Origin: a virus | Lineage: Duplodnaviria > Caudoviricetes | Virus record (IMG/VR): IMGVR_UViG_3300027917_000057 | Coordinates: 1 to 53,635 of that record | Reading direction: 5' to 3' (one strand) | DNA length: 53,635 nucleotides | In this document: positions 1-53,635 of the stretch, in pieces | How the letters are laid out: every line of letters starts with the position of its first letter | Numbering within the stretch: position 1 is the first letter of the stretch | The notes under the pieces: generated by a model | The model's input: the letters and a program-made list of their open reading frames with translations, nothing else | Told to the model about the DNA's origin: nothing | The model's database searches: none | Program-made: the position numbers and the translations under genes

Positions 1-26
1 GGCGTTCAACGTATGATGGTGGTCTG

Positions 27-3000
27 ATGTCTGGAGGATTCGGTGGTGGACCGTGGGGAGGTGGGCCTTGGGGCGGGGGAGGTGCTCCGCTAGTAGGCCC
101 GTCGCTGCCTATACCCACGGGCGACCCTTGGGACGTCTTTGAGGTCTGTACCCCTTCGATCATCGGTAACCTCGCGTCATATCTTGAGGTCAACCTCTTC
201 GGGGACGGCAACAGTTTCGCGTGGGGCGTTGGCTTCTTCAACATCTGCAGCGGCTTTGGTTTAGCCCCCGCAGCGCCCACCGCTCATGTTCAGTTCGACG
301 TCAACGTCAACGAAGAGTTCACGCTAGAAGCCACCGTTGTCTTCGACGCTCTGCCTGATGACTTCCTAGACCTTCCTAATGAGCACCTGTTTATTGGAGC
401 TTACAGCCTCAATAGCAGCGCAGCGGGGCTATTCATCTCAGACGACGGTCTGCAGTACACCGGCTCCGTCTCTTTCAGCGGAACCGATCTGGTAGTCGCG
501 TCTCCTGTGATCCCAATTCCTGGAACGGCAGGGTTGGTGCTACCGGGGGTTGAGTACGTCATTAGGATAATTGCTGACGCTCCTGCGGGTACTGCTCTCA
601 TCTATGTAACTGAGTCAACGCTACTACCGTCTACTGGGCAGCAGCTAATCGCCATTCTTCCTCTGCTCGACTATACGAGTGCCTCGCCACCACCCACTCA
701 AGACGAGGTGATCATCAGTGCGAGGAGCGCTAGTAGCGCCGGCTCCTGCGCCACCTTCAGCTGCATTCGCTTTGCCTCTAGCGCGCTCATCGAAAACATC
801 GCGCCCATTGCGGATGCTGGTGACGATCAGGCTGTTCGTATGTGCTCCATCGTCAAGCTCGATGGCGAGAGGAGCTACGACCCGGAGGGGCAACCGCTCT
901 CCTACGCGTGGCGGCTCATCGATGCGCCTCCTACGAGCTCTTTCATCTTCTCTGGGGGAGACGGATCGACCGCCCCAGAGGCCCCTCCTACGGGCTATAC
1001 CAACACACTCACGAGCGGGGAGGCTGCTGTAGAGCATGCGTTGAGCCCCTTCGATGTAGGGGACGTACTGGTGGTTCGTGGCGTCCCGTACACCATCGAC
1101 TCCATCCTCTCGGGTCCCTTCCGCATAGTCGTGGAAAGGTCGCAGATCCCAGATGACGTGTCTGGCGAGCCGTTCAAGATCCTTCGGCAGGCTGCCATCA
1201 GCGGCACCTCTACGGTCTCACCCACATTCTACCCAGACGTACCTGGGTTCTATCTGTTCGACCTCTTGGTCACCGATGGCTTCCTACCTTCAAGCCCCAC
1301 GGGCTTGGACAGGGACACGGTGCTCATCAATGTTCTGGAGTCTCCTCTTCCTAGAGGGTGCAACCCAGATGCGAGCTTCATCTTTGACTACCTGTTGAGC
1401 TTCTGGAAGTTGGTAGAAGACAGCGATGTCGTCGCTCAGTTCTGGACAGCGTTGGCTCAAGTAGCAGCTAGTGAGCTCTACACTCTCTGGCAGCTCGAGT
1501 ATTCGAAGAGTCTGCGGGACATTCAGCGGTCGTTTATCAGGCGTTGGATTCACTACGACCTACTTCTTCCAGAGCCTCTTCCAGAGCTCACCACCCTGCG
1601 AACAATCTGGGGTGGTGCGCTGTCCGACCCGCAGCCTGCTGCTGGAGTTGCCGGAATCAAGGGTACGAGCCTAGTCGTCACAACGCGTACGCTCCCTGCT
1701 GCAGTGACGGTGCCCTTCGATAGCCCTGGAACCGTTCCTATCCAGGAGCTTCGGGGCGTTATTGAGAACAGGCTCCGGTCGCTGGTAGACGACGGCTTCA
1801 GAGTCACGGCCGTAGAGAACCGCATCACGGGGGATTACACCTTCCGGATTCTGCTGGATAAGCCTTTTACCCTCACGAGTGACTCCACCCTCCCCATCTT
1901 CTCCAGCTACCCCAAGTTCAATGACAACCCTCGTGGAGTTGGTACGGTCACGGGCGGGAACACCTTCGACACCAACTTCTCTTTGAGCGGGTTGGGCCTC
2001 GAGGAAGATGACCTCATCGTTCTAGACCGCACGGGTTATCGCATTGCTCAGCTCGTTGATAACCCAGCCGATGCCTTTGCGTTCTCTCGCGTTCTTCTGA
2101 AGGAGGACATCAGCGGTACTCCTACGGATTGGGTGCTTCCTGGGTGGGTGCAGTCTGAGCTGCTGAACTTCTACGCTGGTCTTGTTGACTATGGGGACGT
2201 CCTGGAGTTTGAGGCGCTCGAGGATGACCCAGCTACGCCTGTTGTCGAGCAGGTAGCTAGTTTTCTTGAGACTACGGCCTTTGGTGTCACAGAGGGACTC
2301 TTCGGCCGCTTGGCGTTCGATACCAAAGACCTAGCTCAGCGGGTTCCTCTGAATGCTACTTCCGTTCTTCTGTCTAGGGTCATCCGCAGACACTACGTAC
2401 CTGTCGACCCTCTGATTCAAGCAGTACCCACGCTGACCCCCAACATAGTGATCGAGGACGATCAGGAGACGTTGAGGGAAAACGCCGACTACTTCCTAGA
2501 CACGTTCAGGGGGCAGGCCGCTCTGCGCTTCCAGTCTGGAACCCCCTCTGACGCCGGAGATGTGTGGGAGGGGGCTCGTCCCATTGATCGGCTCTGGGCG
2601 GAGTATACCTACGTAGACAATAGTCCACTGATAGAAGCGAATTTCGGCATCCCTATCGGTCTTCTTCGCGACGAGATTGCGGCTCTTCCCGACAACGTCG
2701 ACTACCTCTCGGCAGTGCGCGGTCTCTGGTACGCCTACTACAACGGCCCCACTGTCAGAAACATACGAATAGGTGCTCAGATTCTCCTCGGTCTTCCGTT
2801 CGCTGAGGAGGCGGGAGTCATCGAAGAGATCCGAAACGACTTCATTCTGAAGAGGGGACGGATCCTAATCAGGGATGCGGCCAATGCTGCCATTGTCCGG
2901 TCGTACGACTATCCAAATGTGTTGGATCTGGAGGTCAACCCAGTAACCAACGAGCCCTACGCAGTAGGCGACGCAGTCGATCAGTTCGCGCCACTAGTGA

Positions 3001-4457
3001 CCGGCGTTGAGGTGCTCGACTACGTGAACAGCCCCACCTGGTTCCGGGGTATCCTAAACCAGGGCATCTTCTTCGAGGTTCAGAAGTTCCACACGTTCTT
3101 GGTTCGGGTGAACAGCGCGGCTTTCAATCTGAGCTCGCTGTTGTTCACGCAGGAGTTTGTCAACAAGATCAAGCCTGTCTTCAAGAAGCCTCTTTTCTAC
3201 ATCCGCTTTGACGTGTCGGATGGTGGTGACGAGATAGACCTCACGGATCTGGTTCAGTACTTTCCTACGCTGAACCTATTCGAGAGCTGCTGCTCGGCAA
3301 CAGGCTGGGCGCCTATCGTGGACGACCCTGACCCGTCAGCTGACCCCCTTGGGAACCCGGAGGGGATGAAGACGGGAGCCTGGAAGAACGCGGTCGATAC
3401 AGATGGGGATGTCGCACCGACCTACCCGACACCGGACTCTCCGATCAAGTGGGGTGTGGACAAGCAGTACTTCTGCCCAGAGGACAGCGTGGCCACACTG
3501 CGATGCGAGGTGCATCCCGATGCCACCGCTGACATTGCCTTCGTCTCAGCAACAGAAGCAGACTTCACTAAGACTTCAGGTAGCTGGAACGATGTGCTCC
3601 TCGAGCTCGGGGACGTCATACAGGTCACCACAGGGTCGAACGCAGGTTTCACCTTCCTCGTCACGGATGTAACGGGATTCCCGACGGTCTTCCGTGGAAC
3701 GATCCTCAGTGGTGGGCCACCAGTAACCGAGCTCGCGCAGACGCTGATCCTCACCCCAAGGGTGGACTCTACCTTCCAGATAGACTCTGGGATTGAAGAG
3801 CACTACCACTACGAGGCGCTGTCTCCTGCTTCTATCCCGTTGGCGGGACTGACCCTAACACCGGTAGGCTCCAATATTTCCCAGCTCACTGGTACCTCTC
3901 TTATCACGACGGCCATCTTCCAGGGAGATCAGGGGGACGGACAGAGTGTTGGTATCTCGGTGCTCGACATCGTTACGGCAGCCTTCGCGAAGACAAGCGG
4001 TGGCTGGCCGGATGTAGACCTGCTCCTGGGCGACCTAGTACTCATTACTACTGGTTCAAACGCCGGTCAGGTATTTGAGGTCGTGGATGTATCGGGCTAC
4101 CCGTCCACTTTCATCGGGGAACAGAGAGCCGGAAGCGGCGCTCCTGTCAGCGAGCTGGGTCAGACACTCGTGAACCTAGGGCCTAGGTACGAAGTGGCCG
4201 TCCTGGTGAACAGCGTTGAGCAGGGAGCTTTCCAGTCCACTGTGAAGGAGAATCGGGAGACGGATGCTTCGTTGGCCATCGCCACAGTGCCTACTGACGT
4301 GATAGACGTCTTGGTCCGTCCTGCTGCGGGCACAGTTGCGCGGACGCCTAACTGGAGCAGGGTATCGGCCCTCATCCAGAACGTGGATGGGCAGTGGCAG
4401 GTAGACGTTCCAGTGCCCGCTAGCACCTACTGCATGAAGAGCGAGCTGGCTCCATGA
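27..4457 (+). CDS. Large virion structural protein (baseplate/tail-associated) with a PKD/Ig-like domain and a C-terminal internal repeat
   Basis: 1476-aa ORF. N-terminal GGGPWGGGPWGG; PKD-like motif APIADAGDDQAV...LDGERSYDPEGQPLSYAWRL; two copies of a ~78-aa repeat near the C-terminus; heads the structural cluster. Confidence 0.65.
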   Translation: MSGGFGGGPWGGGPWGGGGAPLVGPSLPIPTGDPWDVFEVCTPSIIGNLASYLEVNLFGDGNSFAWGVGFFNICSGFGLAPAAPTAHVQFDVNVNEEFTLEATVVFDALPDDFLDLPNEHLFIGAYSLNSSAAGLFISDDGLQYTGSVSFSGTDLVVASPVIPIPGTAGLVLPGVEYVIRIIADAPAGTALIYVTESTLLPSTGQQLIAILPLLDYTSASPPPTQDEVIISARSASSAGSCATFSCIRFASSALIENIAPIADAGDDQAVRMCSIVKLDGERSYDPEGQPLSYAWRLIDAPPTSSFIFSGGDGSTAPEAPPTGYTNTLTSGEAAVEHALSPFDVGDVLVVRGVPYTIDSILSGPFRIVVERSQIPDDVSGEPFKILRQAAISGTSTVSPTFYPDVPGFYLFDLLVTDGFLPSSPTGLDRDTVLINVLESPLPRGCNPDASFIFDYLLSFWKLVEDSDVVAQFWTALAQVAASELYTLWQLEYSKSLRDIQRSFIRRWIHYDLLLPEPLPELTTLRTIWGGALSDPQPAAGVAGIKGTSLVVTTRTLPAAVTVPFDSPGTVPIQELRGVIENRLRSLVDDGFRVTAVENRITGDYTFRILLDKPFTLTSDSTLPIFSSYPKFNDNPRGVGTVTGGNTFDTNFSLSGLGLEEDDLIVLDRTGYRIAQLVDNPADAFAFSRVLLKEDISGTPTDWVLPGWVQSELLNFYAGLVDYGDVLEFEALEDDPATPVVEQVASFLETTAFGVTEGLFGRLAFDTKDLAQRVPLNATSVLLSRVIRRHYVPVDPLIQAVPTLTPNIVIEDDQETLRENADYFLDTFRGQAALRFQSGTPSDAGDVWEGARPIDRLWAEYTYVDNSPLIEANFGIPIGLLRDEIAALPDNVDYLSAVRGLWYAYYNGPTVRNIRIGAQILLGLPFAEEAGVIEEIRNDFILKRGRILIRDAANAAIVRSYDYPNVLDLEVNPVTNEPYAVGDAVDQFAPLVTGVEVLDYVNSPTWFRGILNQGIFFEVQKFHTFLVRVNSAAFNLSSLLFTQEFVNKIKPVFKKPLFYIRFDVSDGGDEIDLTDLVQYFPTLNLFESCCSATGWAPIVDDPDPSADPLGNPEGMKTGAWKNAVDTDGDVAPTYPTPDSPIKWGVDKQYFCPEDSVATLRCEVHPDATADIAFVSATEADFTKTSGSWNDVLLELGDVIQVTTGSNAGFTFLVTDVTGFPTVFRGTILSGGPPVTELAQTLILTPRVDSTFQIDSGIEEHYHYEALSPASIPLAGLTLTPVGSNISQLTGTSLITTAIFQGDQGDGQSVGISVLDIVTAAFAKTSGGWPDVDLLLGDLVLITTGSNAGQVFEVVDVSGYPSTFIGEQRAGSGAPVSELGQTLVNLGPRYEVAVLVNSVEQGAFQSTVKENRETDASLAIATVPTDVIDVLVRPAAGTVARTPNWSRVSALIQNVDGQWQVDVPVPASTYCMKSELAP

Positions 4458-5101
4458 AGAACAACGTAGTCATCAAGCACTACAAGAAGCGCCAGCTAGT
4501 AGAGGTACGGGAGCTCCACAACATCTGGACCAGTGTGGGCCACACCTATCTGGCTGAGATGGTGAGTCTCACGTCTCTGGATCCGGACGTACCCATACGC
4601 AGCGACCGCCTCAAATACTTTGCGCTGGGTATGGGAGGCACGCGAGGGGGCGTTTCTGTCGACCCTACTGTGGCTGCTACTTACCCGGCGGGCAGCGACC
4701 CCAACGCCACGGCAGGGAACGAGTACAACGTAGCCTTCCCTGGCTACCCGCCCATCACTACCCTCGAGCTACCTGTAAAGAGGACCGGAGGTGCCACCGC
4801 GTACCCAGGTGCCCCCTCAGATGAATGGCTATTTGGCCCTACGGAAGGGGTCTTCACCACACGGTACGAAGACGACATCTCCCTGACCCTGCACGCCCCC
4901 ATCGACACATCAGGGGGAGATATCACTGGGATTTGGGGACCGGTGCATGTAGTGCCGATAACAGAAGCCGCTTTGCTCACTAGCGCGGCTGACGTAAACA
5001 CGGCCTACAACGAAGTGCTGGCCTACATCTCGTTTGATAGCATCTACTTGGACGACGACACTCAGCTCGAGTTTGTTTGGACAGTGAGGTTCTTGGAATG
5101 A
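4454..5101 (+). CDS. Putative baseplate/tail-collar-type structural protein (paralogue 1)
   Basis: 215 aa, ATGA-coupled to the upstream gene. HNIWT..G..YL, KYFALGMGG, ITEAALL and LEFVWTVRF align with the next gene. Confidence 0.55.
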   Translation: MKNNVVIKHYKKRQLVEVRELHNIWTSVGHTYLAEMVSLTSLDPDVPIRSDRLKYFALGMGGTRGGVSVDPTVAATYPAGSDPNATAGNEYNVAFPGYPPITTLELPVKRTGGATAYPGAPSDEWLFGPTEGVFTTRYEDDISLTLHAPIDTSGGDITGIWGPVHVVPITEAALLTSAADVNTAYNEVLAYISFDSIYLDDDTQLEFVWTVRFLE

Positions 5102-5721
5102 GGATCTTTGAAGACATCGAAGTCCGGTACAACCTGGACATCACTGCTCGTGAGCGGGGAAAGATTGTTGACCGTCGTCTGACGCACAACATCTTCGTGG
5201 ACCTAGGAAGAGAGTGGATTTCGCAGCTCATCTCCTATGTGACCTTCAGCCCCGACGTTCCCGAGAACAACTATCGCGTCAAGTACATGGGGTTCGGTAT
5301 AGGAGGTAACCGGCAGACCTCTCCATCTGTTGCGGACACGTCTCCCATCAGCCCTCCTTACTCTGGCGCCAATGTGCAGACAGATACGGATCGTACGGTC
5401 ACCTCTCTGGAGCGCCCTGTTCGTGTTACTGGGTCCAGCAGTGCATACCCCGGGCTTGCTGGGGACAAGTGGCTCGGGTTGATACAAGCTCCGGCAGAGC
5501 ACCCCACAGCGCAGCGAACTGCGTTTCGTAGGGTCTTCACCTCAGTGGAGGTCAGCTACGCTCCCTTCCTGGGAGTCCCCCTGAGTGAGATTGGCCTGTA
5601 TACCTCAGCGGCCAACCCTGAGGGGTACAAGAACAACCTCATCGCCTACGACACGTTCGACACCATTACGAAGACCACGGCGGTAGAGCTCGAGGTCGTC
5701 TGGACCTTCATCTTCGGATAG
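5098..5721 (+). CDS. Putative baseplate/tail-collar-type structural protein (paralogue 2)
   Basis: Start moved to ATG 5098 (ATGA overlap). HNIFVDLG, KYMGFGIGG, LSEIGLY and LEVVWTFIF match the previous gene. Confidence 0.55.
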   Translation: MRIFEDIEVRYNLDITARERGKIVDRRLTHNIFVDLGREWISQLISYVTFSPDVPENNYRVKYMGFGIGGNRQTSPSVADTSPISPPYSGANVQTDTDRTVTSLERPVRVTGSSSAYPGLAGDKWLGLIQAPAEHPTAQRTAFRRVFTSVEVSYAPFLGVPLSEIGLYTSAANPEGYKNNLIAYDTFDTITKTTAVELEVVWTFIFG

Positions 5722-5760
5722 TTCCAACTGTATACTCCCCAGAAGTTTTAGGAGAGCAGG

Positions 5761-7746
5761 ATGCCCCTTCATCGATACGTTGACCCGACCTACTTTCTAG
5801 GGGTCGGCGTAACCTTTCCAGGAACTATCTTCGGAACGGCCTACGACCGCATCAATGTCACGAGCGGCGGTGTGGGCGCTGGCGGTAGCGCATTTGCTGA
5901 CGGGGCCAAGAGTGCGGGCCCCAACGTGGGTACGTACTTCGTGGCATTCGGGGAGGACGCCACAAGCGTCCACTTCAACCGGGGGCACCGCGCTCTTGCT
6001 CAGAACACGGACTACTTGGACGATGTAGTCCACAGAGATCTGGCGGTCCGAAACCTCGCAGTGGTGGTGTCCGCAGGAGATACTTCTACTGATCTAGATG
6101 GCTCAGTCACACCAGTCTTCGTCGGAAATCCAGGGGCGGTAGCAGAGCTTCTGTTTGTCCTCACGGCGTACCCCAGCCTAGAGCCTCTGTACGACCCGGT
6201 AACAGGCGCCCAAATTGTCGTCTCCAGCATTTCGGGGGCAACGCTCGGTACGGGATTTTCCGCCGCTAACCCCATCACGCTGAACTTCAGCGCCACGATC
6301 CCCAACGGGGTCACCTACATCGTCTGGTACGCCGATCGCGGGAACCTAGCGACGCATCCCAGCGATTTGGTAGCGGATCTCCTGCCCGCGCACGCCACTA
6401 CAGCGCCTTCGGTGGGTGCGATCTTTCGTGGGGGGCTCGATGCACGATATCGAAATGCCTCCAGTGCCGGCGCTGCGGCGTTGGATACCCCAGGAGCAGG
6501 CGCGGTCATCAACAGAGATGGGCCCGCCCCTGCTGTAGACGTACAGGACACAACAGCCTTATTCGATGACCCAATAGGTGCTTGTTGGAAGGCCTTCAGC
6601 AGCGCATCTAGCGCTGGAGGGTTCATCTCTGGTGAACTCAGCGGCCTAGGCTTTGCTCACTACGTCAGTGATAGAGGGTCTACCGATTCGGCTGAACAGG
6701 GGCCTGCAAACAGCGCTGGTTCCTTCGCTTCCGTTTGGCCCCACGATTACACAGGAGTTCTGGCAGGTACCGTTCGTACGCAGATCCGTGCGGGGTACGC
6801 CACTGGAACTACTCTGAACCCAGGCGGTGTGGGCGGCGACGTAGTGCAGGCTGGGGTGGGAGACTTCTTCTACAACGGCTCGCTAGAATCAGCGGTCAAC
6901 ACAGGGTTCGACCTCCTTGAGGTCACCCGCGCTAGTGGCACCGTCGAGTGCTACGTCATCACTCAGTTCGACACGGGTGATCAGCGCCGTTGCTACGTAC
7001 GAGACCTTTCAGGCGCTACTCCTGCTTTCCCTCCCAACGAATCCGTCACGCTGCGTTGGATAACCACGAAGTTCTGGCAGGGACCCAGCACGGGGGTCAA
7101 GTATGATCTAGTGAACGGCCCTTCGGGTGACGTTGTGTACCTGGGGAACCTCCAGCACTTCGTGAGTCCCCCCAATGGGCACACCGCACCTCTGTCTGAA
7201 TCCTTCCCGATCTTCGGAGCTCGCGATAACACTAGCTACGCCCTAGCTTGGATGGGCTTCAACGCTGACGCCTCCACGGGGTACAGCGGCGCGCTCCTAG
7301 GACTTTCGTCCACGAAGACCCACGGCGTCCTACAGGGGGACGGTGGTATTCGTACGGGTGGGAACAGCAGCTTTGGCGCGTTCAAGTACAAGCGCCAGTC
7401 GATGTCTGTGTCGGGTACGGGGTCTCAGCAGTGGGACCTAGATGCCTACCCTCTCTTGGTCATTGATGTGACCTCCGATGGAGAGACACTGACTTTGACT
7501 CTCCCGGGTAGCTTGAGTGCCACTGATGGACAGCGCTGTGCTGTTGTAGTTCGCCTCGGCGCCGCTGTTTCGACGTTCACGCTGGCGTGGCCAACGTCCC
7601 CCTACAACTTCGTATTCAGCACCTCGGGGGATAAGACCCCAACGCAAGGGCCGGACTCGGTGACCCGCTACGATGGGGTTTTTGGATTGAATGGTTTCTT
7701 GGTGACCAAGACTGCCTATCCGGGTGGCGGTGTGACGGGTCCGTGA
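5761..7746 (+). CDS. Putative tail fibre / receptor-binding structural protein
   Basis: 661 aa, G/S/T/A-rich, RBS AGGAG. N-terminal FNRGHRALAQNTDYL resembles fibre anchor segments; beta-rich C-terminal domain. Confidence 0.5.
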   Translation: MPLHRYVDPTYFLGVGVTFPGTIFGTAYDRINVTSGGVGAGGSAFADGAKSAGPNVGTYFVAFGEDATSVHFNRGHRALAQNTDYLDDVVHRDLAVRNLAVVVSAGDTSTDLDGSVTPVFVGNPGAVAELLFVLTAYPSLEPLYDPVTGAQIVVSSISGATLGTGFSAANPITLNFSATIPNGVTYIVWYADRGNLATHPSDLVADLLPAHATTAPSVGAIFRGGLDARYRNASSAGAAALDTPGAGAVINRDGPAPAVDVQDTTALFDDPIGACWKAFSSASSAGGFISGELSGLGFAHYVSDRGSTDSAEQGPANSAGSFASVWPHDYTGVLAGTVRTQIRAGYATGTTLNPGGVGGDVVQAGVGDFFYNGSLESAVNTGFDLLEVTRASGTVECYVITQFDTGDQRRCYVRDLSGATPAFPPNESVTLRWITTKFWQGPSTGVKYDLVNGPSGDVVYLGNLQHFVSPPNGHTAPLSESFPIFGARDNTSYALAWMGFNADASTGYSGALLGLSSTKTHGVLQGDGGIRTGGNSSFGAFKYKRQSMSVSGTGSQQWDLDAYPLLVIDVTSDGETLTLTLPGSLSATDGQRCAVVVRLGAAVSTFTLAWPTSPYNFVFSTSGDKTPTQGPDSVTRYDGVFGLNGFLVTKTAYPGGGVTGP

Positions 7747-7758
7747 TAGGAGAAGCGC

Positions 7759-8532
7759 ATGCCTCATTTCGATGATCTACAAGTCCTTCTGCGGGAAGGG
7801 CAGCCCGCTGGCGCAACGGCGAAGACACTGACCGGGGCGGTCGGCTATCAGTTGCTATACGAATCTCAGATCGTGGACGATACGCCGGTCACTACGCAGC
7901 GCGTGTACTTGCTGGTAGACGGCGGCGAGAACGGTGCCATTGTCCATACCCACAACGCTCGCTGGAACGGCTCCCAGTGGGTCCGGGACGCCACGGCCGA
8001 CTCGTTCAAGACCGTGCTGCCCAACCTTTCGAACCCCGCGCTCTCCATCCGCTCGGTCTATCCGTCGGCAAGCGCCAGCCCGTGGGGTGATGGTTCTTGG
8101 CAGGACATCATCGTGGAGGGTTCCGATGCGGGGTATCGCGGGCTCATCCAGCTGATCGGCAACCATCCGATCGGTACAGCGCCATCGGCCAACGCGCTCG
8201 CCGCCATGAACATCTGCAAGGCGTGGGGGTACTTGGAGTACAACGCTGGCGTCATCACCAAGTTGGATGGTTACAACCTGAATGCAGCGGGGCTGAATGG
8301 GGCCGGCCCGCCAGATCATCTCGACCTGTCATTCCACACCAACATGAGCACGGCTAACTACTCGGTTGTGGTGACTGACAACCACGTCTCGAACCTCAAC
8401 AGAGTGGCCAAGGCCACCAACTTGTTGACCAGCGGGTTCAAGGTCTACTTCTACGATACTGCCGGCCACACACAAGAAGATGCTGCTGGCATCCAGGGCC
8501 ATTTCTCATTTCAGGTATTCGGTCGCCAGTAG
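7759..8532 (+). CDS. Putative tail fibre-associated protein
   Basis: 257 aa. C-terminal CKAWGY...GYNL...LSFHTNMSTANYSVVVT pattern is typical of phage fibre tip domains. Confidence 0.5.
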   Translation: MPHFDDLQVLLREGQPAGATAKTLTGAVGYQLLYESQIVDDTPVTTQRVYLLVDGGENGAIVHTHNARWNGSQWVRDATADSFKTVLPNLSNPALSIRSVYPSASASPWGDGSWQDIIVEGSDAGYRGLIQLIGNHPIGTAPSANALAAMNICKAWGYLEYNAGVITKLDGYNLNAAGLNGAGPPDHLDLSFHTNMSTANYSVVVTDNHVSNLNRVAKATNLLTSGFKVYFYDTAGHTQEDAAGIQGHFSFQVFGRQ

Positions 8533-8541
8533 GTCAAGAAA

Positions 8542-8955
8542 ATGGAACAGATCACTTCTCAGATACTTCGTCCTGGCACCTTCGCGTTGGCTGTTGCAGT
8601 CTTCATCGCCACGTTCTTCATCCGGCGGATCGTCGAGATCTTGCGGCCCGGACTCAAGAACCCGAAGGGCACAGGCGCCTACGCATCCAAGTCGCAGATG
8701 TGGTGGAACAGCGTCATCATCTACGCGGTCCCGGTGGTGCTTGGAGGGCTGTTCTCTCTCAGCAAGTCGACCTGGCTGTTCGGCGAGATCGACACCCTAG
8801 GAGGGAAGGTGATGTTCGGAGCTGGCGTGGGCTGGTTCTCGAGCTTCCTGTACAAGATCCTCAAGAAGGTGATCCTGAAGGAGACAGGCGTCGAGCTTCC
8901 AGGAGAGTCTGAGCCCCCTGAGGCTACAGAGCCCAAAGAAGACCCCAAGGAGTAG
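8542..8955 (+). CDS. Holin-like membrane protein
   Basis: 137 aa, three hydrophobic segments and a charged C-terminal tail; follows the fibre genes. Confidence 0.5.
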   Translation: MEQITSQILRPGTFALAVAVFIATFFIRRIVEILRPGLKNPKGTGAYASKSQMWWNSVIIYAVPVVLGGLFSLSKSTWLFGEIDTLGGKVMFGAGVGWFSSFLYKILKKVILKETGVELPGESEPPEATEPKEDPKE

Positions 8956-8957
8956 TT

Positions 8958-9326
8958 GTGGTGCTGGCGGCCATCTGGGCGTGGCTCAAGAAGTACTGGA
9001 CATGGTTGCTCTTTCCAGTGGGCATTCTTCTCTTTCTGATAGGGAGGCTGACTGCCAAGAAGCCGGCTGCGCTGGAGGTGGTTTCTCCTGAGCTCGAGGG
9101 GCACGAGAAAGTGCAAAGCCAGATCAGCGAAAAGCTGAAGAAGGATGTTGCAGCCGTAGAAAGAGAAAAGGCAGAGAAGCTCGCTCAGATCGAGGAGGAG
9201 CACAAAGAGACTGTTCAGAACCTGACCGATGAGCAGAAGAAGAAGGTAGAGAGCCTCAAGGAAGATCCAGACAAGCTAGCTGAATACCTGTTGGAGGTCG
9301 GAAAGAGTGTTCGCAGTGGGCCCTAA
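8958..9326 (+). CDS. Membrane-anchored coiled-coil protein (i-spanin-like architecture)
   Basis: N-terminal TM (WTWLLFPVGILLFLIG) followed by an E/K-rich coiled coil; next to the holin-like gene. Confidence 0.4.
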   Translation: MVLAAIWAWLKKYWTWLLFPVGILLFLIGRLTAKKPAALEVVSPELEGHEKVQSQISEKLKKDVAAVEREKAEKLAQIEEEHKETVQNLTDEQKKKVESLKEDPDKLAEYLLEVGKSVRSGP

Positions 9327-9837
9327 ATACAGCGATGTCTTGTCGGAGACTGAGAAGGAGTTCCCTGGTTTCTCCGTTGTGCGTAAGGGTGATAGCCGCT
9401 TCATGCGCTTCTTGTCGAAGATCCTGTTCTTCAACAAGACGTTCATGACAGGGTTTCACACGACTGTGGGGAATACTCTGTATGTCGCACCTTCTTGGGA
9501 AGACATGAGTGATGAGGGGAGGGCTGCGCTTCTTCGGCACGAACGGGTGCACCTGAGACAACAGCGGCGCTACACCAAGGTCCTGTTCAGCCTGCTCTAC
9601 GTTTTGGTCCTGCCCGTTGTATTCACCTTCAGAGCCAAGTTCGAGCGGGAAGCCTACGAAGAGTCTCTTCGGGCACGCCTCGAGTACTGGGGGCCGGAGG
9701 CGTTCACGGAACAAGCCAGAGAGGCCATGATCCACAACTTCGTAAGTGGAGCGACTTACCTCTGGATGTGGCCATTCAGGGCCCGAGTGGCGCGTTGGTA
9801 CGACGCCGAAGTCAAAAAGCTGCTGGCGAGCGACTGA
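9307..9837 (+). CDS. Putative HExxH metallopeptidase (DUF4157-like)
   Basis: LLRHERVH motif, downstream FEREAY third-ligand motif and a hydrophobic segment between them. Confidence 0.55.
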   Translation: MFAVGPKYSDVLSETEKEFPGFSVVRKGDSRFMRFLSKILFFNKTFMTGFHTTVGNTLYVAPSWEDMSDEGRAALLRHERVHLRQQRRYTKVLFSLLYVLVLPVVFTFRAKFEREAYEESLRARLEYWGPEAFTEQAREAMIHNFVSGATYLWMWPFRARVARWYDAEVKKLLASD

Positions 9838-9872
9838 TCCCGTTTTTACCTCACTTTTGGTAGGCTGTACCC

Positions 9873-10904
9873 ATGACCTGGGCGGCGGACCTAATCAAGC
9901 AGGCGGAAGTAGAGGGCGGCTTCTACAAGGGCAAGCCTGCTAGCCCCGATAGTGTGAAGTTCGAAACGGACTTCCAGGGGCTCAAGGTCAAGGTAGACCG
10001 ACCCAAGGGATTCATCATGTTCGGCACTGACCACAGCGGTGCCAAGTGGCGGAGAACCTACAAGGTCGACTATGGGTTCATCCCTAAGACCCTGGGAGGG
10101 GATAGCGACGGACTCGACGTGTTCATCGGACCCAGCAAGAAGGCAGCAAACGCCTTCTGGGTGGTTCAGAGAAAGCCGGACGGGAGCTTCGATGAGTACA
10201 AGATCTTCTTGGGCTTCGATAACAGAGACGAGGCCATAGCCTGCTACCGTGCGCACATCCCCAAGAAGTTCTTTGGGCGGATGATGAGCATGACTGTAGA
10301 GATGATGAAGGCTATGTTGGGGGATGAGCCGCAGGAGTCTGTGAAGCCTCAGAACGGTGCGGTTAAGGACACGAGCCTGTCAACTAGAGTTAAGAAGGCC
10401 TCCTGGAGTGGCTTCCTCTCAGAGATGCTCAAACAGGTGGGGACCGCCGTTCTCGTACTTTTGCTGGTCTTCCCTTCGACTGCTCGGGCACAGAGCGTAG
10501 AGAGCATACCTCCGGGCCCGGACAAGATTCAGCCTCTGCAGCTCAAAGAGCCGGCTCCTTACTCTGGGATGCTCTATGACTATGACACCGCACTGCGTTG
10601 GGGTAACTGGCTGAAGCAATACCAGCTACGGCTGAAAATCGATGTGGAGGCCGAGAAGAAGAAGTGCGATGTGGAGCTCGCTGCTGGAAGGAAGATTCTG
10701 GCTCTTACTGAGGGTGCGCACAAAGAGTCGGAGAGGGACCTCAAGGCGCGTGTCCTCAAGCTCGAGCAGAGGAACGTGGAGCTAGAGAAAGAGCTGCGAA
10801 ACCCCTCTTGGTACAACACGCGTACCTTCGGAGTCATCGTAGGGGTAACCGGCTCAGCCCTTCTATTCGGGCTTAGCGTCTACGCTTTGGATCGGGCGCG
10901 ATGA
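9873..10904 (+). CDS. Inorganic-pyrophosphatase-like (InPase) domain fused to a signal-peptide/coiled-coil/TM module
   Basis: DYGFIPKTLGGDSDGLDVFIG and FDEYKIFLGF motifs in the N-terminal half; internal MLKQVGTAVLVLLLVFPSTARA; C-terminal TM. Confidence 0.6.
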   Translation: MTWAADLIKQAEVEGGFYKGKPASPDSVKFETDFQGLKVKVDRPKGFIMFGTDHSGAKWRRTYKVDYGFIPKTLGGDSDGLDVFIGPSKKAANAFWVVQRKPDGSFDEYKIFLGFDNRDEAIACYRAHIPKKFFGRMMSMTVEMMKAMLGDEPQESVKPQNGAVKDTSLSTRVKKASWSGFLSEMLKQVGTAVLVLLLVFPSTARAQSVESIPPGPDKIQPLQLKEPAPYSGMLYDYDTALRWGNWLKQYQLRLKIDVEAEKKKCDVELAAGRKILALTEGAHKESERDLKARVLKLEQRNVELEKELRNPSWYNTRTFGVIVGVTGSALLFGLSVYALDRAR

Positions 10905-10905
10905 C

Positions 10906-11178
10906 ATGGCAGTCATTACGGTCGGCCGCTACCTCGACAAGTCTACTGACTCCGTCACAGTAGCTCAGGGCCCCGTAGGGGGGTCGGCATGGCTTGTTCG
11001 GGACATGAACAAGCTCGTGCCCGAGATGTTCGACTTCATAGACATCGTGAGCCGAAATGCCAATGGGGACCCCACCGTTATCGACTACAAAATAGGTGGT
11101 TCTGGAGGGATCACCGTAGCCACCCTGACGCTTACCTACGACATAGATGGGGAGCTCAAAACAGTTGGGAGGACCTGA
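10906..11178 (+). CDS. Small virion-associated hypothetical protein
   Basis: 90 aa, tightly packed; YKIGGSGGITVATLTLTYD motif resembles a segment of the 14107 gene product. Confidence 0.5.
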   Translation: MAVITVGRYLDKSTDSVTVAQGPVGGSAWLVRDMNKLVPEMFDFIDIVSRNANGDPTVIDYKIGGSGGITVATLTLTYDIDGELKTVGRT

Positions 11179-11519
11179 TGGCGGCCCGACTGAAGATCGT
11201 TTTCAACCCGTTTACTGGCAACTTCGATCTGGTTACCAGGCCAGGGAGCGGAAGAAGAATTGGAGAAGACCTGTCGGCACAAGTAGATGGTGCGACAGAT
11301 ACGTTCGTTACTCCAACCAAGTTCATCCACCAGGCTCCTGGGGACAGCATCTCCGTTTATCTGAACGGCGTGCGGCTACGGCTTGGTGCAGCTAATGACT
11401 ACACGTTGTCAGAGAGTGGGGGATCTGGCACTGGGTTTGATACAATCACTTTAGCCTTCATCCCTAGGGCTGGAGCGAGCAAGCCGGACATCCTGCTAGT
11501 TGACTACACGGAGAGATAA
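11178..11519 (+). CDS. Small virion structural protein
   Basis: Start moved to ATG 11178 (TGATG overlap, RBS GGAGG). FNPFTGNFD motif; VYLNGVRL...DY domain shared with the next gene. Confidence 0.55.
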   Translation: MAARLKIVFNPFTGNFDLVTRPGSGRRIGEDLSAQVDGATDTFVTPTKFIHQAPGDSISVYLNGVRLRLGAANDYTLSESGGSGTGFDTITLAFIPRAGASKPDILLVDYTER

Positions 11520-11522
11520 AAG

Positions 11523-13457
11523 ATGAGCCGTACTTTCATTCGACAAGACGACCAGATTGCTGCGTCAAATACATCGGATGGGGGCTACTCGGATGCAGTG
11601 GCGCCGTCACTGGCCAACTATCAGACCAACCCCAGCACCCTCCTCGACGACCTCAACAACATGAGGTCGATGCTGAGCTACCTGAAGGACATTCAGACGG
11701 GTAACTGGTACGACGCTCAGACGGCGCCCGTTGCACTCGAGGCCGGCACGCTTCGTGGTGTCGATGACCTGAACGATGCCCTGCACCTGGTCGAGAAGAA
11801 GCGGGTACTCCGCGATGTGTACCTGATCACGGATGTGACGGTGCCCGCCGAGGTGAAGGCCACGGGGACCCTGACGGGTACGGTGAACTTCTCCGACACC
11901 GACACGGTGACCATCGACACGAAGGTCTACACGTTCCAAGCCACGCTCACGAACGTGGATGGCAATGTGCAGCTCGGCGGTTCGCTGGCTACCTCGCTCC
12001 AGAACCTCTACGACGCCATCAACCTGACGGGTACGCCTGGAACGCAGTACGCAGCGGCGATGACCCTCCATCCGACCGTCACCGCTACTGCGGTCGGAGC
12101 TACGACGCTCGATGTCGAAGCCAAGTTGGGCGGCACCCAAGGCAATCTGATTGCCACCACGTCGTCGGTTGCTGACCCGGACTGGGGAGCGGCTACGCTT
12201 ACGGGCGGCGCTGGCGACTTGGTGATTCTCGGAACTGGTGAGCTTCCGACGCAAACAACCGCAGCGGTGGGGACCGTGGCTACGCTCGGCACTGTCGTTG
12301 CCTACGTCGCAGGCTTCGGGGCTGTTTCGCTCAACAACGTGACGGGCTCCAATGCCCTCAATCCGAAGAACCTGCTTCAGATCGACAGCGCCACTACGCA
12401 CGACCCAATCTTGAGCGGTGGCCGCATCATCTATGGCTTGCTCCAAAGCGAGACCGTAACGGATGGGCACACCATCTCGGACACGACGCCGACTCGCGTT
12501 CAGATCAGCTTCGTGCGGTTCAACAATGCTGGAACTGCGTTGGAGTATGCCCCGTCGGTGGACATCGCTGGGCGCACCATCCACTACGCCTATCGAGAGC
12601 GCGTTCGCCTCGAAGACCTGAGTGAGCAGGACTTCCTGCGTGGTGCCGTCATCGACATCCCGGCCGCCGCTGCCGTGGATCGACAGGATGTCTACGACAA
12701 CCAGGGAACGACGCCGGTCGAAACCACGACCAACTCCACGTTGGACCTGAACGCAGCGGGCATCTTCTGGGAGCTGCGTGACCTCCTGAACGCCACGTTG
12801 TTCCGCGTTACTGAGGGCAGCACGGGCGGCACCACTACGGTGCAGCTTGGGTCCGATGTGGATACGTTCGACGTGAACGCGGTCGTCAACGACTTCTCGG
12901 CGGGCGCTACTCTACGGAGCGGTGGCACTCGGCCGATTCGGGTAGGCGTCTCTGATGGCGTGATCGATACCTCCTCCGGTGACCTCGAAGTCCGTGGCGC
13001 CGCAGAGCTGTTCCTCGACGACGGAAATCAGACGGGCTCAACGTGGGCGCAGACCCAGGGCATCAAGCTCTCCGATACGACGGCTGAGTGGGACGCTTTC
13101 GAGACGGCCTTCGGTGAAGTCTCGCTGCTCAACGCCATCGTTCAGGCTGGCAACGCCAATCTGCACTCGAAGGTCTGGGCGGTACTAACCGCCAACGTGG
13201 CTGCGGACACCGACGTGTCGGGTCCGTCGAACGACAACAATCTCGACACCGACCTCGGTGATCTGAGTGGTGGCGACTTCTTGCAGGACTACGACTTGTA
13301 CCTGAATGGTGTGCTCCTGCGCCCCGGTGCCAACGCCGGCGCGAACCACGACTACTATCCGGGTACGGCTCTTGCGAACGGGCAGCTCAAGTTCGAGTTC
13401 TCCTTGAAGGGTACGGGCACGAAGCCGGATCAGCTCACGCTCGTGAAGTGGGTCTAG
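11523..13457 (+). CDS. Virion structural protein (T/G/A/D-rich)
   Basis: 644 aa, followed by a strong terminator; C-terminal LYLNGVLL...DY domain. Confidence 0.55.
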   Translation: MSRTFIRQDDQIAASNTSDGGYSDAVAPSLANYQTNPSTLLDDLNNMRSMLSYLKDIQTGNWYDAQTAPVALEAGTLRGVDDLNDALHLVEKKRVLRDVYLITDVTVPAEVKATGTLTGTVNFSDTDTVTIDTKVYTFQATLTNVDGNVQLGGSLATSLQNLYDAINLTGTPGTQYAAAMTLHPTVTATAVGATTLDVEAKLGGTQGNLIATTSSVADPDWGAATLTGGAGDLVILGTGELPTQTTAAVGTVATLGTVVAYVAGFGAVSLNNVTGSNALNPKNLLQIDSATTHDPILSGGRIIYGLLQSETVTDGHTISDTTPTRVQISFVRFNNAGTALEYAPSVDIAGRTIHYAYRERVRLEDLSEQDFLRGAVIDIPAAAAVDRQDVYDNQGTTPVETTTNSTLDLNAAGIFWELRDLLNATLFRVTEGSTGGTTTVQLGSDVDTFDVNAVVNDFSAGATLRSGGTRPIRVGVSDGVIDTSSGDLEVRGAAELFLDDGNQTGSTWAQTQGIKLSDTTAEWDAFETAFGEVSLLNAIVQAGNANLHSKVWAVLTANVAADTDVSGPSNDNNLDTDLGDLSGGDFLQDYDLYLNGVLLRPGANAGANHDYYPGTALANGQLKFEFSLKGTGTKPDQLTLVKWV

Positions 13458-13477
13458 GCCCCTGGCCTAACCTGATG

Positions 13478-13512
13478 GGAGCCAGGGTGCCTGACGGCGC
13501 CCTGGCTTCTTT
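13478..13512 (+). terminator. Rho-independent terminator-like hairpin
   Basis: GGAGCCAGGGTGCC-TGAC-GGCGCCCTGGCTTC (14 bp including two G-U pairs) followed by TTT. Confidence 0.65.
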
Positions 13513-13526
13513 GGTATAGAGGGTTC

Positions 13527-14114
13527 ATGGGAATCGACAAAGCAGAGGTCAAAATCCTGACCGCCAACGAGATTGGCGCTTCCATCGAAGACATGATGGA
13601 GGAGGCGCAGAAGAACGAGCACATGTACGCGGGCGCCAAGAACGCGTTGGGGGATGCCTACAAGAACATCGGCAACCTGGTGGACGTGTTCAAGCGCGAG
13701 GTCGAGGAAGGGACCATCAAGTTCGATGAGCTCCGTGAGCCCGAGAAGATCGAGGGGTTGGTCCGTAAGTTCATCGCTAGGGCCATGAACATCGTGGAGT
13801 CCATGCAGCTTCAGGCCCAGAACTCTCAGATCGGAGCTGCCGGCATGGTTGCGGCATTCACGAAGGCGATGGGGATCCCCAAGAAGGTCATGGATGTGGA
13901 GCGCGGGAAGATGGAGGCCGTGAAGGCCGCCATCGAAGCACAGCTTCGTGGTGATGGGGACGAGGACCTGGAGCTCGGGCGCCCGGCTGCGAGGGTTACG
14001 GGTACGCACCCGGGTGACCCTCTGGCGGCTCGGCGCATCCCAGAGAGCAAGCCGAACGGCGCCAAGAAGACCACGAAGAAGAGCAAGACTACGAAGAAGA
14101 CGGTCCGTGCCTAG
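13527..14114 (+). CDS. Hypothetical helical protein with a Lys-rich tail
   Basis: 195 aa, coding-like composition, C-terminal KKTTKKSKTTKK. Confidence 0.6.
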   Translation: MGIDKAEVKILTANEIGASIEDMMEEAQKNEHMYAGAKNALGDAYKNIGNLVDVFKREVEEGTIKFDELREPEKIEGLVRKFIARAMNIVESMQLQAQNSQIGAAGMVAAFTKAMGIPKKVMDVERGKMEAVKAAIEAQLRGDGDEDLELGRPAARVTGTHPGDPLAARRIPESKPNGAKKTTKKSKTTKKTVRA

Positions 14115-14592
14115 AACAGCTGACAGATTCCCCGGTGACAGGGAGGAGGAGGGCATCCTCATGGAGCCCGGCGCGGTTGCGCCTACTGTCAACGGGGAGC
14201 TCAGGTATGTCACAGGCAGTGGGTTCCGGTTCTACGAAGAGGGCGTAGAGAAGGGACTGACGGGCTCTGGGATCTCCGAAGCTCAACATCGTGTGCTCAG
14301 GCAGCTCATCCACTTCATCGAAGATGGTCCGGCTGAAGGCTTTGCGTCTGGTGCCTACAAGGAGACGTTGCCTGCAGCCGACCCATTTCCGACTTCGTTC
14401 ATCTGGTGGGAGTCGGCAGCAAAGCTCAAGAAGATCGTAGAGGAGATCGTCACCTACAACGCCAACAAGACCATCGCGACGGACCAGTGGAAGGTCTACG
14501 ACACCGATGGTTCCACGGTGCTGGCTACGGTGACTGATACGATTAGCTACTCGAGCATCTTTGAGGTCAGCCGCACGAGGACGATTGTCTGA
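14107..14592 (+). CDS. Virion-associated hypothetical protein
   Basis: Start placed at GTG 14107 (MPRTADRFPG) to avoid a long overlap; WKVYDTDGSTVLATVT motif. Confidence 0.55.
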   Translation: MPRTADRFPGDREEEGILMEPGAVAPTVNGELRYVTGSGFRFYEEGVEKGLTGSGISEAQHRVLRQLIHFIEDGPAEGFASGAYKETLPAADPFPTSFIWWESAAKLKKIVEEIVTYNANKTIATDQWKVYDTDGSTVLATVTDTISYSSIFEVSRTRTIV

Positions 14593-15929
14593 TGGCTAAG
14601 TCTCCGGCAGTGATCCCGTTCAACACCGATGGTGTTGGGCTCGCCGTCTCAGATGGGCTTGCCATTCCGCTTGGGCAGAGCGGTTTCGTGAGTGTCGGGT
14701 ACGACGGGACGAATCTGCGGTTCGTTCGAGTCAATAGCTCTGGCCAGCAGGTCTTCGTGGGCGCTGGGGTGGCTGGGACACCCGCAGGAGGCGTTCTAAG
14801 CGTTCAGGGCGTCTCTGGGGGTCAGGCTCTACCCATCAGCGTTGCGAGCCTTCCTCTACCGTCTGGGGCCGCTACAGAGGCCACCCTGGCCACTCTGCTG
14901 ACCGGGAGCACCTTCACGGCCCGAGTCCCTGTCCTGGTGGTTGGCGGGGGGACTGAGGCAGCGGCTCTTCGGGTCACCATTGCCAGCGACTCCACAGGGG
15001 TCCTCAGTGTGGACGACAATGGTGGGTCGCTCACCGTAGATACCCCACAGCTTCCCGCCGCTCTTGTTGGAGGTCGGCTCGACGAGAACATCGGGGCCTG
15101 GATGGGCTCGACTGCCCCGACTGTGGGGCAGAAGACGATGGTGGACTCGATCCCCGTCGTCATGGCGTCGAATCAGTCCGCCATCCCTGTGACGTTCACT
15201 CCAGCGAATGCCCGAACGGGGGTTTCTTCTGCTTTGGTTGTGCTTGGCGGCGCTACATCTGGGACGCTGCAAGTCTTTCGAGCGACGGCATACAACGAAC
15301 CGGCGGCGGCAGCCCAGAGGTCACTTGCTAGTAGCAGTGCTAACGATGCTGCGGCAGGGACTGGCGCCAGGACAGTCAAGATTCGATATTTTGATGGAGC
15401 CGGAGACGGTCCGTTTGAAGAGGTCGTGACGCTCAACGGGGTGACGCCCGTTAACACGGTAGCGACCGATATCCGGTTCATCGAGCTGATGGAGGTTCTG
15501 ACTGTTGGGGCAGTGGGCTCTAACGTAGGGACGATCACGCTGTACGGTGCGACTGGTGGAGGCGGTGGAGTAGTTGGAAGTATCGGTACTGGCAGCTACG
15601 TTGCTGGTGTCGGAGACAACCGCACGATCTGGGCGCACCACTACACGCCGACTGGATGGTCTGTAGACCTGGCTGTGCTCGTCGCCTCGATTCAGTCTGG
15701 CGGTGCAGGAACAACGGGGAAGGTCTTCTTGAGGTACACATCCCCATTGGTGCCGAACAGCGCTGAAGTTGTAGTCGGAGGCGTCTTGTTGCTTCAGGCT
15801 TTGTTCGAACGCACGTACGATTTCCACATCCGCATTCCGGGGCTTGTCAGGGTGACGGCGTATGGTGTCCCTGGTGTGAACAACGCTACGATGCAGGCTT
15901 CGTTTGACTGGTCGGAGTTGCCGACATGA
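14592..15929 (+). CDS. Virion structural/appendage protein
   Basis: 445 aa, G/A/V/T-rich; SSSANDAAAGTGARTV...EVVTLNG pattern seen in phage structural proteins. Confidence 0.5.
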   Translation: MAKSPAVIPFNTDGVGLAVSDGLAIPLGQSGFVSVGYDGTNLRFVRVNSSGQQVFVGAGVAGTPAGGVLSVQGVSGGQALPISVASLPLPSGAATEATLATLLTGSTFTARVPVLVVGGGTEAAALRVTIASDSTGVLSVDDNGGSLTVDTPQLPAALVGGRLDENIGAWMGSTAPTVGQKTMVDSIPVVMASNQSAIPVTFTPANARTGVSSALVVLGGATSGTLQVFRATAYNEPAAAAQRSLASSSANDAAAGTGARTVKIRYFDGAGDGPFEEVVTLNGVTPVNTVATDIRFIELMEVLTVGAVGSNVGTITLYGATGGGGGVVGSIGTGSYVAGVGDNRTIWAHHYTPTGWSVDLAVLVASIQSGGAGTTGKVFLRYTSPLVPNSAEVVVGGVLLLQALFERTYDFHIRIPGLVRVTAYGVPGVNNATMQASFDWSELPT

Positions 15930-16681
15930 TCAACTTCAAGGGAACTCCTGAACGGTCTGGGAACTGGACGTGGCTCAAGCCTCTGATCCCGTACAAGAGC
16001 ATCGTACTTCAGTACGAGGAAGACGCTGAGATTTACCTAGTTTATGGCTACGACGTGCCGGAGGTGTTGTCCTGCACGATCTGGAAAGGTGTGGTTCCTG
16101 TTGGGATTGTTGCTGGAGGCTACAGCCAGGCCCAGAACGATGCCGACAAAGCCGACTTCGAGACCAACTACAAGCCCTACGCCAACCGCTCGATTGATGC
16201 GATCCCGTCACGTCTGTTTGCGACTGCGATCAACGTGTCTGGGGGTGGCCCCGCGAGCTTGGCCGTAGACGGCAGCGCTACTCCGGTCGTGTTCGAGTAC
16301 AACCCGCCGAACAACTACGACATCCAGGTGACGGCCCTGACCTTGCTGTTCGAGGGTGGCGCCATGTCGTTTGGCAACCGGTTCGTGTTGAATGCCATCA
16401 GCACGCTGGCGAATGGCCTGTGGCTCGAAGCTAAGGTGGCTGACCTCTATGTGAACTGGCAGAACATGAAACGGACCCGTGACATCATCGAGATCTGTCA
16501 GGACTTCGACATCGTCACGGGTAACCCGAATCTGATGAGGGCCAAGATCCATCTGCCGACGCAGCTCAATCTGGCTCGGGCTGGGACGTACCAGGAGCCC
16601 GACTACATCCGTCTGACAGTGCGTGACAACCTGACTGGGTTTAACTTCGCCGAGGCGCACATCCAGGGAGTGAAGCTGTGA
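15926..16681 (+). CDS. Virion-associated hypothetical protein
   Basis: 251 aa, ATGA-coupled within the structural operon. Confidence 0.55.
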   Translation: MINFKGTPERSGNWTWLKPLIPYKSIVLQYEEDAEIYLVYGYDVPEVLSCTIWKGVVPVGIVAGGYSQAQNDADKADFETNYKPYANRSIDAIPSRLFATAINVSGGGPASLAVDGSATPVVFEYNPPNNYDIQVTALTLLFEGGAMSFGNRFVLNAISTLANGLWLEAKVADLYVNWQNMKRTRDIIEICQDFDIVTGNPNLMRAKIHLPTQLNLARAGTYQEPDYIRLTVRDNLTGFNFAEAHIQGVKL

Positions 16682-17580
16682 GTGTTGGACATCTGAGTCA
16701 GACCGAGGAGAGTGTTCCTACCGTCGGGCTCAATAGTGAGCAGGCCGACAAGGCCGTGAAGGTGGCCCAGGTCGGACGCTTGGGCTCCGAGGTCATCTAC
16801 GCCACGCACAACTTCTGCGACCCGACGACCTGGTACTCGGAGTCAGAACGCATCACCGACGAAGTGCTTGCGGACTCAGGGGACGGACTGACCTGGAACA
16901 GTGTAGAGCCCAAGTGGGTAGACATGGCCCACGGCAAGGTCATGGACGAGGAGGCCGTGGCTGCCGAGGCGGCACCGACGCACGAGTACAAGATCGTGGT
17001 CACGGTGGATGCGGTCGAGATGACCCAACGAGCTCCGTTTGCTGCGTCGGGTGGTGACTACGACGTGGATTACCAGACCGGGCAGGTCACGTTCTTCAGC
17101 TCACAGGCCGGCAAGGTCGTGAAGGCGACGTATTCGGCGGCCAGGGGTTCGACATGGATCATGCGCCCGACACCCGGCAAGCTCCTGAAGATCGAGTCGG
17201 CCGAGGCGCAGTTCAGCGACGACGTGGAGTTGAACGACACGATCCGGTTCGGGGCCTGGGGGGTCGCCGACTACTTCGCCCCGCAGCTCGTTCCCGACGT
17301 ACTACCGCCCGGTACGCTCATCGAGCTTCAGGCTACCCGGTACATGAGGCTCGATCAGATCGTTGACGAGGCGCTGGGTAGCTACCCAGTGATCCCGGCG
17401 ATGGGCGGGAGCGTGCGGGGCAACACCCGACCTCGCTATGGGTTCCCGTTCCGCTATGGTGCGGTCCGGGTCCTGACCTCGGCGGCGCTCATGGAGATGA
17501 GGGTGCGGCTCGAGGGCGACGTGCCCTACTCGGGCGAGCGCGCGACCGCCACGTTCTACTGTTCGTCGGAGGACGTATGA
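16678..17580 (+). CDS. Virion-associated hypothetical protein
   Basis: 300 aa, GTGA-coupled; YDVDYQTGQVTF resembles phage tail/baseplate beta domains. Confidence 0.55.
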   Translation: MSVGHLSQTEESVPTVGLNSEQADKAVKVAQVGRLGSEVIYATHNFCDPTTWYSESERITDEVLADSGDGLTWNSVEPKWVDMAHGKVMDEEAVAAEAAPTHEYKIVVTVDAVEMTQRAPFAASGGDYDVDYQTGQVTFFSSQAGKVVKATYSAARGSTWIMRPTPGKLLKIESAEAQFSDDVELNDTIRFGAWGVADYFAPQLVPDVLPPGTLIELQATRYMRLDQIVDEALGSYPVIPAMGGSVRGNTRPRYGFPFRYGAVRVLTSAALMEMRVRLEGDVPYSGERATATFYCSSEDV

Positions 17581-17930
17581 CCAGCTACGAATACGATGCC
17601 GAGCTCGTCCGAGTGATCGATGGTGACACCGTGGTCCTGAAGGTGGACTGTGGGTTCCGACTGACCTTCGAGGACAGCTTTCGTCTCTACGGGATCGACA
17701 CACCGGAACTTCATGGCGTCTCAGCCGAGGTAAGGGAGAAGGCCTTGGCTGCCAAAGCTGAGGTCGAACGACTCTGTGGGTTGGGAAAGCTCAGGATCGA
17801 AACCTACAAGCCAGACAAGTACGGACGCTGGCTGGCAACGATCTTCGTGCGGGCAGGCAGTGCAGAGATCAACATCAACGAGAAGCTCGTAGCCGACGGG
17901 TTTGCCGAAGAGTACATGGTGAAGAAGTGA
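17577..17930 (+). CDS. Thermonuclease (staphylococcal nuclease family)
   Basis: VIDGDT, RLYGIDTPE, DKYGRWLA and INEKLVADGFA motifs. Confidence 0.9.
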   Translation: MTSYEYDAELVRVIDGDTVVLKVDCGFRLTFEDSFRLYGIDTPELHGVSAEVREKALAAKAEVERLCGLGKLRIETYKPDKYGRWLATIFVRAGSAEININEKLVADGFAEEYMVKK

Positions 17931-18418
17931 TGACGCTGGTGTTCTCGACCTCAAGCAGCTGGATCTCTCGAATCATCATGTGGTTCACGCGCAGCAAGGC
18001 CAGCCACGTGATGATCGGGTTGGACGTCTACGGGATACCCATGCTCCTGCACTGCACTAGTGGGGGCGTGCAGGTGACCCCCAGGGCCAAGTGGTTCGCG
18101 GAGAATCGACAGGTCGCAGAATACAGGTTCAAACCCGACATCACCGAGGGCATCAAGCATGCGTTCTTGATGCTCGGGGAGAAATACGACTACGTCTCAC
18201 TCCTCGGATTCATTCCGGTTCTGTTCTTCCGGTGGCTCAGGATCAAGGTCAAGAATCCACTGGCCTCACCCTCTGCCATGGTGTGCTCGGAGTTCATACT
18301 TCATGTCGATCATCACGACCAGATTCCAGAGTGGGACGTTCTTGACTACGAGACAACGACCCCCGAGGACCTGCTGGTACTATGCGAGCAGCAGAAGAGT
18401 TTTCAAAGGATTCCGTGA
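17927..18418 (+). CDS. Permuted papain-like (NlpC/P60, YiiX/YebB-like) amidase
   Basis: N-terminal SHV, central GEKYDY and C-terminal CSE, i.e. permuted order of catalytic His and Cys. Confidence 0.75.
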   Translation: MMTLVFSTSSSWISRIIMWFTRSKASHVMIGLDVYGIPMLLHCTSGGVQVTPRAKWFAENRQVAEYRFKPDITEGIKHAFLMLGEKYDYVSLLGFIPVLFFRWLRIKVKNPLASPSAMVCSEFILHVDHHDQIPEWDVLDYETTTPEDLLVLCEQQKSFQRIP

Positions 18419-18427
18419 GGTAGGACA

Positions 18428-19594
18428 ATGGGCGGTACACTGAAGGGCAGCATCGATCACTTCTTCTCGGCTTCCCCGAACGGAGCGCTCTACCGCGACC
18501 AGTTCGCGGCGCTCGTGAGGTTCTTTGACTCCAACACTCAGATGACTCGAATTGCGAGTCAGGCAGGCAATGCTGGAGGCTCCAATCCTAGGGCTGGAGC
18601 TGTGGATGCGAACACGATCAGAGGTTGGAGCAGCGACGCCTCATACAGCGGGGAAAACGCTTTTGGGGTTTGGCGCTGGGACCGTGTAGATGGTCTCAAG
18701 GTCTACGTGCTCGTCCAATGGCACCACACCGACGGATGGGCGGCGCCCGGCACTCCAGCGGCTGGCGCTCTGTATTACCAGCTCGCCGTCCAGTTCGCGC
18801 TCGACTCCAGCGGCGGCAACCCCTGGAACGGCGGTGCGGGCAACCTCGGTGCCGACTCGAAGAACGGGACGAACGTTTGGGTGCCGAACGGTGGGAACTT
18901 GTGCGTGTGGCCTCGTGCCAATGGAGCGGGAGGAAGCGGCGCCACCGTTCGGCAGTATGTGTGCTCAATGGTTAACGGGACCAGCTTCGGTGACGGCCCA
19001 AACCGCATCCATTTCCTGATGGACGACGACTTTTTCGCGTGTGCGATGGACCATAACGCGAACGGCAGCTACGACGCGCTCACCTGGTTTGGTACCTACA
19101 CGCCGCACGCCGGCTTTACCCCCGATGTGCCCCTCGTGTTGATCAACTACCAGAGCAGTGGCGCGAGCACGCCGGCCGCGACCGACATCCCAATGAACAC
19201 CGACCTTGGGACGCTGACAGGCGTGAGCGGGGCTGAAGGTGGGATCGTAGTTGACTCGTCGCTCGGTGTTCGCATTCTCCGACATTCGACCATCCAATAT
19301 CTCGATACTGGCACTACATTGCTCAACCCGAACGGTCTCTCTGGAGCCTGGGACGAGCTTCCGCTCTTTCTGCGCGCCTATGACCCACAAGGGAACGGTA
19401 CCTACGGGCTTGCCGGCAAGATCGACGCGTCTATGCTCGCCATCGTCGGTAACTGCCCGTCCCAAGCGACTAACCTGACCAAGACCAAGATCGTGGTTGG
19501 CTCGGGCTCTCAGTCGAACAGCAAATGGCTCCTACCGTGGGACGGGGCTACGACACCTGGGTCGAACATGGCTCGCAACGGCATTCAATTCTGA
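18428..19594 (+). CDS. Virion appendage protein (cassette copy 1, gene A)
   Basis: 388 aa, G/N/W-rich; ends ...LLPWDG..., like the 20621 product. Confidence 0.5.
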   Translation: MGGTLKGSIDHFFSASPNGALYRDQFAALVRFFDSNTQMTRIASQAGNAGGSNPRAGAVDANTIRGWSSDASYSGENAFGVWRWDRVDGLKVYVLVQWHHTDGWAAPGTPAAGALYYQLAVQFALDSSGGNPWNGGAGNLGADSKNGTNVWVPNGGNLCVWPRANGAGGSGATVRQYVCSMVNGTSFGDGPNRIHFLMDDDFFACAMDHNANGSYDALTWFGTYTPHAGFTPDVPLVLINYQSSGASTPAATDIPMNTDLGTLTGVSGAEGGIVVDSSLGVRILRHSTIQYLDTGTTLLNPNGLSGAWDELPLFLRAYDPQGNGTYGLAGKIDASMLAIVGNCPSQATNLTKTKIVVGSGSQSNSKWLLPWDGATTPGSNMARNGIQF

Positions 19595-19602
19595 GGTGAG
19601 CC

Positions 19603-20559
19603 GTGGGAACGCTGTCGCAGAAGAGTGTCGTGCTGGATGGCTCGAACGAGTACATCGTTGTCGGCAACGTCGCGGCGCTTCAGTTCGAGAGGACAAACGC
19701 TTTCAGTCTTAGCGCTTGGGTCCAGCTCACCAGCACTGGTACGAGAATGGTTTGCGCCAAGGGAAGCGGCAGCAGCGGGTACTCGCTCTACGTCACCAAC
19801 GGCCAGGTCTTTTTTGACCTAGTGAACGCCTTTCCCGCCAACACAATCGAAGTGAGGACAGGCAATGTGCTGCTCCCTACAGGGGCTTGGACACATCTTG
19901 TTGCCACCTACGACGGTAGTTCTACGGCAGCCGGAGTCGCCATCTACTTCAACGGCACCTCTATACCGCTGACGACGAACTACGACACTTTGAGCGCATC
20001 GATCTTGAACGCCAATGCCTTCGACATCGGGCGTCGTTCCGATGGTTACTACTGGGGAGGCGGTATCGACGCGGTGGCCGTCTACAACAAGCAGTTGTCC
20101 GGGGCAGAGGTCACGGCTATCCACAACGGGTACGACCCACCGGACCTGACGGTGACAGGTCCGACAGCGAACCTCGTCGGCTACTGGAAGATCGGAGACG
20201 GGGACACCTACCCCACCGCTACGGATTCAAGTGCTTCGGGTAACAACGGGACGTATACGAACACCGAGAGCACGGACATCGTGAACTATGGGGCGGGCGT
20301 TCAGACCATCGACGACCCGAATCTCCCGTACAACTTCGATTCGCTCGGACTGGCTGGGAACAGCTACGACATCATCCCAACCGGCCTAGATAGTGGTGGC
20401 GGTGCCGCTCCTACCTACTACAAGATGAGGGCCCTTGCTGATCCGGGCCCTGGGTACGTGACGTGGGTCGTCGCTAATACACCTGATTTTGCCGGAACCT
20501 ACGCTCCCAGTGCAATTCAGGCTGGGACAGTAATTGTAGGAGCGTCATGGGTAGGTTGA
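19603..20559 (+). CDS. LamG/concanavalin A-like lectin domain protein (cassette copy 1, gene B)
   Basis: FSLSAWV, WTHLVATYDG, IYFNG, IDAVAVYNKQLSGAEV and LVGYWKIGDG motifs. Confidence 0.8.
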   Translation: MGTLSQKSVVLDGSNEYIVVGNVAALQFERTNAFSLSAWVQLTSTGTRMVCAKGSGSSGYSLYVTNGQVFFDLVNAFPANTIEVRTGNVLLPTGAWTHLVATYDGSSTAAGVAIYFNGTSIPLTTNYDTLSASILNANAFDIGRRSDGYYWGGGIDAVAVYNKQLSGAEVTAIHNGYDPPDLTVTGPTANLVGYWKIGDGDTYPTATDSSASGNNGTYTNTESTDIVNYGAGVQTIDDPNLPYNFDSLGLAGNSYDIIPTGLDSGGGAAPTYYKMRALADPGPGYVTWVVANTPDFAGTYAPSAIQAGTVIVGASWVG

Positions 20560-20620
20560 TCCTACTGCTCGTCGGAAGACGCATGCTCAGTGTTCGTAGG
20601 GATACTCAAAGGTAGGGACG

Positions 20621-21547
20621 ATGGCAACGGTTACCAACGGAACGGGCGATGTAGTTTCTGCCACTCAAGCCGCAGCCTATTGGATGTGGATCGTCAAGGA
20701 GTTCTTGAAGGCGAACACCAGTTGGACCGTGCCTGGCAGCGGCAAGACCGGGAGTGGCGGCATGGGCTCCGATGTCGTCGGCGCAGTTGGGGAGTTCGAT
20801 GTTAGCGGCGCGTGGATGGTGCTGCAAAGCCCCGATGCCTCGATGCAGATCCTGTTCGCGCGGGGTGCCGCTACCTACAACATCTCGGCTTATCTGAATC
20901 CGGCCGCCGACTACTCGGGCGGCGGCGCTGCTGGCGTGCTCCCAACCTCGGCCGCGTACCCGACGAACGGTCATAACATCTGGACCACGAGTCAGTTTCT
21001 CCAGTCAAACACCGTTCAACGCCTACACATCACGGCAGAGACGGGCACCGGAGTGCCGGGATGGGCGGTCTACACGCACTACTCTGGAGACTTCACAAGC
21101 GGGACGACCCTGGCAGCAATCATCCCAATGGTGAACCCCGACCCAAACGACGTCGATCCGTGGGTGATGTTCTGGGGCGGTGGGAACCTAGACACCGCCA
21201 CCTATTGGTCGAGCGAATCGGCCGTTCTGAACAACTCGCACTGTTGGGCGGTTCAACCCAACGCTTCGACCGTCACCGGATGCTCCGCACTTTACCAGTG
21301 CGCAGTCACGCTCGCAGTATGGCCGAGCGCCGCAGGCGTGAACACGGACTCCGACGAGATGCTGATCCCGATCACGTTCGCGCGTCGGGCAGCGCTCGCG
21401 AATGGGCACTACAAGGGAGTGTCCAACTACGTTCGCTGGCCGAGCGCCACACACGCCCCGTGCTCTACGCTGAACGGTCTGACCAGGATTCTGTTCAAGG
21501 ACACCACCTTCCCCTGGGATGGCGTTAGCGTGCCTTCGGTGTCCTGA
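20621..21547 (+). CDS. Virion appendage protein (cassette copy 2, gene A)
   Basis: 308 aa; ends ...FPWDG...; same layout as the 18428 gene. Confidence 0.5.
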   Translation: MATVTNGTGDVVSATQAAAYWMWIVKEFLKANTSWTVPGSGKTGSGGMGSDVVGAVGEFDVSGAWMVLQSPDASMQILFARGAATYNISAYLNPAADYSGGGAAGVLPTSAAYPTNGHNIWTTSQFLQSNTVQRLHITAETGTGVPGWAVYTHYSGDFTSGTTLAAIIPMVNPDPNDVDPWVMFWGGGNLDTATYWSSESAVLNNSHCWAVQPNASTVTGCSALYQCAVTLAVWPSAAGVNTDSDEMLIPITFARRAALANGHYKGVSNYVRWPSATHAPCSTLNGLTRILFKDTTFPWDGVSVPSVS

Positions 21548-21822
21548 TGGCCGACTTCCCCGCAACCGATCTGGCTGTCCCGGCTACGCCATCGCTCGGC
21601 GTTCTCGATAGTCTATTGGCGATAGAGTTGGAAGGAGGAGGAGGAGGGGGAGGCCCAACTACCTACTTCAAGATGCGCGCCGAGGACTCGGGCGCTGGAT
21701 ACGTGACTTGGTTGGCCACCACACCTGACTACGCTGGAGTTGGCTACCCGAGTGGGACCCCAACCCCTGTAGGGGCTATGGTGCCGGGTAGCGCGGTAGT
21801 AGCGGGAAGGATAGTAGGGTGA
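21547..21822 (+). CDS. Small protein homologous to the C-terminus of the LamG protein (cassette copy 2, gene B)
   Basis: GGGGPTTYFKMRA...GYVTW..TPDYAG versus GGGAAPTYYKMRA...GYVTW...TPDFAG. Confidence 0.65.
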   Translation: MADFPATDLAVPATPSLGVLDSLLAIELEGGGGGGGPTTYFKMRAEDSGAGYVTWLATTPDYAGVGYPSGTPTPVGAMVPGSAVVAGRIVG

Positions 21823-21825
21823 CTC

Positions 21826-22344
21826 ATGGGCTTCGCGGTGTATGGCCCGGATGAAACGAAAGTACCTTTGTTCCTGACCATCACCAGAGAGGGGCTAGGC
21901 GGAGTTGCCGGCAAGGCTCCAGTAGTAGCGCTGAGGAATAACCTCAACGATTACTTCTTGGACTTCGCGGACAACACTTTCAAGGCCGCTGGTTGGACCA
22001 CGAAGGAGCAGACACTTACCGATCTCGGTGGGGGTCACTACCGCTACGATCTAAATCTGGCCGTTATTGGCGCGGCCAATGAAGATATCTACGTTGCGGA
22101 GTTCCGAGTCGATGACGGGGGTGCTGTGATGGGGGCAGCGCAAGACTTCATCCTGATAGAAGACCTTCCCATTATGAGGCGGATCATCACCAATCGTCTG
22201 GAGGACTTCCCAGGAAATCCTGGTACCCTGATCCTATACGATGATGATGGTGTCACACCCTTGAAATCCTGGGAGCTCAGGGACGCCACCGGAGGCGCCG
22301 TGTCTGCCGCAGCTGGGGCTCCAGCTAAGAGGAAACCGGTATGA
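21826..22344 (+). CDS. Virion-associated hypothetical protein
   Basis: 172 aa; LILYDDDGVTPL motif; end of the structural operon. Confidence 0.55.
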   Translation: MGFAVYGPDETKVPLFLTITREGLGGVAGKAPVVALRNNLNDYFLDFADNTFKAAGWTTKEQTLTDLGGGHYRYDLNLAVIGAANEDIYVAEFRVDDGGAVMGAAQDFILIEDLPIMRRIITNRLEDFPGNPGTLILYDDDGVTPLKSWELRDATGGAVSAAAGAPAKRKPV

Positions 22345-22568
22345 GCGACCGCACTGGATTCGTTGCTCGTGGCTTCCACAAGCTGGGCCCGCTGACGGTT
22401 ACCCACGGCTTAGGTAACCCTGGCTCTCCACCCTTCTTCTTTCTTCCTGGGCCCACTGTGCCGGAGGAGCAGACGGTAGACGGAACGCAGGGGCCACGTA
22501 CAGTTGTGGAGAACAAGACAGCCCCCAAAGCCGACCTGTACCTTCCTAAGGCTAGAAAGAAATGCTGA
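22341..22568 (+). CDS. Small hypothetical protein
   Basis: 75 aa, ATGA-coupled; last gene before the strand switch. Confidence 0.45.
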   Translation: MSDRTGFVARGFHKLGPLTVTHGLGNPGSPPFFFLPGPTVPEEQTVDGTQGPRTVVENKTAPKADLYLPKARKKC

Positions 22569-22576
22569 GAGGAGGC

Positions 22577-22596
22577 GAGGGCCCCTAAGGGCCCTC
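22577..22596. terminator. Hairpin at the convergence of the + and - operons
   Basis: GAGGGCCC-CTAA-GGGCCCTC; no U-tract. Confidence 0.4.
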
Positions 22597-22700
22597 CCAT
22601 GCTGCGCGTACTAGGTCGTCCTCAGATCGGAAGCCTAGCTGACGTGCTACGTCGATCTTCTGTAAGGGCAATAGAGCGTTGAGCTGCGCGAGGTCTATCT

Positions 22701-22767
22701 CGAGGACGTCTTCGGCCCGGGGCAGAACGCACCCGGGCCAGACGTCGGCCTCGCTTAGCCTTTTCCC
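22701..22767 (-). other. Putative -1 programmed ribosomal frameshift signal
   Basis: On the minus strand: in-frame G GGA AAA heptamer (22767-22761), 7-nt spacer, then a long hairpin (22753-22701). The -1 frame stays open to TAG at 22585. Confidence 0.75.
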
Positions 22768-23621
22768 TGCTGCTCGAGCCCTTGTAGTAGGAGGCTGACG
22801 CCGCCTCCATTGAGCGATGCTCCCCACCGAGGCAGGAAGTTCTCTCTGGGCTGCTGGGCCATGGCTTCGTAGAGGTCCACCACGATGGTCAGCAGTACCG
22901 CCAGCATCTGACTGTTCCCCACGGTGGCCGCATGGATAGCCCTCATCATCTCGATGGAGGCAAGGTCACCCTCTGCTACCTTGGAGAGCGTGTTGATGAT
23001 CTCTTCATTGTTCTCTGCCAGCCTCTTGAGGATGGCGGCGCTGGGGCCTGGGTCGACCGATGGCTTCCTCCCTGTCGTCTTTGTGGGAGGCTCCGGGTCT
23101 CTCTCGTCAGGGGGCTGAGGAGCCTGCTGTGGGGCAGGCCGGGCCATCCCCGGCATGTTCATGGGGCCGGGCATTCTGCCTACAGGAGCGACGGTTCCCG
23201 GCAGGGCCATCTGTTGGCCCGGAGGGGCCATCGGTGGGCGAGCAGGGCCCGGTAGCGTCATGGGGCCGCCTGGAGGTGCCTGCGTCATCGTGGGAACCAT
23301 CTGCGGAGGATACTGGGGGGCTTGGGATGGCTGCATCTGAGGGGGTGTAGGGTACTGCACCTGAGTGGCCATCTGGGGAGGCATCTGCCCTTGCATAGGG
23401 GCAGGGCGCGGCGCGCTCCCATTGCTGGGTGAGTAGGCAGCCTTGCTGGCTTCGAAAAGTGCCTGAGCCTGGGCCTCGGGGCTGGCTACGCCGTAGGCCT
23501 GCTTGTCCTCGATGCTCGGGAGGGCCTTTAGGCGGTTCATGGCTCCGAAGCGCTGCGAGGGCGTCATAGCCATGCAAGTTTCGAGAGTAAGGGGGCCTTC
23601 TTGCTGGATGTTGAGTTTCAT
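22755..23621 (-). CDS. Pro/Gln/Met-rich protein; probable frameshift-extended isoform to 22585
   Basis: 288 aa with a central low-complexity region; ends QQGKG* over the slippery site. Confidence 0.7.
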   Translation of the reverse strand: MKLNIQQEGPLTLETCMAMTPSQRFGAMNRLKALPSIEDKQAYGVASPEAQAQALFEASKAAYSPSNGSAPRPAPMQGQMPPQMATQVQYPTPPQMQPSQAPQYPPQMVPTMTQAPPGGPMTLPGPARPPMAPPGQQMALPGTVAPVGRMPGPMNMPGMARPAPQQAPQPPDERDPEPPTKTTGRKPSVDPGPSAAILKRLAENNEEIINTLSKVAEGDLASIEMMRAIHAATVGNSQMLAVLLTIVVDLYEAMAQQPRENFLPRWGASLNGGGVSLLLQGLEQQGKG

Positions 23622-23996
23622 TCACTTCCTCAGGTTGTTGATGAGGTGCTCGTACTGATGGCCCTGTACCAGACAGGTCACCACCTGCATGTCGGAGCAC
23701 CCGAAGCATGGTCGCGGATCCGGATTGGGAACGTCTTTCAGGTTCTTGGCCGGACAGGTCAGCTGTGGTCGCAGGCTCATCCAGTAAGCGTCGATGAAAC
23801 TGATGAGTCCGTTCCTCCAGGAGTCGATCGAGCCGGCGGTTTCTGGTAGCTCGAGCTCACCAGAAATCCAACCGATATACTCTTCCGCACTTCTACCTGG
23901 AGGAACCTGCAAGCCGTTTCGTCGGCAAGTTTGGTAGAGCTCGGTGAGGTTAACCCCGGCTAGGAGCTGGTGAAAATCGACACTCGAATTGTACAT
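23622..23996 (-). CDS. Small Cys-rich hypothetical protein
   Basis: 124 aa; N-terminal NLTELYQTCRRNGL helix pair; C-terminal CPAK...CFGC...C. Confidence 0.6.
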   Translation of the reverse strand: MYNSSVDFHQLLAGVNLTELYQTCRRNGLQVPPGRSAEEYIGWISGELELPETAGSIDSWRNGLISFIDAYWMSLRPQLTCPAKNLKDVPNPDPRPCFGCSDMQVVTCLVQGHQYEHLINNLRK

Positions 23997-24465
23997 GTCG
24001 CTCTACCTCGTCAAAGGGGCAGTCGTCCTGCTCCCAGCTCCACGCCCAGATCTCAGTTCGCTCCTCTTCTTCCGTCCTAGCAGATTCTTTCCACAGAAGG
24101 ATGCGGAAGTGCTGAGAATCATCGTGCCCGCACGCAGCGGTGAGCGCGTCTTCTAGGAGCTTCAGTCTGTTGCTCACATCAACTTTCTTATACCGGTTTG
24201 CGGCTCCTCCTGGCGTTCCCCACGTTTTGGACAGCAGGTCGGCCATGTAGAACCGGACCACAAGACAGTATGGGAGGTCTGGCTTGAAGAACCTAAGAAC
24301 GTCCTGCCTGCTCTGGGCCAGGTAAGTCTTCACGCCGGTCTTGTATCTCTTACCCTCCGCAGTGAGAACCCGTAAGGGGATGCTCTTGTTGCCCTTCCTC
24401 TGGACCTTGGTGAAATATGCGTGGTTGGAAGAGGGTGGGAGCCCATCTAGGACGAAGTAGATCAT
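23950..24465 (-). CDS. rusA: RusA-family Holliday junction resolvase
   Basis: PPSSNHAY and DVSNRLKLLEDAL...DDSQ catalytic signature. Confidence 0.85.
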   Translation of the reverse strand: MIYFVLDGLPPSSNHAYFTKVQRKGNKSIPLRVLTAEGKRYKTGVKTYLAQSRQDVLRFFKPDLPYCLVVRFYMADLLSKTWGTPGGAANRYKKVDVSNRLKLLEDALTAACGHDDSQHFRILLWKESARTEEEERTEIWAWSWEQDDCPFDEVERHVQFECRFSPAPSRG

Positions 24466-25046
24466 CGCATCTGCCCCATTGGGCGACGCCCAGCCATCTT
24501 TCCACCGAGGTCGATGTTCTGACCGCGTATAGTTACCTGACGGCTCAGACCAGAAGCAAGGCGCTCCAGGCTGTCGATTCGGGCTTTTAGCACTGCTTCG
24601 GTATTCTTGAGCTCAGCTAGGTCTCTGCGGATCTGACGGCACCGAGGGTACGACTGCGCCTCTTCCTTGATCTCTGTTTCTGACGGCTGGTTCTTCTTCG
24701 GGACGTTTTCGTGCTGCTTGCGATACTGGCGTTTGATCTCTCGTTCTAGGTCTCTCAGCTCTTCTTCTAGCCCTATGATGTGCCCTTCGCACCACGCGTG
24801 CCGGTCCTTGGCATACACGAACCAGAGGTCTACGAGAGCCATGAGTCTGGTGTACTGGTCGCCCTCGATGTTCTCGTAGTCTCGGATGGAGATGTGAGGG
24901 AAGTCACCCTCGGGTTTGGGGAGTTCGTCGAATCCCATCATGACTAGCTTTTGGTAACTGCTGTCGTAGACATCCCAGAAGTCCTCTATGGTTTGCTGCT
25001 GTCGGTCTGGGATGCCCAAGCCTTGAACAGTCAAGCCTTGCGTCAT
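24462..25046 (-). CDS. Coiled-coil protein in the recombination cluster (possible recombination mediator)
   Basis: 194 aa, long helical heptads; function inferred from position only. Confidence 0.45.
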   Translation of the reverse strand: MTQGLTVQGLGIPDRQQQTIEDFWDVYDSSYQKLVMMGFDELPKPEGDFPHISIRDYENIEGDQYTRLMALVDLWFVYAKDRHAWCEGHIIGLEEELRDLEREIKRQYRKQHENVPKKNQPSETEIKEEAQSYPRCRQIRRDLAELKNTEAVLKARIDSLERLASGLSRQVTIRGQNIDLGGKMAGRRPMGQMR

Positions 25047-25900
25047 CTAAACTCTCCAGGAGGAGGTGGTCCTCTCCTCTTTCGGGTTAGGCCTGCCAGC
25101 GTTGTTGGCATGCAGGTCCATGAGTAGGGGCACCAACCGCAGGGCATGCCCTCTGAGCGATCTGGCAGTGTTCCGGTAGCTGCTAGAGAGTGCGCCTGTT
25201 GCATCTTGTTCTCTAGGCGGTTCCAGAGCTTGTGGTCAAAGGCTACTAGGTAGGGCGCCTTGGGGCTGGTCCAGTTCGAGTTCGACTTGTTGTAGTAGAA
25301 GAACCACATCAAAGGGAGGTCCAAGACCTTCATGTAGACGTGGGCTTGTTCTAGGTGGTAGTCGAGTGGTTTGCGGAGTTTGGCGAACTCCTTGTCGCTC
25401 ATCGACTTGATCTCGAGGCCTACTCGGAGGTACGGGGTGTGGTTCGAGAAGAACAGAAACTCCCCGTCGCTGTGCGAGTAGATCTCGTACTTCTTGGTTA
25501 GCTCATTCAGCTCGGGAGTGATCTCGACCTCAGACTGAAATTCGACGGTTCCATCGGACATCCAGCACATTCGGTCGAAGTCGTCCTGAGCCAGAGAGTG
25601 CAGCAGCGTCCCCTGCTGGAAACGCCGCCGCATGTTGGTGTTGACCCGCTCTGGGTCGTTCTTCTTCTCAGTGGCCGCGATGGAGTAGACAACTCTCCGC
25701 AGGCAGCCAGAGATCTCCGAGGCGTGAACACCGTTTGCCCTGTCTTCGTCACCTCCCATGGGGACGTGTATGACGCGCCGGGCAGTATCTCTCTTCTTGT
25801 ACTCCTCGTAGAGGTCTCCGAGCCACGCGACGTTCGGCAGAAGGCTCTGCCATCCGTCCCTTCCCAGGTCATCGATCGTCAGCAGTTGCGGTGGGTTCAA
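25043..25900 (-). CDS. Cas4-like PD-(D/E)XK exonuclease
   Basis: SEISGCLRR, HSDG, LEIKS, QAHVYM and C-terminal CGWCPYSWTC (1+3 Cys Fe-S pattern). Confidence 0.85.
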   Translation of the reverse strand: MNPPQLLTIDDLGRDGWQSLLPNVAWLGDLYEEYKKRDTARRVIHVPMGGDEDRANGVHASEISGCLRRVVYSIAATEKKNDPERVNTNMRRRFQQGTLLHSLAQDDFDRMCWMSDGTVEFQSEVEITPELNELTKKYEIYSHSDGEFLFFSNHTPYLRVGLEIKSMSDKEFAKLRKPLDYHLEQAHVYMKVLDLPLMWFFYYNKSNSNWTSPKAPYLVAFDHKLWNRLENKMQQAHSLAATGTLPDRSEGMPCGWCPYSWTCMPTTLAGLTRKRRGPPPPGEFR

Positions 25901-26387
25901 GTCGGCTCTCCCATTCTTGTAAGGGGACTAGGACCCACTGTTCCTGGGTCACTAAGGTGGTGGGGGCTTTGAAGTCGATCTGAAAGACTGGGATCTGCCC
26001 CCGTTCGCACTCTGACCGAAGCTTGTGCAGCTCCGCCCTCGTGACCCTTATGCCCTTCCCGGCAGTGAACTTGTTCTCGATCCTGTACTTCTCGCGAATC
26101 GAGGCATCACTCTTCCGTCCGGGGACGCTGCCAGATCCGATGTTACGGTGGCCTCCGTGGATTTGCGCAACGCGCTCCTCCTGCCGCATGGACGCACGCC
26201 GCCGTCTCTTGAGAGTAGCTCTATCTTCCGCTTCGGGCTTTGATAGAAGGAGCGTCTTTTCTTCCCCATCGCTCATGGGGATGTAGATTTCCCCAGTATA
26301 GCCATCCATTCGCCCCGCGAGATGTAAGAACCAGTTTCCATGCTCGTCGGTGACCAGCCTGGGCAGTACGCTCACCGATACAAACAT
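25869..26387 (-). CDS. PD-(D/E)XK endonuclease, Holliday junction resolvase-like
   Basis: QEERVA...GSGS...KSD...IENK pattern. Confidence 0.65.
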   Translation of the reverse strand: MFVSVSVLPRLVTDEHGNWFLHLAGRMDGYTGEIYIPMSDGEEKTLLLSKPEAEDRATLKRRRRASMRQEERVAQIHGGHRNIGSGSVPGRKSDASIREKYRIENKFTAGKGIRVTRAELHKLRSECERGQIPVFQIDFKAPTTLVTQEQWVLVPLQEWESRLEPTATADDR

Positions 26388-27676
26388 TGCTTCCCTGCTG
26401 ACGACAGGATCTCCCTACGGAAGACGAGCTCGAGGTCGAAGCTTTTGGCCAGGGCTTCCCTTAGCCCTGCTTCGTCTTGTGCGGAGGCTCCCTCGATGGG
26501 CTGTCGGGTGGTAGCGCTGAAGAGTTGGATCCCTTGAGGTACATGGACCAGGACTCCTCTCCGCAGCGCGCTAGCGATGAGCTCTCCGTGAAGGTCCACA
26601 CCTCCAAGATGATAGTAGTAGGGAAATTCGCCTGTAATGTTGTCGTGGGTGCCCGCTTTTCCCTTGAGGGTTTTGTACTTGATCCACTTACCCGCTATGT
26701 CGGACCCACCCTTTATCTTCTCCCCACTCCACATCACGAGGTCGATGAGCTTGTAGTGCTTGGAGCTCTCCCCGCCTTTTACCGTCCACTCCTGGATGTA
26801 CTTTTGTATGGCAGGGTTCATGTTCGCCCGTTCCTGGTTGGCAACTACCTGCTGAATGAAGAGGACCGTGGTCGCATTCTTCCCTCTGTTGACGAGCGGG
26901 GAATAGCGCATCCAGAACCTCTTCATCATGGTGGCGTGTGAACCTCGTCGCTCATCGTCGCTCAGGTCTTTGTCCAGGTCTGCCTCAGGTCGAAGAGAAG
27001 CGATAGAGTCCACTCCGATCACGGAGAAGATGTCCTGCTGCACGCAATCGAGCACGCCTCCCAGAGTTTCTTCTCCAGAGACCCCCGATATGGTCTCCAG
27101 TCGCCCGATACTTGTCTTGAAGTAGGCGAGTTCTTCCTGTGTGAACTGCGGGAGGCCCGAGATGTAGCGTGCCTCTGCCGCCTGATTCAGCAGGGCGTCT
27201 GGGACCTCTATACGAACGCCAGCTGAGATCGCCTGGTCGTAGGGGAAGGCCTGCTCGCCCACATGCAGGGCACCGTAGAAGTCCTTTCCGTAGATCTGTT
27301 GCTGCATGGCGATGGTTCGGAAGAGCAGCCAGCTCTTGCCGCTGTTGAAGGGGCCGCTAATCATAGAAGCACCACCAGCAGGGAACCCTCCACCCAACGC
27401 GATGTCTAGCTCGATGACGCCCGTTGGACGTCGCAGCATGTACTGATTCTCCCCCTCGCTAGCGGGGTACAGGCGCTCCTTCAAATGTGTGCGGAGCGCA
27501 CGGAGTCTAGAGGCCTTCTCCGTAGGGCTGAGCTCTCGCTGTTTCGTGAACGGATTTACCGGTTCCTCTGCGACGATAGTCTCGGCAGGAGCCGACGCTA
27601 CGGGTTGTGCCGACTCCTTCTTCGAGACCTTCTTCGCCGCCTTCTTCCCTACTTTTTTCTTTCTCCCTGTTGCCAT
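26372..27676 (-). CDS. recA: RecA/UvsX-like recombinase
   Basis: PTGVIELDIALGGGFPAG, Walker A GPFNSGKS, Walker B VDSIASL. Start moved to ATG 27676. Confidence 0.9.
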   Translation of the reverse strand: MATGRKKKVGKKAAKKVSKKESAQPVASAPAETIVAEEPVNPFTKQRELSPTEKASRLRALRTHLKERLYPASEGENQYMLRRPTGVIELDIALGGGFPAGGASMISGPFNSGKSWLLFRTIAMQQQIYGKDFYGALHVGEQAFPYDQAISAGVRIEVPDALLNQAAEARYISGLPQFTQEELAYFKTSIGRLETISGVSGEETLGGVLDCVQQDIFSVIGVDSIASLRPEADLDKDLSDDERRGSHATMMKRFWMRYSPLVNRGKNATTVLFIQQVVANQERANMNPAIQKYIQEWTVKGGESSKHYKLIDLVMWSGEKIKGGSDIAGKWIKYKTLKGKAGTHDNITGEFPYYYHLGGVDLHGELIASALRRGVLVHVPQGIQLFSATTRQPIEGASAQDEAGLREALAKSFDLELVFRREILSSAGKQCLYR

Positions 27677-27834
27677 GGATCTCCTGTTTCCTCGAACGGT
27701 TCTGTTCCATGCGTGGGGCACTTGAGCAGCTGCCCCAGCTTCACCAGAGGCCGCCCACATTCGGGGCATCCTTTGGCCGCCTTCTTCTCCAACTGTTCTT
27801 GATCTGCTCCCTCAACGACGCCGAGCTTTTCCAT
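27649..27834 (-). CDS. Small zinc-ribbon protein
   Basis: 61 aa; CPECG...CPTHG; fills the gap between the HU-like and RecA genes. Confidence 0.65.
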   Translation of the reverse strand: MEKLGVVEGADQEQLEKKAAKGCPECGRPLVKLGQLLKCPTHGTEPFEETGDPWQQGERKK

Positions 27835-28120
27835 GAGTAGCCTCCAACCGTCTCTTGAGAATCCGAGACTTGGTGAAGTATACCCGATAGTTCTGCTCGA
27901 CTTTCACCCCCTTTGGGCCCCCCTTCGGGCCACGTCCAAAGAGAGGGACTTCTCGGTCGACCTGCATACGGACCACACGAAGGCGTCCGATGCTCTCCAG
28001 GAAGATCTCCCTCCGCTTAGAGAGCTGCTCAGATGCGATGTCTAGAAAGGCAGCTGTGATCTCCCGAACGGTTCTTTCAGACCAGCCAGTCTTCAGAGAG
28101 ACCAGCCGGTCCAGCTCCAT
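27812..28120 (-). CDS. HU/IHF-like DNA-binding protein
   Basis: Helical N-terminus, IFLESIGRL, basic arm and VYFTKSRILK match the HU/IHF layout. Start placed at ATG 28120. Confidence 0.7.
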   Translation of the reverse strand: MELDRLVSLKTGWSERTVREITAAFLDIASEQLSKRREIFLESIGRLRVVRMQVDREVPLFGRGPKGGPKGVKVEQNYRVYFTKSRILKRRLEATHGKARRR

Positions 28121-28122
28121 CT

Positions 28123-30168
28123 TTACTTGGCTTGTCCCCATGAGTTCCCCACTCCTGCTTCGGCCGTCAGAGGGCAGGCCAGTTCTGATGTGAATGGGTG
28201 GGCCATCATGTCTTCGATGAGGGCCTTCACCTCTTCCGTCGTTTCCTCCGGGGCCTCGAACACCAACTCATCATGGATCTGCAGCAGCATGTAGGCGCCG
28301 TAGTGGTAGTCCAGCGCCATGGCATCCAGATTGAGCTGCGCCATCTTGGTCACGTCTGCTGCCGACCCCTGGATCTGGGTGTTCACTGCGAGGCGTTCAC
28401 CCAACGCTTGTTCATCCTTTCGATACGAAGAGATCATTGGGATGTTGCGTCGGCGCCCTAGGACAGTGAAGGCGTAGCCGTACTTCTTCCCCTCCTCGAC
28501 GGCCTCTGTGAAGAAGCGGTCGACTGCGGGGTAGGTCTCTTTGTAGGTCCTGATCTTGTCCTGCGCTTCTCTAAGGCTAGAGTTGATCTGCTTGCTAAGC
28601 TTGCCCGCACCCATACCGTAGTTGAGCCCGAAGCCGATGCTCTTCGCGTCATTTCTGGCTTTCAGGCACTCACGCACGTAGGCCATGACACCGTCTACGC
28701 TGAAGCCGTAGCGGTTTTGAATCGCCTCGATCCCACCGGACAGGCTTTGCTGCACCAGTACCAGAACCTCTTCTGGAGTTAGCTCGCCCTTCTTGATCTT
28801 CTTGTCGATGACGTTCTTGCAGTAGTCAATATGCTCGTACTCGATGTCGAACATCAGACTGGCGTTGCCCTGATGAATGTCCCAGCCTCTGCGGAAGATA
28901 TCGATCATCGATTCCTCCATAGCGGCTGCGGACAGAAGACGCATCTCCAGCTGAGAGTAGTCAGCTGCCAGGATCTTGTTGCCCGGAGTGGTGATAAACG
29001 CTTCCCGGATCCCCCACTTGTCGTTCTCTGGCCGGGGAATGTTCTGCAGGTTGGGGTTGGAGCTAGAAAGACGGCCGGTGCGTGCCACGTCTTGATTGAA
29101 CGTGGAGTGGATGCGCCCATTGGGGTCTCGAACGTCTAGGAGCCCTACCAAGTAGGTACCGTGCAGCTTGGAGTACTCACGATGGGTCAGCACTAGCTCT
29201 GCGGCCAAGACCTCATTCTTGTAGTGCTCCAAGAACTCGCTATCTACGCTGGCTTGCTGGACGCCGGTCTTCCCACCCTTGGTTTTCCTCAGCGGTTCGA
29301 GGCCCAGTTCATCGATGAAGTACTCTCGCATCTGCGGCGTGCTGTTGATGTTGAGCATCCTGCCCACGGTTTTGACGATCTCTCGTCCTATCCGGTTGAT
29401 TTCAGCCTCTGCCTCAGGACGGGCTTTTTCTAGACGGTTCACGTCGATGAGGATCCCCCGACGTTCCATCTTCCAGAGGACCTTGGTGAAAGGGACCTCG
29501 ATCTTGTGAAAGTAGTCCCACAGGGTGTTGATATAGGGTGGTTCGTCGCTGAAGAGAGAGTGGGTGAATGAGCTCTCTAGCTGCTTTCGGAGCTCATGGA
29601 ATATGAGCAGAGTGCCCCAGGCATCATTGGCCGCGTATTCGACAAGTAGGTTGAAGTTCTCGCTCTCGGCTCTTTTGATGAGCTGTTCTGCGGACTGCTT
29701 CTTCCCGATCTTCCCGAAGGTGTCTTGGAAGTCAGCCCAGGTCCAGCCAAGGATGTGCTGCGCTATGAACTTCAGTCGGTGCGGCTTGTCTTCGTACAGA
29801 AGAGAGTGCATCACCTGTACGCAGTTGAGCCTACCTGCCAAGTTGATCCCCACGTTAGCGAGAATGTGCGCGTCGTACTTGGCGTTCGCGAGAATCCAAT
29901 CCTTCTTGGAGTCTGCGAAGGCCTCCATGAAGTACGGAAGGAGCTCAGCGTTTAGGGTGGCTCTCCTATTCGTGCCCCAGGCTAGCGACCAGTAGAGGGG
30001 TATGTCCCGCCAGTTCACCAAGCCCGTAGTCTCGGTGTCGATGGCCACGTAGCGCTCAGCAGCGACTTCTCGGATTATGTTCTCGAGTCTCTCGCCAGTA
30101 TAGGGGCAGGTCGTGTACCCAGGGCCGAAGTACATGGTCGTGGGTAGATCGATGTTCCATCCTGTCAT
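28123..30168 (-). CDS. polA: Family A DNA polymerase with 3'-5' exonuclease domain
   Basis: Exo motifs DTETTG, NAKYD, YAAND; TGRLSSSNPNLQNIP; motif A DYSQLEMR; motif B AKSIGFGLNYG; motif C QIHDEL. Confidence 0.97.
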   Translation of the reverse strand: MTGWNIDLPTTMYFGPGYTTCPYTGERLENIIREVAAERYVAIDTETTGLVNWRDIPLYWSLAWGTNRRATLNAELLPYFMEAFADSKKDWILANAKYDAHILANVGINLAGRLNCVQVMHSLLYEDKPHRLKFIAQHILGWTWADFQDTFGKIGKKQSAEQLIKRAESENFNLLVEYAANDAWGTLLIFHELRKQLESSFTHSLFSDEPPYINTLWDYFHKIEVPFTKVLWKMERRGILIDVNRLEKARPEAEAEINRIGREIVKTVGRMLNINSTPQMREYFIDELGLEPLRKTKGGKTGVQQASVDSEFLEHYKNEVLAAELVLTHREYSKLHGTYLVGLLDVRDPNGRIHSTFNQDVARTGRLSSSNPNLQNIPRPENDKWGIREAFITTPGNKILAADYSQLEMRLLSAAAMEESMIDIFRRGWDIHQGNASLMFDIEYEHIDYCKNVIDKKIKKGELTPEEVLVLVQQSLSGGIEAIQNRYGFSVDGVMAYVRECLKARNDAKSIGFGLNYGMGAGKLSKQINSSLREAQDKIRTYKETYPAVDRFFTEAVEEGKKYGYAFTVLGRRRNIPMISSYRKDEQALGERLAVNTQIQGSAADVTKMAQLNLDAMALDYHYGAYMLLQIHDELVFEAPEETTEEVKALIEDMMAHPFTSELACPLTAEAGVGNSWGQAK

Positions 30169-30177
30169 TGGACACCT

Positions 30178-30203
30178 ACCCGCCCCCCGAAGGGGGGGCG
30201 GGT
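30178..30203 (-). promoter_or_regulatory. Very stable hairpin immediately upstream of the polymerase RBS
   Basis: ACCCGCCCCCC-CTTC-GGGGGGCGGGT on the minus strand, abutting AGGTG and the ATG. Confidence 0.5.
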
Positions 30204-30218
30204 CCTGTTGATGCCCCG

Positions 30219-31643
30219 TTACTTCGGGGGCTGACGGACGCTAGGCATCCCTGCGAGCCCCGGCATGCTGGGGAACGAAGGAATGGGCGCGGGTTGTGGC
30301 GAGGTCCCCACCGGAGCTGCAGGAGCTGCGGGAGGCGCAAAGCCGGGAGCGGGCTGCATACCAGGCAGACGTAGGGACTGTCCTCCCCCGAAGCCAGTAG
30401 GAGCCGCTGCTGTGGGTTGCGGCGGCGCCAAGGGGTTCGGAGCTGCAGGGGGCGGAGCTTGGTATACGGGCTGTTGTGGCGGTTGGTACATGGGTTGCTG
30501 ATGAACCTGGGCCTGCACGGGAGGGGCCGGGTTCCTGTCTTCTGCTGTAGCCGTGCCCCACCACTCTGCCTGCTTATCCAGCGGTGCGGGCTTGAACTTT
30601 GCCAGGAGGTCCAACGGCTGGATCGATGCCAGAATCTGCGGGTCCTCGACCTGGATGGGCCGCGGCTCGCTACGGTTGAGGATCTGAAGGAACGTCTGCT
30701 GCCCCTTGGTCCCAACCGATGTGATCTGGAGGTCCACATCGAAGATGGAGGCGCGCTTTCCTGCACCGCAGGCGGAGCAGTTGACGACCTCTATGGGGTA
30801 GCCGTTGAACCCGCACTGACACTGGTGCGGATTGTTGTCGATCTGAGCACGTTGCTCGGGGGTGAGCGTGGTGTTGGTATCGTAGACCACTCCACCGCAG
30901 TTGGCGCAGTTGCGGCTGATGAACTGGATAGCGCCTCGGGTCCCGCAGTTAGCGCAGTCCTGCATGATGTAGTCGTTGTTGCTCAGCAGCGTGTCCTTGT
31001 ACGTTTCCCCCATCGGCCACGCAATGAGATGTCCGTACTTGGACTCGCACCCAGCGTAGCGAGGGTCGTTCTCCTGCCCCATGACCCAATCCATCCGAGG
31101 CTGGCCTTGCTGATCGACCACGGTGCGCCCCTGTCCGTCCTTCCTAGGGGCGTTGTACCAGAGGCCGTAGTCCCACCAGGTGAAGGCGTACATGTCACGC
31201 ATAGAGATGCGATTGGGGCCCTTGGTGCGATCCCCTGCCGCCCTCTTCTGAGATCGGATGCTGTAGTCCTCCCAGAAGATGTCGCAGCCGTGGCATGGGT
31301 TGCGTAAGGAGCGGTTGCGGAACAGAGGACCTGCGGAGCAGATGCCCCCACGTCCTACCTGGCCACCCATGTAGTGCTCCTTGAACATGACGTACTCGTA
31401 CATGACCTGCTCGACCGTCTGATCGTCGAAACTCACTTCCTGCACGTATTGCCCAGGGATGAGTCGGCCGAAGCGGGCGTGGTTCGTTGGAACCTTGAAG
31501 GTGTCCTTCCAGTAGGGAGCACCCCCGCCCCCTCCTCGCGGACGGTTCTGTCGAGCATTCGACAGATGACGGGCACGCTGACTGAGGTTGCCACCGTAGG
31601 GGACTACGCGACCGAGTTGCTCGGGGTTCTTTCCGAATGCCAT
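30219..31643 (-). CDS. Putative single-stranded DNA-binding protein (gp32-like position) with Zn-finger insertions and a Pro-rich tail
   Basis: Lies between primase and polymerase; EHY...ICSAG...PCHGC; several CxxC pairs; P/A/Q-rich C-terminus. Confidence 0.5.
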   Translation of the reverse strand: MAFGKNPEQLGRVVPYGGNLSQRARHLSNARQNRPRGGGGGAPYWKDTFKVPTNHARFGRLIPGQYVQEVSFDDQTVEQVMYEYVMFKEHYMGGQVGRGGICSAGPLFRNRSLRNPCHGCDIFWEDYSIRSQKRAAGDRTKGPNRISMRDMYAFTWWDYGLWYNAPRKDGQGRTVVDQQGQPRMDWVMGQENDPRYAGCESKYGHLIAWPMGETYKDTLLSNNDYIMQDCANCGTRGAIQFISRNCANCGGVVYDTNTTLTPEQRAQIDNNPHQCQCGFNGYPIEVVNCSACGAGKRASIFDVDLQITSVGTKGQQTFLQILNRSEPRPIQVEDPQILASIQPLDLLAKFKPAPLDKQAEWWGTATAEDRNPAPPVQAQVHQQPMYQPPQQPVYQAPPPAAPNPLAPPQPTAAAPTGFGGGQSLRLPGMQPAPGFAPPAAPAAPVGTSPQPAPIPSFPSMPGLAGMPSVRQPPK

Positions 31644-31647
31644 GTGT

Positions 31648-32661
31648 TTACTCCTGTTGGGCGATCGTGCCCATCTTCTTTTCCAGCCATGTTGTGTAGG
31701 GGACAGCCTTCGTGAACTGCTCTAGAACTTCGTCTTGTTCCAGGCTGTCTGGTTGCGCTTCGTCTACTTCTTCTAACCGCTTTGGGTATTCGACGACGAG
31801 GGTATCGACGCTTCGGGTGAGTGCCGCGCTGGCTTTTGAAACGCCATCAATCCCCGCGTTGTTGTTGTCCAGGAAGAGGTACACCGGCACCCCGAGCCTT
31901 TCAAGGATCCACTGCTGCTCCCAGGACAGATAACTTCCTAGGAGACCGACCACGTTCGTTATGCCGGCTTGATGCACCCACATGCAGGCCTTGAAGCCTT
32001 CCACGACAGCCACGAATGCAGTGCTGGGGTTCAGCTGAAGAGTGGCGGGGTAGACCGCGTGGGCGTTGTAGAGCAGCCCCCTCTTGTTCCAGTTGAGTCG
32101 TTCTGGGAGCCCCCACGTCTTGTACTCACGGTCGTAGATCTTGTATCGGGGCCAGGCTTCCGAGCTAATTGCCCGGCCGCTGATTCCGACTAAGTAGCCA
32201 CGTATGTCTCGCAGGGGGAAGGTGATCCTGTTGTGCCACTTGTCGAATCCGACCTCGAAGTGACGCAGCGTCTTATCCTCAAACCCTGCCTCGAGCAATG
32301 AGGTGGGGCACATGTCTAGGAGGCCTAGGAACGTCTCGTCGATGGGGAGCATCTCGAAGACGCCAGGCCGTGTAGGATCTGGAGGCTTGGGAGAGTTTTG
32401 CTTGGCGGCCTCTATGAGCGCGTCGTATCGGAGCTTGAGGGCCTGAGCACCCACTCCCATGTCCCGAAGGAACGTCCTCAAGGTCCCCCGTGCGTGGCAC
32501 GAGTGACAGAAGAACACTCCGTTGATCAGGCTCATTGCGAATGACGGTTTGCTCTCCTCGTGAAACGGGCACACCGCCATGATGTTTTCGGGGCCGGACC
32601 TCCTGACCTTGTCCAGGTATTGCTCAGCAAGGGAGTAAATCTCCCCGGAAATGTCCATCAT
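31648..32661 (-). CDS. DNA primase (CHC2 zinc finger + TOPRIM)
   Basis: CPFHEESKPSF...FFCHSC, RITFPLRD, VVEGFK, FLDNN. Confidence 0.92.
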   Translation of the reverse strand: MMDISGEIYSLAEQYLDKVRRSGPENIMAVCPFHEESKPSFAMSLINGVFFCHSCHARGTLRTFLRDMGVGAQALKLRYDALIEAAKQNSPKPPDPTRPGVFEMLPIDETFLGLLDMCPTSLLEAGFEDKTLRHFEVGFDKWHNRITFPLRDIRGYLVGISGRAISSEAWPRYKIYDREYKTWGLPERLNWNKRGLLYNAHAVYPATLQLNPSTAFVAVVEGFKACMWVHQAGITNVVGLLGSYLSWEQQWILERLGVPVYLFLDNNNAGIDGVSKASAALTRSVDTLVVEYPKRLEEVDEAQPDSLEQDEVLEQFTKAVPYTTWLEKKMGTIAQQE

Positions 32662-34031
32662 TAGGGCTCGTAGTCTGTCATCAAGTCTTTCACGGCTTCT
32701 GATTGTGACGGAGGCTTCTTCTTCTTTTTGCCCGCTGCCTCCTTGGTGTCGGCGTCGTCCTTGCGCATGGCCCTATCGGCCTCCTTCTGGGTGATCTCTT
32801 CGTCCTTCACTCCGAAGTTGATAGCCGGCACACCATAGATGCGAAAGCCGTTGAGCTTGAACCGCCTGGCCACGTTGCCCATGACCAGCGCGATGGTGTC
32901 GTCATCCTTTTCGTTGATGACGCGTATGAGATGAGTGCAGTCCTGCCCCAGCGAATCGCTGAATGCGATGTCTTCGGTGTTCGCGCCTTCATTCTGTGCG
33001 GCCTGCCGATTTGCCTGGACGGTCCCAATGACAGGGGTGTCGTAGTGCAGGATCATCTGCCGTAGGTCATTGGAGATATTCCGGACCCTGTCGTGCCGTT
33101 GCTTGGCGTGCTGCTGGTCCTTCATTAGGTAGAGGCCGTCGATGAACACTGCATCGGGCACGTACTTCTCCACCTTGCTCGAGAGCCACGCGACGGTGTC
33201 GTTTCCTCCTGGAGCATCTTTGGCTGAGAGGCATACGACCATGTGCGAGCTTCTGGCAGCCTGCAGAAAGTCCCTGATGTTGTAGACGGCCTCCCTCTCA
33301 TCCGGTACGAGACGGCCTGTAATGAACCTTTCGTAGTCCACCTGTGCAATGCAGCAGCCCACCCTCTCGAAGATTTCAATGGGTGGCATCTCTTTGGTAT
33401 AGATGAGGATGCGCTTGCCGTTCTCGAAGAACCAGGCGATGAGGAAGCACAGAATCCAACTCTTCATGCTCTTGGGCCGACCAAAAAACACGATGTAGTC
33501 GTGCTTCCGGATGCCCATAGTTTTGCGTTGGATGGGTGCCCAGGGCCACGGACAGACGGATACGTCTACCCCTGCGCCCACCATGTCCATCTCTTCAACG
33601 GCTGCACTGAAGCCGTCTGCAAAATGGACGTCGGTCTTCTTCGGGTTGCAGTCGTTCTGTAGGTCTGCTGCCTTTTGGTGCATCAAGGCTACAGCCCCCA
33701 TTGGGTCGGTCATCAGCATGTCGCCGAGCTCGACCAAGAGTTGCCTAGCCTGTGCTTTGATCCTGTTCGCCCTGACCTCCTGACACAGGGCTGCGAGAGT
33801 CATCCCCGGGTCATCGATGAGAGGGAAGTTGGGGTAGGCCTGAGCTAGTGCGCTGGGCCCCCACACCGCTCCCGCAGTAGAGGGTTGCTGGAAGTAGGCG
33901 AGCAGAGTGCCGTACATCGTTCGACCCTCTGCGGTAGTGAAGTCGGTATCTGTTATGCCCCACTCGATGACATCGCTGAGCTGGCCTGTACGGATGATAC
34001 GCGAGAGAAGCTGGTGCTCCCAGGAAGAGAT
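32661..34031 (-). CDS. DnaB-like replicative helicase, probably initiating at ATC 34031
   Basis: GRPKSMKS P-loop variant, TKEM, FIDGLYLM, QANR, SDSLGQD. The frame is open 38 codons upstream of ATG 33917 to an ATC preceded by AAAGGAGG. Confidence 0.85.
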   Translation of the reverse strand: MSSWEHQLLSRIIRTGQLSDVIEWGITDTDFTTAEGRTMYGTLLAYFQQPSTAGAVWGPSALAQAYPNFPLIDDPGMTLAALCQEVRANRIKAQARQLLVELGDMLMTDPMGAVALMHQKAADLQNDCNPKKTDVHFADGFSAAVEEMDMVGAGVDVSVCPWPWAPIQRKTMGIRKHDYIVFFGRPKSMKSWILCFLIAWFFENGKRILIYTKEMPPIEIFERVGCCIAQVDYERFITGRLVPDEREAVYNIRDFLQAARSSHMVVCLSAKDAPGGNDTVAWLSSKVEKYVPDAVFIDGLYLMKDQQHAKQRHDRVRNISNDLRQMILHYDTPVIGTVQANRQAAQNEGANTEDIAFSDSLGQDCTHLIRVINEKDDDTIALVMGNVARRFKLNGFRIYGVPAINFGVKDEEITQKEADRAMRKDDADTKEAAGKKKKKPPSQSEAVKDLMTDYEP

Positions 34032-34054
34032 GTGGCTACCCTCCTTTCTGAGGC

Positions 34055-34063
34055 TCTTATGCC
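34055..34063 (-). promoter_or_regulatory. GGCATAAGA promoter-like box (partial copy of the bipartite motif)
   Basis: Exact 9-mer shared with 39121 and 50467; the upstream box is degenerate; intergenic, upstream of the helicase. Confidence 0.55.
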
Positions 34064-34170
34064 GGCACGACGAGGCAGTTTCGGGGCTAGCAAACTAGAC
34101 CCCGAATGCGCCCACATCAAAGGGTTTGGTGGGCTGCCCAACGGCTTGGGCAGCAGTTATCGGGCCACCC

Positions 34171-34494
34171 CTACATCTGGGGGGCGTCTGGTGTGCCGCC
34201 GGCTACGAACTCTCCGAGTCCGCCGGAGGGAGCACTGCTCTCTTCACGGTGGGTAACCCCGGTGGTCATCGCCACATTCGCTATATCCTTCTCCATGCAG
34301 CGCACGAGTGCGGATAGGGCCACTGCGGTCTCGGCTGACCACACTACGCCGCCAGCCGGGACCCAGGCTCGCGTGTCTCCGATGGTCGGGTCCACCAGGG
34401 CGGCCAGTACGTTGACGTGCATGGGTTGCCGCATGAAGTCGAACTGCATCTGAGCAATTCGGAGCTCTCCCTCTTTCAGCGTTCCTTTGATCAT
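34171..34494 (-). CDS. Hypothetical protein
   Basis: 107 aa, TGATG-coupled. Confidence 0.6.
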   Translation of the reverse strand: MIKGTLKEGELRIAQMQFDFMRQPMHVNVLAALVDPTIGDTRAWVPAGGVVWSAETAVALSALVRCMEKDIANVAMTTGVTHREESSAPSGGLGEFVAGGTPDAPQM

Positions 34495-34823
34495 CAGTAG
34501 GGTCTTTCAAGTGCTGGAATCCCGATTGTATCGCTAGCCTCGTTGACCATCTCTAGGGCTTTCAGAAATCCGGCTTCGGTAGCCATTTGGATGTGCTGCT
34601 CGGTCTGTGGGCACGCGATGCTGACGAGCACTGAAACCTTTCCCTGTCCGTAGTCCAGGGAGTTGCTGGCCGTTACGTTGACGCGCGCTGGTTCGTATCC
34701 TGCTTCCTTCCAGGCGTGCGCTTGCTGGGCAAGGGCCGCGAAGGGGTCTCCGTTCAGGAGGCCCTCCTCTCTGGTCATGCCGTTGTGCTGCACAACCTTC
34801 TCCCACGTGCTGGGCGAGATCAT
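34494..34823 (-). CDS. Hypothetical protein
   Basis: Start placed at ATG 34823 (ATGA overlap). Confidence 0.6.
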   Translation of the reverse strand: MISPSTWEKVVQHNGMTREEGLLNGDPFAALAQQAHAWKEAGYEPARVNVTASNSLDYGQGKVSVLVSIACPQTEQHIQMATEAGFLKALEMVNEASDTIGIPALERPY

Positions 34824-35257
34824 ACGGCCACCACCACCGCTGGCGGAACGTGCCACCTAGTCTCGACCGTAGCGCAATCGTCCACCAGCTCCTGAGAAAC
34901 GAGACCTTTGGTGATGGCTATCTCCAGCGCCTTGCTATCTCCACCCGCCTCCTTCTTGTTTTTGACCCAGCCTCCAATTTCTAGGAAGCGGTCTCGGCCT
35001 ACAGAGGTCAGTAGCTTCTTCCAGTCGTACTTCTTGAAGGACTGGTAGGCATCGAAGTCACCGCACTTAACGCCTTCGGCGCGGACTGCCTTTTCGGCTG
35101 CTTCCCTCTTCTGGTTGTAGTCGTCAACCAGTGCGTCGTAGTGCTGGAAGAACTCAGGGTTTGCGTCTCTGAACGCCTGTAGCATCTCTTTGGACTGCTG
35201 AAACTCAGCGACCTCGGGGATCTCTTCTGGCTGCTTAGTCTGAATCGGAACCTGCAT
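34820..35257 (-). CDS. Hypothetical protein
   Basis: 145 aa, coding-like composition, within the operon. Confidence 0.6.
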   Translation of the reverse strand: MQVPIQTKQPEEIPEVAEFQQSKEMLQAFRDANPEFFQHYDALVDDYNQKREAAEKAVRAEGVKCGDFDAYQSFKKYDWKKLLTSVGRDRFLEIGGWVKNKKEAGGDSKALEIAITKGLVSQELVDDCATVETRWHVPPAVVVAV

Positions 35258-36107
35258 CCTGTGCCTCGTAGATGTCGTCTTCTGTGATCAAGTTCTCTAC
35301 GATGTTTTCTCCACTGACCTCTTGCAGGTAGCGGGAGTACATGTCGTAGACCTTCTTCATGCCTGTAGCAAAAAGATGACGAGGAGAACCTGGCCTCCTG
35401 TCCTTTGCGTGGTCCATCACATGGGTGGGATGGTAGAGCGCGATGAGCGGGTAGGTTACGGCGTTCGGCTCATAGGGTTGGATGAGCTGCCGGTTGTCCT
35501 TCGGCCCAACCCAGCGGGCCCACTTGTGCCCTACTGTAGTAAGGGACGGTCGGAAGGTAGCTCCGGGGACCTCCACTGTTTTGAGTAAGCCGCTGTCCTT
35601 CTGCAAAGTCACCGGGGTACGCAGTAGTGCCTCGGCGGCGCGTGCGCCAAGCGCGACAATCAGGATGGGGTCTACGAGGTAGATCTGCTCCATCAACCGC
35701 GCACGGCACGCATCGATCTGCAGTTGGTTCGGCGGTGCGTCTTTTCTCTGCTGTAGCTTGCTGCGGTACTCGAGTCGTGGGGAACCGTCAGGGTTGAACA
35801 CGTACTGCCAACTCCGACAGCACACCACGTTTGTCAGGTAGTAGCGCTTAAACCCTAGAACTGAAATCGTGCTGCGCAGGAAGTCTCCGCTGCGCCCGAC
35901 GAAAGGGCTGCCCTCTGTCTCTTCATCCCTGCCCGGCCCCTCACCAATGAACATGACCCCATGTGGGGTCCCTTCGCCGAACACGAAGGAACCCTCAATG
36001 GCGTCCCTCATCTGCCCTAGGTCACAGGCCTGGCAAGAGCTCCACTCCTGCTGAAGAACTGCCAGGGATTTCCTGGCGTCAGGACGTAGGGGGTTTGAAC
36101 CCTCCAT
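35235..36107 (-). CDS. Uracil-DNA glycosylase, family 4
   Basis: CQACDL, VFGEG...FIGEGPG.DE...GSPFVGRSG, YLTNVVCCR, LYHP. Confidence 0.9.
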   Translation of the reverse strand: MEGSNPLRPDARKSLAVLQQEWSSCQACDLGQMRDAIEGSFVFGEGTPHGVMFIGEGPGRDEETEGSPFVGRSGDFLRSTISVLGFKRYYLTNVVCCRSWQYVFNPDGSPRLEYRSKLQQRKDAPPNQLQIDACRARLMEQIYLVDPILIVALGARAAEALLRTPVTLQKDSGLLKTVEVPGATFRPSLTTVGHKWARWVGPKDNRQLIQPYEPNAVTYPLIALYHPTHVMDHAKDRRPGSPRHLFATGMKKVYDMYSRYLQEVSGENIVENLITEDDIYEAQDAGSDSD

Positions 36108-36510
36108 TGTAGTTACCTCCTCTAGGTATCTCGGTCGCTAGCGTTATGCCAGCACGGGCCGCTTTTGCGCGTTGGATCTCCTCGGTCTTGGCAGCGCGTG
36201 CCCCGTTGTACTTCAGCCTCTCGTCTGGGGTCATATCGCTGAAGAGCCGGAGAACGTGGATCTGCAGGAGAACCTCGACGAAGTCTTCGGCCCCATCAAT
36301 CAGGCACGGTAGGGAGATGGGGCTGGTAGCGACCCCCTGCGGGGTAGGTACGGCAACGATGGAAGGCCTGAGCTCAAAGCATTCGGTCATTCGACAGACG
36401 TCCCCGGGCTTGGCGTTGGCAGGAACCTTCCCGATGAAACGGGTACCTCCTGAGTGAACTATTGCGAGAACAGGTGCGTCAGGCTGGTTGGTGCTTGTCG
36501 GTTTGTCCAT
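36079..36510 (-). CDS. Hypothetical protein
   Basis: Start placed at ATG 36510; small beta-barrel-like pattern followed by a helix. Confidence 0.5.
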   Translation of the reverse strand: MDKPTSTNQPDAPVLAIVHSGGTRFIGKVPANAKPGDVCRMTECFELRPSIVAVPTPQGVATSPISLPCLIDGAEDFVEVLLQIHVLRLFSDMTPDERLKYNGARAAKTEEIQRAKAARAGITLATEIPRGGNYNGGFKPPTS

Positions 36511-38231
36511 GTCTGTGGGTGGTTGATGAGGATTGGCTCGTACGGTCCTCCCTCCTCCTTGGGCCAAGACCGCAGGTGGTACTGAAGCTTCTTGCTCATT
36601 CCGATGCACTGCCCGACGTTGTCTACCAGAGCAACGATTAGCGGGCTCTTCTTTCCTGGCATGGGTCGAGTCGGACGGCCCATGAGCTGCTGAAGACTGT
36701 TGCCACTTGAGAAAAGGGAGGACAGCACGATGGTGTCCAACTCCTGGCAGTCCAGGCCCTCTTTACCGTACTTTGTGATGGCGAAGTTCAGCATTTTGTT
36801 GTCGAGGAAGGAGTGGCGGACTTTGGGGGGCACTCCGTGGATTAGGAATCCTACGTCCGCGTTCTGCTGTAGGGCGGTCTCGATGTACTTCCTTTGCCTC
36901 CGCTCCATCTCATTCAGCAGCTTCTTGTGCACCTCGAACTGGCGGAAGGTCTGGCGAACCAGGTCGAGCTCTGCTTGGAGAAGTGCCAGGTCTGGGCTGC
37001 CTGGGTTCTTCAGCTTCTGACGCTCTATTTGCTTCTCGAGCTTTCCTTGTAGCACCCCCAGCTGGTGGACCTCTTTATCAGTCAGCTTCTTGGGGTTCAG
37101 GGTCTCCCCGATGTCTGCGATCGTGGGCTGGGGGATGTCAGTGTAGAGCGTGGGCATGCCCGCCCAGATGGCGTAGAGATTCACCACTTCCGCTACACTA
37201 TCGGAGAGGACAAGAACCCTCCTGCCGTACGCTCTGGCTTCTGCGCAGATGTCTACTATGGCCTGAAGTCGCGGTGCCCACTGGCCGAAGTAGGAGTACA
37301 CCTTCTTGAGGTGTACTTCCTGGTTTGAGTCCAGAACCTGCGCTGCTACGACGGGGTCAGCTGCGTTCACCGCCAACCCTGTCCAGAAGAAGGCGAAGGT
37401 AGGCCTGAGCATGGGTGTCAGGTCCTTGTAGAGGACCTTGCCGATGTGCGCGTCTGCAATCACGTGCATACCGTCATCACGGGTGGGGGTTGCAGTTAGC
37501 GAGTAGCGGTTTCCGTAGAACAGGTCTGCAGTCTTGGCGAACGTCGGTGCACTGACATGGTGGCCCTCATCCCAGAACACCTGACCGAACCATCTTCTTA
37601 CCTCCTCGGGCATTGTCTCCGACCAGTTCGCTACGGAGTGGTAGGTGGCGAGTACTAGTGGCTTCTGCCACTCCTTCTTTCCAGCCTCTAGGAACCCGAT
37701 GCCACCAGGGATGTCTAGAAGATCCTCGGCTTCCTTTGCCCATTGGTAGAGTAGGTTGGTGTTATCCAGCATCACCAGAGCTGGGGTTTGACCCCGTGCG
37801 ATTTTCTCTAGAGCAATGACCGTCTTTCCCCGTCCGCAGGCCAGCTGCAGGATGCCCGTTGGCTGCTGCATGAGAGCTGCTAGCGACCGGCTCTGTACGT
37901 CACGACCTGTGGGCAGAAGCTGGATCTGCCCTCCGAGCTCCTGTGGCAGATGATCTAGTCGTATCCTGCTTTTGAAGTCGACGTGGGTGTACCTCCTGGG
38001 ACGGCAATCCACCACGGGGAAGGGGAGTTCCGAAGGTGTCCAGAAAGCTCTAGGAAGAAGCATGTGGTGCTCCGCTTCTTTCCACAGGTAGATAAAGCGG
38101 GTGTGCCCTCCATACGACTGTATCTCGTACGTGAGCGCTCGTTTGGTTCCCTCCACATCGATGAAGGGTCGGGGTACCCAGAGATAGGTGTCCAGGTACC
38201 CCTTGTCCGGCTGCCGTACAATGACCCTCAT
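36459..38231 (-). CDS. Superfamily 2 DEAH helicase (UvsW/Rad25-like)
   Basis: LACGRGKT, WDEGHH, LTATPTRDDG, KEGLD and QLMGRPTR motifs. Confidence 0.9.
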   Translation of the reverse strand: MRVIVRQPDKGYLDTYLWVPRPFIDVEGTKRALTYEIQSYGGHTRFIYLWKEAEHHMLLPRAFWTPSELPFPVVDCRPRRYTHVDFKSRIRLDHLPQELGGQIQLLPTGRDVQSRSLAALMQQPTGILQLACGRGKTVIALEKIARGQTPALVMLDNTNLLYQWAKEAEDLLDIPGGIGFLEAGKKEWQKPLVLATYHSVANWSETMPEEVRRWFGQVFWDEGHHVSAPTFAKTADLFYGNRYSLTATPTRDDGMHVIADAHIGKVLYKDLTPMLRPTFAFFWTGLAVNAADPVVAAQVLDSNQEVHLKKVYSYFGQWAPRLQAIVDICAEARAYGRRVLVLSDSVAEVVNLYAIWAGMPTLYTDIPQPTIADIGETLNPKKLTDKEVHQLGVLQGKLEKQIERQKLKNPGSPDLALLQAELDLVRQTFRQFEVHKKLLNEMERRQRKYIETALQQNADVGFLIHGVPPKVRHSFLDNKMLNFAITKYGKEGLDCQELDTIVLSSLFSSGNSLQQLMGRPTRPMPGKKSPLIVALVDNVGQCIGMSKKLQYHLRSWPKEEGGPYEPILINHPQTWTNRQAPTSLTHLFSQ

Positions 38232-38237
38232 TCGTTC

Positions 38238-39080
38238 CTACTCCGACCACCAGGGAACGTGGTCCATCATGTTTGCTGCGCTCAGGAAGCCATACTTGAG
38301 CATGGACCTGCCGACACTACCTATGAACCGCTTGAAGTAGGGCAGGGTTGCAGGCTCGGGTACGGTCATCACTGCGAGTACTTGTGTCCCAGGCTGTACT
38401 ACGTTCTGAGGGACCAAGGCAGGGATCTGTGCTTGCTCTGGCGGTACCATCATCACCATCATGGGCTGCCCGTTGTAGTGTGTTTGGTACATCATGGGCT
38501 GGACCTGCCCTGGAGTTGCTGTTGCTACCTGAATAGGCTGAGTGTGCATCTGGGGGATGACCGGACCTGGCAAGGAGGGCGGCCTTACCTGAACGCTCCT
38601 TTGGGCTACCGGAACGTGCGGCTGAATGCTTGAGGGTTGTGCCAGCGTCAGCGTCTTCCTGGAACCGTCTGGCATTGGGACGGTTACGCTGGGGGTGTAG
38701 GGCACGGCAACGGGTTGCGGTTGTACCTGCGGGGGCACCTGCGGTGCCTGCGGTGCCTGCGGCAGCTGAAGAGGAACAGGCTGCCCCTGCTGGATCACGG
38801 GTAGGAATGACTGAGGGAGCCCTTGTATTTTCTGCCGGTTCATCTCGGCGGCACAGGGTTGGTACACACCACACTGGGGACGTTTGTGGCTACTGCCGTC
38901 CCAAAATGTCTTGTCGTTTCCTCCCACGCACTTGACGTTGTGCGCCTCCCATTTCTCTCCGAAGCAAGACGGCCCTTCCCAGCCGCAGGTAGAGCAGACC
39001 GTTCTGTTTCTGCCCTCTCGATCTGCACGATCCATTATCTGGGCCGCAATCTGCCCGCACTTCGGACACTGTTTAACCAT
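38238..39080 (-). CDS. Zn-ribbon protein with a Pro/Gln-rich region
   Basis: CPKC...CSTC N-terminus, RBS AGGAGG; first gene after the bipartite motif. Confidence 0.7.
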   Translation of the reverse strand: MVKQCPKCGQIAAQIMDRADREGRNRTVCSTCGWEGPSCFGEKWEAHNVKCVGGNDKTFWDGSSHKRPQCGVYQPCAAEMNRQKIQGLPQSFLPVIQQGQPVPLQLPQAPQAPQVPPQVQPQPVAVPYTPSVTVPMPDGSRKTLTLAQPSSIQPHVPVAQRSVQVRPPSLPGPVIPQMHTQPIQVATATPGQVQPMMYQTHYNGQPMMVMMVPPEQAQIPALVPQNVVQPGTQVLAVMTVPEPATLPYFKRFIGSVGRSMLKYGFLSAANMMDHVPWWSE

Positions 39081-39120
39081 GTGACCTCCTGGAGCTACGC
39101 TCCGGTTTCTCTCTCAGATC

Positions 39121-39152
39121 TCTTATGCCTGTGCAATTCCCTTTCTTGCGGC
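39121..39152 (-). promoter_or_regulatory. Bipartite promoter-like motif GCCGCAAGAA-N13-GGCATAAGA
   Basis: Both boxes and the spacer length are identical to the copy at 50467-50498; divergent intergenic region. Confidence 0.7.
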
Positions 39153-39209
39153 GCACAGGCTACTCTTGCAGGAAGAATCCCGAGCGGTTACGCTGCCCAC
39201 GAGGAGAAA

Positions 39210-39581
39210 ATGGAGAAGCTCAGCGGTCTAGTTTTGGACTACTTCGACGATCCTCGTGGCGAGGTGATCAAGCAGGTCTTCCCGACTTTCGAGGATGTAC
39301 CCGAAGTCATCAAAGAGGCCATGCCGATGTCGTCAGTAGACTTGTCGAAGCTGCCTGACGATGTCTTCGCTCTGGTTCTTCACGACGAGGACACCGTTCT
39401 TCGGAAGTACGCCTGCATCGACGAAGGCAATACCTGTCTTCACATAGAGTACTTCGTGAAGACCGCCCACAAGCTTCCGGTGGAGGCGCAGAAGACCGCC
39501 GCCCAGAACCTCCTCACGGCCTGTTCTTGGTACAACATCGACCCTCCCAGAGAGCTGACTCAGATTCTGGAGCAGGAGTGA
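39210..39581 (+). CDS. Head-module hypothetical protein
   Basis: Start moved to ATG 39210 (RBS GAGGAG); 123 aa. Confidence 0.65.
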   Translation: MEKLSGLVLDYFDDPRGEVIKQVFPTFEDVPEVIKEAMPMSSVDLSKLPDDVFALVLHDEDTVLRKYACIDEGNTCLHIEYFVKTAHKLPVEAQKTAAQNLLTACSWYNIDPPRELTQILEQE

Positions 39582-40699
39582 TGCCCGAAGTCACCCGGAA
39601 GCAACAGCTCTGGAAGACCTCCGGCGGTTGTATTACTGAGAAGGAGTCGGAGGTGGTCGGTACGTGGGACCAACCCCTGCAAGCGGCTCCTAGTAAGGTT
39701 CGACCGAACGAGAAGCCGAAACCCCTGTCCGCGATCCCCAAGGTAGGGTCTCTGCGGGAGACCTTTGGGTGGGAGGAGAAGATGGCGTCAGTGCAGCAAC
39801 CCAGTGCAGACGACGAGCTCGAGGCGATGTTCAAGGAAGCAGCCGGTAGTGACCGAGAGACCCAGGGCGTAGAGCCCGATACGAACATCAAGACCGAGCA
39901 CAAGGAGCAGCCCGCTTCTTTGCCGCAGAACAAGAAGGTGTTGGAGCCCCACGTCGACGTGAGCCGCAACAACCCTCCGAAGCTCGTCAAGGAGAAGACG
40001 GCGCAGCACTACGCCATGCCCAGCTTGTGCCGGTATCCTCTAGATGGGTTCCATCAGGTCAAGCAGGCCAGCGCCTACTTCGACGAGTTCTGGAAGGAGA
40101 TGGAGCCGGAGGACCGTCGAGAGTTTGCTCTTCATCTGGTCAAGCGCGCCAGCGTGTTGGGCATGCCTGTCAGCGACACCGCCGAGCACTACGGCGCACC
40201 TGGGTACGCTCCGCGTATCCACACCTTGACGGAGCTTGCGGCTAGAGAGGACTTGGTCAAAGAGGCGGCTCATCAGGACCTCTACTTGGCCCTCAGAGAG
40301 CAGCTGGGGGTTCTTCCACCAGACGTCTTCGCCCACACTCTGCACGAGATCGACAAGGCGGCGGGGATCGACGAGGCTTACGGCAAGGACTGCATGGACC
40401 CTTGGTACACGACGTTCGGTACCGAGAAGGTAGCTGCCGGGGCTGGAGCCGAGGGAAAGACCGTAGACCCCAAGGATGCTGTCATCATAGGTGCCGAGTA
40501 CATGAACATCTCCGATCTGGTGGAGTTTGCGCACGCGCGTGCTCCGATGGTTGAGATGCGGTTCGGCGAGGACTTCGCCAAGGAGCTGCGGGAAGATCCA
40601 GCCGGCATCTTCGACACGCTGCCGAGGGACCAGAAGATCGTACTGATGCGGATGGTCAACAACTCTCACAGCTCGACTCAGGGAGCCTCGACGTCGTGA
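39581..40699 (+). CDS. Head-module hypothetical protein rich in K-x-A motifs
   Basis: TGATG-coupled start at 39581; KMAS, KEAA, KTAQ, KQAS, KRAS, KVAA. Confidence 0.65.
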   Translation: MPEVTRKQQLWKTSGGCITEKESEVVGTWDQPLQAAPSKVRPNEKPKPLSAIPKVGSLRETFGWEEKMASVQQPSADDELEAMFKEAAGSDRETQGVEPDTNIKTEHKEQPASLPQNKKVLEPHVDVSRNNPPKLVKEKTAQHYAMPSLCRYPLDGFHQVKQASAYFDEFWKEMEPEDRREFALHLVKRASVLGMPVSDTAEHYGAPGYAPRIHTLTELAAREDLVKEAAHQDLYLALREQLGVLPPDVFAHTLHEIDKAAGIDEAYGKDCMDPWYTTFGTEKVAAGAGAEGKTVDPKDAVIIGAEYMNISDLVEFAHARAPMVEMRFGEDFAKELREDPAGIFDTLPRDQKIVLMRMVNNSHSSTQGASTS

Positions 40700-40700
40700 C

Positions 40701-41543
40701 ATGTCGGATGACGTCTTTCCCCATGACCCCGACACTCTGAAGGGGCAGAAGGAGCTCAACCAGCTCCTGAAGGGGACGGGGGTAATCCGTCCTCTGCACG
40801 AGGTGCTTTCAGAGTACCCCGAAGACAATGCCACCCAGCTCGAGGAGACAGCGGAGGTAGACGACGATCGTACCCGGGTGGACGTGGAGGCTGCTCCTCG
40901 GCTGCCCACTACCATCAACCTCTTTCAGCACCCGGACGCTCATCCCTTCGTTCTGGACCTGGCACTACTGAAGAAGTACGGGCCCGAATGGATGCAGTGG
41001 GAACCGGAGGTGCTGGAGCTCCGGATTCTGTCCGACTTCCGAACGAACAGCCTCAGTGACCTGAATGCAGATAAGCTGATGGCCATCGCTTCTGTGCACC
41101 TGAGGGACGAGTTCTGGAAGGAGTGGCAGGTCTTCACCCCCATTGCTCTCGCCCTAGCCGGCTACGCTCCTGACTTTCAGGTCATGCAGGGCATCACGGT
41201 CCCTCAAGCGTTGATCGCCGTGGACATTGTGAATCGCTTGAGGGCAGACGTCCCTTGGAGTTTGGAGATGAAGACGTACCTGAGCGTTGTTCATCTTCAC
41301 GACGGCATGTTCTGCCCCATCCCTCCATTGGACTTCGTGGAGGTCGACCACGAAGACTACGGTGTGGACTGTGCGGACATCATGTCTCGTTGGGACACGG
41401 TTCGCGCTAGCAAGGAGCCCCCACCTGCTACATCGGTGGAAAACGAACAGCTCCGGCGTATGCTAGCAGCCTGGACCTTGCTAGAAGAAAACCGCAAACA
41501 GCTGCAAGATCAGCTACCTCTTCTCTATCATGGCCGCGATTGA
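40701..41543 (+). CDS. Hypothetical protein (head module)
   Basis: 280-aa ORF in a tightly packed operon upstream of the portal. Confidence 0.65.
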   Translation: MSDDVFPHDPDTLKGQKELNQLLKGTGVIRPLHEVLSEYPEDNATQLEETAEVDDDRTRVDVEAAPRLPTTINLFQHPDAHPFVLDLALLKKYGPEWMQWEPEVLELRILSDFRTNSLSDLNADKLMAIASVHLRDEFWKEWQVFTPIALALAGYAPDFQVMQGITVPQALIAVDIVNRLRADVPWSLEMKTYLSVVHLHDGMFCPIPPLDFVEVDHEDYGVDCADIMSRWDTVRASKEPPPATSVENEQLRRMLAAWTLLEENRKQLQDQLPLLYHGRD

Positions 41544-42687
41544 CAAACAGGTCCTCCTCGCCTTCGAGAGGGAGCTCGAGAAGAACGCGTTTCTAGGGGC
41601 GGTTCTCTCCAAGGCGGCGCCGTTGACGTCCAAGCTATCCCCCGCCCTTCAATTCATTCGCAGGGGTGCAGGTAGCGCCGGTGCTGGAATGGGGCTGGGA
41701 ACTGCCACTGGTGCAGCTGGAGGAGCTGCCATTGGGGGCTACAAGGGTTACCGTGAGGCCAAGGAACAAGGGCAGAGCGGGGTAGCTGGGGCCCTGGGAG
41801 GGGCAGCGAAGGGTGCTGGCACCGGTGCGATGGTGGGGGCCGCCACAGGTTTAGCCGGGGGCATGGCCTTGGGGGGTACGGGGACGCGGCTTGGGCAGTC
41901 CCTTCAGAACCTAGGGCAGGCTAGCAACCCCCTTGGGTCCATAGCGCGCTTTGGGCAACGCCAGCTACACGGTGTCACGGGTCTGACTCCCGGTGGCGCT
42001 CAGCGGGGGACCGCCGAGTACGCCAAGGCCATGGCTGGGATGCGGATGGGGGCTCACCCAGCGGCGGCTGGCGTGCTGGAAGCCGAGATGGCTGTCGCCC
42101 GAGCCGGAACGAATCCCAAGCTCCTAGAAAAAGCCACGAAGGCTTTGGAGTCTGCAAAGTCCCAGCACGCCATCGCTCAGGAAGCCGAAGCCAAGGGGCT
42201 GACCAGCCTACCAGGAATGGTGCGATCCATGACCTCCAAGGAGGGGATCAAGGACGTCTGGCGCCTGGGTATGAAGCCGCAGCTAACGCAGCAGGGTATG
42301 ACGGGTAAGATGATGGCAGGGCTCCCAGTGGCCTTCGCTGCGCCAGAGCTCTTTAGGTCCCAGGAGCAGGACCCTGAAGGTCGGGGGCGCCTCGAGAGGT
42401 TTGGTAGTGGCGTAGGCAGCGGTGTGGGCTACGCCCTGTCCCCGTTCCTGCCTCTTGTTGGGCAGGAAGCAATGGGACGAGCTGTCGGAGGGGTAGGAAA
42501 AGGTCTGGGCAAGGGTGTGGACATGGCCATCGGCGCCCTCCGAGGGAAGAAGCCGCAACCTCCCATGACCGAGCTCGGCAACAATCCTTCGGCTCCTGGC
42601 GTCGATCCTTCAGGGATGAATGAAGCTGTGCCTAGAATCTACTCCAATGCAGCGCAGGGCAAGCCGCCGGAAGGCATGATGATATGA
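41530..42687 (+). CDS. Gly/Ala-rich putative internal virion (ejection-type) protein
   Basis: 385 aa; glycine-zipper-like GAAGGAAIGG segments; N-terminal AFERELEKNA leader. Confidence 0.5.
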   Translation: MAAIDKQVLLAFERELEKNAFLGAVLSKAAPLTSKLSPALQFIRRGAGSAGAGMGLGTATGAAGGAAIGGYKGYREAKEQGQSGVAGALGGAAKGAGTGAMVGAATGLAGGMALGGTGTRLGQSLQNLGQASNPLGSIARFGQRQLHGVTGLTPGGAQRGTAEYAKAMAGMRMGAHPAAAGVLEAEMAVARAGTNPKLLEKATKALESAKSQHAIAQEAEAKGLTSLPGMVRSMTSKEGIKDVWRLGMKPQLTQQGMTGKMMAGLPVAFAAPELFRSQEQDPEGRGRLERFGSGVGSGVGYALSPFLPLVGQEAMGRAVGGVGKGLGKGVDMAIGALRGKKPQPPMTELGNNPSAPGVDPSGMNEAVPRIYSNAAQGKPPEGMMI

Positions 42688-44741
42688 GCTTCACGGGTGG
42701 GAACTTCGCCTTCGGAGCAGGTGGTGCCTCCAGGTTTCATACTGGGTTTACCAGAGGGCGCATCGGGGGTGCCGCCCACGTTCAGGGTGTCAACTACCCG
42801 AGCCCCTTCTTCGACATCGCGCACACCTACCTGCCGACGACTGTCAAGCAGCTGTTCCAGTTCTGCCGTTACTACTATCTGACGAATCCGCTGATCAACG
42901 CCATCGTCCAGAAGCTGTCCGAGTACCCAGTCACGGACATCATCATCGACCACGAGGACCCAAAGGTCGTGGAGAAGTGGAAGGAGTACTTCTACGACAC
43001 GGCCAGAATCAGGCCGTTCCTGGTGGAGTGTGGCCTCGACTACAACTGCTATGGCAACGCGGCAGTAACCCTGAGCTTCCCCTTTCAGAAGTACCTCAAG
43101 TGCGACTACTGCGGATTCAACGAGCAGGCCAGAAAGATACGAAACAACTGGACATACACGAGCAACGAGTTCCGGTTGTCCTGCCCCCGTTGTGGGCACA
43201 CTGGCGCGGCTACTCCAAAGGACTGGTACTACAAGGACGCGTCTGGCATTCGACCCGTTCGCTACAACGTCGAAGACATCGAGGTTGAGTACAACCAGAT
43301 CACCGGCGGCTACACCTACTTCTTCACCATCCCGGCACCCATGCGGGCGGATATCACCCTCGGGAAGAAGGATGTCGTCGAGCAGATGCCGCAGATCTTC
43401 CTGCAGGCAATCCGGCAGCAGAAAGGCGTCATCTTCAGCAAGTCCAACTTCTTCCATCTGAAGAGGGCGACCATTGCTTGGCAGGACAGAGGGTGGGGAA
43501 TCCCATTGATCCTCCCGGTTCTCAAGGACGCGTTCTATCTGCAGGTCATGAAGAAGGCCCAAGAGGCAATTCTCGTAGAGCACATCGTTCCTCTACGCGT
43601 CTTGTTTCCGCAAGCAGCGTCTGGAACCAGTGACCCCTTCACGACCATCAACCTAACGGAGTGGAGAGACCAGGTCGCTGCCGAGATCGCTCGATGGCGT
43701 TTCGACAACAACTACATCCCCATCATGCCGTTGCCTCTGGGGAATCAGAGCATCGGTGGGGATGGCAAGGCCCTTCTACTTCAAGGAGAGATGCAGCAGC
43801 TCGGTGAGCACATCATCATGGGCATGGGCGTCCCTAGAGAGTTCCTGCAGGGTGGCCTGAGCTACGCCGGCACTAACGTGTCCATGCGAATGCTGGAGAA
43901 CGCGTTCATCAGCTACATCAGCCGTCAGCGACAGATGGCTGTATGGATCATGAAGATGGTCGCGCACTTCATGGGGTGGCCTGAGGTGGGTATCCGCTTC
44001 AAGCCCTTCAAGATGGCGGACGACCTTCAGCGAAAGAGCTACCTCTTCCAGCTCAACCAAGCGCAGAAGATCAGCGACACGACCCTTCTGGCGGATGCGG
44101 ACTTGGACATCAAGGAAGAGAACGAGATCATGGTGCGGGAGAGCGCGGAGCGCATCCACGCGACCAAGAAGCAGCAGATCGCGATGGCCGAGATTCAGGG
44201 AGAGTCTCAGGTCATCATGATGAAGTACCAACAGAAGGCGCAGCAGGCCATGATGGCCGCGCAGGCTGGACCGCAGGCGCCAGGAGAGCCGGGGGGTCCA
44301 GAGGGTCAGATGGGCGTAGGACAGGCCCAAGCACAGGCCCAAGAGGGGGAGCAGGCAGCAGCCCAGGCAGGAGGGCAAGGAGGGCAGCCTCCGGCGCCAC
44401 CTGCTGGCCCGCCTCCAGCGTCTCTGCCTCCCGAGCCCGGGGCTTCTCAGACCGTACCTCAAGAGGCGCAGTCACTACTAGGAAACGACCAGCAGTCTGG
44501 CGTGGACATCGTTCAGATGGCTGAGATGTATGCGACCCAGATCTCCCAGATGCAACCGCCGGAGCAGCAGGCGGCTCTGGCAGCGCTCGAGGCGCAGAGT
44601 CCAGAGCTGGCGCAACTGGTTCAGCAGTTCATGGGGCTTATGCAGGGAGGGCAGGCAGGGCAGGGGTTGGTCGATACCGGAGTAGATCAGCGCCCCCTCC
44701 CTGAGCAGCTGCCCGCCCGTAGGCAGTCGCAGTTGGTGTAG
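42684..44741 (+). CDS. Putative portal protein with a zinc-ribbon insertion and a Q/P-rich tail
   Basis: YYYLTNPLINAIVQKLSEYP, DYNCYGNA, FHLKR...RGWGIPLI and IIMGMGVPREFL follow the portal-family layout. Confidence 0.7.
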   Translation: MSFTGGNFAFGAGGASRFHTGFTRGRIGGAAHVQGVNYPSPFFDIAHTYLPTTVKQLFQFCRYYYLTNPLINAIVQKLSEYPVTDIIIDHEDPKVVEKWKEYFYDTARIRPFLVECGLDYNCYGNAAVTLSFPFQKYLKCDYCGFNEQARKIRNNWTYTSNEFRLSCPRCGHTGAATPKDWYYKDASGIRPVRYNVEDIEVEYNQITGGYTYFFTIPAPMRADITLGKKDVVEQMPQIFLQAIRQQKGVIFSKSNFFHLKRATIAWQDRGWGIPLILPVLKDAFYLQVMKKAQEAILVEHIVPLRVLFPQAASGTSDPFTTINLTEWRDQVAAEIARWRFDNNYIPIMPLPLGNQSIGGDGKALLLQGEMQQLGEHIIMGMGVPREFLQGGLSYAGTNVSMRMLENAFISYISRQRQMAVWIMKMVAHFMGWPEVGIRFKPFKMADDLQRKSYLFQLNQAQKISDTTLLADADLDIKEENEIMVRESAERIHATKKQQIAMAEIQGESQVIMMKYQQKAQQAMMAAQAGPQAPGEPGGPEGQMGVGQAQAQAQEGEQAAAQAGGQGGQPPAPPAGPPPASLPPEPGASQTVPQEAQSLLGNDQQSGVDIVQMAEMYATQISQMQPPEQQAALAALEAQSPELAQLVQQFMGLMQGGQAGQGLVDTGVDQRPLPEQLPARRQSQLV

Positions 44742-44743
44742 TC

Positions 44744-46210
44744 ATGCTCTGGGAGGCGTTTGCTGACGAGCTCATCAAGATCTCGGCAGTCAAGACCGAG
44801 TTGAAGCCCCATCAGCAACGGGTTGTTGATAGGGTCCAAAGAGAGGATCAACCAGGGCTAGTAGTTGCGCACGGGCTAGGCTCTGGAAAGACCCTCACGG
44901 CTATCGCTGCGCAGGATGTTCTTGGGATGCCGGCAACGGTAGTAGTTCCTGCGGCTCTACAGGCGAATTACCTAAAGGAGCTCGATAAGCATCTAGAAGG
45001 AACCTCTCCTGAGGCAGCGTTGACCACCCTACAGCGCGTTTCCAAGGCGGGCCGTTTGGGGGCGTCTAACCCTCTTCTGGTTGTAGACGAGGCTCACCGA
45101 GCTCGAGAGGTCAACACCAAGACATACCAGGCGCTCAAGAACAGCATTCCTGGTACAGAAAAGCGTCTTCTGCTGACAGCCAGCCCCTTTTACAATCGAC
45201 CGAGTGACATTGCACCCCTCGTTAACCTAGCCGCCGGAGAGAAGGTACTTCCAGCCGACCCCACAGAGTTTAAGAGCAGGTACATCAGAGAACGTAAGGT
45301 CCAGCCTGGGTTCATCGCGCGTGTTCGCGGAGTAAAACCTGGGGTTGTGGAAGAGGTCGACCCCTTTCGCGCTCCCGAGCTTCGTACGGTCTTCCGCAAG
45401 TGGGTGGACTACCATCCAAGCTCTACAGAAGGATTTCCGTCGGTACAGCGCAAGACTGTAGAAGTCCCGATGACGCAATCTCAGCTGAGGGCCTATGACG
45501 CCATGATGGGCACCGCTCCGTACTGGGTGGCGGCCAAGGTCAAAGCGGGGCTTCCTCCGGACAAGAAGGAGGCGCAGCAGCTCAATGCTTTCGTAAATGC
45601 GGTGAGGCAGATATCGAATACGACTCGAGCCTTTGCTCCCAATAAGGCGCCAGAGGAGCCAAAGATCGATGCGGCGTACAAGCGTTTGCAGAGTACCCTA
45701 ACTTCGACGCCGACAGCGCGTGCAGTCGTGTACTCCAACTATCTGAAGAGCGGCATCGAGCCCTACAAGGAGCGGTTGGATAGGGCAGGCATCCCCTACG
45801 GCGAGTTTACCGGAGAGATGAAGAGGCGAGAGCGGGAGCAGCTTGTACGCGACTACAATGATGGAAAAAAGAAGGTTCTTCTGCTGAGCTCCGCGGGCGG
45901 GGAGGGGCTTGATCTAAAGGGAACCAGGCTGATTCAGATTCTAGAGCCGCACTGGAATGCAGAGAAGCTTAAACAGGTGGAGGGCCGCGGCATCCGCTTT
46001 GGGAGCCATGCTCACCTCCCAGAAGAGCAGAGGAATGTAGTGGTTGAGAACTACCTTGCGACGCGTCCTGAGAGGAAGGGCATGGCAAGGGTATTGATGG
46101 GGCGCAGTACGGGCGGTAGTGTGGACCAGTACCTCACTGGGATGAGCGACCGCAAAGAGGGCTTGGTCCAACAGATGAAGTTGCTGCTGCCTACTGAAAC
46201 GGCAGGCTAA
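44744..46210 (+). CDS. SNF2-like SF2 helicase/ATPase
   Basis: HGLGSGKT, VVDEAH, LLLTASP, AGGEGLDLKG, EPHWN, QVEGRGIR. Confidence 0.9.
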   Translation: MLWEAFADELIKISAVKTELKPHQQRVVDRVQREDQPGLVVAHGLGSGKTLTAIAAQDVLGMPATVVVPAALQANYLKELDKHLEGTSPEAALTTLQRVSKAGRLGASNPLLVVDEAHRAREVNTKTYQALKNSIPGTEKRLLLTASPFYNRPSDIAPLVNLAAGEKVLPADPTEFKSRYIRERKVQPGFIARVRGVKPGVVEEVDPFRAPELRTVFRKWVDYHPSSTEGFPSVQRKTVEVPMTQSQLRAYDAMMGTAPYWVAAKVKAGLPPDKKEAQQLNAFVNAVRQISNTTRAFAPNKAPEEPKIDAAYKRLQSTLTSTPTARAVVYSNYLKSGIEPYKERLDRAGIPYGEFTGEMKRREREQLVRDYNDGKKKVLLLSSAGGEGLDLKGTRLIQILEPHWNAEKLKQVEGRGIRFGSHAHLPEEQRNVVVENYLATRPERKGMARVLMGRSTGGSVDQYLTGMSDRKEGLVQQMKLLLPTETAG

Positions 46211-46212
46211 GA

Positions 46213-46234
46213 AACAGGGCCCGTAGGCCCTGTT
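46213..46234. terminator. Bidirectional terminator-like hairpin between convergent operons
   Basis: AACAGGGCC-CGTA-GGCCCTGTT. Confidence 0.65.
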
Positions 46235-46248
46235 CCTGACCTTGCTTC

Positions 46249-47559
46249 CTACTCTGGAAGTATTGGCGGCTTGAGAGCCTGGTTCTTTTCGCAGACGACA
46301 ATGTGCCCCCAGTTGGCGGGCTTTCTAGCCCAAGGGGTTCGGACTACACACCAGATTACGTCCATGCCTCTCGGAGGAGCTGCTGGTGCAACTCCGTCGC
46401 CGTCAGTGATGTAGATCACGAGATTGGGCCGCGGTCGTAGCTTTACTAGCTTCTCGAAGGCGATTCTGAAGTCGGTACCGCCTCTACCATGGAACCCCAG
46501 ATTGGGTATCTGCGCTGCGCGCACCTGCTGGCAGTAGTGGACGTCTACGTCGACGTGTAGCAACCAAATCTTGTCGGAAGTGATCTTCTTGGCGATGTGG
46601 AAGCTTTCGTTGTGGGCATCTTGTAGCTGATCGGGCCCCATGGACCCCGAGGTGTCCACCACCACTGCTGCCACGATTGGGCGGTCCACAAGTCCGCTCA
46701 GCAGCGCGCCAGTAAACATGCCTGTCATGGAGGGGCGCTGCATCGAATAGTCACGAGCACCTGCTCGGATGGCTCCGGAGGAACGTCTGGCAACTTGCCT
46801 AAATTTTTGGCGCCAGTTGACGTCTGGGGGTTTGATCTTGGTTTTGATGAGCTCGTGGTACCGGCCCGGAACGGACCCCCTACCGTGTGCTTCTATGTAC
46901 TGCTCGATGTCCTCCAGCGTCTTTCTCCTGATGGCTTCTACCTCGGCCGGGCTCTTGCCGTACTGAGCGTCTAGCTCGGCTTCGAGCTCCGCGTTCGAGG
47001 CGTGGCCCCCGCCGCCACCACAGGTTCCTTGCGCGACGCCGATCTGTGGCTGACCTTCACCTTTACCCTTCTTCTCCGCCGCCTTGGCCCTCAATTGGGA
47101 AATGGTGATCTTCTGCTCCGCACACATCTTCTGGAGCTTGTCGTAGTACCACTCCAGGTTCTTCCCGCCTGGGAGCCCCACGTCTTCGGGGTAGATGCCG
47201 CAATCAGGGAGCTCCTCGCCTTCCTCGCGCAGGTCGTAGTTAATGGCCCTATCGCCGGCGTCGTTGGCCAGCTCTAGATCTGGTAGGGCCTCCAGCCGGT
47301 CTATCCCTCGGAGCGGGTGCTCGAGCTCATGGCGTACCAGCCCTGCCATCTTTGCGTCGGTATCGACATAGGGGCTGCGTAGAACGAAGTCTGCCCCTAC
47401 GTACAAGACCAGATGCTTGGTGATCCCCATAGTGACGCCAGGTGTATTGACGACCACAGGAGTCAGGTTGAGCAGAGTTTCCGCTACGTACTCGGTCTTC
47501 TCCAGAATAGCCGCTCTAGCGAGCGCCAGACGGTGAAGGATTGCGGCCTCGTCGTCCAT
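46249..47559 (-). CDS. DUF2201-type metallopeptidase + VWA domain protein
   Basis: HELEH motif; MIDAS DTSGS, GRGGTDF, YITDGDG. Confidence 0.88.
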   Translation of the reverse strand: MDDEAAILHRLALARAAILEKTEYVAETLLNLTPVVVNTPGVTMGITKHLVLYVGADFVLRSPYVDTDAKMAGLVRHELEHPLRGIDRLEALPDLELANDAGDRAINYDLREEGEELPDCGIYPEDVGLPGGKNLEWYYDKLQKMCAEQKITISQLRAKAAEKKGKGEGQPQIGVAQGTCGGGGGHASNAELEAELDAQYGKSPAEVEAIRRKTLEDIEQYIEAHGRGSVPGRYHELIKTKIKPPDVNWRQKFRQVARRSSGAIRAGARDYSMQRPSMTGMFTGALLSGLVDRPIVAAVVVDTSGSMGPDQLQDAHNESFHIAKKITSDKIWLLHVDVDVHYCQQVRAAQIPNLGFHGRGGTDFRIAFEKLVKLRPRPNLVIYITDGDGVAPAAPPRGMDVIWCVVRTPWARKPANWGHIVVCEKNQALKPPILPE

Positions 47560-48821
47560 TACGACCTCTTTGCGCGTAGGATGTACTCGAGCATACCGTT
47601 GTCATTGAGCTCCGCGCAGACCTCTTCAGCAGCATCCGCTACTTGCTCCGAGGGGCAGTCCGAGTCCAGTCTCGCGTGAATCAGAACACGAGCGGGCTGG
47701 ACCACTATGTCGGAGTAGCCTTTGTCCATGCACTTTCTAAGCAGGTCCCAGCATTGTTTCGCTCGTTTGAACTTGTCTTGTGCGTCCTCTTGAGAGACCA
47801 CGAAGTTGACGCATCCTCCCAGAACAGCTCGGACGATGTCCATGCGCTTCGGGATGGACCAACGCCCATCCAGGGCATCCTCTGAAGATGGGAGATTCGC
47901 CTTCTTTCGGTAGGCAAACCATTCTACCGCCAAGCCCTCGCCTACTAGGGAGGAGGCCACATCGATGTGGACCGTCTCGTCCATCTCTAGGCAGGTGGCG
48001 GCGGTGGTGCCGAATACCAGAAGGGACCAAGTTCGAGGAGTCGGCCATGGCTTTGACGCTCTGGGGTCGTCGGGGCCCGGCGGGTTGTAGAACTTGCTGA
48101 CCTCGTGGGTCTCTTCCTTACCGCCCTCGGAGAGCTCCTTGACGATGTGCAGCCCACCGTTGTCCTTCAAGAAGCCGGCAGAGATGTGGAGCTCCTTCTC
48201 GAAGTTCTCCGCCCAGGTGCTCTTGACTTGCTTCTCTGCGTCCTTGAATGAAGGAAGCCCTAACTCCAGCTTCCCACCGGGGGCAAGGCTGCTCATGTAG
48301 TTCTCCCACTGAGGGATAGTGGGGTTGATGTAGTTCTGGTGCCCTGCTCGATTCATCATAGGGATGGTTAGCTCCTGGCCATTCGCTGCGATGTCGGGAG
48401 GGTTCATCGCCATGATGATGCGTACAGACGGAGGCAGCACGTACTCTCCTACCTGACGTTCGTTTATGAACGAGAGAAGAGCTGCCTGTACAGCACCCGG
48501 GGCCGTGGAGATCTCATCTAGGAACAGGCAGGCTTTGCGCACATCAATGGCACTTACCACCTGAGGAAGGATGCACTCGATGCTGAACCCGTTGGGTCCT
48601 ATGACGGGCACACCGGAGAAGTGTTCAGGTTGTTTGGTGCTGCTGTAGATGGGGAAGCAGTACAGCTCTAGTGCTTTGCAGATCTGTCCAAGGCGCGCAC
48701 TTTTAGCTACGCCTGAACCTCCAATGATGTTGAACGGCACCCCCCAATTGGTGAGCACCTCGTTGGGGTTACCAAGAGGCGCCATCAAACAGGTAAGTGC
48801 GAACTTCGTGAATTTATCCAT
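47559..48821 (-). CDS. MoxR-like AAA+ ATPase
   Basis: GGSGVAKS, LFLDEIS, AMNPP, NR and PTPRTW; coupled to the VWA gene. Confidence 0.85.
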   Translation of the reverse strand: MDKFTKFALTCLMAPLGNPNEVLTNWGVPFNIIGGSGVAKSARLGQICKALELYCFPIYSSTKQPEHFSGVPVIGPNGFSIECILPQVVSAIDVRKACLFLDEISTAPGAVQAALLSFINERQVGEYVLPPSVRIIMAMNPPDIAANGQELTIPMMNRAGHQNYINPTIPQWENYMSSLAPGGKLELGLPSFKDAEKQVKSTWAENFEKELHISAGFLKDNGGLHIVKELSEGGKEETHEVSKFYNPPGPDDPRASKPWPTPRTWSLLVFGTTAATCLEMDETVHIDVASSLVGEGLAVEWFAYRKKANLPSSEDALDGRWSIPKRMDIVRAVLGGCVNFVVSQEDAQDKFKRAKQCWDLLRKCMDKGYSDIVVQPARVLIHARLDSDCPSEQVADAAEEVCAELNDNGMLEYILRAKRS

Positions 48822-49104
48822 GCCGCTCCTTCAAGTACTCACTAACTTCTTCCGCCCACTCTCGGGGTAGAACTGTGACAACGCAGTCGTCTTTGATGAC
48901 TAAGAAGCCCTCCTCCGAGTCGAGCTCGAAGGGTACATAGAGCCCGCCCGGTGCGCGCACGTATGTGTTCGCTGCGCGGGCGGACTCGATGCTAGAAGCG
49001 AGCCACTCCAGTAGGGCTCGCTTTGAAAGAGCAGCAGCTGTAGGCCACCGTTCCTTCATTCTTTTGAAGGCGTGAGCGGAGACGTAATGTTTTCCGATGC
49101 CCAT
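48814..49104 (-). CDS. Small protein with an SxHAxxRxxER motif (DUF4258/RelE-like pattern)
   Basis: VSAHAFKRMKERW...LVIKDDCVVTVL; start placed at ATG 49104. Confidence 0.5.
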   Translation of the reverse strand: MGIGKHYVSAHAFKRMKERWPTAAALSKRALLEWLASSIESARAANTYVRAPGGLYVPFELDSEEGFLVIKDDCVVTVLPREWAEEVSEYLKERHG

Positions 49105-49670
49105 TGCCACGCCCTTTCGTGCTTGCAGACGTGCTCGCACTCACCCGTGCGCCAGCAACGTTCCTCCACGCCGAGCTCGCACTCTCCGTTGTTCCGTACT
49201 GGCTCGTCCCAGTACTCCCTGCATTCGACGTTCAGGGTGTTCAGGCAGCAGGTACAGAGGTAGTAGGGCTCGCCTCGTGGCAGGAACAGTACAGAGCGCT
49301 CCCCACTGTCTGGCTGCCTCTCATCTAGGTGTAGCGCTCCAAACTCGATGAGGCCAACTAGCTCGCCGCTTATAACGCTGCTCATGCAGACGTCACACTG
49401 CCGCAAGTGCGGATGCGCCTTGTCTGGTACCGCTCCGTAGATGGTGTTTGCTAGGTCTTCCTGATCCTCCTCCCAACAGTCGGTACACAAGAAGTAGGGG
49501 AGGTAGACGTATTCTCCCTTACAGTCCAACTGGTCGTACAGGAATACGCCTTCCTCGTTCTCATAGATTCGGTGAACGCGGAGGCAGAAGATTTCTTGTC
49601 CTAGTTTGATCTCCTCCTCGCATGCACCGCAGGTATGCCCACTAGAGCTGGGCTTCAAAGTTGTTCCCAT
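49056..49670 (-). CDS. Cys-rich multi-zinc-finger hypothetical protein
   Basis: CGAC, CTDC, CDVC, CTCC plus C-terminal Cys residues; start placed at ATG 49670. Confidence 0.6.
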   Translation of the reverse strand: MGTTLKPSSSGHTCGACEEEIKLGQEIFCLRVHRIYENEEGVFLYDQLDCKGEYVYLPYFLCTDCWEEDQEDLANTIYGAVPDKAHPHLRQCDVCMSSVISGELVGLIEFGALHLDERQPDSGERSVLFLPRGEPYYLCTCCLNTLNVECREYWDEPVRNNGECELGVEERCWRTGECEHVCKHERAWQWASENITSPLTPSKE

Positions 49671-50248
49671 CTGATCCGTTCCTCTTCGACGCGCTTCCAT
49701 CGATACTCAAGATTATCGAGACTGGGGTCTGGTCCGAGCCCGGTAACAGGGTCTGCATCCCAAAGAAGGATGTCGTGGCGCTCAACGTCGTTTTTGTCTG
49801 CGCGGTGAATGCGGCGAGAGATCGTTGTCTCTGGTAGTACACCCCACTGATGTTGTGCCCGCAGATTCAACTCTCTTGCAAAGAGGTCATCTGCTAGGTC
49901 AATGTCGTCTACGAACAGACCGATCCAACCGTCGGCCTCATCGTTGACGTAAGAGTACTTCTCTCCCGTCCAGGGGCAGTACTGACCCCCCTTTGCCAGG
50001 CCCAGTAAGACCTCTAGGTCACGCTGGTTGCAAAAGGAGATGAAGCCCTTCTGATCGGTGAGGTGAACACGCAGCCCCCCGATGGCGCGGCCAGGAATGG
50101 GAGCGTAGACACCATCGATGACCCAGACCCGCTCGGACGTCACGGGGTCCTCGAAAGAACAGCCCATGAGTCCGAACGCGTCTGAAAGGAACCGCGTGCC
50201 GGGGATAGGGGCTAGGAGGTCGTTCTCCCTAAACGGGTGAACGATCAC
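49655..50248 (-). CDS. Hypothetical protein
   Basis: Start placed at GTG 50248, downstream of AGGAGG. Confidence 0.6.
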   Translation of the reverse strand: MIVHPFRENDLLAPIPGTRFLSDAFGLMGCSFEDPVTSERVWVIDGVYAPIPGRAIGGLRVHLTDQKGFISFCNQRDLEVLLGLAKGGQYCPWTGEKYSYVNDEADGWIGLFVDDIDLADDLFARELNLRAQHQWGVLPETTISRRIHRADKNDVERHDILLWDADPVTGLGPDPSLDNLEYRWKRVEEERIRWEQL

Positions 50249-50329
50249 GTTCCCTCCTACGCCCCTCTTCGATGCACCATGCCAGCGCACCTTCGAGGAG
50301 GCCTAGGATTAGACCCCACAGGATTATCC

Positions 50330-50446
50330 CTAGCACTCTTCCTCCTTTTCTTCTTGCTCCTCCTCCTTCTGTTCTTCTTCGTTGTCATCGTCGTCTCGAG
50401 GAGTCATGAACAACTCCTCGACATCTTCCTTGATGCCAGGACCCAT
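50330..50446 (-). CDS. 38-aa highly acidic peptide (not in the ORF track)
   Basis: AAGGAGG-N6-ATG; MGPGIKEDVEELFMTPRDDDDNEEEQKEEEQEEKEEEC*. Confidence 0.6.
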   Translation of the reverse strand: MGPGIKEDVEELFMTPRDDDDNEEEQKEEEQEEKEEEC

Positions 50447-50466
50447 GGGGGGCCTCCTTCCATAGT

Positions 50467-50498
50467 TCTTATGCCGTCTCCACCGGTGTTCTTGCGGC
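50467..50498 (-). promoter_or_regulatory. Bipartite promoter-like motif GCCGCAAGAA-N13-GGCATAAGA
   Basis: Same boxes and spacing as 39121-39152; divergent from the RNAP gene. Confidence 0.7.
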
Positions 50499-50536
50499 AG
50501 TGAAGTCGCGTAGAGTACGCTAACCGCAGGGACTAC

Positions 50537-53500
50537 ATGGCGTATCTAGACCCCAAAGAAGCAACCGCTGACCTCAAGGCTGGCGTCCTCGAAGGAATCA
50601 AGAGCCACTTCCCGTTGAAGGGGAGGAACACGACTATTCACCTAGAGGGGATCCACGCCGACGAGCACAAGGCTGACCCAGAGGACGTATCAGGGCAGCA
50701 CGAGGCAAAGGTAAATGGTCGTACGTGGGCAGTGCCCATCATGGCGACGCTCGTCATGAAGGACAATGAGACGGGTAGGGTTCTAGAGAAGAAGACGATG
50801 AAGGTCGGTGACCTTCCAACGATGACGAAGCGGTTCACCTACATGGTGGATGGTAACGAGCTACAGGTAGATAACCAGTGGCAGCTCAAGCCAGGTGTCT
50901 ACACGAGGCGCCGGCAATCTGGGGAGCTCGAAGCGCAGTTCAACGTACCCAATAGAAGGTCATTCGACCTGACCTTCAACCCCGAGAAGAAACTCTTTCG
51001 CATGTCACGGGGAGACTCTGATGCCATCCCTGTGTATCCGCTTATGAAGGAGCTGGGGATAGATGACGACACACTTGAGAAGCATTGGGGGAAGGAGATT
51101 CTGGCAGCGAACAAAGCAGATCGCGGCGTCGCCACAGGGCTGGAGAAGTTCTTCAAGGTAGACAAGAAGAGAGCTCCGAAGGACCTACAGGAGGCCCGTA
51201 GCTACTTCCACGAAGTGATGGCGGACTCGAAGCTCCGTCCAGAGTCTACGGAGGTCACGCTGGGTAAGGGCTTCAGCAACATCAACGGTGAGGTGTTTAC
51301 CCGCGCCACCAATAAAATGCTGGCGGTACAGAACGAGGGTGCCCCCGAAGATGAGCGCGACAGCCTGGTCTTCAAGAACTTGCGAACCACAGGCGACTAC
51401 GCCAAGGACAAGCTAACCTCATGGAACGTTCAGAAGTCTGTGGGGTACAAGGTACGGCGGCAGATCAACAAGCCTGGCGCCAGTATCCGCGAAGTCATCC
51501 CTACTGGTCTGTTCAACGACCAGGTGCGATCTACCTTTACCGACAACGCGTTGGCGCGTACTGCGGATCAGGTCAACCCCTTGGAGATGATGTCGTCTAG
51601 TTTTCAGACGACCATCATGGGCCCAGGCGGCATCCAAAGTGAGCAGGCCATCAAGGACGAGGCCAAGCTCATCAGCCCCAGCCATCTAGGGTATCTGGAC
51701 CCGATCAACACACCCGAGGGAGGTAAGACGGGTGTGACGCTGCGCCTTCCGCTGGGTGTGCGGAAAGAAGGGGAAAGCCCCACAGTTCCTGCGTTCAATA
51801 TCCGTACGGGGAAGATAGAAAGACTCCCTCCCAAGACTTTCCATGACTCCACGATCGTGCTCCCAGACCAGGTACGTTGGCACAAGGGCCGTCCGGTTCC
51901 TGTGAGCAGCGAGGTCAATGTCTCGGGCACGGGTAATCAGATCGAGAAGCAGCCGTTCAAGAAGGCGGACTACGTGATGGTTAACTCCTCTCAGATGTTT
52001 GGGGTTACCAGTAACATGATTCCCTTCCTTGGGAACAACTCGGGCAACCGGGCTAGCTACGCTACTAGTCAGATCGAGCAGGCCATCAGCCTCAAGCACA
52101 GGGATGCCCCACTGGTACAGGTCGGCACGGGTCGTCACGACGAGACCTTCGAGGACTTCATCGGAAAGAACTCTGCCCAGCGCGCACCTGTGACCGGGAC
52201 GGTCGTCGGGGTAACGAAGAGTGCCGTCCACATCAAGGACAGGACTGGTAAGACCCACAAGGTTGGGCTCTACAACGACTTCCCACTGAACGACCAGAAG
52301 GCCGTTCTTGATTCTATGCCGGTGGTGAAGGTAGGAGACAAGGTCAGTGCCGGAGCCGTAGTCGCAGACAACAACTTCACCAAGGAGGGGAAGCTGGCGC
52401 TTGGCGCCAACCTGCGCGTCGCCTACCTTCCCTTCAAGGGGTACAACTTCGAGGACGGCGTGGTCATCAGCGAAAGCGCTGCCAAAAAGATGACCAGCAT
52501 CCACCTACATAAGCCCGAGATCTCAGTAGGAGATGCGGTATCAGATGTGAAGCGCTACCGGATTCATCATCCTGAAGCCTTCACTACGAAGCAGCTAGAG
52601 AAGTTGACCGACAACGGCGTGGTCAAAATTGGGCAGAGAGTGCTGCCAGGAGATCCGCTGGTACTCGCTACCAAGCCCTACGAGCTCAGGGACCGTAACA
52701 GCATCGCTCAAGTTCGCAAGAGCCTGACTAGTCAGCACACGGACGCTAGCCTGGTCTGGAAAAGCGATTACCCCGGTACTGTTGTGGGCGTCCACATGGA
52801 CAAGTCGGGTAAGACTCGAGTCCATGTGAAGACAGAAGAGCCTATGCAGCTGGGCGACAAGATTGCCGGTCGTCACGGAAACAAGGGCATCATCACTGCG
52901 GTACTTCCGGATCATGAGATGCCGCACACAGCGGACGGCAAGCACATTGAGATGGCGCTTAACCCTGCAGGCATCCCTGGGCGCATGAATATGGGTCAGG
53001 TGCTCGAGACCGCAGCCAGCAAGATTGCAGAGAAGACCGGTAAGCCTTTCGTAGTTCAGAACTTCGAGTACGGTGTCGATCAGCTAGACCGAATCAAGAA
53101 GGAGCTGAAGAAGCATGGGCTGAGTGACCAGGAGGAACTCATCGATCCTGTGAGCGGGCAGAAGCTGGGTAAGGCTCTGGTGGGCCCACAGCACATCCTC
53201 AAGCTGAACTTCCAGATCGACAAGAAGGTCAGCGCTCGAGCAGGAACTCCGCTCTTAGGCAGCGAGCCCGAGAGCTACGACATGAATCTGATTCCTTCGG
53301 GTGGAGGAAAGACCGGCGCGCAGTCCATGGGAAACATGGGGATGTACGCCATGCTGGCACATGGTGCCAAGGCAAACATCCGGGAGATGCAGACCTGGAA
53401 GAGTGAGGGAGAAGACCCCCGTGGTCGGTGGAACTCACAGCACAATCAGGTGTGGCGAGCTATCCAGACGGGTGACTACCTTCCCGCCCCCAAGAAGACG

Positions 53501-53635
53501 TTCGCCTTCCAGAAGTTCGAGGACATGCTTCGGGCTGCTGCGATCAACGTCGAGAAGAAGGGGCACAACATCCAGCTCACCCCCATGACGGATGGGCAGA
53601 TCCTGAGCATGAGCGCAGGAGAGATAAAAGATCCG
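50537..53635 (+). CDS. Phage multisubunit-type RNA polymerase, beta fused in frame to beta-prime (truncated by the window end)
   Basis: One frame for 1033 codons, checked at several motifs: GYLDPINTPEG, IPFLGNNSGNRA, GYNFEDG, GDKIAGRHGNKG, NPAGIPGRMNMGQ, then IQLTPMTDGQILSMSAGEIKDP. Confidence 0.92.
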   Translation, partial: MAYLDPKEATADLKAGVLEGIKSHFPLKGRNTTIHLEGIHADEHKADPEDVSGQHEAKVNGRTWAVPIMATLVMKDNETGRVLEKKTMKVGDLPTMTKRFTYMVDGNELQVDNQWQLKPGVYTRRRQSGELEAQFNVPNRRSFDLTFNPEKKLFRMSRGDSDAIPVYPLMKELGIDDDTLEKHWGKEILAANKADRGVATGLEKFFKVDKKRAPKDLQEARSYFHEVMADSKLRPESTEVTLGKGFSNINGEVFTRATNKMLAVQNEGAPEDERDSLVFKNLRTTGDYAKDKLTSWNVQKSVGYKVRRQINKPGASIREVIPTGLFNDQVRSTFTDNALARTADQVNPLEMMSSSFQTTIMGPGGIQSEQAIKDEAKLISPSHLGYLDPINTPEGGKTGVTLRLPLGVRKEGESPTVPAFNIRTGKIERLPPKTFHDSTIVLPDQVRWHKGRPVPVSSEVNVSGTGNQIEKQPFKKADYVMVNSSQMFGVTSNMIPFLGNNSGNRASYATSQIEQAISLKHRDAPLVQVGTGRHDETFEDFIGKNSAQRAPVTGTVVGVTKSAVHIKDRTGKTHKVGLYNDFPLNDQKAVLDSMPVVKVGDKVSAGAVVADNNFTKEGKLALGANLRVAYLPFKGYNFEDGVVISESAAKKMTSIHLHKPEISVGDAVSDVKRYRIHHPEAFTTKQLEKLTDNGVVKIGQRVLPGDPLVLATKPYELRDRNSIAQVRKSLTSQHTDASLVWKSDYPGTVVGVHMDKSGKTRVHVKTEEPMQLGDKIAGRHGNKGIITAVLPDHEMPHTADGKHIEMALNPAGIPGRMNMGQVLETAASKIAEKTGKPFVVQNFEYGVDQLDRIKKELKKHGLSDQEELIDPVSGQKLGKALVGPQHILKLNFQIDKKVSARAGTPLLGSEPESYDMNLIPSGGGKTGAQSMGNMGMYAMLAHGAKANIREMQTWKSEGEDPRGRWNSQHNQVWRAIQTGDYLPAPKKTFAFQKFEDMLRAAAINVEKKGHNIQLTPMTDGQILSMSAGEIKDP

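Follow-up and report, generated by a model that had tools for sequence, protein, structure and literature searches.

The window, that is, the whole stretch of DNA that was analysed (53,635 nt), is a 53.6-kb virus record with an estimated completeness of 29%. Its minus strand carries a conserved replication and recombination block consisting of a family A DNA polymerase (PolA; 28123-30168), an HU-like protein, a RecA-like protein (26372-27769), a resolvase-like protein, a Cas4-like exonuclease (25043-25900), a coiled-coil protein, RusA (23950-24465), a Cys-motif protein of 124 aa (23622-23996), and, as the last gene, a Pro/Gln-rich (P/Q-rich) gene of 288 aa (22755-23621). The whole block is syntenic in the relatives wherever the locus is long enough. 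Convergent plus-strand genes, including one for a LamG-like protein, lie downstream. The Cys-motif protein has the conserved pattern CPAKN...PDP.PCF.C.D.QV..C, matches no family, and is syntenic in all six lineages whose locus extends that far; the TGA stop of its gene abuts the ATG of the P/Q-rich gene. On the converging side, a plus-strand ORF of 75 aa (22341-22568) has a 44%-identical counterpart at the same convergent position in lineage L048 (1446-1736) and may be a real small gene. The product of a further plus-strand gene (9873-10904) has 343 aa and a domain resembling inorganic pyrophosphatase (InPase, E 1.8e-29); this protein is kept in lineages L037, L040, and L053, where it is located close to the converging end of the block.

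The 288-aa P/Q-rich protein finds no match in Pfam, PHROGs, or the PDB sequence profiles, and a search of the Atlas returned nothing significant. Proteins of the same architecture are present in the eight other lineages described below and in the protein homologues P0003 and P0004. P0003 has 293 aa and the C-terminus QSGKG, and P0004 has 341 aa and the C-terminus QPGKG, with its extra length coming solely from a longer P/Q linker; both thus end in GKG like the window protein. A good ribosome-binding site precedes the P/Q-rich gene in each lineage. Similarity of the P/Q-rich protein to tail assembly chaperones was searched for in Pfam and PHROGs with zero matches. A preliminary description of this DNA had placed the gene at the end of a replication/recombination operon and in a non-tail context, and both statements agree with these searches and with the PolA, RecA-like, Cas4-like, and RusA neighbours.

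The 3' end of the 288-aa ORF reads CAG CAG GGA AAA GGC TAA, so that GGGAAAA (22767-22761, minus strand) forms a slippery heptamer G_GGA_AAA of the X_XXY_YYZ type in the zero frame, 3 nt before the zero-frame TAA stop (22757-22755). From the heptamer onwards, the -1 frame (22767-22585) reads GK followed by RLSEADVWPGCVLPRA...AAWEGP*, i.e., 58 residues beyond the lysine (RLSEADVWPGCVLPRAEDVLEIDLAQLNALLPLQKIDVARQLGFRSEDDLVRAAWEGP), and closes with a TAG at 22587-22585. The -1 ORF thereby continues for 170 nt beyond the zero-frame stop. Its sole canonical start codon is a GTG located 29 codons before the W codon of the conserved WPGC motif, and this GTG has no Shine-Dalgarno-like sequence upstream. 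The sequence GGGAAAAGG was considered as a Shine-Dalgarno element for a downstream start and ruled out, as no in-frame start codon follows it. The TAG lies in the loop of a terminal hairpin, GAGGGCCC-UUAG-GGGCCCUC (22574-22598, minus strand), with a folding energy of -23.7 kcal/mol and a z of -2.14. If the plus-strand ORF 22341-22568 is real, the gap between it and the end of the -1 ORF is just 16 nt long and contains the terminal hairpin. The in-frame heptamer, the 58-aa -1 ORF without a convincing start, and its end at the hairpin where the operons converge had all been proposed in the preliminary description, and each was found as proposed.

The heptamer is not remarkable by its number, as the window contains four copies of GGGAAAA against an expectation of 4.07. 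Of the four, a single copy combines an in-frame position close to the 3' end of a long ORF with a -1 ORF continuing 170 nt beyond the stop. A second in-frame GGGAAAA of the X_XXY_YYZ type is found at 26657-26663 (minus strand) inside the RecA-like gene; it is probably a chance occurrence, because the -1 frame there stops after 30 codons, well within that gene. The significance of the heptamer comes from its conservation in relatives and not from its copy number.

Relatives were gathered via a peptide motif of the -1 ORF, and not via the heptamer. L002 was obtained from a metagenome scan and L003-L007 from IMG/VR scans. In IMG/VR, 30 loci matched a degenerate DNA pattern for W-P-G-C-x-L-P-x-x-x-D, and 10 of them are real relatives; two of these are the L002 and L005 viruses again, and the other eight represent six new lineages, namely L040 (=L035), L037, L042, L048 (=L043), L050, and L053. 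Together with the window, L002, and L005, this gives nine distinct lineages, all belonging to an uncultured phage clade known from contigs of 60-190 kb. A looser IMG/VR pattern gave three new loci, none of them real, and a word-index search of proteins added only P0017, which is the protein of L050. Among prokaryote genomes, a peptide-pattern scan found no relative, and the degenerate DNA pattern found 23 loci with no relative after translation. Among 50,697 phage isolate records, no match was obtained by blastn with 22300-24500 or by tblastn with the 288-aa protein, and the Cas4-like neighbour had only 27%-identical Paenibacillus phage matches; the collections searched hold no cultured phage relative. 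A public-run contig, X1, spans 22400-23406 with no difference to the window and may come from the source sample, and three other public-run contigs (X3, X4, and X5) do not span the heptamer.

A homologous P/Q-rich gene followed by a WPGC-motif ORF in the -1 frame is present in all nine lineages. An exact in-frame GGGAAAA is present in seven of them, ending 0-2 codons (0, 3, or 6 nt) before the zero-frame stop. The distance is 3 nt in the window and in L002 (CAG CCG GGA AAA GGC TGA), L040 (CAG CAG GGA AAA GGC TGA), L042 (TCC CAG GGA AAA GCG TAG), and L048 (CTC ATG GGA AAA GCC TAG), 0 nt in L037 (TCT GCG GGA AAA TAG), and 6 nt in L053 (TCA CCG GGA AAA GCC GGG TAG). The codon in front of GGA AAA differs across these seven (CAG in the window, L040, and L042, CCG in L002 and L053, GCG in L037, and ATG in L048). 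Since every lineage was ascertained through the tail peptide motif, the conservation of the heptamer is not an artefact of selection. Moreover, the heptamer is built from two minor codons, GGA accounting for 13-19% of Gly codons and AAA for 10-31% of Lys codons in those genomes, and codon usage predicts that an x-G-K tripeptide would be encoded as NNG GGA AAA with a probability of about 0.006-0.013 per lineage. That a minor-codon heptamer is kept points to selection at the nucleotide level in addition to any selection for a Gly-Lys C-terminus.

The two remaining lineages keep the -1 ORF and the frame relation despite the missing GGGAAAA. L005 reads TTG GGG GGA CAA CAG GGC TGA (2980-3002), with an in-frame G_GGG_GGA located 9 nt before the stop and a GGC adjoining the TGA. 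L050 reads CAA CAG AAG AAA GCC TAA (10790-10830) and has no X_XXY_YYZ sequence whatever in the stretch CAG AAG AAA GCC TAA; its frame layout is reproducible, since the same protein is found on four contigs. The preliminary description had named homologues without the slippery site or without the -1 ORF as the finding that would speak against frameshifting. In the homologues, the -1 ORF is kept in nine of nine lineages, and the heptamer stands in seven and is missing from two, an outcome that supports the frameshift interpretation.

The -1 region behaves as coding sequence. In the region from the zero-frame stop to the -1 stop, none of the nine lineages has a stop in the -1 frame, whereas the other two frames contain 20 and 15 in total. 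Purifying selection on the -1 peptide is indicated by a protein-guided alignment, in which pN is lower than pS in all 36 pairs, with a mean pN/pS of 0.61 (Nei-Gojobori), where pS is often near saturation and the pairs are non-independent because the sequences are related. The window and L002 have -1 regions of the same length (183 nt) with 72% nucleotide identity; translated in the -1 frame they share 40 of 61 residues, and translated in the other frames 32 of 60 and 35 of 60. Their differences fall on codon positions 1, 2, and 3 as 15, 15, and 21, a modest third-position excess, and include synonymous changes of two or three bases such as CGT to AGA (Arg) and TCT to AGC (Ser). Eight of the nine lineages lack any ATG, GTG, or TTG in the interval from the upstream -1-frame stop to the W codon. 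The L053 interval spans just 12 open codons and includes the heptamer.

In four lineages the -1 stop is a TAG in the loop of a terminal hairpin, namely in the window (22585-22598), L002 (4585-4600), L005 (3160-3185, followed by a U-run), and L040 (3543-3560), and in L048 a hairpin with a U-run comes directly after it. The terminal hairpin is probably the end of the convergent transcripts. Given these hairpins at the -1 stop, the -1 ORF is most likely part of the mRNA, whose end would lie shortly beyond it.

A profile built from three tails was scored against 1.84 billion representative proteins. It gave 10 matches at E <= 1e-3, of which three are unrelated repeat proteins and seven are short ORFs of 46-77 aa. 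Two of the short ORFs (46-47 aa) start within the conserved motif and end in EWEGL, and the other five (63-77 aa) share the pattern WPGCxLP...D.VE.D...LG. No P/Q-rich protein with an in-frame tail fusion was found with this profile among the 1.84 billion representatives. Gene callers either miss the tail or call truncated ORFs of 46-77 aa, and the present reading indicates how it should be annotated.

The most conserved motif of the extension is WPGCVLPRA in the window (22714-22740, minus strand; WPGCxLP[RK] in the alignments). Invariant or nearly so across the tails are WPGC, LP, a stretch of acidic character (D.VE.D), and a segment L..L....L...A+.LG. Searches of Pfam, PHROGs, and the PDB sequence profiles with the tail gave nothing significant. 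As a weak lead, the segment DLAQLNALLPLQKIDVARQLGF (22630-22695, minus strand) is a candidate HeH/SAP/Rho_N-like element: Pfam Rho_N is hit in two of 16 family members, with a best E of 0.012 and a score of 16 bits, short of the 24.9 cut-off, the closest clusters of Atlas features are HeH/LEM (0.86), SAP (0.82), and Rho_N (0.81), all under the bar of 0.9, and the PDB chain 2rno_A ("putative DNA-binding protein") matches the tail with an E of 1.2. These matches hint at a helix-extension-helix motif and at possible nucleic-acid binding by the tail. The string QLNALL in the tail was considered as a clamp-binding motif and dropped, as it is not conserved in the alignment.

Downstream of the heptamer, the window has a strong hairpin of 53 nt (22753-22701, minus strand), which is a candidate frameshift stimulator. 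It is separated from the heptamer by a 7-nt spacer, GGCUAAG, which contains the zero-frame stop, and its stems are CGAGG/CCUCG, GACGUCU/AGACGUC, and GGCCCGGG/CCCGGGCC. The 96-nt fold of the window has an energy of -50.1 kcal/mol and a z of -3.53, with none of 200 shuffles folding as well, and the 75-nt fold has -41.8 kcal/mol and a z of -3.61. Among the 75-nt folds, those of L005 and L050 being anchored at the stop codon, z is below -3 in only three of nine lineages (window; L005, -3.12; L037, -3.63), and the others have values of -1.60 (L048), -1.26 (L053), -0.65 (L002), -0.64 (L040), +0.09 (L042), and +0.84 (L050). Read by eye, the GC-rich core of the hairpin is encoded by the WPG and PR[AP] codons (WPG and PRA in the window), and a GGCC(C/G)GGG-type core is present in five of nine lineages, i.e., the window, L002, L005, L037, where it is GGCCGGGG/CCCCGGCC, and L048, where it has a G-U pair. 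In L040, L042, L050, and L053, the core is lost (Lys for Arg) with the peptide motif retained. No Rfam family reached its gathering score in 22300-23000.

The distance from the heptamer to the W codon, and so to the WPG-encoded hairpin, ranges from 14 to 26 nt across the lineages, and a 7-nt spacer arises only where outer stems lengthen the hairpin, as they do in the window. Because its position and strength vary and the 7-nt spacer depends on the outer stems, the hairpin does not define the family; the heptamer is accompanied more constantly by the adjacent stop codon. The hairpin is probably a frameshift stimulator in the window phage and not a defining feature of the family. The 7-nt spacer and long stem of the preliminary description are therefore upheld for the window, by the folding of 22753-22701 (z -3.53), and do not extend to the family as a whole.

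Taken together, the conserved -1 frame, the heptamer, and the missing starts favour the frameshift interpretation that had been offered at the outset, and the last gene of the replication/recombination block very likely has a programmed -1 ribosomal frameshift at its 3' end. As judged from the sequences, the gene very probably makes proteins of 288 and roughly 345 residues, and this arrangement is kept in the relatives. Most ribosomes would decode ...Gln-Gln-Gly-Lys-Gly and terminate, giving the 288-aa protein. Some ribosomes would slip back by one base as the tRNAs for Gly and Lys leave G_GGA_AAA and pair anew with GGG_AAA; in the window phage, the hairpin that begins 7 nt further on and the stop codon close by would probably promote this slip. 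The shifted ribosomes would read 58 more codons to yield a trans-frame product of 287 + 58 = 345 aa. The added tail would bring the WPGCxLP[RK] motif and then a short, possibly helix-extension-helix-like segment, and the outcome would be a fixed ratio of short and tailed forms of one P/Q-rich protein. The predicted junction peptide of the trans-frame product is QQGK-RLSEADVWPGCVLPR (...QQGK-RLSEADV...), and a peptide internal to the -1 ORF, e.g., LSEADVWPGCVLPR, would mark translation of the -1 ORF only and not the junction.

The -1 ORF could instead be a separate small WPGC/HeH-like gene of about 50-60 aa, translated from a non-canonical start or by reinitiation and never fused to the P/Q-rich protein. 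The short ORFs of 63-77 aa from the profile search share the motif, two of them, P0013 (MSAAELWPGC...) and P0014 (MKLWPGC...), begin with M just before WPGC and may have starts of their own, and CTG codons occur 2-6 codons before the W in L002, L005, L040, and L042. Even so, this reading is unlikely, since eight of the nine lineages lack ATG, GTG, and TTG, near-cognate starts are also missing from the 15 codons before the W in the window, L048, L050, and L053, and the calls of P0007 and P0008 begin within the conserved motif, apparently an artefact caused by the lack of a start. It also leaves the invariant minor-codon heptamer of seven lineages unaccounted for. The same heptamer bears on a change of frame by another route, be it slippage of a single P-site tRNA at a slow stop codon or transcriptional slippage. 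The constant presence of the stop 0-2 codons past the heptamer would suit such a route, as would L005, where a Gly-tRNA on the G_GGC adjoining TGA could re-pair on GGG, and L050, which lacks a canonical site. However, it is the entire heptamer and not one codon that is invariant in seven of nine lineages, and four A in a row fall short of the runs generally known to support transcriptional slippage, so that this route is very unlikely.

As another alternative, the 170 nt after the stop could be a structured, non-coding 3' UTR whose -1 frame is open owing to high G+C; by a rough arithmetic estimate, a 58-codon open frame has a chance of about 15% at ~60% G+C, the region has two stable hairpins, and the third-position excess between the window and L002 is modest. 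Against this stand the zero stops in the -1 frame of all nine lineages, the pN below pS in every pair, and the persistence of WPGCxLP in L040, L042, L050, and L053, where the hairpin core is lost; moreover, there are protein homologues at the HMM level and no Rfam family at gathering score, which makes a non-coding region extremely unlikely. Short homopolymer runs are indel-prone in some sequencing chemistries, and an assembly or sequencing indel could in principle have split one gene. Nevertheless, nine lineages, each assembled separately, have the same two-frame layout, as do the proteins called as P0002-P0004 and P0017, contig X1, possibly from the source sample itself, agrees with the window over its whole span, and the tail-profile search retrieved no in-frame version, and so the probability of such an error is next to negligible. 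Programmed -1 frameshifting remains the preferred explanation, and the comparative evidence for it is about as strong as sequence alone can give.

According to the PRFect paper, annotated phage frameshifts are mostly in tail chaperone genes, and the other reported classes include capsids, polymerases, RusA/RuvC, and others (PMC10885494). No description of the P/Q-rich frameshift family was found in the literature in a search that was not exhaustive. This is a new gene family that very probably uses a known mechanism, the canonical -1 frameshift, and the recoding catalogue gains a gene family. The locus also offers a natural compact cassette, made of the heptamer, the adjacent stop, and a lineage-variable hairpin, for asking which elements are needed.

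The E. coli dnaX gene, which encodes tau and gamma, uses a -1 frameshift on A_AAA_AAG with a 3' hairpin as stimulator, and ribosomes that shift make the shorter product, since they meet a stop almost immediately. The P/Q-rich gene resembles dnaX in its association with replication, in its predicted -1 frameshift, and, in the window, in a stem-loop downstream as candidate stimulator. In contrast to dnaX, the shift would lengthen the P/Q-rich product and add a domain to it, the slippery heptamer is not the same, and inspection of the flanks by eye shows no Shine-Dalgarno-like element conserved upstream in the lineages. The dnaX frameshift is among the references of PMC10885494.

For the tail, the comparison is with C-terminal add-ons of DNA-repair proteins, of which the HEH tail of Streptomyces Ku and the SAP of eukaryotic Ku70 are examples (PMC11936186). 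The likeness is a helix-extension-helix module of about 40 aa placed C-terminally on a protein of DNA metabolism, with a candidate HeH in the present case. The Ku modules described there are in frame, whereas the tail of the P/Q-rich protein would join only a fraction of the molecules, by recoding.

The closest known arrangement is that of lambda G/GT. PMC5009743 describes G_GGA_AAG as very prone to shifting in E. coli and the -1 frameshift of lambda g-t as setting a 30:1 ratio. In contrast to lambda, the P/Q-rich gene closes a PolA/RecA-like/Cas4-like/RusA block and is not in a tail module between the major tail and tape measure genes, its extension of ~58-70 aa has a WPGC motif and a possible HeH-like segment and no T domain, and the window has a strong 3' hairpin. 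On the other hand, the heptamer is nearly identical (G_GGA_AAR), with few codons before the stop of the upstream frame, and the predicted minor isoform is C-terminally extended and shares the whole of the short protein. The layout is, moreover, kept across divergent phages, and no in-frame fusion has been seen for the P/Q-rich family. A tentative and rather doubtful extension of this likeness is that a stoichiometry device of the lambda G/GT type has moved to genome replication, where a fixed ratio of untethered forms to forms tethered to nucleic acid by the HeH-like tail would let a largely disordered P/Q/M-rich hub organise the replication/recombination machinery. If so, both forms would be required, which would account for the absence of in-frame fusions from all lineages. 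The predicted two-isoform protein may matter for how these phages organise replication.

Follow-up and report, generated by a model that had tools for sequence, protein, structure and literature searches.

The window, that is, the whole stretch of 53,635 nucleotides that was analysed, is a 29%-complete fragment of a phage of ~185 kb. It carries three minus-strand operons, a plus-strand operon and, at its end, a truncated plus-strand gene for the beta subunit of a bacterial-type RNA polymerase, which was identified by Pfam (Rpb2_6, 1.1e-63) and by its similarity to RpoB in the PDB (2e-78). The minus-strand operons are preceded by three copies of a promoter-like motif (Table 1).

Table 1. Genes and predicted control elements around the promoter-like motif; positions are those of the window.
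Feature	Position	Strand	Details
Promoter copy 1 (predicted)	39121..39152	minus	-35-like GCAAGA 39149-39144; octamer 39129-39122; predicted start G 39115
Promoter copy 2 (predicted)	50467..50498	minus	-35-like GCAAGA 50495-50490; -10-like octamer GGCATAAG 50475-50468
Copy 2, predicted start	G 50461, T 50462 before it	minus	conserved T/R step
Promoter copy 3 (probable, weaker)	34049..34083	minus	octamer 34063-34056; predicted start A 34049
Housekeeping-type promoter of the polymerase gene (predicted)	50492..50521	plus	TTGCGG-N18-TACGCT; ends 15 nt before ATG
Housekeeping-type promoter of the plus operon 39210-46210 (predicted)	39166..39194	plus	TTGCAG-N17-TACGCT; ends 15 nt before ATG
Bacterial-type RNA polymerase beta, 5' part	50537..53635	plus	1033 codons; last gene, ends at contig end
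First ORF after copy 2	50330..50446	minus	38 aa, strongly acidic; heads operon
Operon after copy 2	46249-50446	minus	MoxR-like AAA_5 ATPase, DUF2201 VWA/metallopeptidase protein (Pfam)
Operon after copy 1	34171..39080	minus	280-aa zinc-ribbon-like protein, ResIII helicase, UDG-family protein, small unknown proteins (ORFs, Pfam)
Operon after copy 3	22755..34031	minus	DnaB-like helicase, DnaG-type primase, 474-aa unknown protein, family A DNA polymerase
Operon after copy 3, further genes	22755..34031	minus	RecA-like protein, weak PD-(D/E)XK match, RusA (Pfam)

A sequence-only reading of this DNA had noticed a two-box pattern, repeated on the minus strand with identical boxes and spacing. A pattern search bears this out: the exact arrangement GCCGCAAGAA-N13-GGCATAAGA has two occurrences in the window, at 39152-39121 (copy 1) and 50498-50467 (copy 2), with different spacers (AGGGAATTGCACA and CACCGGTGGAGAC, respectively). 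Among 100 dinucleotide-preserving shuffles of the window, 0 contained even a single match to the bipartite pattern. The sequence around the two copies is also unlike, so they are not parts of a duplicated segment. The third exact GGCATAAGA that had been reported, at 34063-34055 (copy 3), is indeed present before the DnaB-like gene and, like those at 39129-39121 and 50475-50467, lies on the minus strand (n = 3). Neither box is unusual alone. Allowing one mismatch at most, box 2 has 11 matches where 8.15 are expected, a number reached in 24 of 100 shuffles, and box 1 has 6 where 3.88 are expected (20 of 100 shuffles). Within the window, significance therefore attaches only to the combination of the boxes. 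Octamers of the form GG(C/T)ATAAG also occur on the minus strand at 24194-24187 and 26054-26047; as these are part of coding sequence conserved in a relative, G002, they were left out of the promoter count.

Copies 1 and 2 lie, as previously described, in divergent intergenic gaps upstream of minus-strand operons. The gap of copy 1 measures 129 nt, between a minus-strand gene start at 39080 and a plus-strand gene start at 39210, and that of copy 2 measures 90 nt, between the ORF start at 50446 and the polymerase gene start at 50537. Copy 3 occupies an intergenic gap of ~139 nt, with the GGAGGG ribosome-binding site of the DnaB-like gene 11 nt further on; the frame of this gene is open from 34031. 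All three sites (3/3) are on the same strand as the next gene, 11-41 nt before its ribosome-binding site or ATG. When scored with a matrix trained on relatives only, copies 2, 1 and 3 reached 29.9, 23.5 and 11.3, against maxima of 7.0-16.5 over 10 simulated windows. The window thus holds two strong sites and one weak one, copy 3, in which GAAA stands one nt nearer the octamer than in copies 1 and 2. Since the score of copy 3 falls inside the null range, the case for it comes from position and conservation.

The genes behind copy 3 had been described as a helicase-primase-SSB-polymerase set. The helicase (DnaB_C), the DnaG-type primase and the family A polymerase stand, while the putative SSB, a 474-aa protein between primase and polymerase, had no match in Pfam or PHROG. 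With regard to the operon behind copy 2, a small acidic ORF is found in the same place in the related locus L001.

The plus-strand genes that leave the two divergent gaps are preceded by a signal of a different, housekeeping-like type. The predicted polymerase promoter stands back-to-back with copy 2: its -35 element is complementary to part of box 1 there and overlaps the extra GCC of this box (50498-50496). Of 57 distinct relatives, 25 have the pattern TTGnnn-N17-19-TAnnnT before the polymerase ATG, compared with 15 of 1140 random windows, and the promoter can be seen as a conserved block in an alignment (A2). A stricter sigma-70 scan lists neither of the two plus-strand elements. Because of the overlap, the conservation of the -35 box of copy 2 may in part be due to the -35 of the divergent promoter.

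The positions of the motif can be numbered from a predicted start, taken as the purine of a T-G step 6 nt past the octamer. The logo then has GMAA at -34 to -31 and G-N-N-ATAAG at -14 to -7, and the predicted start falls on a pyrimidine-purine step. In the window, GCAAGA (about -34 to -29) is separated by 14 nt from GGCATAAG (-14 to -7), and the T-G step follows. In the complete relative G001, a logo of 31 sites (octamer = 0-7) has G at -20 in 22, A at -18 in all 31 and A at -17 in 30; on the 3' side of the octamer, at a distance of 5-6 nt, T is found at +13 in 22 sites and a purine at +14 in all 31. Copies 1 and 2 of the window are in the same register. The two boxes have a fixed spacing, as in sigma-70-family promoters, with a 13-nt gap in the window and in G002 and a fixed register in relatives. 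Judged from its sequence, the geometry of the motif is that of the sigma-70 family. The consensus itself is not matched, as had been claimed: the last octamer base (-7) is G in all 33 copies counted (A 0, C 0, T 0) rather than T, box 1 has no TTG, and a sigma-70 consensus scan found nothing at the motif sites.

Conservation was assessed at 76 loci with a polymerase gene (36-73% identity) and over 57 distinct contigs or upstream regions. Upstream of the polymerase, a score of at least 9.5 was found on the divergent strand in 48 of 57 regions, on the other strand in 0 of 57, and in 12 of 1140 random windows. Sites orthologous to copy 2 are thus present in 48 of 57 distinct relatives. At 24 of the 76 loci, the exact octamer lies ~35-135 nt from the polymerase ATG, on the divergent strand. 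G002 keeps both boxes and their 13-nt spacing at two orthologous places, and the octamer at a third. The ortholog of copy 1 (at 68113) retains this arrangement before a 60%-identical gene, and the octamer of copy 3 is kept at 63094.

The motif is also present in many copies in two related genomes. G001 contains 33 copies of GGTATAAG, where ~5.8 are expected, and most of these have a ribosome-binding site and an ATG 4-60 nt downstream. In the cultured Salmonella phage Arash, the octamer ranks among the three most over-represented 8-mers (50 kb), with 31 copies compared with 10 for the reversed control; 30 of these are on the minus strand, which is the strand of the early or middle genes. In Arash, the octamer is followed by N5, T-G/A, a ribosome-binding site and an ATG, and no conserved -35 box is evident by eye. 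Enrichment in relatives, which had been proposed as a check on the motif, was therefore seen in G001, in Arash and in the strand split of the 57 regions. It was not seen for the exact octamer over the 76 loci (50 copies, reversed control 55), in G003 (8, control 7) or in Vibrio phage D69 (14, control 15). Octamer bases 2 and 3 are variable and differ between lineages, and drift at these two bases may account for the missing enrichment of the exact octamer in some relatives.

The phages that carry this motif are a little-studied group of large phages that encode both a bacterial-type RNA polymerase and a sigma factor. The polymerase of the relatives is a beta-beta' fusion, which comprises 2059 aa with Rpb2 and Rpb1 domains in G001 and 2175 aa in G002. 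No RpoA domain was found in the three records searched (0 of 3), in which controls were positive. Searches for a sigma gene in the window (29% complete) and in G002 (56% complete) were negative; as both are fragments, the protein that reads the motif has to be deduced from relatives. Homologues of the Arash sigma factor Gp10 are present in all three complete relatives tested (E 1e-18 to 3e-22), and the Gp10 family is the only sigma common to Arash and these relatives. Its best family matches are FliA/WhiG and SigB/F/G, although it falls far below every family cut-off. G001 encodes an additional FliA-like sigma of 192 aa, which is not universal in relatives. Among 30 large relatives, a sigma region-4 match lies over the cut-off in 7 and is found at E<=0.01 in 20.

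Taken together, these features make it fairly likely that the motif is a phage-specific promoter read by the phage's own sigma factor, probably on the phage's own polymerase. Its conservation in large phages with their own bacterial-type RNA polymerase and sigma suggests that it probably marks genes that the phage itself transcribes. The original proposal, a promoter of the phage RNA polymerase or of a phage-encoded specificity factor, is supported in terms of sequence by the anatomy of the motif, its conservation, its copy number and the G at -7. It gains further from an octamer common to a Salmonella phage and environmental phages, in a lineage that encodes both the polymerase and a shared sigma-like factor. 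As the phage RNA polymerase is a multisubunit bacterial-type beta-beta' enzyme, a sigma-type factor is the likelier direct reader of the two. This reader would be a divergent group-3-like sigma-70-family factor of the Arash Gp10 family, encoded outside the 29% fragment. It would act most likely on the alpha-less fused beta-beta' RNA polymerase of the phage and less likely on the host core. The motif would drive the non-structural operons on the minus strand, namely those for replication and recombination and the one that diverges from the polymerase gene. Housekeeping-type TTGnnn-N17/18-TAnnnT promoters would serve the polymerase gene itself and the operon at 39210-46210. Any timing of expression assigned to these operons is likewise a prediction.

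The same phage sigma factor might instead recruit the host core polymerase, leaving the phage beta-beta' enzyme to use other signals. The plain sigma-70-family geometry of the motif is compatible with this, phage sigmas that redirect a host core are well known, and extra sigma genes occur in some relatives (the FliA-like protein of G001, and the region-4 matches in 20 of 30). We nevertheless regard it as unlikely, given that only the Gp10 family is common to Arash and the complete relatives tested, that the Arash sigma is packaged with beta and beta', which suggests joint action, and that a bacterial-type beta-beta' enzyme needs an initiation factor, for which no other candidate was found. It is more doubtful still that the motif belongs to a host class of promoters, recognised by the host's housekeeping sigma or by an alternative one (e.g., sigma-28-like) with no phage factor involved. 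Such a promoter would share the bipartite -35/-10 layout and, in the case of sigma-28, ATAA at -11 to -8 and AAG at -32 to -30. However, the last octamer base is G without exception (33 compared with 0 T), the GCCG of sigma-28 promoters is absent, and the adjoining plus-strand genes use a different, housekeeping-like signal. Host factors are also a poor explanation for the same octamer in a Salmonella phage and in phages (45-67% G+C) that come from unrelated metagenomes.

An operator or other protein-binding site, for a repressor or activator or as a replication or packaging signal, would be in keeping with the mere 2-3 copies in the window, with the position of both strong copies in divergent control regions, where regulator sites are frequent, and with the overlap of box 1 and the opposite promoter's -35 at copy 2. 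It becomes very improbable when the sequence is read directly, as the boxes are unlike each other and form no inverted repeat, and when the surroundings are considered: the motif is always oriented with the next gene, at a fixed distance from the pyrimidine-purine step and the ribosome-binding site, and 31-33 copies stand before separate genes in G001 and Arash. Although each single box is within chance expectation in the window, a chance repeat is refuted by the bipartite pattern in 0 of 100 shuffles, by the orthologous sites in G002, and by the relatives and their controls (48/57 compared with 0/57), and retains a negligible probability.

A broader version of the preferred reading, promoter and phage sigma combined, can be put forward more tentatively. 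These phages might possess a complete and portable bacterial-type transcription system, consisting of an alpha-less single-chain beta-beta' polymerase and its own group-3-like sigma. Virions would carry and inject both, and genes behind promoters of the GG(C/T)ATAAG type would then be transcribed without the host polymerase. If so, it would represent the first viral polymerase of the multisubunit kind that depends on a sigma. Conservation of the sigma-promoter pair would reach from a Salmonella phage to phages of marine-sediment bacteria, with the motif in the window as the recognition site of this system.

Several known systems offer points of comparison. T7-like promoters are also a phage-specific class located before middle or late genes, and consist of a single uninterrupted stretch of ~20 conserved nt across the start site. 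The motif does not fit this class, as the boxes are split by a non-conserved spacer, the sequence past box 2 differs between copies, and the polymerase is of the multisubunit type. A search for the single-subunit polymerase family (PF00940) was empty in 5/5 records, but carries no weight, as the controls were likewise empty. Phage sigma factors of the T4, SPO1 and phiEco32 types redirect the host polymerase and define a promoter class unlike that of the host. To our knowledge, these phages encode no core polymerase, and their consensus sequences differ from the motif.

Sigma-28 (FliA) and other group-3 promoters have a bipartite -35/-10 layout, as does the motif. In the part of the source available, the sigma-28 promoter is given as a -35 TCTAAAG at -36 to -30 and a -10 GCCGATAA at -15 to -8 (PMC12784957). 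Provided that the predicted +1 is correct, AAG at -32 to -30 and ATAA at -11 to -8 of the motif are in register with it (PMC12784957). Of the -10 element, only ATAA is common, GCCG being replaced by G-G-C here and by G-N-N in relatives. With respect to TAAA(G), AAG is in a register that depends on the predicted +1, but the first base of the motif is G, in place of the T of TAAA, and the second is C. The motif also has an extra invariant G at -7. The sigma factor of this lineage differs from group-3 sigmas in being phage-encoded and below every family cut-off.

Arash (OQ632216.1) is a cultured distant relative, whose polymerase beta is 34% identical over 100% of the query. It has the homologous sigma Gp10 and the same octamer as G001, one base off that of the window; its beta and beta' are encoded separately (1525 and 606 aa, respectively), whereas they are fused in the relatives studied here. 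According to the portion of the Arash paper available, its virions contain Gp206 (beta), Gp216 (beta') and Gp10 (sigma), with beta as the most abundant protein (PMC10585845). The word 'promoter' has 0 occurrences in that text, so the motif is not described there (PMC10585845).

The phiKZ-like and AR9-like jumbo phages also encode two-barrel multisubunit enzymes. As outlined in extracts of the literature, one polymerase set of these phages is packaged in the virion, and phage-specific promoters are read independently of the host (PMC7824862, PMC7598289, PMC5449584). Their enzymes consist of 4-5 very divergent polypeptides and, in the extract of the source concerned, these phages have no sigma factor (PMC7824862). 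In contrast, the beta-beta' enzyme of the phages described here is near-bacterial (E 2e-78 to RpoB) and fused, and it is accompanied by a sigma-70-family factor and by a motif with -35/-10 geometry.

The window carries the exact bipartite pattern (box 1-N13-box 2) twice, both times on the minus strand and with differing spacers, and none of 100 shuffled sequences contained any match. The sequence-only reading had described two copies with identical boxes and spacing around different spacers, and this is confirmed, as is the third exact GGCATAAGA that it had placed before the replication genes: this box 2 sequence occurs three times, on the minus strand only. Taken singly, both boxes are unremarkable, with 11 matches to box 2 (8.15 expected) and six to box 1 (3.88 expected). 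The sequences flanking copies 1 and 2 are unrelated. A promoter matrix trained on relatives only, with the window left out, gave the two bipartite copies scores of 29.9 and 23.5, above the maxima of ten simulated windows (7.0-16.5).

Copy 3 scored 11.3, which is not above these maxima, and it is position and conservation that argue for it as a candidate promoter. A hairpin is local to the region before copy 3, but the 91-nt fold is no stabler than shuffled sequences (z = -0.23), and no terminator is claimed. The DnaB-like gene downstream probably starts at an ATC codon, 6 nt past the GGAGGG. The reading frame is open at that codon, the stretch between the preceding stop and the ATG at 33917 contains no in-frame ATG, GTG, or TTG, and the peptide I-S/A-S-W-E-H-Q-L-L-S-R-I-I is conserved in the fragmentary relative G002. 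Two further octamers (the -10-like core of box 2) lie inside conserved coding sequences. They were treated as coding coincidences, and could be either internal promoters or coincidences fixed by protein sequence; the one at 24194 has a promoter-matrix score of 23.3.

Positions of candidate promoter elements and genes in the window, and of the polymerase gene in its relatives
Feature	Positions	Strand	Remarks
Copy 1, bipartite motif	39152-39121	-	gap between minus-strand gene start 39080 and plus-strand gene start 39210
Copy 2, bipartite motif	50498-50467	-	gap between start of a 38-codon acidic ORF (50446) and polymerase gene start (50537)
Copy 3, box 2	34063-34055	-	11 nt upstream of GGAGGG of the DnaB-like gene
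Octamers in coding sequence	24194-24187; 26054-26047	-	in the RusA gene and a 172-aa ORF; both kept in G002
Putative housekeeping-type promoter TTGCGG-N18-TACGCT	50492-50521	+	ends 15 nt before polymerase ATG
Putative housekeeping-type promoter TTGCAG-N17-TACGCT	39166-39194	+	ends 15 nt before ATG of the 39210 gene
Probable start of DnaB-like gene	34031-33917	-	ATC at 34031
Family A polymerase with exonuclease; DnaB-like helicase; DnaG-type primase; UDG-family protein	22755-39080	-
ResIII helicase; RecA-like protein; RusA; weak PD-(D/E)XK match	22755-39080	-
Four proteins, 280-685 aa	39527-44741	+	conserved in G002
MoxR-like AAA_5 ATPase and DUF2201 VWA/metallopeptidase pair	46249-48821	-	ends the operon behind copy 2
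Tiny, strongly acidic protein	50446-50330; about 9806-9680 in L001 (a relative's polymerase locus)	-	first ORF behind the polymerase-divergent promoter
Bacterial-type RNA polymerase beta gene	50537-53635	+	runs off the end; Rpb2_6 1.1e-63; RpoB chains 2e-78
Single-chain beta-beta' fusion in relatives	10001-16180 (L001); 78019-84543 (G002)		2059-2175 aa

The window spans an entire contig (53,635 bp) that has no terminal repeat and is rated 29% complete. Its minus-strand block behind copy 1 encodes replication and recombination proteins, and a tiny acidic protein is the first product behind the polymerase-divergent promoter both here and in a relative. On the plus strand, four proteins that matched nothing in Pfam or PHROG precede an SNF2-type helicase; in the cultured Salmonella phage Arash, the helicase adjoining beta' is virion-borne (PMC10585845). 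PHROGs returned no families for nine window proteins, and a DNA-level search with 38001-46000 found no match among deposited phages. At the protein level, the search of deposited phages returned distant relatives in culture, namely Arash, with a polymerase 34% identical over 100% of the query, and three Vibrio phages at 34.5%.

The motif is conserved in relatives. In G002, a 105-kb contig in which the gene after copy 1 is 60% identical, the sites orthologous to copies 1 and 2 have exact GCAAGAA-N13-GGCATAAG, and the site orthologous to copy 3 has the octamer. An alignment-based scan located the polymerase, at 36-73% identity, in at least 76 IMG/VR contigs, of which many measure 170-200 kb. The exact octamer lies near the polymerase ATG on the divergent strand in 24 of these 76 contigs, and most of the others have a variant in the same place, such as GGGATAAG, GAGATAAG, GTTATAAG, or GGGATAAC, with GCAAG(A/G) 14 nt upstream and N5-TG downstream. 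The choice of the best site per region was controlled with the other strand and with random windows of the same loci. A score of at least 9.5 was reached on the divergent strand in 48 of 57 distinct upstream regions, on the other strand in 0/57, and in 12/1140 random windows. The exact octamer is not enriched everywhere: counts against the reversed control were 50 and 55 across the 76 loci, 8 and 7 in the further relative G003, and 14 and 15 in phage D69.

In the complete relative G001 (191 kb), the octamer forms a multi-copy family. There are 33 copies of GGTATAAG against about 5.8 expected, mostly 4-60 nt upstream of a ribosome-binding site with its ATG. None of the three variants at the last base occurs at all, and variants at the first or second base occur 0-1 times. 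A logo was built from 31 G001 sites, with the octamer start as position 0. Upstream, it has G at -20 (22/31), A or C at -19, A at -18 (31/31), A at -17 (30/31), and G at -1 (20/31); downstream, T at +13 (22/31) and a purine at +14 (31/31). Copies 1 and 2 of the window match this logo at each base: positions -20 to -17 read G-C-A-A, and +13/+14 read T-G. If the purine at +14 is taken as the inferred +1, the octamer would span -14 to -7 and the upstream box -34 to -31. So numbered, the predicted geometry is that of a sigma-70-family promoter with A at -11, but with G replacing T at -7. Immediately before the -35 box, several G001 promoters (e.g. 1980, 3876, 182275, and 183602) have in common some 12 nt of the type ...ttctctagcc..., possibly the tail of a terminator or an upstream element.

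The same octamer recurs in Arash. In a 50-kb stretch it ranks in the top three over-represented 8-mers, and all 10 of its copies there are on the gene strand; the whole genome has 31 copies (30 of them minus-strand), whereas the reversed control has 10. After each copy come N5-T-G/A and then a ribosome-binding site with ATG. The sole plus-strand octamer (11588-11600) is placed such that transcription is predicted to start at the ATG of gp9, just before the sigma gene gp10, which suggests that the sigma transcript would be leaderless and self-driven. The word ‘promoter’ does not occur in the Arash paper (PMC10585845).

When the polymerase-divergent gaps of ten relatives were aligned, another conserved block emerged close to the start codon of the polymerase gene. 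In plus-strand orientation its sequence is TTGnnn-N17-19-TAnnnT, which 25 of 57 distinct relatives carry, compared with 15 of 1140 random windows. A built-in sigma-70 scan of 34000-53635 found a single site where 5.2 were expected, with nothing in the gaps or at the minus-strand motif sites; the plus-strand promoters meet only the looser criteria (TTG plus TAnnnT), for which the random windows serve as their own control. Each gap would therefore hold two back-to-back promoters of different classes, with the housekeeping-like one predicted to serve the polymerase gene and the 39210-46210 operon, and the phage-type one the minus-strand operons. At copy 2, part of box 1, read on the opposite strand, forms the -35 of the plus-strand promoter. 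Because of this overlap, box 1 as first delimited is longer than the family core, and the overlap may add to its conservation there.

The lineage encodes its own polymerase. The gene comprises 2059 aa in G001 and 2175 aa in G002, and the presence of both Rpb2 and Rpb1 domains in one gene identifies a beta-beta' fusion; in Arash, two genes encode beta and beta' separately. A search for the RpoA domain was negative in three of three records (G000, G001, and G002, one of them complete), with positive controls, and a PF00940 search was empty in 5/5 records, its controls likewise empty. Directly 3' of the polymerase gene in G001 lies a gene whose product has a T4 gp5 trimerisation domain, which puts the polymerase gene at the head of a virion module. 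This is in line with the virion polymerase of Arash, where mass spectrometry identified beta (Gp206) as the most abundant protein and virions also contain beta' (Gp216), sigma (Gp10), and the helicase Gp217 (PMC10585845).

The octamer is common to a Salmonella phage and to metagenomic phages whose base composition is markedly different, which speaks for a reader carried by the phages themselves. The best candidate is the Gp10 family, which has homologues in all complete relatives tested (3/3). Gp10 homologues align over regions 2-4 with 28-34% identity to the G001 protein and were not found in the two fragments. They are divergent members of the sigma-70 family, with best matches to FliA/WhiG and SigB/F/G far below family cut-offs. 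The second Arash sigma, Gp196, had no detectable homologue in 5/5 records, in a search without a positive control. G001 also encodes a 192-aa FliA-like sigma, which was rejected as a universal reader: a scan of viral contigs matched the protein itself and nothing else, and a region-4 match above cut-off in 7 of 30 large relatives shows that such genes are patchy. A weak region-4 match in G002 (92117-92689) was set aside; it is unrelated to the small G001 sigma, and its sole NCBIfam match is weak and far below cut-off. Sigma domains PF04542, PF04545, and PF08281 were absent from the window, a 29% complete fragment. The sigma would most probably act on the phage's own core enzyme and less probably on that of the host, and the promoter class would be early or middle.

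The observation is thus confirmed, and its interpretation as the promoter of the phage polymerase or of a phage specificity factor is supported by conservation, geometry, the G at -7, and the lineage's polymerase and sigma. On comparative sequence evidence, a conserved, phage-specific promoter of sigma type is represented here by the element, in a lineage with its own bacterial-type polymerase. This lineage is widespread, spanning at least 76 IMG/VR contigs and a cultured Salmonella phage. The motif offers a testable handle, as it predicts exact start sites and splits two gene classes by strand, and it could supply a host-independent pair of sigma factor and promoter.

The concept of a phage-specific promoter recognised by a phage enzyme is not new. 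No description of the present promoter came up in the openly accessible papers searched, and an octamer search gave unrelated primer matches only. Numbered from the inferred +1, the motif would share AAG (-32 to -30) and ATAA (-11 to -8) in register with the sigma-28 promoter (PMC12784957). The motif lacks the GCCG of that promoter and is therefore not a sigma-28 promoter, although the bases in common would fit a group-3-like factor. Multisubunit phage polymerases studied so far are described as split, highly divergent, and without a sigma factor (PMC7824862). Unlike these, the lineage of the window joins a near-bacterial beta-beta' enzyme and a sigma-family factor to a -35/-10 promoter, whose -10 differs from the housekeeping form at the key last base.

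Follow-up and report, generated by a model that had tools for sequence, protein, structure and literature searches.

Overall architecture

Nucleotides 50537–53635 of the 53,635-base viral contig analysed here (the window, which is an entire IMG/VR record with a CheckV completeness of 29%) are very probably the 5′ half of a gene for a single-chain, bacterial-type phage RNA polymerase (RNAP) catalytic core of about 2150 residues. An ATG-initiated open reading frame on the plus strand (50537..53635) runs for 1033 codons without a stop through the final base of the window and is open at its 3′ end, confirming an observation made earlier from the sequence alone. By its frame, its match to a family HMM and its RpoB homology, it corresponds to the N-terminal ∼48% of a fused β–β′ RNAP, and the gene would continue to about 2150 residues, the length typical of the family. 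About 22–26 β′-like residues fall within the window; since the contig stops 22 residues into β′ and could not be extended, the β′ Asp triad of this gene lies outside our view, and its fusion over the full length is drawn from relatives.

The β module

Residues 1–1006 (50537..53554, plus strand) form a β (RpoB-like) module, as judged from Pfam and PDB matches and from alignment to E. coli β. Both RpoB domain models exceed their cut-offs: RNA_pol_Rpb2_6, the catalytic barrel with the hybrid-binding region, with E 1.1e-63 (216 bits, cut-off 23.4), and Rpb2_3, the fork, with E 2.3e-8 (34.5 bits, cut-off 21). The top PDB sequence matches are bacterial β chains (E 2e-78). Scores against the NCBIfam rpoB models fall below the equivalog cut-offs (PRK00405, E 5e-114, 382 bits against 896; TIGR02013, 346 bits against 801), which marks the protein as homologous but not orthologous to cellular RpoB, with which it shares 24–32% identity.

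The module keeps the cores of Rpb2 domains 3 and 6 along with the flap and a GDKxAGRxGNKG block at the active site; SI1 and SI2, two insertions of the E. coli protein, are absent. The active-site block, GDKxxGRHGNKG in general form, is present as GDKIAGRHGNKG and aligns to E. coli β 1055–1080. Two further sites, NRASYATSQIEQA and GAQSMGNMG, had been singled out as departures from the cellular consensus; they do align to conserved bacterial blocks, yet differ from them. These comparisons show that the β module of the window is both compact and complete, in agreement with the earlier proposal that the main RpoB-type motifs are contained in about 1010 residues.

The β–β′ joint

Five residues (1007–1011; 53555..53569, plus strand), placed by alignment and by a structural model, join the last β-like strand to the first β′-like strand. 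They are followed by the start of the β′ module, residues 1012–1033 (53570..53635, plus strand), which pairwise alignment and the model equate with E. coli β′ 20–41 and which is cut by the end of the contig. On the β side, residues 976–1006 align with E. coli β 1308–1338 with a score of 29, reached by 45 of 2000 shuffles. The E. coli β chain itself ends at residue 1342, close to this segment. On the β′ side, the alignment of residues 1012–1033 is ungapped and scores 34, reached by 2 of 2000 shuffles. Taken alone, these two short sequence matches give modest support to the joint. A profile of the junction only (family positions ∼960–1130) scored no better than 600 shuffles against the E. coli β C-terminus and β′ N-terminus. 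In P0002, a relative with 73% identity, a match to Pfam Rpb1_1 begins at residue 1009 and profile position 5, with an E-value of 9e-5 that lies under the cut-off.

The reading of the joint is firm because full-length relatives are collinear with the window protein and because the junction of a 79%-identical relative superposes on known structure. In an alignment of 19 diverse members, with conservation assessed over 101 members, the joint has a constant length and no variable linker, and its residues are conserved; one continuous frame crosses it in 19 of 19, including two independently sequenced cultured phages. When the 79%-identical relative is modelled around its junction with AlphaFold (pLDDT 87, pTM 0.82), a hairpin forms there, E123–128/E131–136, in a block with pLDDT of ∼88–97. 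Model residues 128–575 superpose on residues 16–499 of E. coli β′ (6xl5_D; Z 24.1, rmsd 3.0, 417 residues aligned), with model residue 128, which is residue 1007 of the relative, aligning to β′ residue 16. Together these data show that the C-terminal strand of β leads through a five-residue turn into a strand equivalent to that at E. coli β′ residue 20. The sequence-only reading had β running stop-free into the β′ N-terminus; the joint and the match to β′ 20–41 bear this out in the window itself, and the remainder of β′ is supplied by the relatives.

Contigs of four public runs (X1–X4) were compared with positions 50037–53635. Identical pieces are present in X1 and X2, which come from one sample, and in X3, from another study; they cover only 155–791 bases each of this region, and none of those listed extends past 53635, the last stopping at 53618. 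Pieces from X4 occupy 6 of 30 bins, chiefly at the conserved GNKG block, and a metagenome scan for a longer identical contig carrying the RNAP gene returned only relatives. The public runs have a read depth of only about 4–5 per contig piece, as would suit a fusion created by an assembly or frameshift error, or a decaying pseudogene. Such an origin is extremely improbable given the unbroken frame and conserved junction residues described above, and the eight X1 contig pieces that lie on the region contain not one differing letter.

Full-length relatives

The window protein matches positions 1–1039 of the 2154-position family HMM, collinearly from residue 1 through the joint (1791.9 bits). Its closest relative, L010 (79% identical, with the same upstream genes), has an uninterrupted 2158-residue frame with GADFDGD. 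In P0002 an uninterrupted frame of 2155 residues, and in G001, a complete 191-kb viral genome (46% identical), one of 2059 residues, carry β domains followed by β′ domains with [NG]ADFDGD; G001 has a single fused RNAP gene and no second copy. A search of 4601 candidate proteins of 1809–5000 residues gave 569 matches, and among those listed, 120 of 120 contain both PF00562 and PF00623, the β and β′ domains. The Asp-triad motif is found in 113 of 122 longer relatives (97 NADFDGD, 16 GADFDGD, 9 neither). Their β′ part runs on through the clamp, the Asp-triad motif, the bridge helix, the trigger loop and a second Zn site. The family has no counterpart of E. coli SI1, SI2 or SI3, of β′ residues 1–19 or of the β′ N-terminal Cys4 zinc-binding domain; this region is Cys-free in 97 of 101 members, where E. 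coli has C70/72/85/88.

The β–β′ single-chain architecture is widespread across a large group of ∼180–200 kb phages that has received little study. The earlier interpretation of the window gene as a compact, single-chain, cellular-type RNAP is thereby supported through sequence comparison with these uninterrupted relatives, by way of which the window's own fusion is judged. Its further statement, that the enzyme is unlike the T7-type and the split phiKZ-type polymerases, agrees with the single frame spanning β and the joint, which also sets it apart from AR9.

Several members are built differently. Proteins of ∼1430–1550 residues in the databases, such as that of P0140 (a 212-kb contig), have β fused to the N-terminal part of β′ only. 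Salmonella phage Arash gp206 (OQ632216.1) has a homologous β–β′ joint and covers family HMM positions 14–1503; its β′ is cut after the catalytic domain, near E. coli β′ residue 552, giving gp206 of 1525 residues and gp216 of 606. Vibrio phage D69 has a 1527-residue protein and a candidate 609-residue β′ C-terminal ORF, and in D148 and D181 a homing endonuclease additionally breaks up the RNAP gene. Between the window protein and those of Arash, D69, D148 and D181, identity is just 34%. Shared features of the Arash/D69 group are a nearby portal gene, a FliA/WhiG-like σ, no α match and genomes of ∼180–187 kb; MCP, TerL and portal are homologous between Arash and G001.

The window gene could in principle follow the same layout, with β and the N-terminal half of β′ in ∼1450–1530 residues and the β′ C-terminal part encoded separately; the occurrence of this layout in Arash, D69 and P0140, the last of which branches beside the fully fused clade, lends it some weight. 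We consider it very unlikely: the window protein is nested, with support of 100, among 14 fully fused members, and its nearest relatives (79% and 73% identical) are the uninterrupted proteins of 2158 and 2155 residues. A complete fused chain thus remains the preferred reading.

Phylogeny and genomic context

In a FastTree phylogeny of 72 rows the phage clade has support of 100 and the 36 bacterial RpoBs are monophyletic at 99; IQ-TREE (LG+G4) on 39 of those rows gave the same three-way split. With a small, similarity-picked bacterial sample, a long phage stem and the β part alone as input, these trees place the β part in a clade outside the 36 sampled bacterial RpoBs.

The surrounding genes are those of a phage. 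Sixteen of the 49 window ORFs match G001, collinearly, at 44.5–82.6 kb of that genome; the window carries portal, PolA, primase and DnaB genes, and rplL/rpoC-type host synteny is absent from the contig. Among the large window ORFs, PHROG gave no match for 10 and Pfam none for 17 of 30 scanned, and no tRNA genes were found in the 53,635 bases. The portal protein homologue (42684..44741, plus strand) was identified by tblastn to Arash gp204, annotated ‘portal protein’ (30% identity, E 5e-81). In the window, G001, Arash and probably D69, no more than 6 kb separates the RNAP gene from a portal gene on its upstream side; the G001 homologue, at 49.4–50.8 kb, adjoins the RNAP gene, and in D69 a 593-residue ORF at the portal position is a candidate portal. 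Directly after the portal gene of the window, at 44744..46210 (plus strand), is a SNF2-family helicase (Helicase_C 6.5e-17, SNF2-rel_dom 4e-11 in Pfam) that is 39% identical to Arash gp217, whose gene is immediately 3′ of the gene for the β′ C-terminal part. By analogy with Arash, this helicase is a possible RNAP-associated factor.

A cellular rpoB or rpoBC gene of the Helicobacter/Wolbachia type, lying on a contig of bacterial or chimeric origin or recently captured from a host, would account for the bacterial RpoBs being the best PDB and NCBIfam matches and for E-values of 7.7e-75 and 3.8e-65 against the cellular fusion models PRK09603 and PRK14844, which we take to be the Helicobacter and Wolbachia RpoBC fusions. 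The scores against these models (252 against 5372 bits and 220 against 4632) are far below the cut-offs, and this origin is scarcely credible in view of the 24–32% identity, the collinearity with a complete viral genome and the phage gene content. Placement within a cellular RpoB clade with host synteny, which the sequence-only reading had named as grounds for abandoning its interpretation, is the opposite of what was found: a position outside the sampled bacteria, and phage synteny. Its other such ground, a stop soon after 53635 with a separate β′ gene, was not encountered either. Synteny, the tree, the reads and the one-ORF layout led us to reject both an origin as a host rpoBC gene and an artefact of assembly, along with membership of the T7 or phiKZ types.

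Accessory subunits and promoter-like motifs

Matches to α were absent from the three complete relatives, and to ω from the one searched (G001). The α domain PF01000 was found in none of four records (G000, G001, Arash and D69), and α PF01193 and ω PF01192 in neither of two, with controls matched in 14 of 14; these are Pfam HMM searches, which a divergent analogue would escape. Because the complete relatives lack these matches, we infer that a covalent joint placed where the cellular chain ends meet may give a self-assembling core.

Genes of the σ70 family are present in the relatives: two in G001, gp10 in Arash and a weak match in D69. A 192-residue ORF of G001 matches σ region 2 (2.9e-6), region 4 (2.7e-18), FliA/WhiG (5e-27) and, above its cut-off, TIGR02937; Arash gp10 matches FliA/WhiG (7e-12) and has a homologue in G001. 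A complex prediction for the G001 σ with β′ residues 985–1480 of P0123, run without controls, returned ‘no answer’ (score 0.00). The search for α- and σ-like genes that the earlier reading had proposed has thus yielded a FliA-like σ, and no α match, in the complete relatives, and no σ gene in the window, which holds 29% of the genome.

In the divergent region that precedes the RNAP gene, a motif search found a bipartite promoter-like motif, GCAA-N16-GGCATAAG (50468..50495, minus strand). It points away from the RNAP gene, towards a 38-residue acidic ORF and ORF 49655–50290, and recurs in L010 at the corresponding place with identical spacing. There are 3 such bipartite sites in the window against 0.09 expected; GGCATAAG alone is weakly enriched (4 against 0.98 expected, 4 being reached by 2 of 100 shuffles). 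The G001 analogue, GnAA-N16-GGTATAAG, occurs at 33 sites against 2.0 expected, followed by a Shine–Dalgarno sequence and an ORF in 24 of the 33. σ28 promoters, as given in the accessible part of one source, have the elements (−36)TCTAAAG(−30) and (−15)GCCGATAA(−8) (PMC12784957), and on that description the spacing from A-tract to ATAA in GnAA-N16-GG(C/T)ATAAG equals theirs. Promoter choice may accordingly lie with the phage FliA/WhiG-like σ reading this motif.

The RNAP gene itself is preceded, 16 nt upstream of its start codon, by a different element, CTTGCGG-N18-TACGCT (50491..50521, plus strand), a candidate promoter from a weak pattern scan. It has 2 matches in the window against 0.18 expected (2 reached by 2 of 100 shuffles), the second upstream of ORF 39527, and in L010 the same place is occupied by CTTGCGG-N18-TACCCT. 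Its assignment as the promoter of the RNAP gene is weak. A σ70 consensus scan of 48800–50700 found no sites.

Possible virion packaging

By analogy with Arash, the RNAP is perhaps packaged in the virion and starts early transcription. The Arash study, in the part available, reports gp206, gp216, gp10 and gp217 in virions, gp206 having a spectral count of 3516, the highest of the virion proteins; its authors allow that enzymes in the virion preparation may be carry-over (PMC10585845). The abundance of gp216, the σ gp10 and the helicase gp217 alongside gp206, the adjacency of RNAP and portal genes in three lineages and the failure of the consensus scan to find a σ70-type promoter upstream all favour packaging. 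There is a serious competing explanation, to which we give somewhat less than an even chance, in which host RNAP transcribes the gene early from its own upstream element, as with T7 gene 1, and the unpackaged phage RNAP and its σ take over middle and late transcription. The RNAP gene's own upstream element, unlike GGYATAAG in both the window and L010, would also fit expression after infection; G001 has one RNAP gene, where phiKZ-type phages have separate virion and non-virion enzymes; and the Arash virion proteome, in the same accessible text, also includes ribonucleotide reductases and RNA ligases (PMC10585845).

Comparison with other RNA polymerases

The family shares fold, catalytic elements and the β-then-β′ order with bacterial RpoB/RpoC and with the RpoBC fusions modelled by PRK09603 and PRK14844. 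It differs from cellular RNAP in having no α or ω match, no β′ zinc-binding domain and no β′ residues 1–19, and in its length of ∼2150 residues against ∼2840–2890 positions in the cellular fusion models.

Like the phiKZ and AR9 enzymes, it is a β/β′-related phage two-barrel RNAP without α or ω, one set of those enzymes being virion-packaged according to the portions of the papers available (PMC7598289, PMC7824862). Those enzymes consist of 4–5 polypeptides, use no σ70-family factor and are far more divergent. In YerA41 and the jumbo phages of Staphylococcus, the similarity is confined to parts of the window protein, at ∼25% identity. Both barrels lie in one polypeptide in crAss-like gp66, YonO and the tape-measure-fused RNAP of P23-45, some of which, as far as the accessible text goes, are injected with the DNA (PMC10770324). 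Single-chain two-barrel phage RNAPs are described, in the part of the source at hand, as bearing no detectable sequence resemblance to profiles COG0085 and COG0086 (PMC7481178); unlike them, the window family is recognisably RpoB/RpoC over its whole length.

Among the nearest published groups is that of the multi-subunit-RNAP-encoding Caudovirales, or mReC (Weinheimer & Aylward 2020), 97 metagenomic tailed-phage contigs taken partly from IMG/VR. As described in the available text, their β and β′ match COG HMMs and contain NADxDGD, and they make up a clade of their own, separate from Bacteria (PMC7481178). The tree topology found here for the window family is the same, and it too has β and, through its relatives, β′ that match cellular profiles and stand apart from cells. 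In that text 8 detected mReC capsids match PF07068 (gp23-like) (PMC7481178); G001 has no PF07068 match, but the controls were likewise unmatched, and for the 307-residue Arash MCP an HK97-fold model gives a match below the cut-off. The earlier remark that such enzymes had been reported from metagenomes fits mReC as regards the lineage, but not the fusion, since the available text uses ‘fused’ and ‘fusion’ only for crAssphage (PMC7481178). Arash gp206 was labelled ‘beta subunit’ by its authors, with no mention of a fusion in the accessible part of their paper (PMC10585845). We found no description of a bacterial-type fused β–β′ phage RNAP in the openly readable literature, supplements excluded; the RNAP of this lineage is already published, and it is a description of the fusion that we did not find.

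Implications

Hundreds of entries in the databases belong to this family, of which the window supplies a single truncated member; the gain from it alone is modest. To our knowledge, the phage RNAPs studied so far are of three kinds: the single-subunit T7/N4 enzymes, the divergent single-chain two-barrel enzymes (crAss, YonO) and the split phiKZ/AR9 enzymes. The fused family represents a fourth solution, a near-canonical bacterial β–β′ core in one chain, stripped of insertions. More speculatively, and with considerable doubt, a joined core free of α2 and ω might act with the FliA-like σ and the SNF2 helicase, be packaged on the portal side and injected, and serve host-independent promoters of σ28 geometry (GnAA-N16-GGYATAAG); if so, no simpler σ-dependent RNAP would be known, and the family would branch as a deep sister to the whole of the bacterial RNAPs. 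The existence of cultured members, Salmonella phage Arash and Vibrio phage D69, makes experiments possible now. Should these inferences hold, the family would offer a minimal one-gene σ-dependent RNAP, with which the real need for α and ω and the evolution of σ–core recognition could be tested, and a natural, alignable outgroup to Bacteria for deep RNAP phylogeny.

The RNA polymerase gene and its β module

The reading frame that opens at ATG 50537 contains no stop across 1033 codons, up to the last base of the window, which makes up the whole of an IMG/VR record (53,635 b) with an estimated completeness of 29%. The start codon is sound, because relatives share the same first residues. In Pfam, the encoded product scores above the cut-offs of both RNA_pol_Rpb2_6 (E 1.1e-63) and Rpb2_3 (E 2.3e-8), and a PDB search matches it to bacterial β chains, with a best E of 2e-78. 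The NCBIfam rpoB model is also matched (E 5e-114), but with 382 bits against an equivalog cut-off of 896, and identity to cellular RpoBs is only 24-32%. Two consensus sites described as unusual in the sequence-only reading align with conserved blocks of bacterial β chains and do differ from them. The observation made there that β runs into β′ within one ORF is confirmed, and its interpretation as a fused phage RNA polymerase is supported by the analyses that follow.

The β-β′ joint

Alignment of the protein's own tail with E. coli rpoB and rpoC pairs residues 976-1006 with β 1308-1338 of 1342 (score 29, reached by 45 of 2000 shuffles) and residues 1012-1033, ungapped, with β′ 20-41 (score 34, reached by 2 of 2000), leaving a spacer of five residues between the two matches. 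Taken alone these matches are short, and a junction-only family profile set against the two E. coli chain ends scores no better than shuffles. The register of the joint is fixed by longer evidence, namely the family profile, a Pfam Rpb1_1 match and an AlphaFold model. The profile, built from 101 full-length members, carries E. coli β 54-1313 on positions 22-987 and β′ 150-1348 on positions 1097-2120, and the window protein spans positions 1-1039. In a 73% identical relative, the Rpb1_1 match (E 9e-5, under the cut-off) begins at residue 1009, which pairs with position 5 of that Pfam profile. The model covers residues 880-1500 of a 79% identical relative and was computed from a 42-row alignment (pLDDT 87.1, pTM 0.82); a β-hairpin, with strands 123-128 and 131-136, crosses the joint, and from residue 128 to 575 the model fits onto E. 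coli β′ 16-499 (e.g. 6xl5_D: Z 24.1, rmsd 3.0 Å, 417 aligned). The joint is conserved and of constant length in 19 of 19 diverse members inspected. We conclude that it is an integrated turn and no floppy linker.

Full-length and split relatives

Of 4601 longer candidate proteins searched, 569 matched. The 120 matches listed share 54-73% identity with the window protein and are mostly about 2150 aa long, and all 120 carry both PF00562 (β) and PF00623 (β′ catalytic domain). The Asp-triad word in 122 longer relatives is NADFDGD in 97 and GADFDGD in 16, with neither exact word in nine. The nearest relative, on a 12-kb metagenome contig (L010; 79% identity), is an uninterrupted ORF of 2158 aa, upstream of which the opposite strand carries the same three genes as in the window. 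A related viral genome, G001 (191,220 b, judged 100% complete), has a single fused gene of 2059 aa and no second copy. As the continuation of the window gene lies past the contig end, its full fusion is a matter of inference, and one that we hold with high confidence.

The cultured Salmonella phage Arash and Vibrio phages D69, D148 and D181 show 34% identity to the window protein and have the same joint; unlike in the fully fused form, however, β′ in these relatives stops after the catalytic domain. Arash gp206 (1525 aa) corresponds to profile positions 14-1503 and gp216 (606 aa) to 1507-2133, and the cut therefore lies near E. coli β′ 552. In D69 an ORF of 1527 aa is followed closely by one of 609 aa that may encode the rest of β′, and database members of about 1430-1550 aa have the same form. 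Since the joint is also present in the split cultured relatives, it is common to the whole phage family, inside which the fully fused form, including the window protein, is one clade in the FastTree phylogeny.

Many family members (P0005, P0019, P0031, P0073 and others) are 300-900 aa longer through intein or LAGLIDADG domains (PF14528, PF14890, PF03161), and in D148 and D181 the polymerase gene is interrupted by a homing endonuclease. Such insertions are consistent with a highly conserved, essential target gene.

Elements kept and lost

Alignment of the family profile to E. coli shows retention of the lid, the clamp-helix and rudder region, the Asp triad, the bridge helix, the second Zn site (DCG...C...C..C), the N-terminal half of the trigger loop, the β flap and the GDKxAGRxGNKG block; E. 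coli SI1, SI2 and SI3 are all missing from the profile in this alignment. The β′ zinc-binding domain appears to have been deleted, because 97 of 101 members have no cysteine in the N-terminal region of β′, where E. coli has C70, C72, C85 and C88. Among the residues of the rifampicin pocket, Asp is kept in the window protein at the position of E. coli β D516, and Ser, Gln and Thr stand in place of H526, R529 and S531; these are resistance positions. Judged from these pocket residues, the enzyme is probably insensitive to rifampicin.

Phage context and phylogeny

Genes in the window encode PolA, a DnaG-type primase, a DnaB-like helicase, a RecA-like protein, UDG, two helicases (one SNF2-family), a pyrophosphatase, and PKD- and lectin-domain proteins. 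The SNF2 helicase shares 39% identity with Arash gp217, whose gene directly follows that of the C-terminal β′ part. Between the SNF2 helicase gene and the polymerase gene of the window lie, on the minus strand, genes for a MoxR-type AAA_5 ATPase (47559-48821) and, after it, a DUF2201 metallopeptidase/VWA protein (46249-47559), a pair that is kept in L010 and in a further relative (L011) and has no tblastn match in G001. ORF 42684-44741 encodes a homologue of the portal protein of Arash, and 16 of the 49 window ORFs match G001 collinearly (window 27-53635 against 82.6-44.5 kb). The polymerase gene thus belongs to the phage and not to a cell.

A FastTree phylogeny of the β part (72 rows, with an outgroup of archaeal and eukaryotic sequences) unites the 26 phage sequences in one clade with support 100 and a stem of 1.07. 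This clade lies outside 36 monophyletic bacterial RpoBs (support 99); the bacterial set is small and picked by similarity, and the branches are long. IQ-TREE (LG+G4) on 39 of these rows gives the same three-way split.

Other features of the window include a 1476-aa protein (27-4457, plus strand) with a weak PKD-like match just below the Pfam cut-off (25.9 against 27 bits) and a homologue at 81.4-82.6 kb in G001, and a 318-aa Laminin_G_3/ConA-like lectin protein (19603-20559, plus strand) with a sub-threshold Pfam match to a neurotoxin receptor-binding family of the same lectin fold. Both are likely to be virion-surface or fibre proteins. A G+C-rich perfect palindrome (C-run, GAA, G-run) at 30169-30218, in the gap that separates the PolA gene from the following minus-strand gene, is a candidate terminator-like or protein-binding site.

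Partner subunits, sigma factors and promoter-like motifs

Alpha (PF01000) was detected in none of four records (window, G001, Arash and D69), and PF01193 and PF01192 (omega) in neither of two, with controls positive in 14 of 14 cases for each model. Sigma-70-family genes do occur in complete relatives. A 192-aa ORF of G001 (157.9-158.5 kb) matches sigma r2 (2.9e-6) and r4 (2.7e-18), TIGR02937 above its cut-off, and NCBIfam FliA/WhiG (5e-27) below its cut-off. The FliA/WhiG model also hits Arash gp10, at 7e-12. A second, separate sigma-like gene of G001 (118.7-119.3 kb) is homologous to gp10 and has a homologue of the cell-wall hydrolase gene of Arash nearby, and the presence of two different sigma-like genes hints at a two-stage sigma programme. 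D69 gives a weak sigma r4 match. The window contains no sigma gene, and those of G001 lie outside the region syntenic with it.

The G001 genome contains 33 copies of GGTATAAG against 2.0 expected (maximum 4 in 30 Markov simulations), 28 of them on one strand. An upstream G-a-A-A-a stands at constant distance, with A in 32 and 31 of the 33 sites, giving the bipartite form GnAA-N16-GGTATAAG; 24 of the 33 are followed within 80 nt by a Shine-Dalgarno sequence (SD) and the start codon of an ORF that is 40 aa or longer. The variant GGCATAAG occurs four times in the window, always on the minus strand (0.98 expected; four reached by 2 of 100 shuffles), and GCAA-N14-20-GGYATAA three times (0.09 expected; three reached by none of 100). 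Copies of GCAA-N16-GGCATAAG are located at 50468-50495, within the divergent region that flanks the polymerase gene, and at 39122-39149; a bipartite motif with an N14 spacer lies at 36144-36168, and GGCATAAG is also found at 34056-34063 and 26047-26054. All are oriented along minus-strand gene blocks, and L010 has the motif of 50468-50495 at the same place with equal spacing. A sigma-28 promoter is given as (-36)TCTAAAG(-30) and (-15)GCCGATAA(-8), and its distance of 19 nt from A-tract to ATAA equals that in the phage motif (PMC12784957). We read the bipartite motif as a candidate promoter class of the phage FliA-like sigma.

Directly downstream of the motif at 50468-50495 is a small, very acidic 38-aa ORF with an SD (50330-50446, minus strand), a candidate early protein; by eye, L010 appears to have a similar acidic ORF with the same first residues around 3560-3690 (reverse strand). 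One contig from each of two public sequencing runs (X2 and X3) has one G fewer in the G-run at 50447, an intergenic site in the SD region of this window ORF; this is either variation in homopolymer length or a low-depth assembly error.

Possible packaging of the polymerase

Mass spectrometry of Arash virions gave more spectra for gp206 (3516) than for any other protein, and also detected gp216 (1210), the sigma gp10 (467) and the helicase gp217 (1148); the authors allow that virion-detected proteins may be carried over (PMC10585845). Portal and polymerase genes are neighbours in Arash and G001 and lie less than 6 kb apart in the window. Against packaging, the gene has an upstream element of its own, unlike the GGTATAAG/GGCATAAG motif: CTTGC(A/G)G-N17/18-TACGCT, found on the plus strand at 50491-50521 before the polymerase gene and at 39165-39194 before the plus-strand ORF 39527 (two matches, 0.18 expected). 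We consider a packaged and a non-packaged enzyme about equally probable. The word CTTGCAG also occurs twice upstream of the G001 polymerase gene.

A partly published family

The mReC paper describes Caudovirales with cellular-like β and β′ in a separate clade, and in the text searched uses 'fused' of crAssphage only (PMC7481178). In the text searched, three jumbo-phage RNA polymerase reviews (PMC7598289, PMC7824862, PMC13282480) and a paper on tailed-phage phylogenomics (PMC11835377) deal only with split enzymes without sigma, and the Arash paper annotates gp206 as a β subunit (PMC10585845). An explicit account of a phage β-β′ fusion was not found in the main-text literature searched. We conclude that the window gene represents, in truncated form, a large and partly published family, the defining architecture of which is, as far as could be found, undescribed. 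This architecture comprises the fused joint, apparent loss of the β′ zinc-binding domain, no detectable alpha or omega, and a FliA-like sigma with matching putative promoters.
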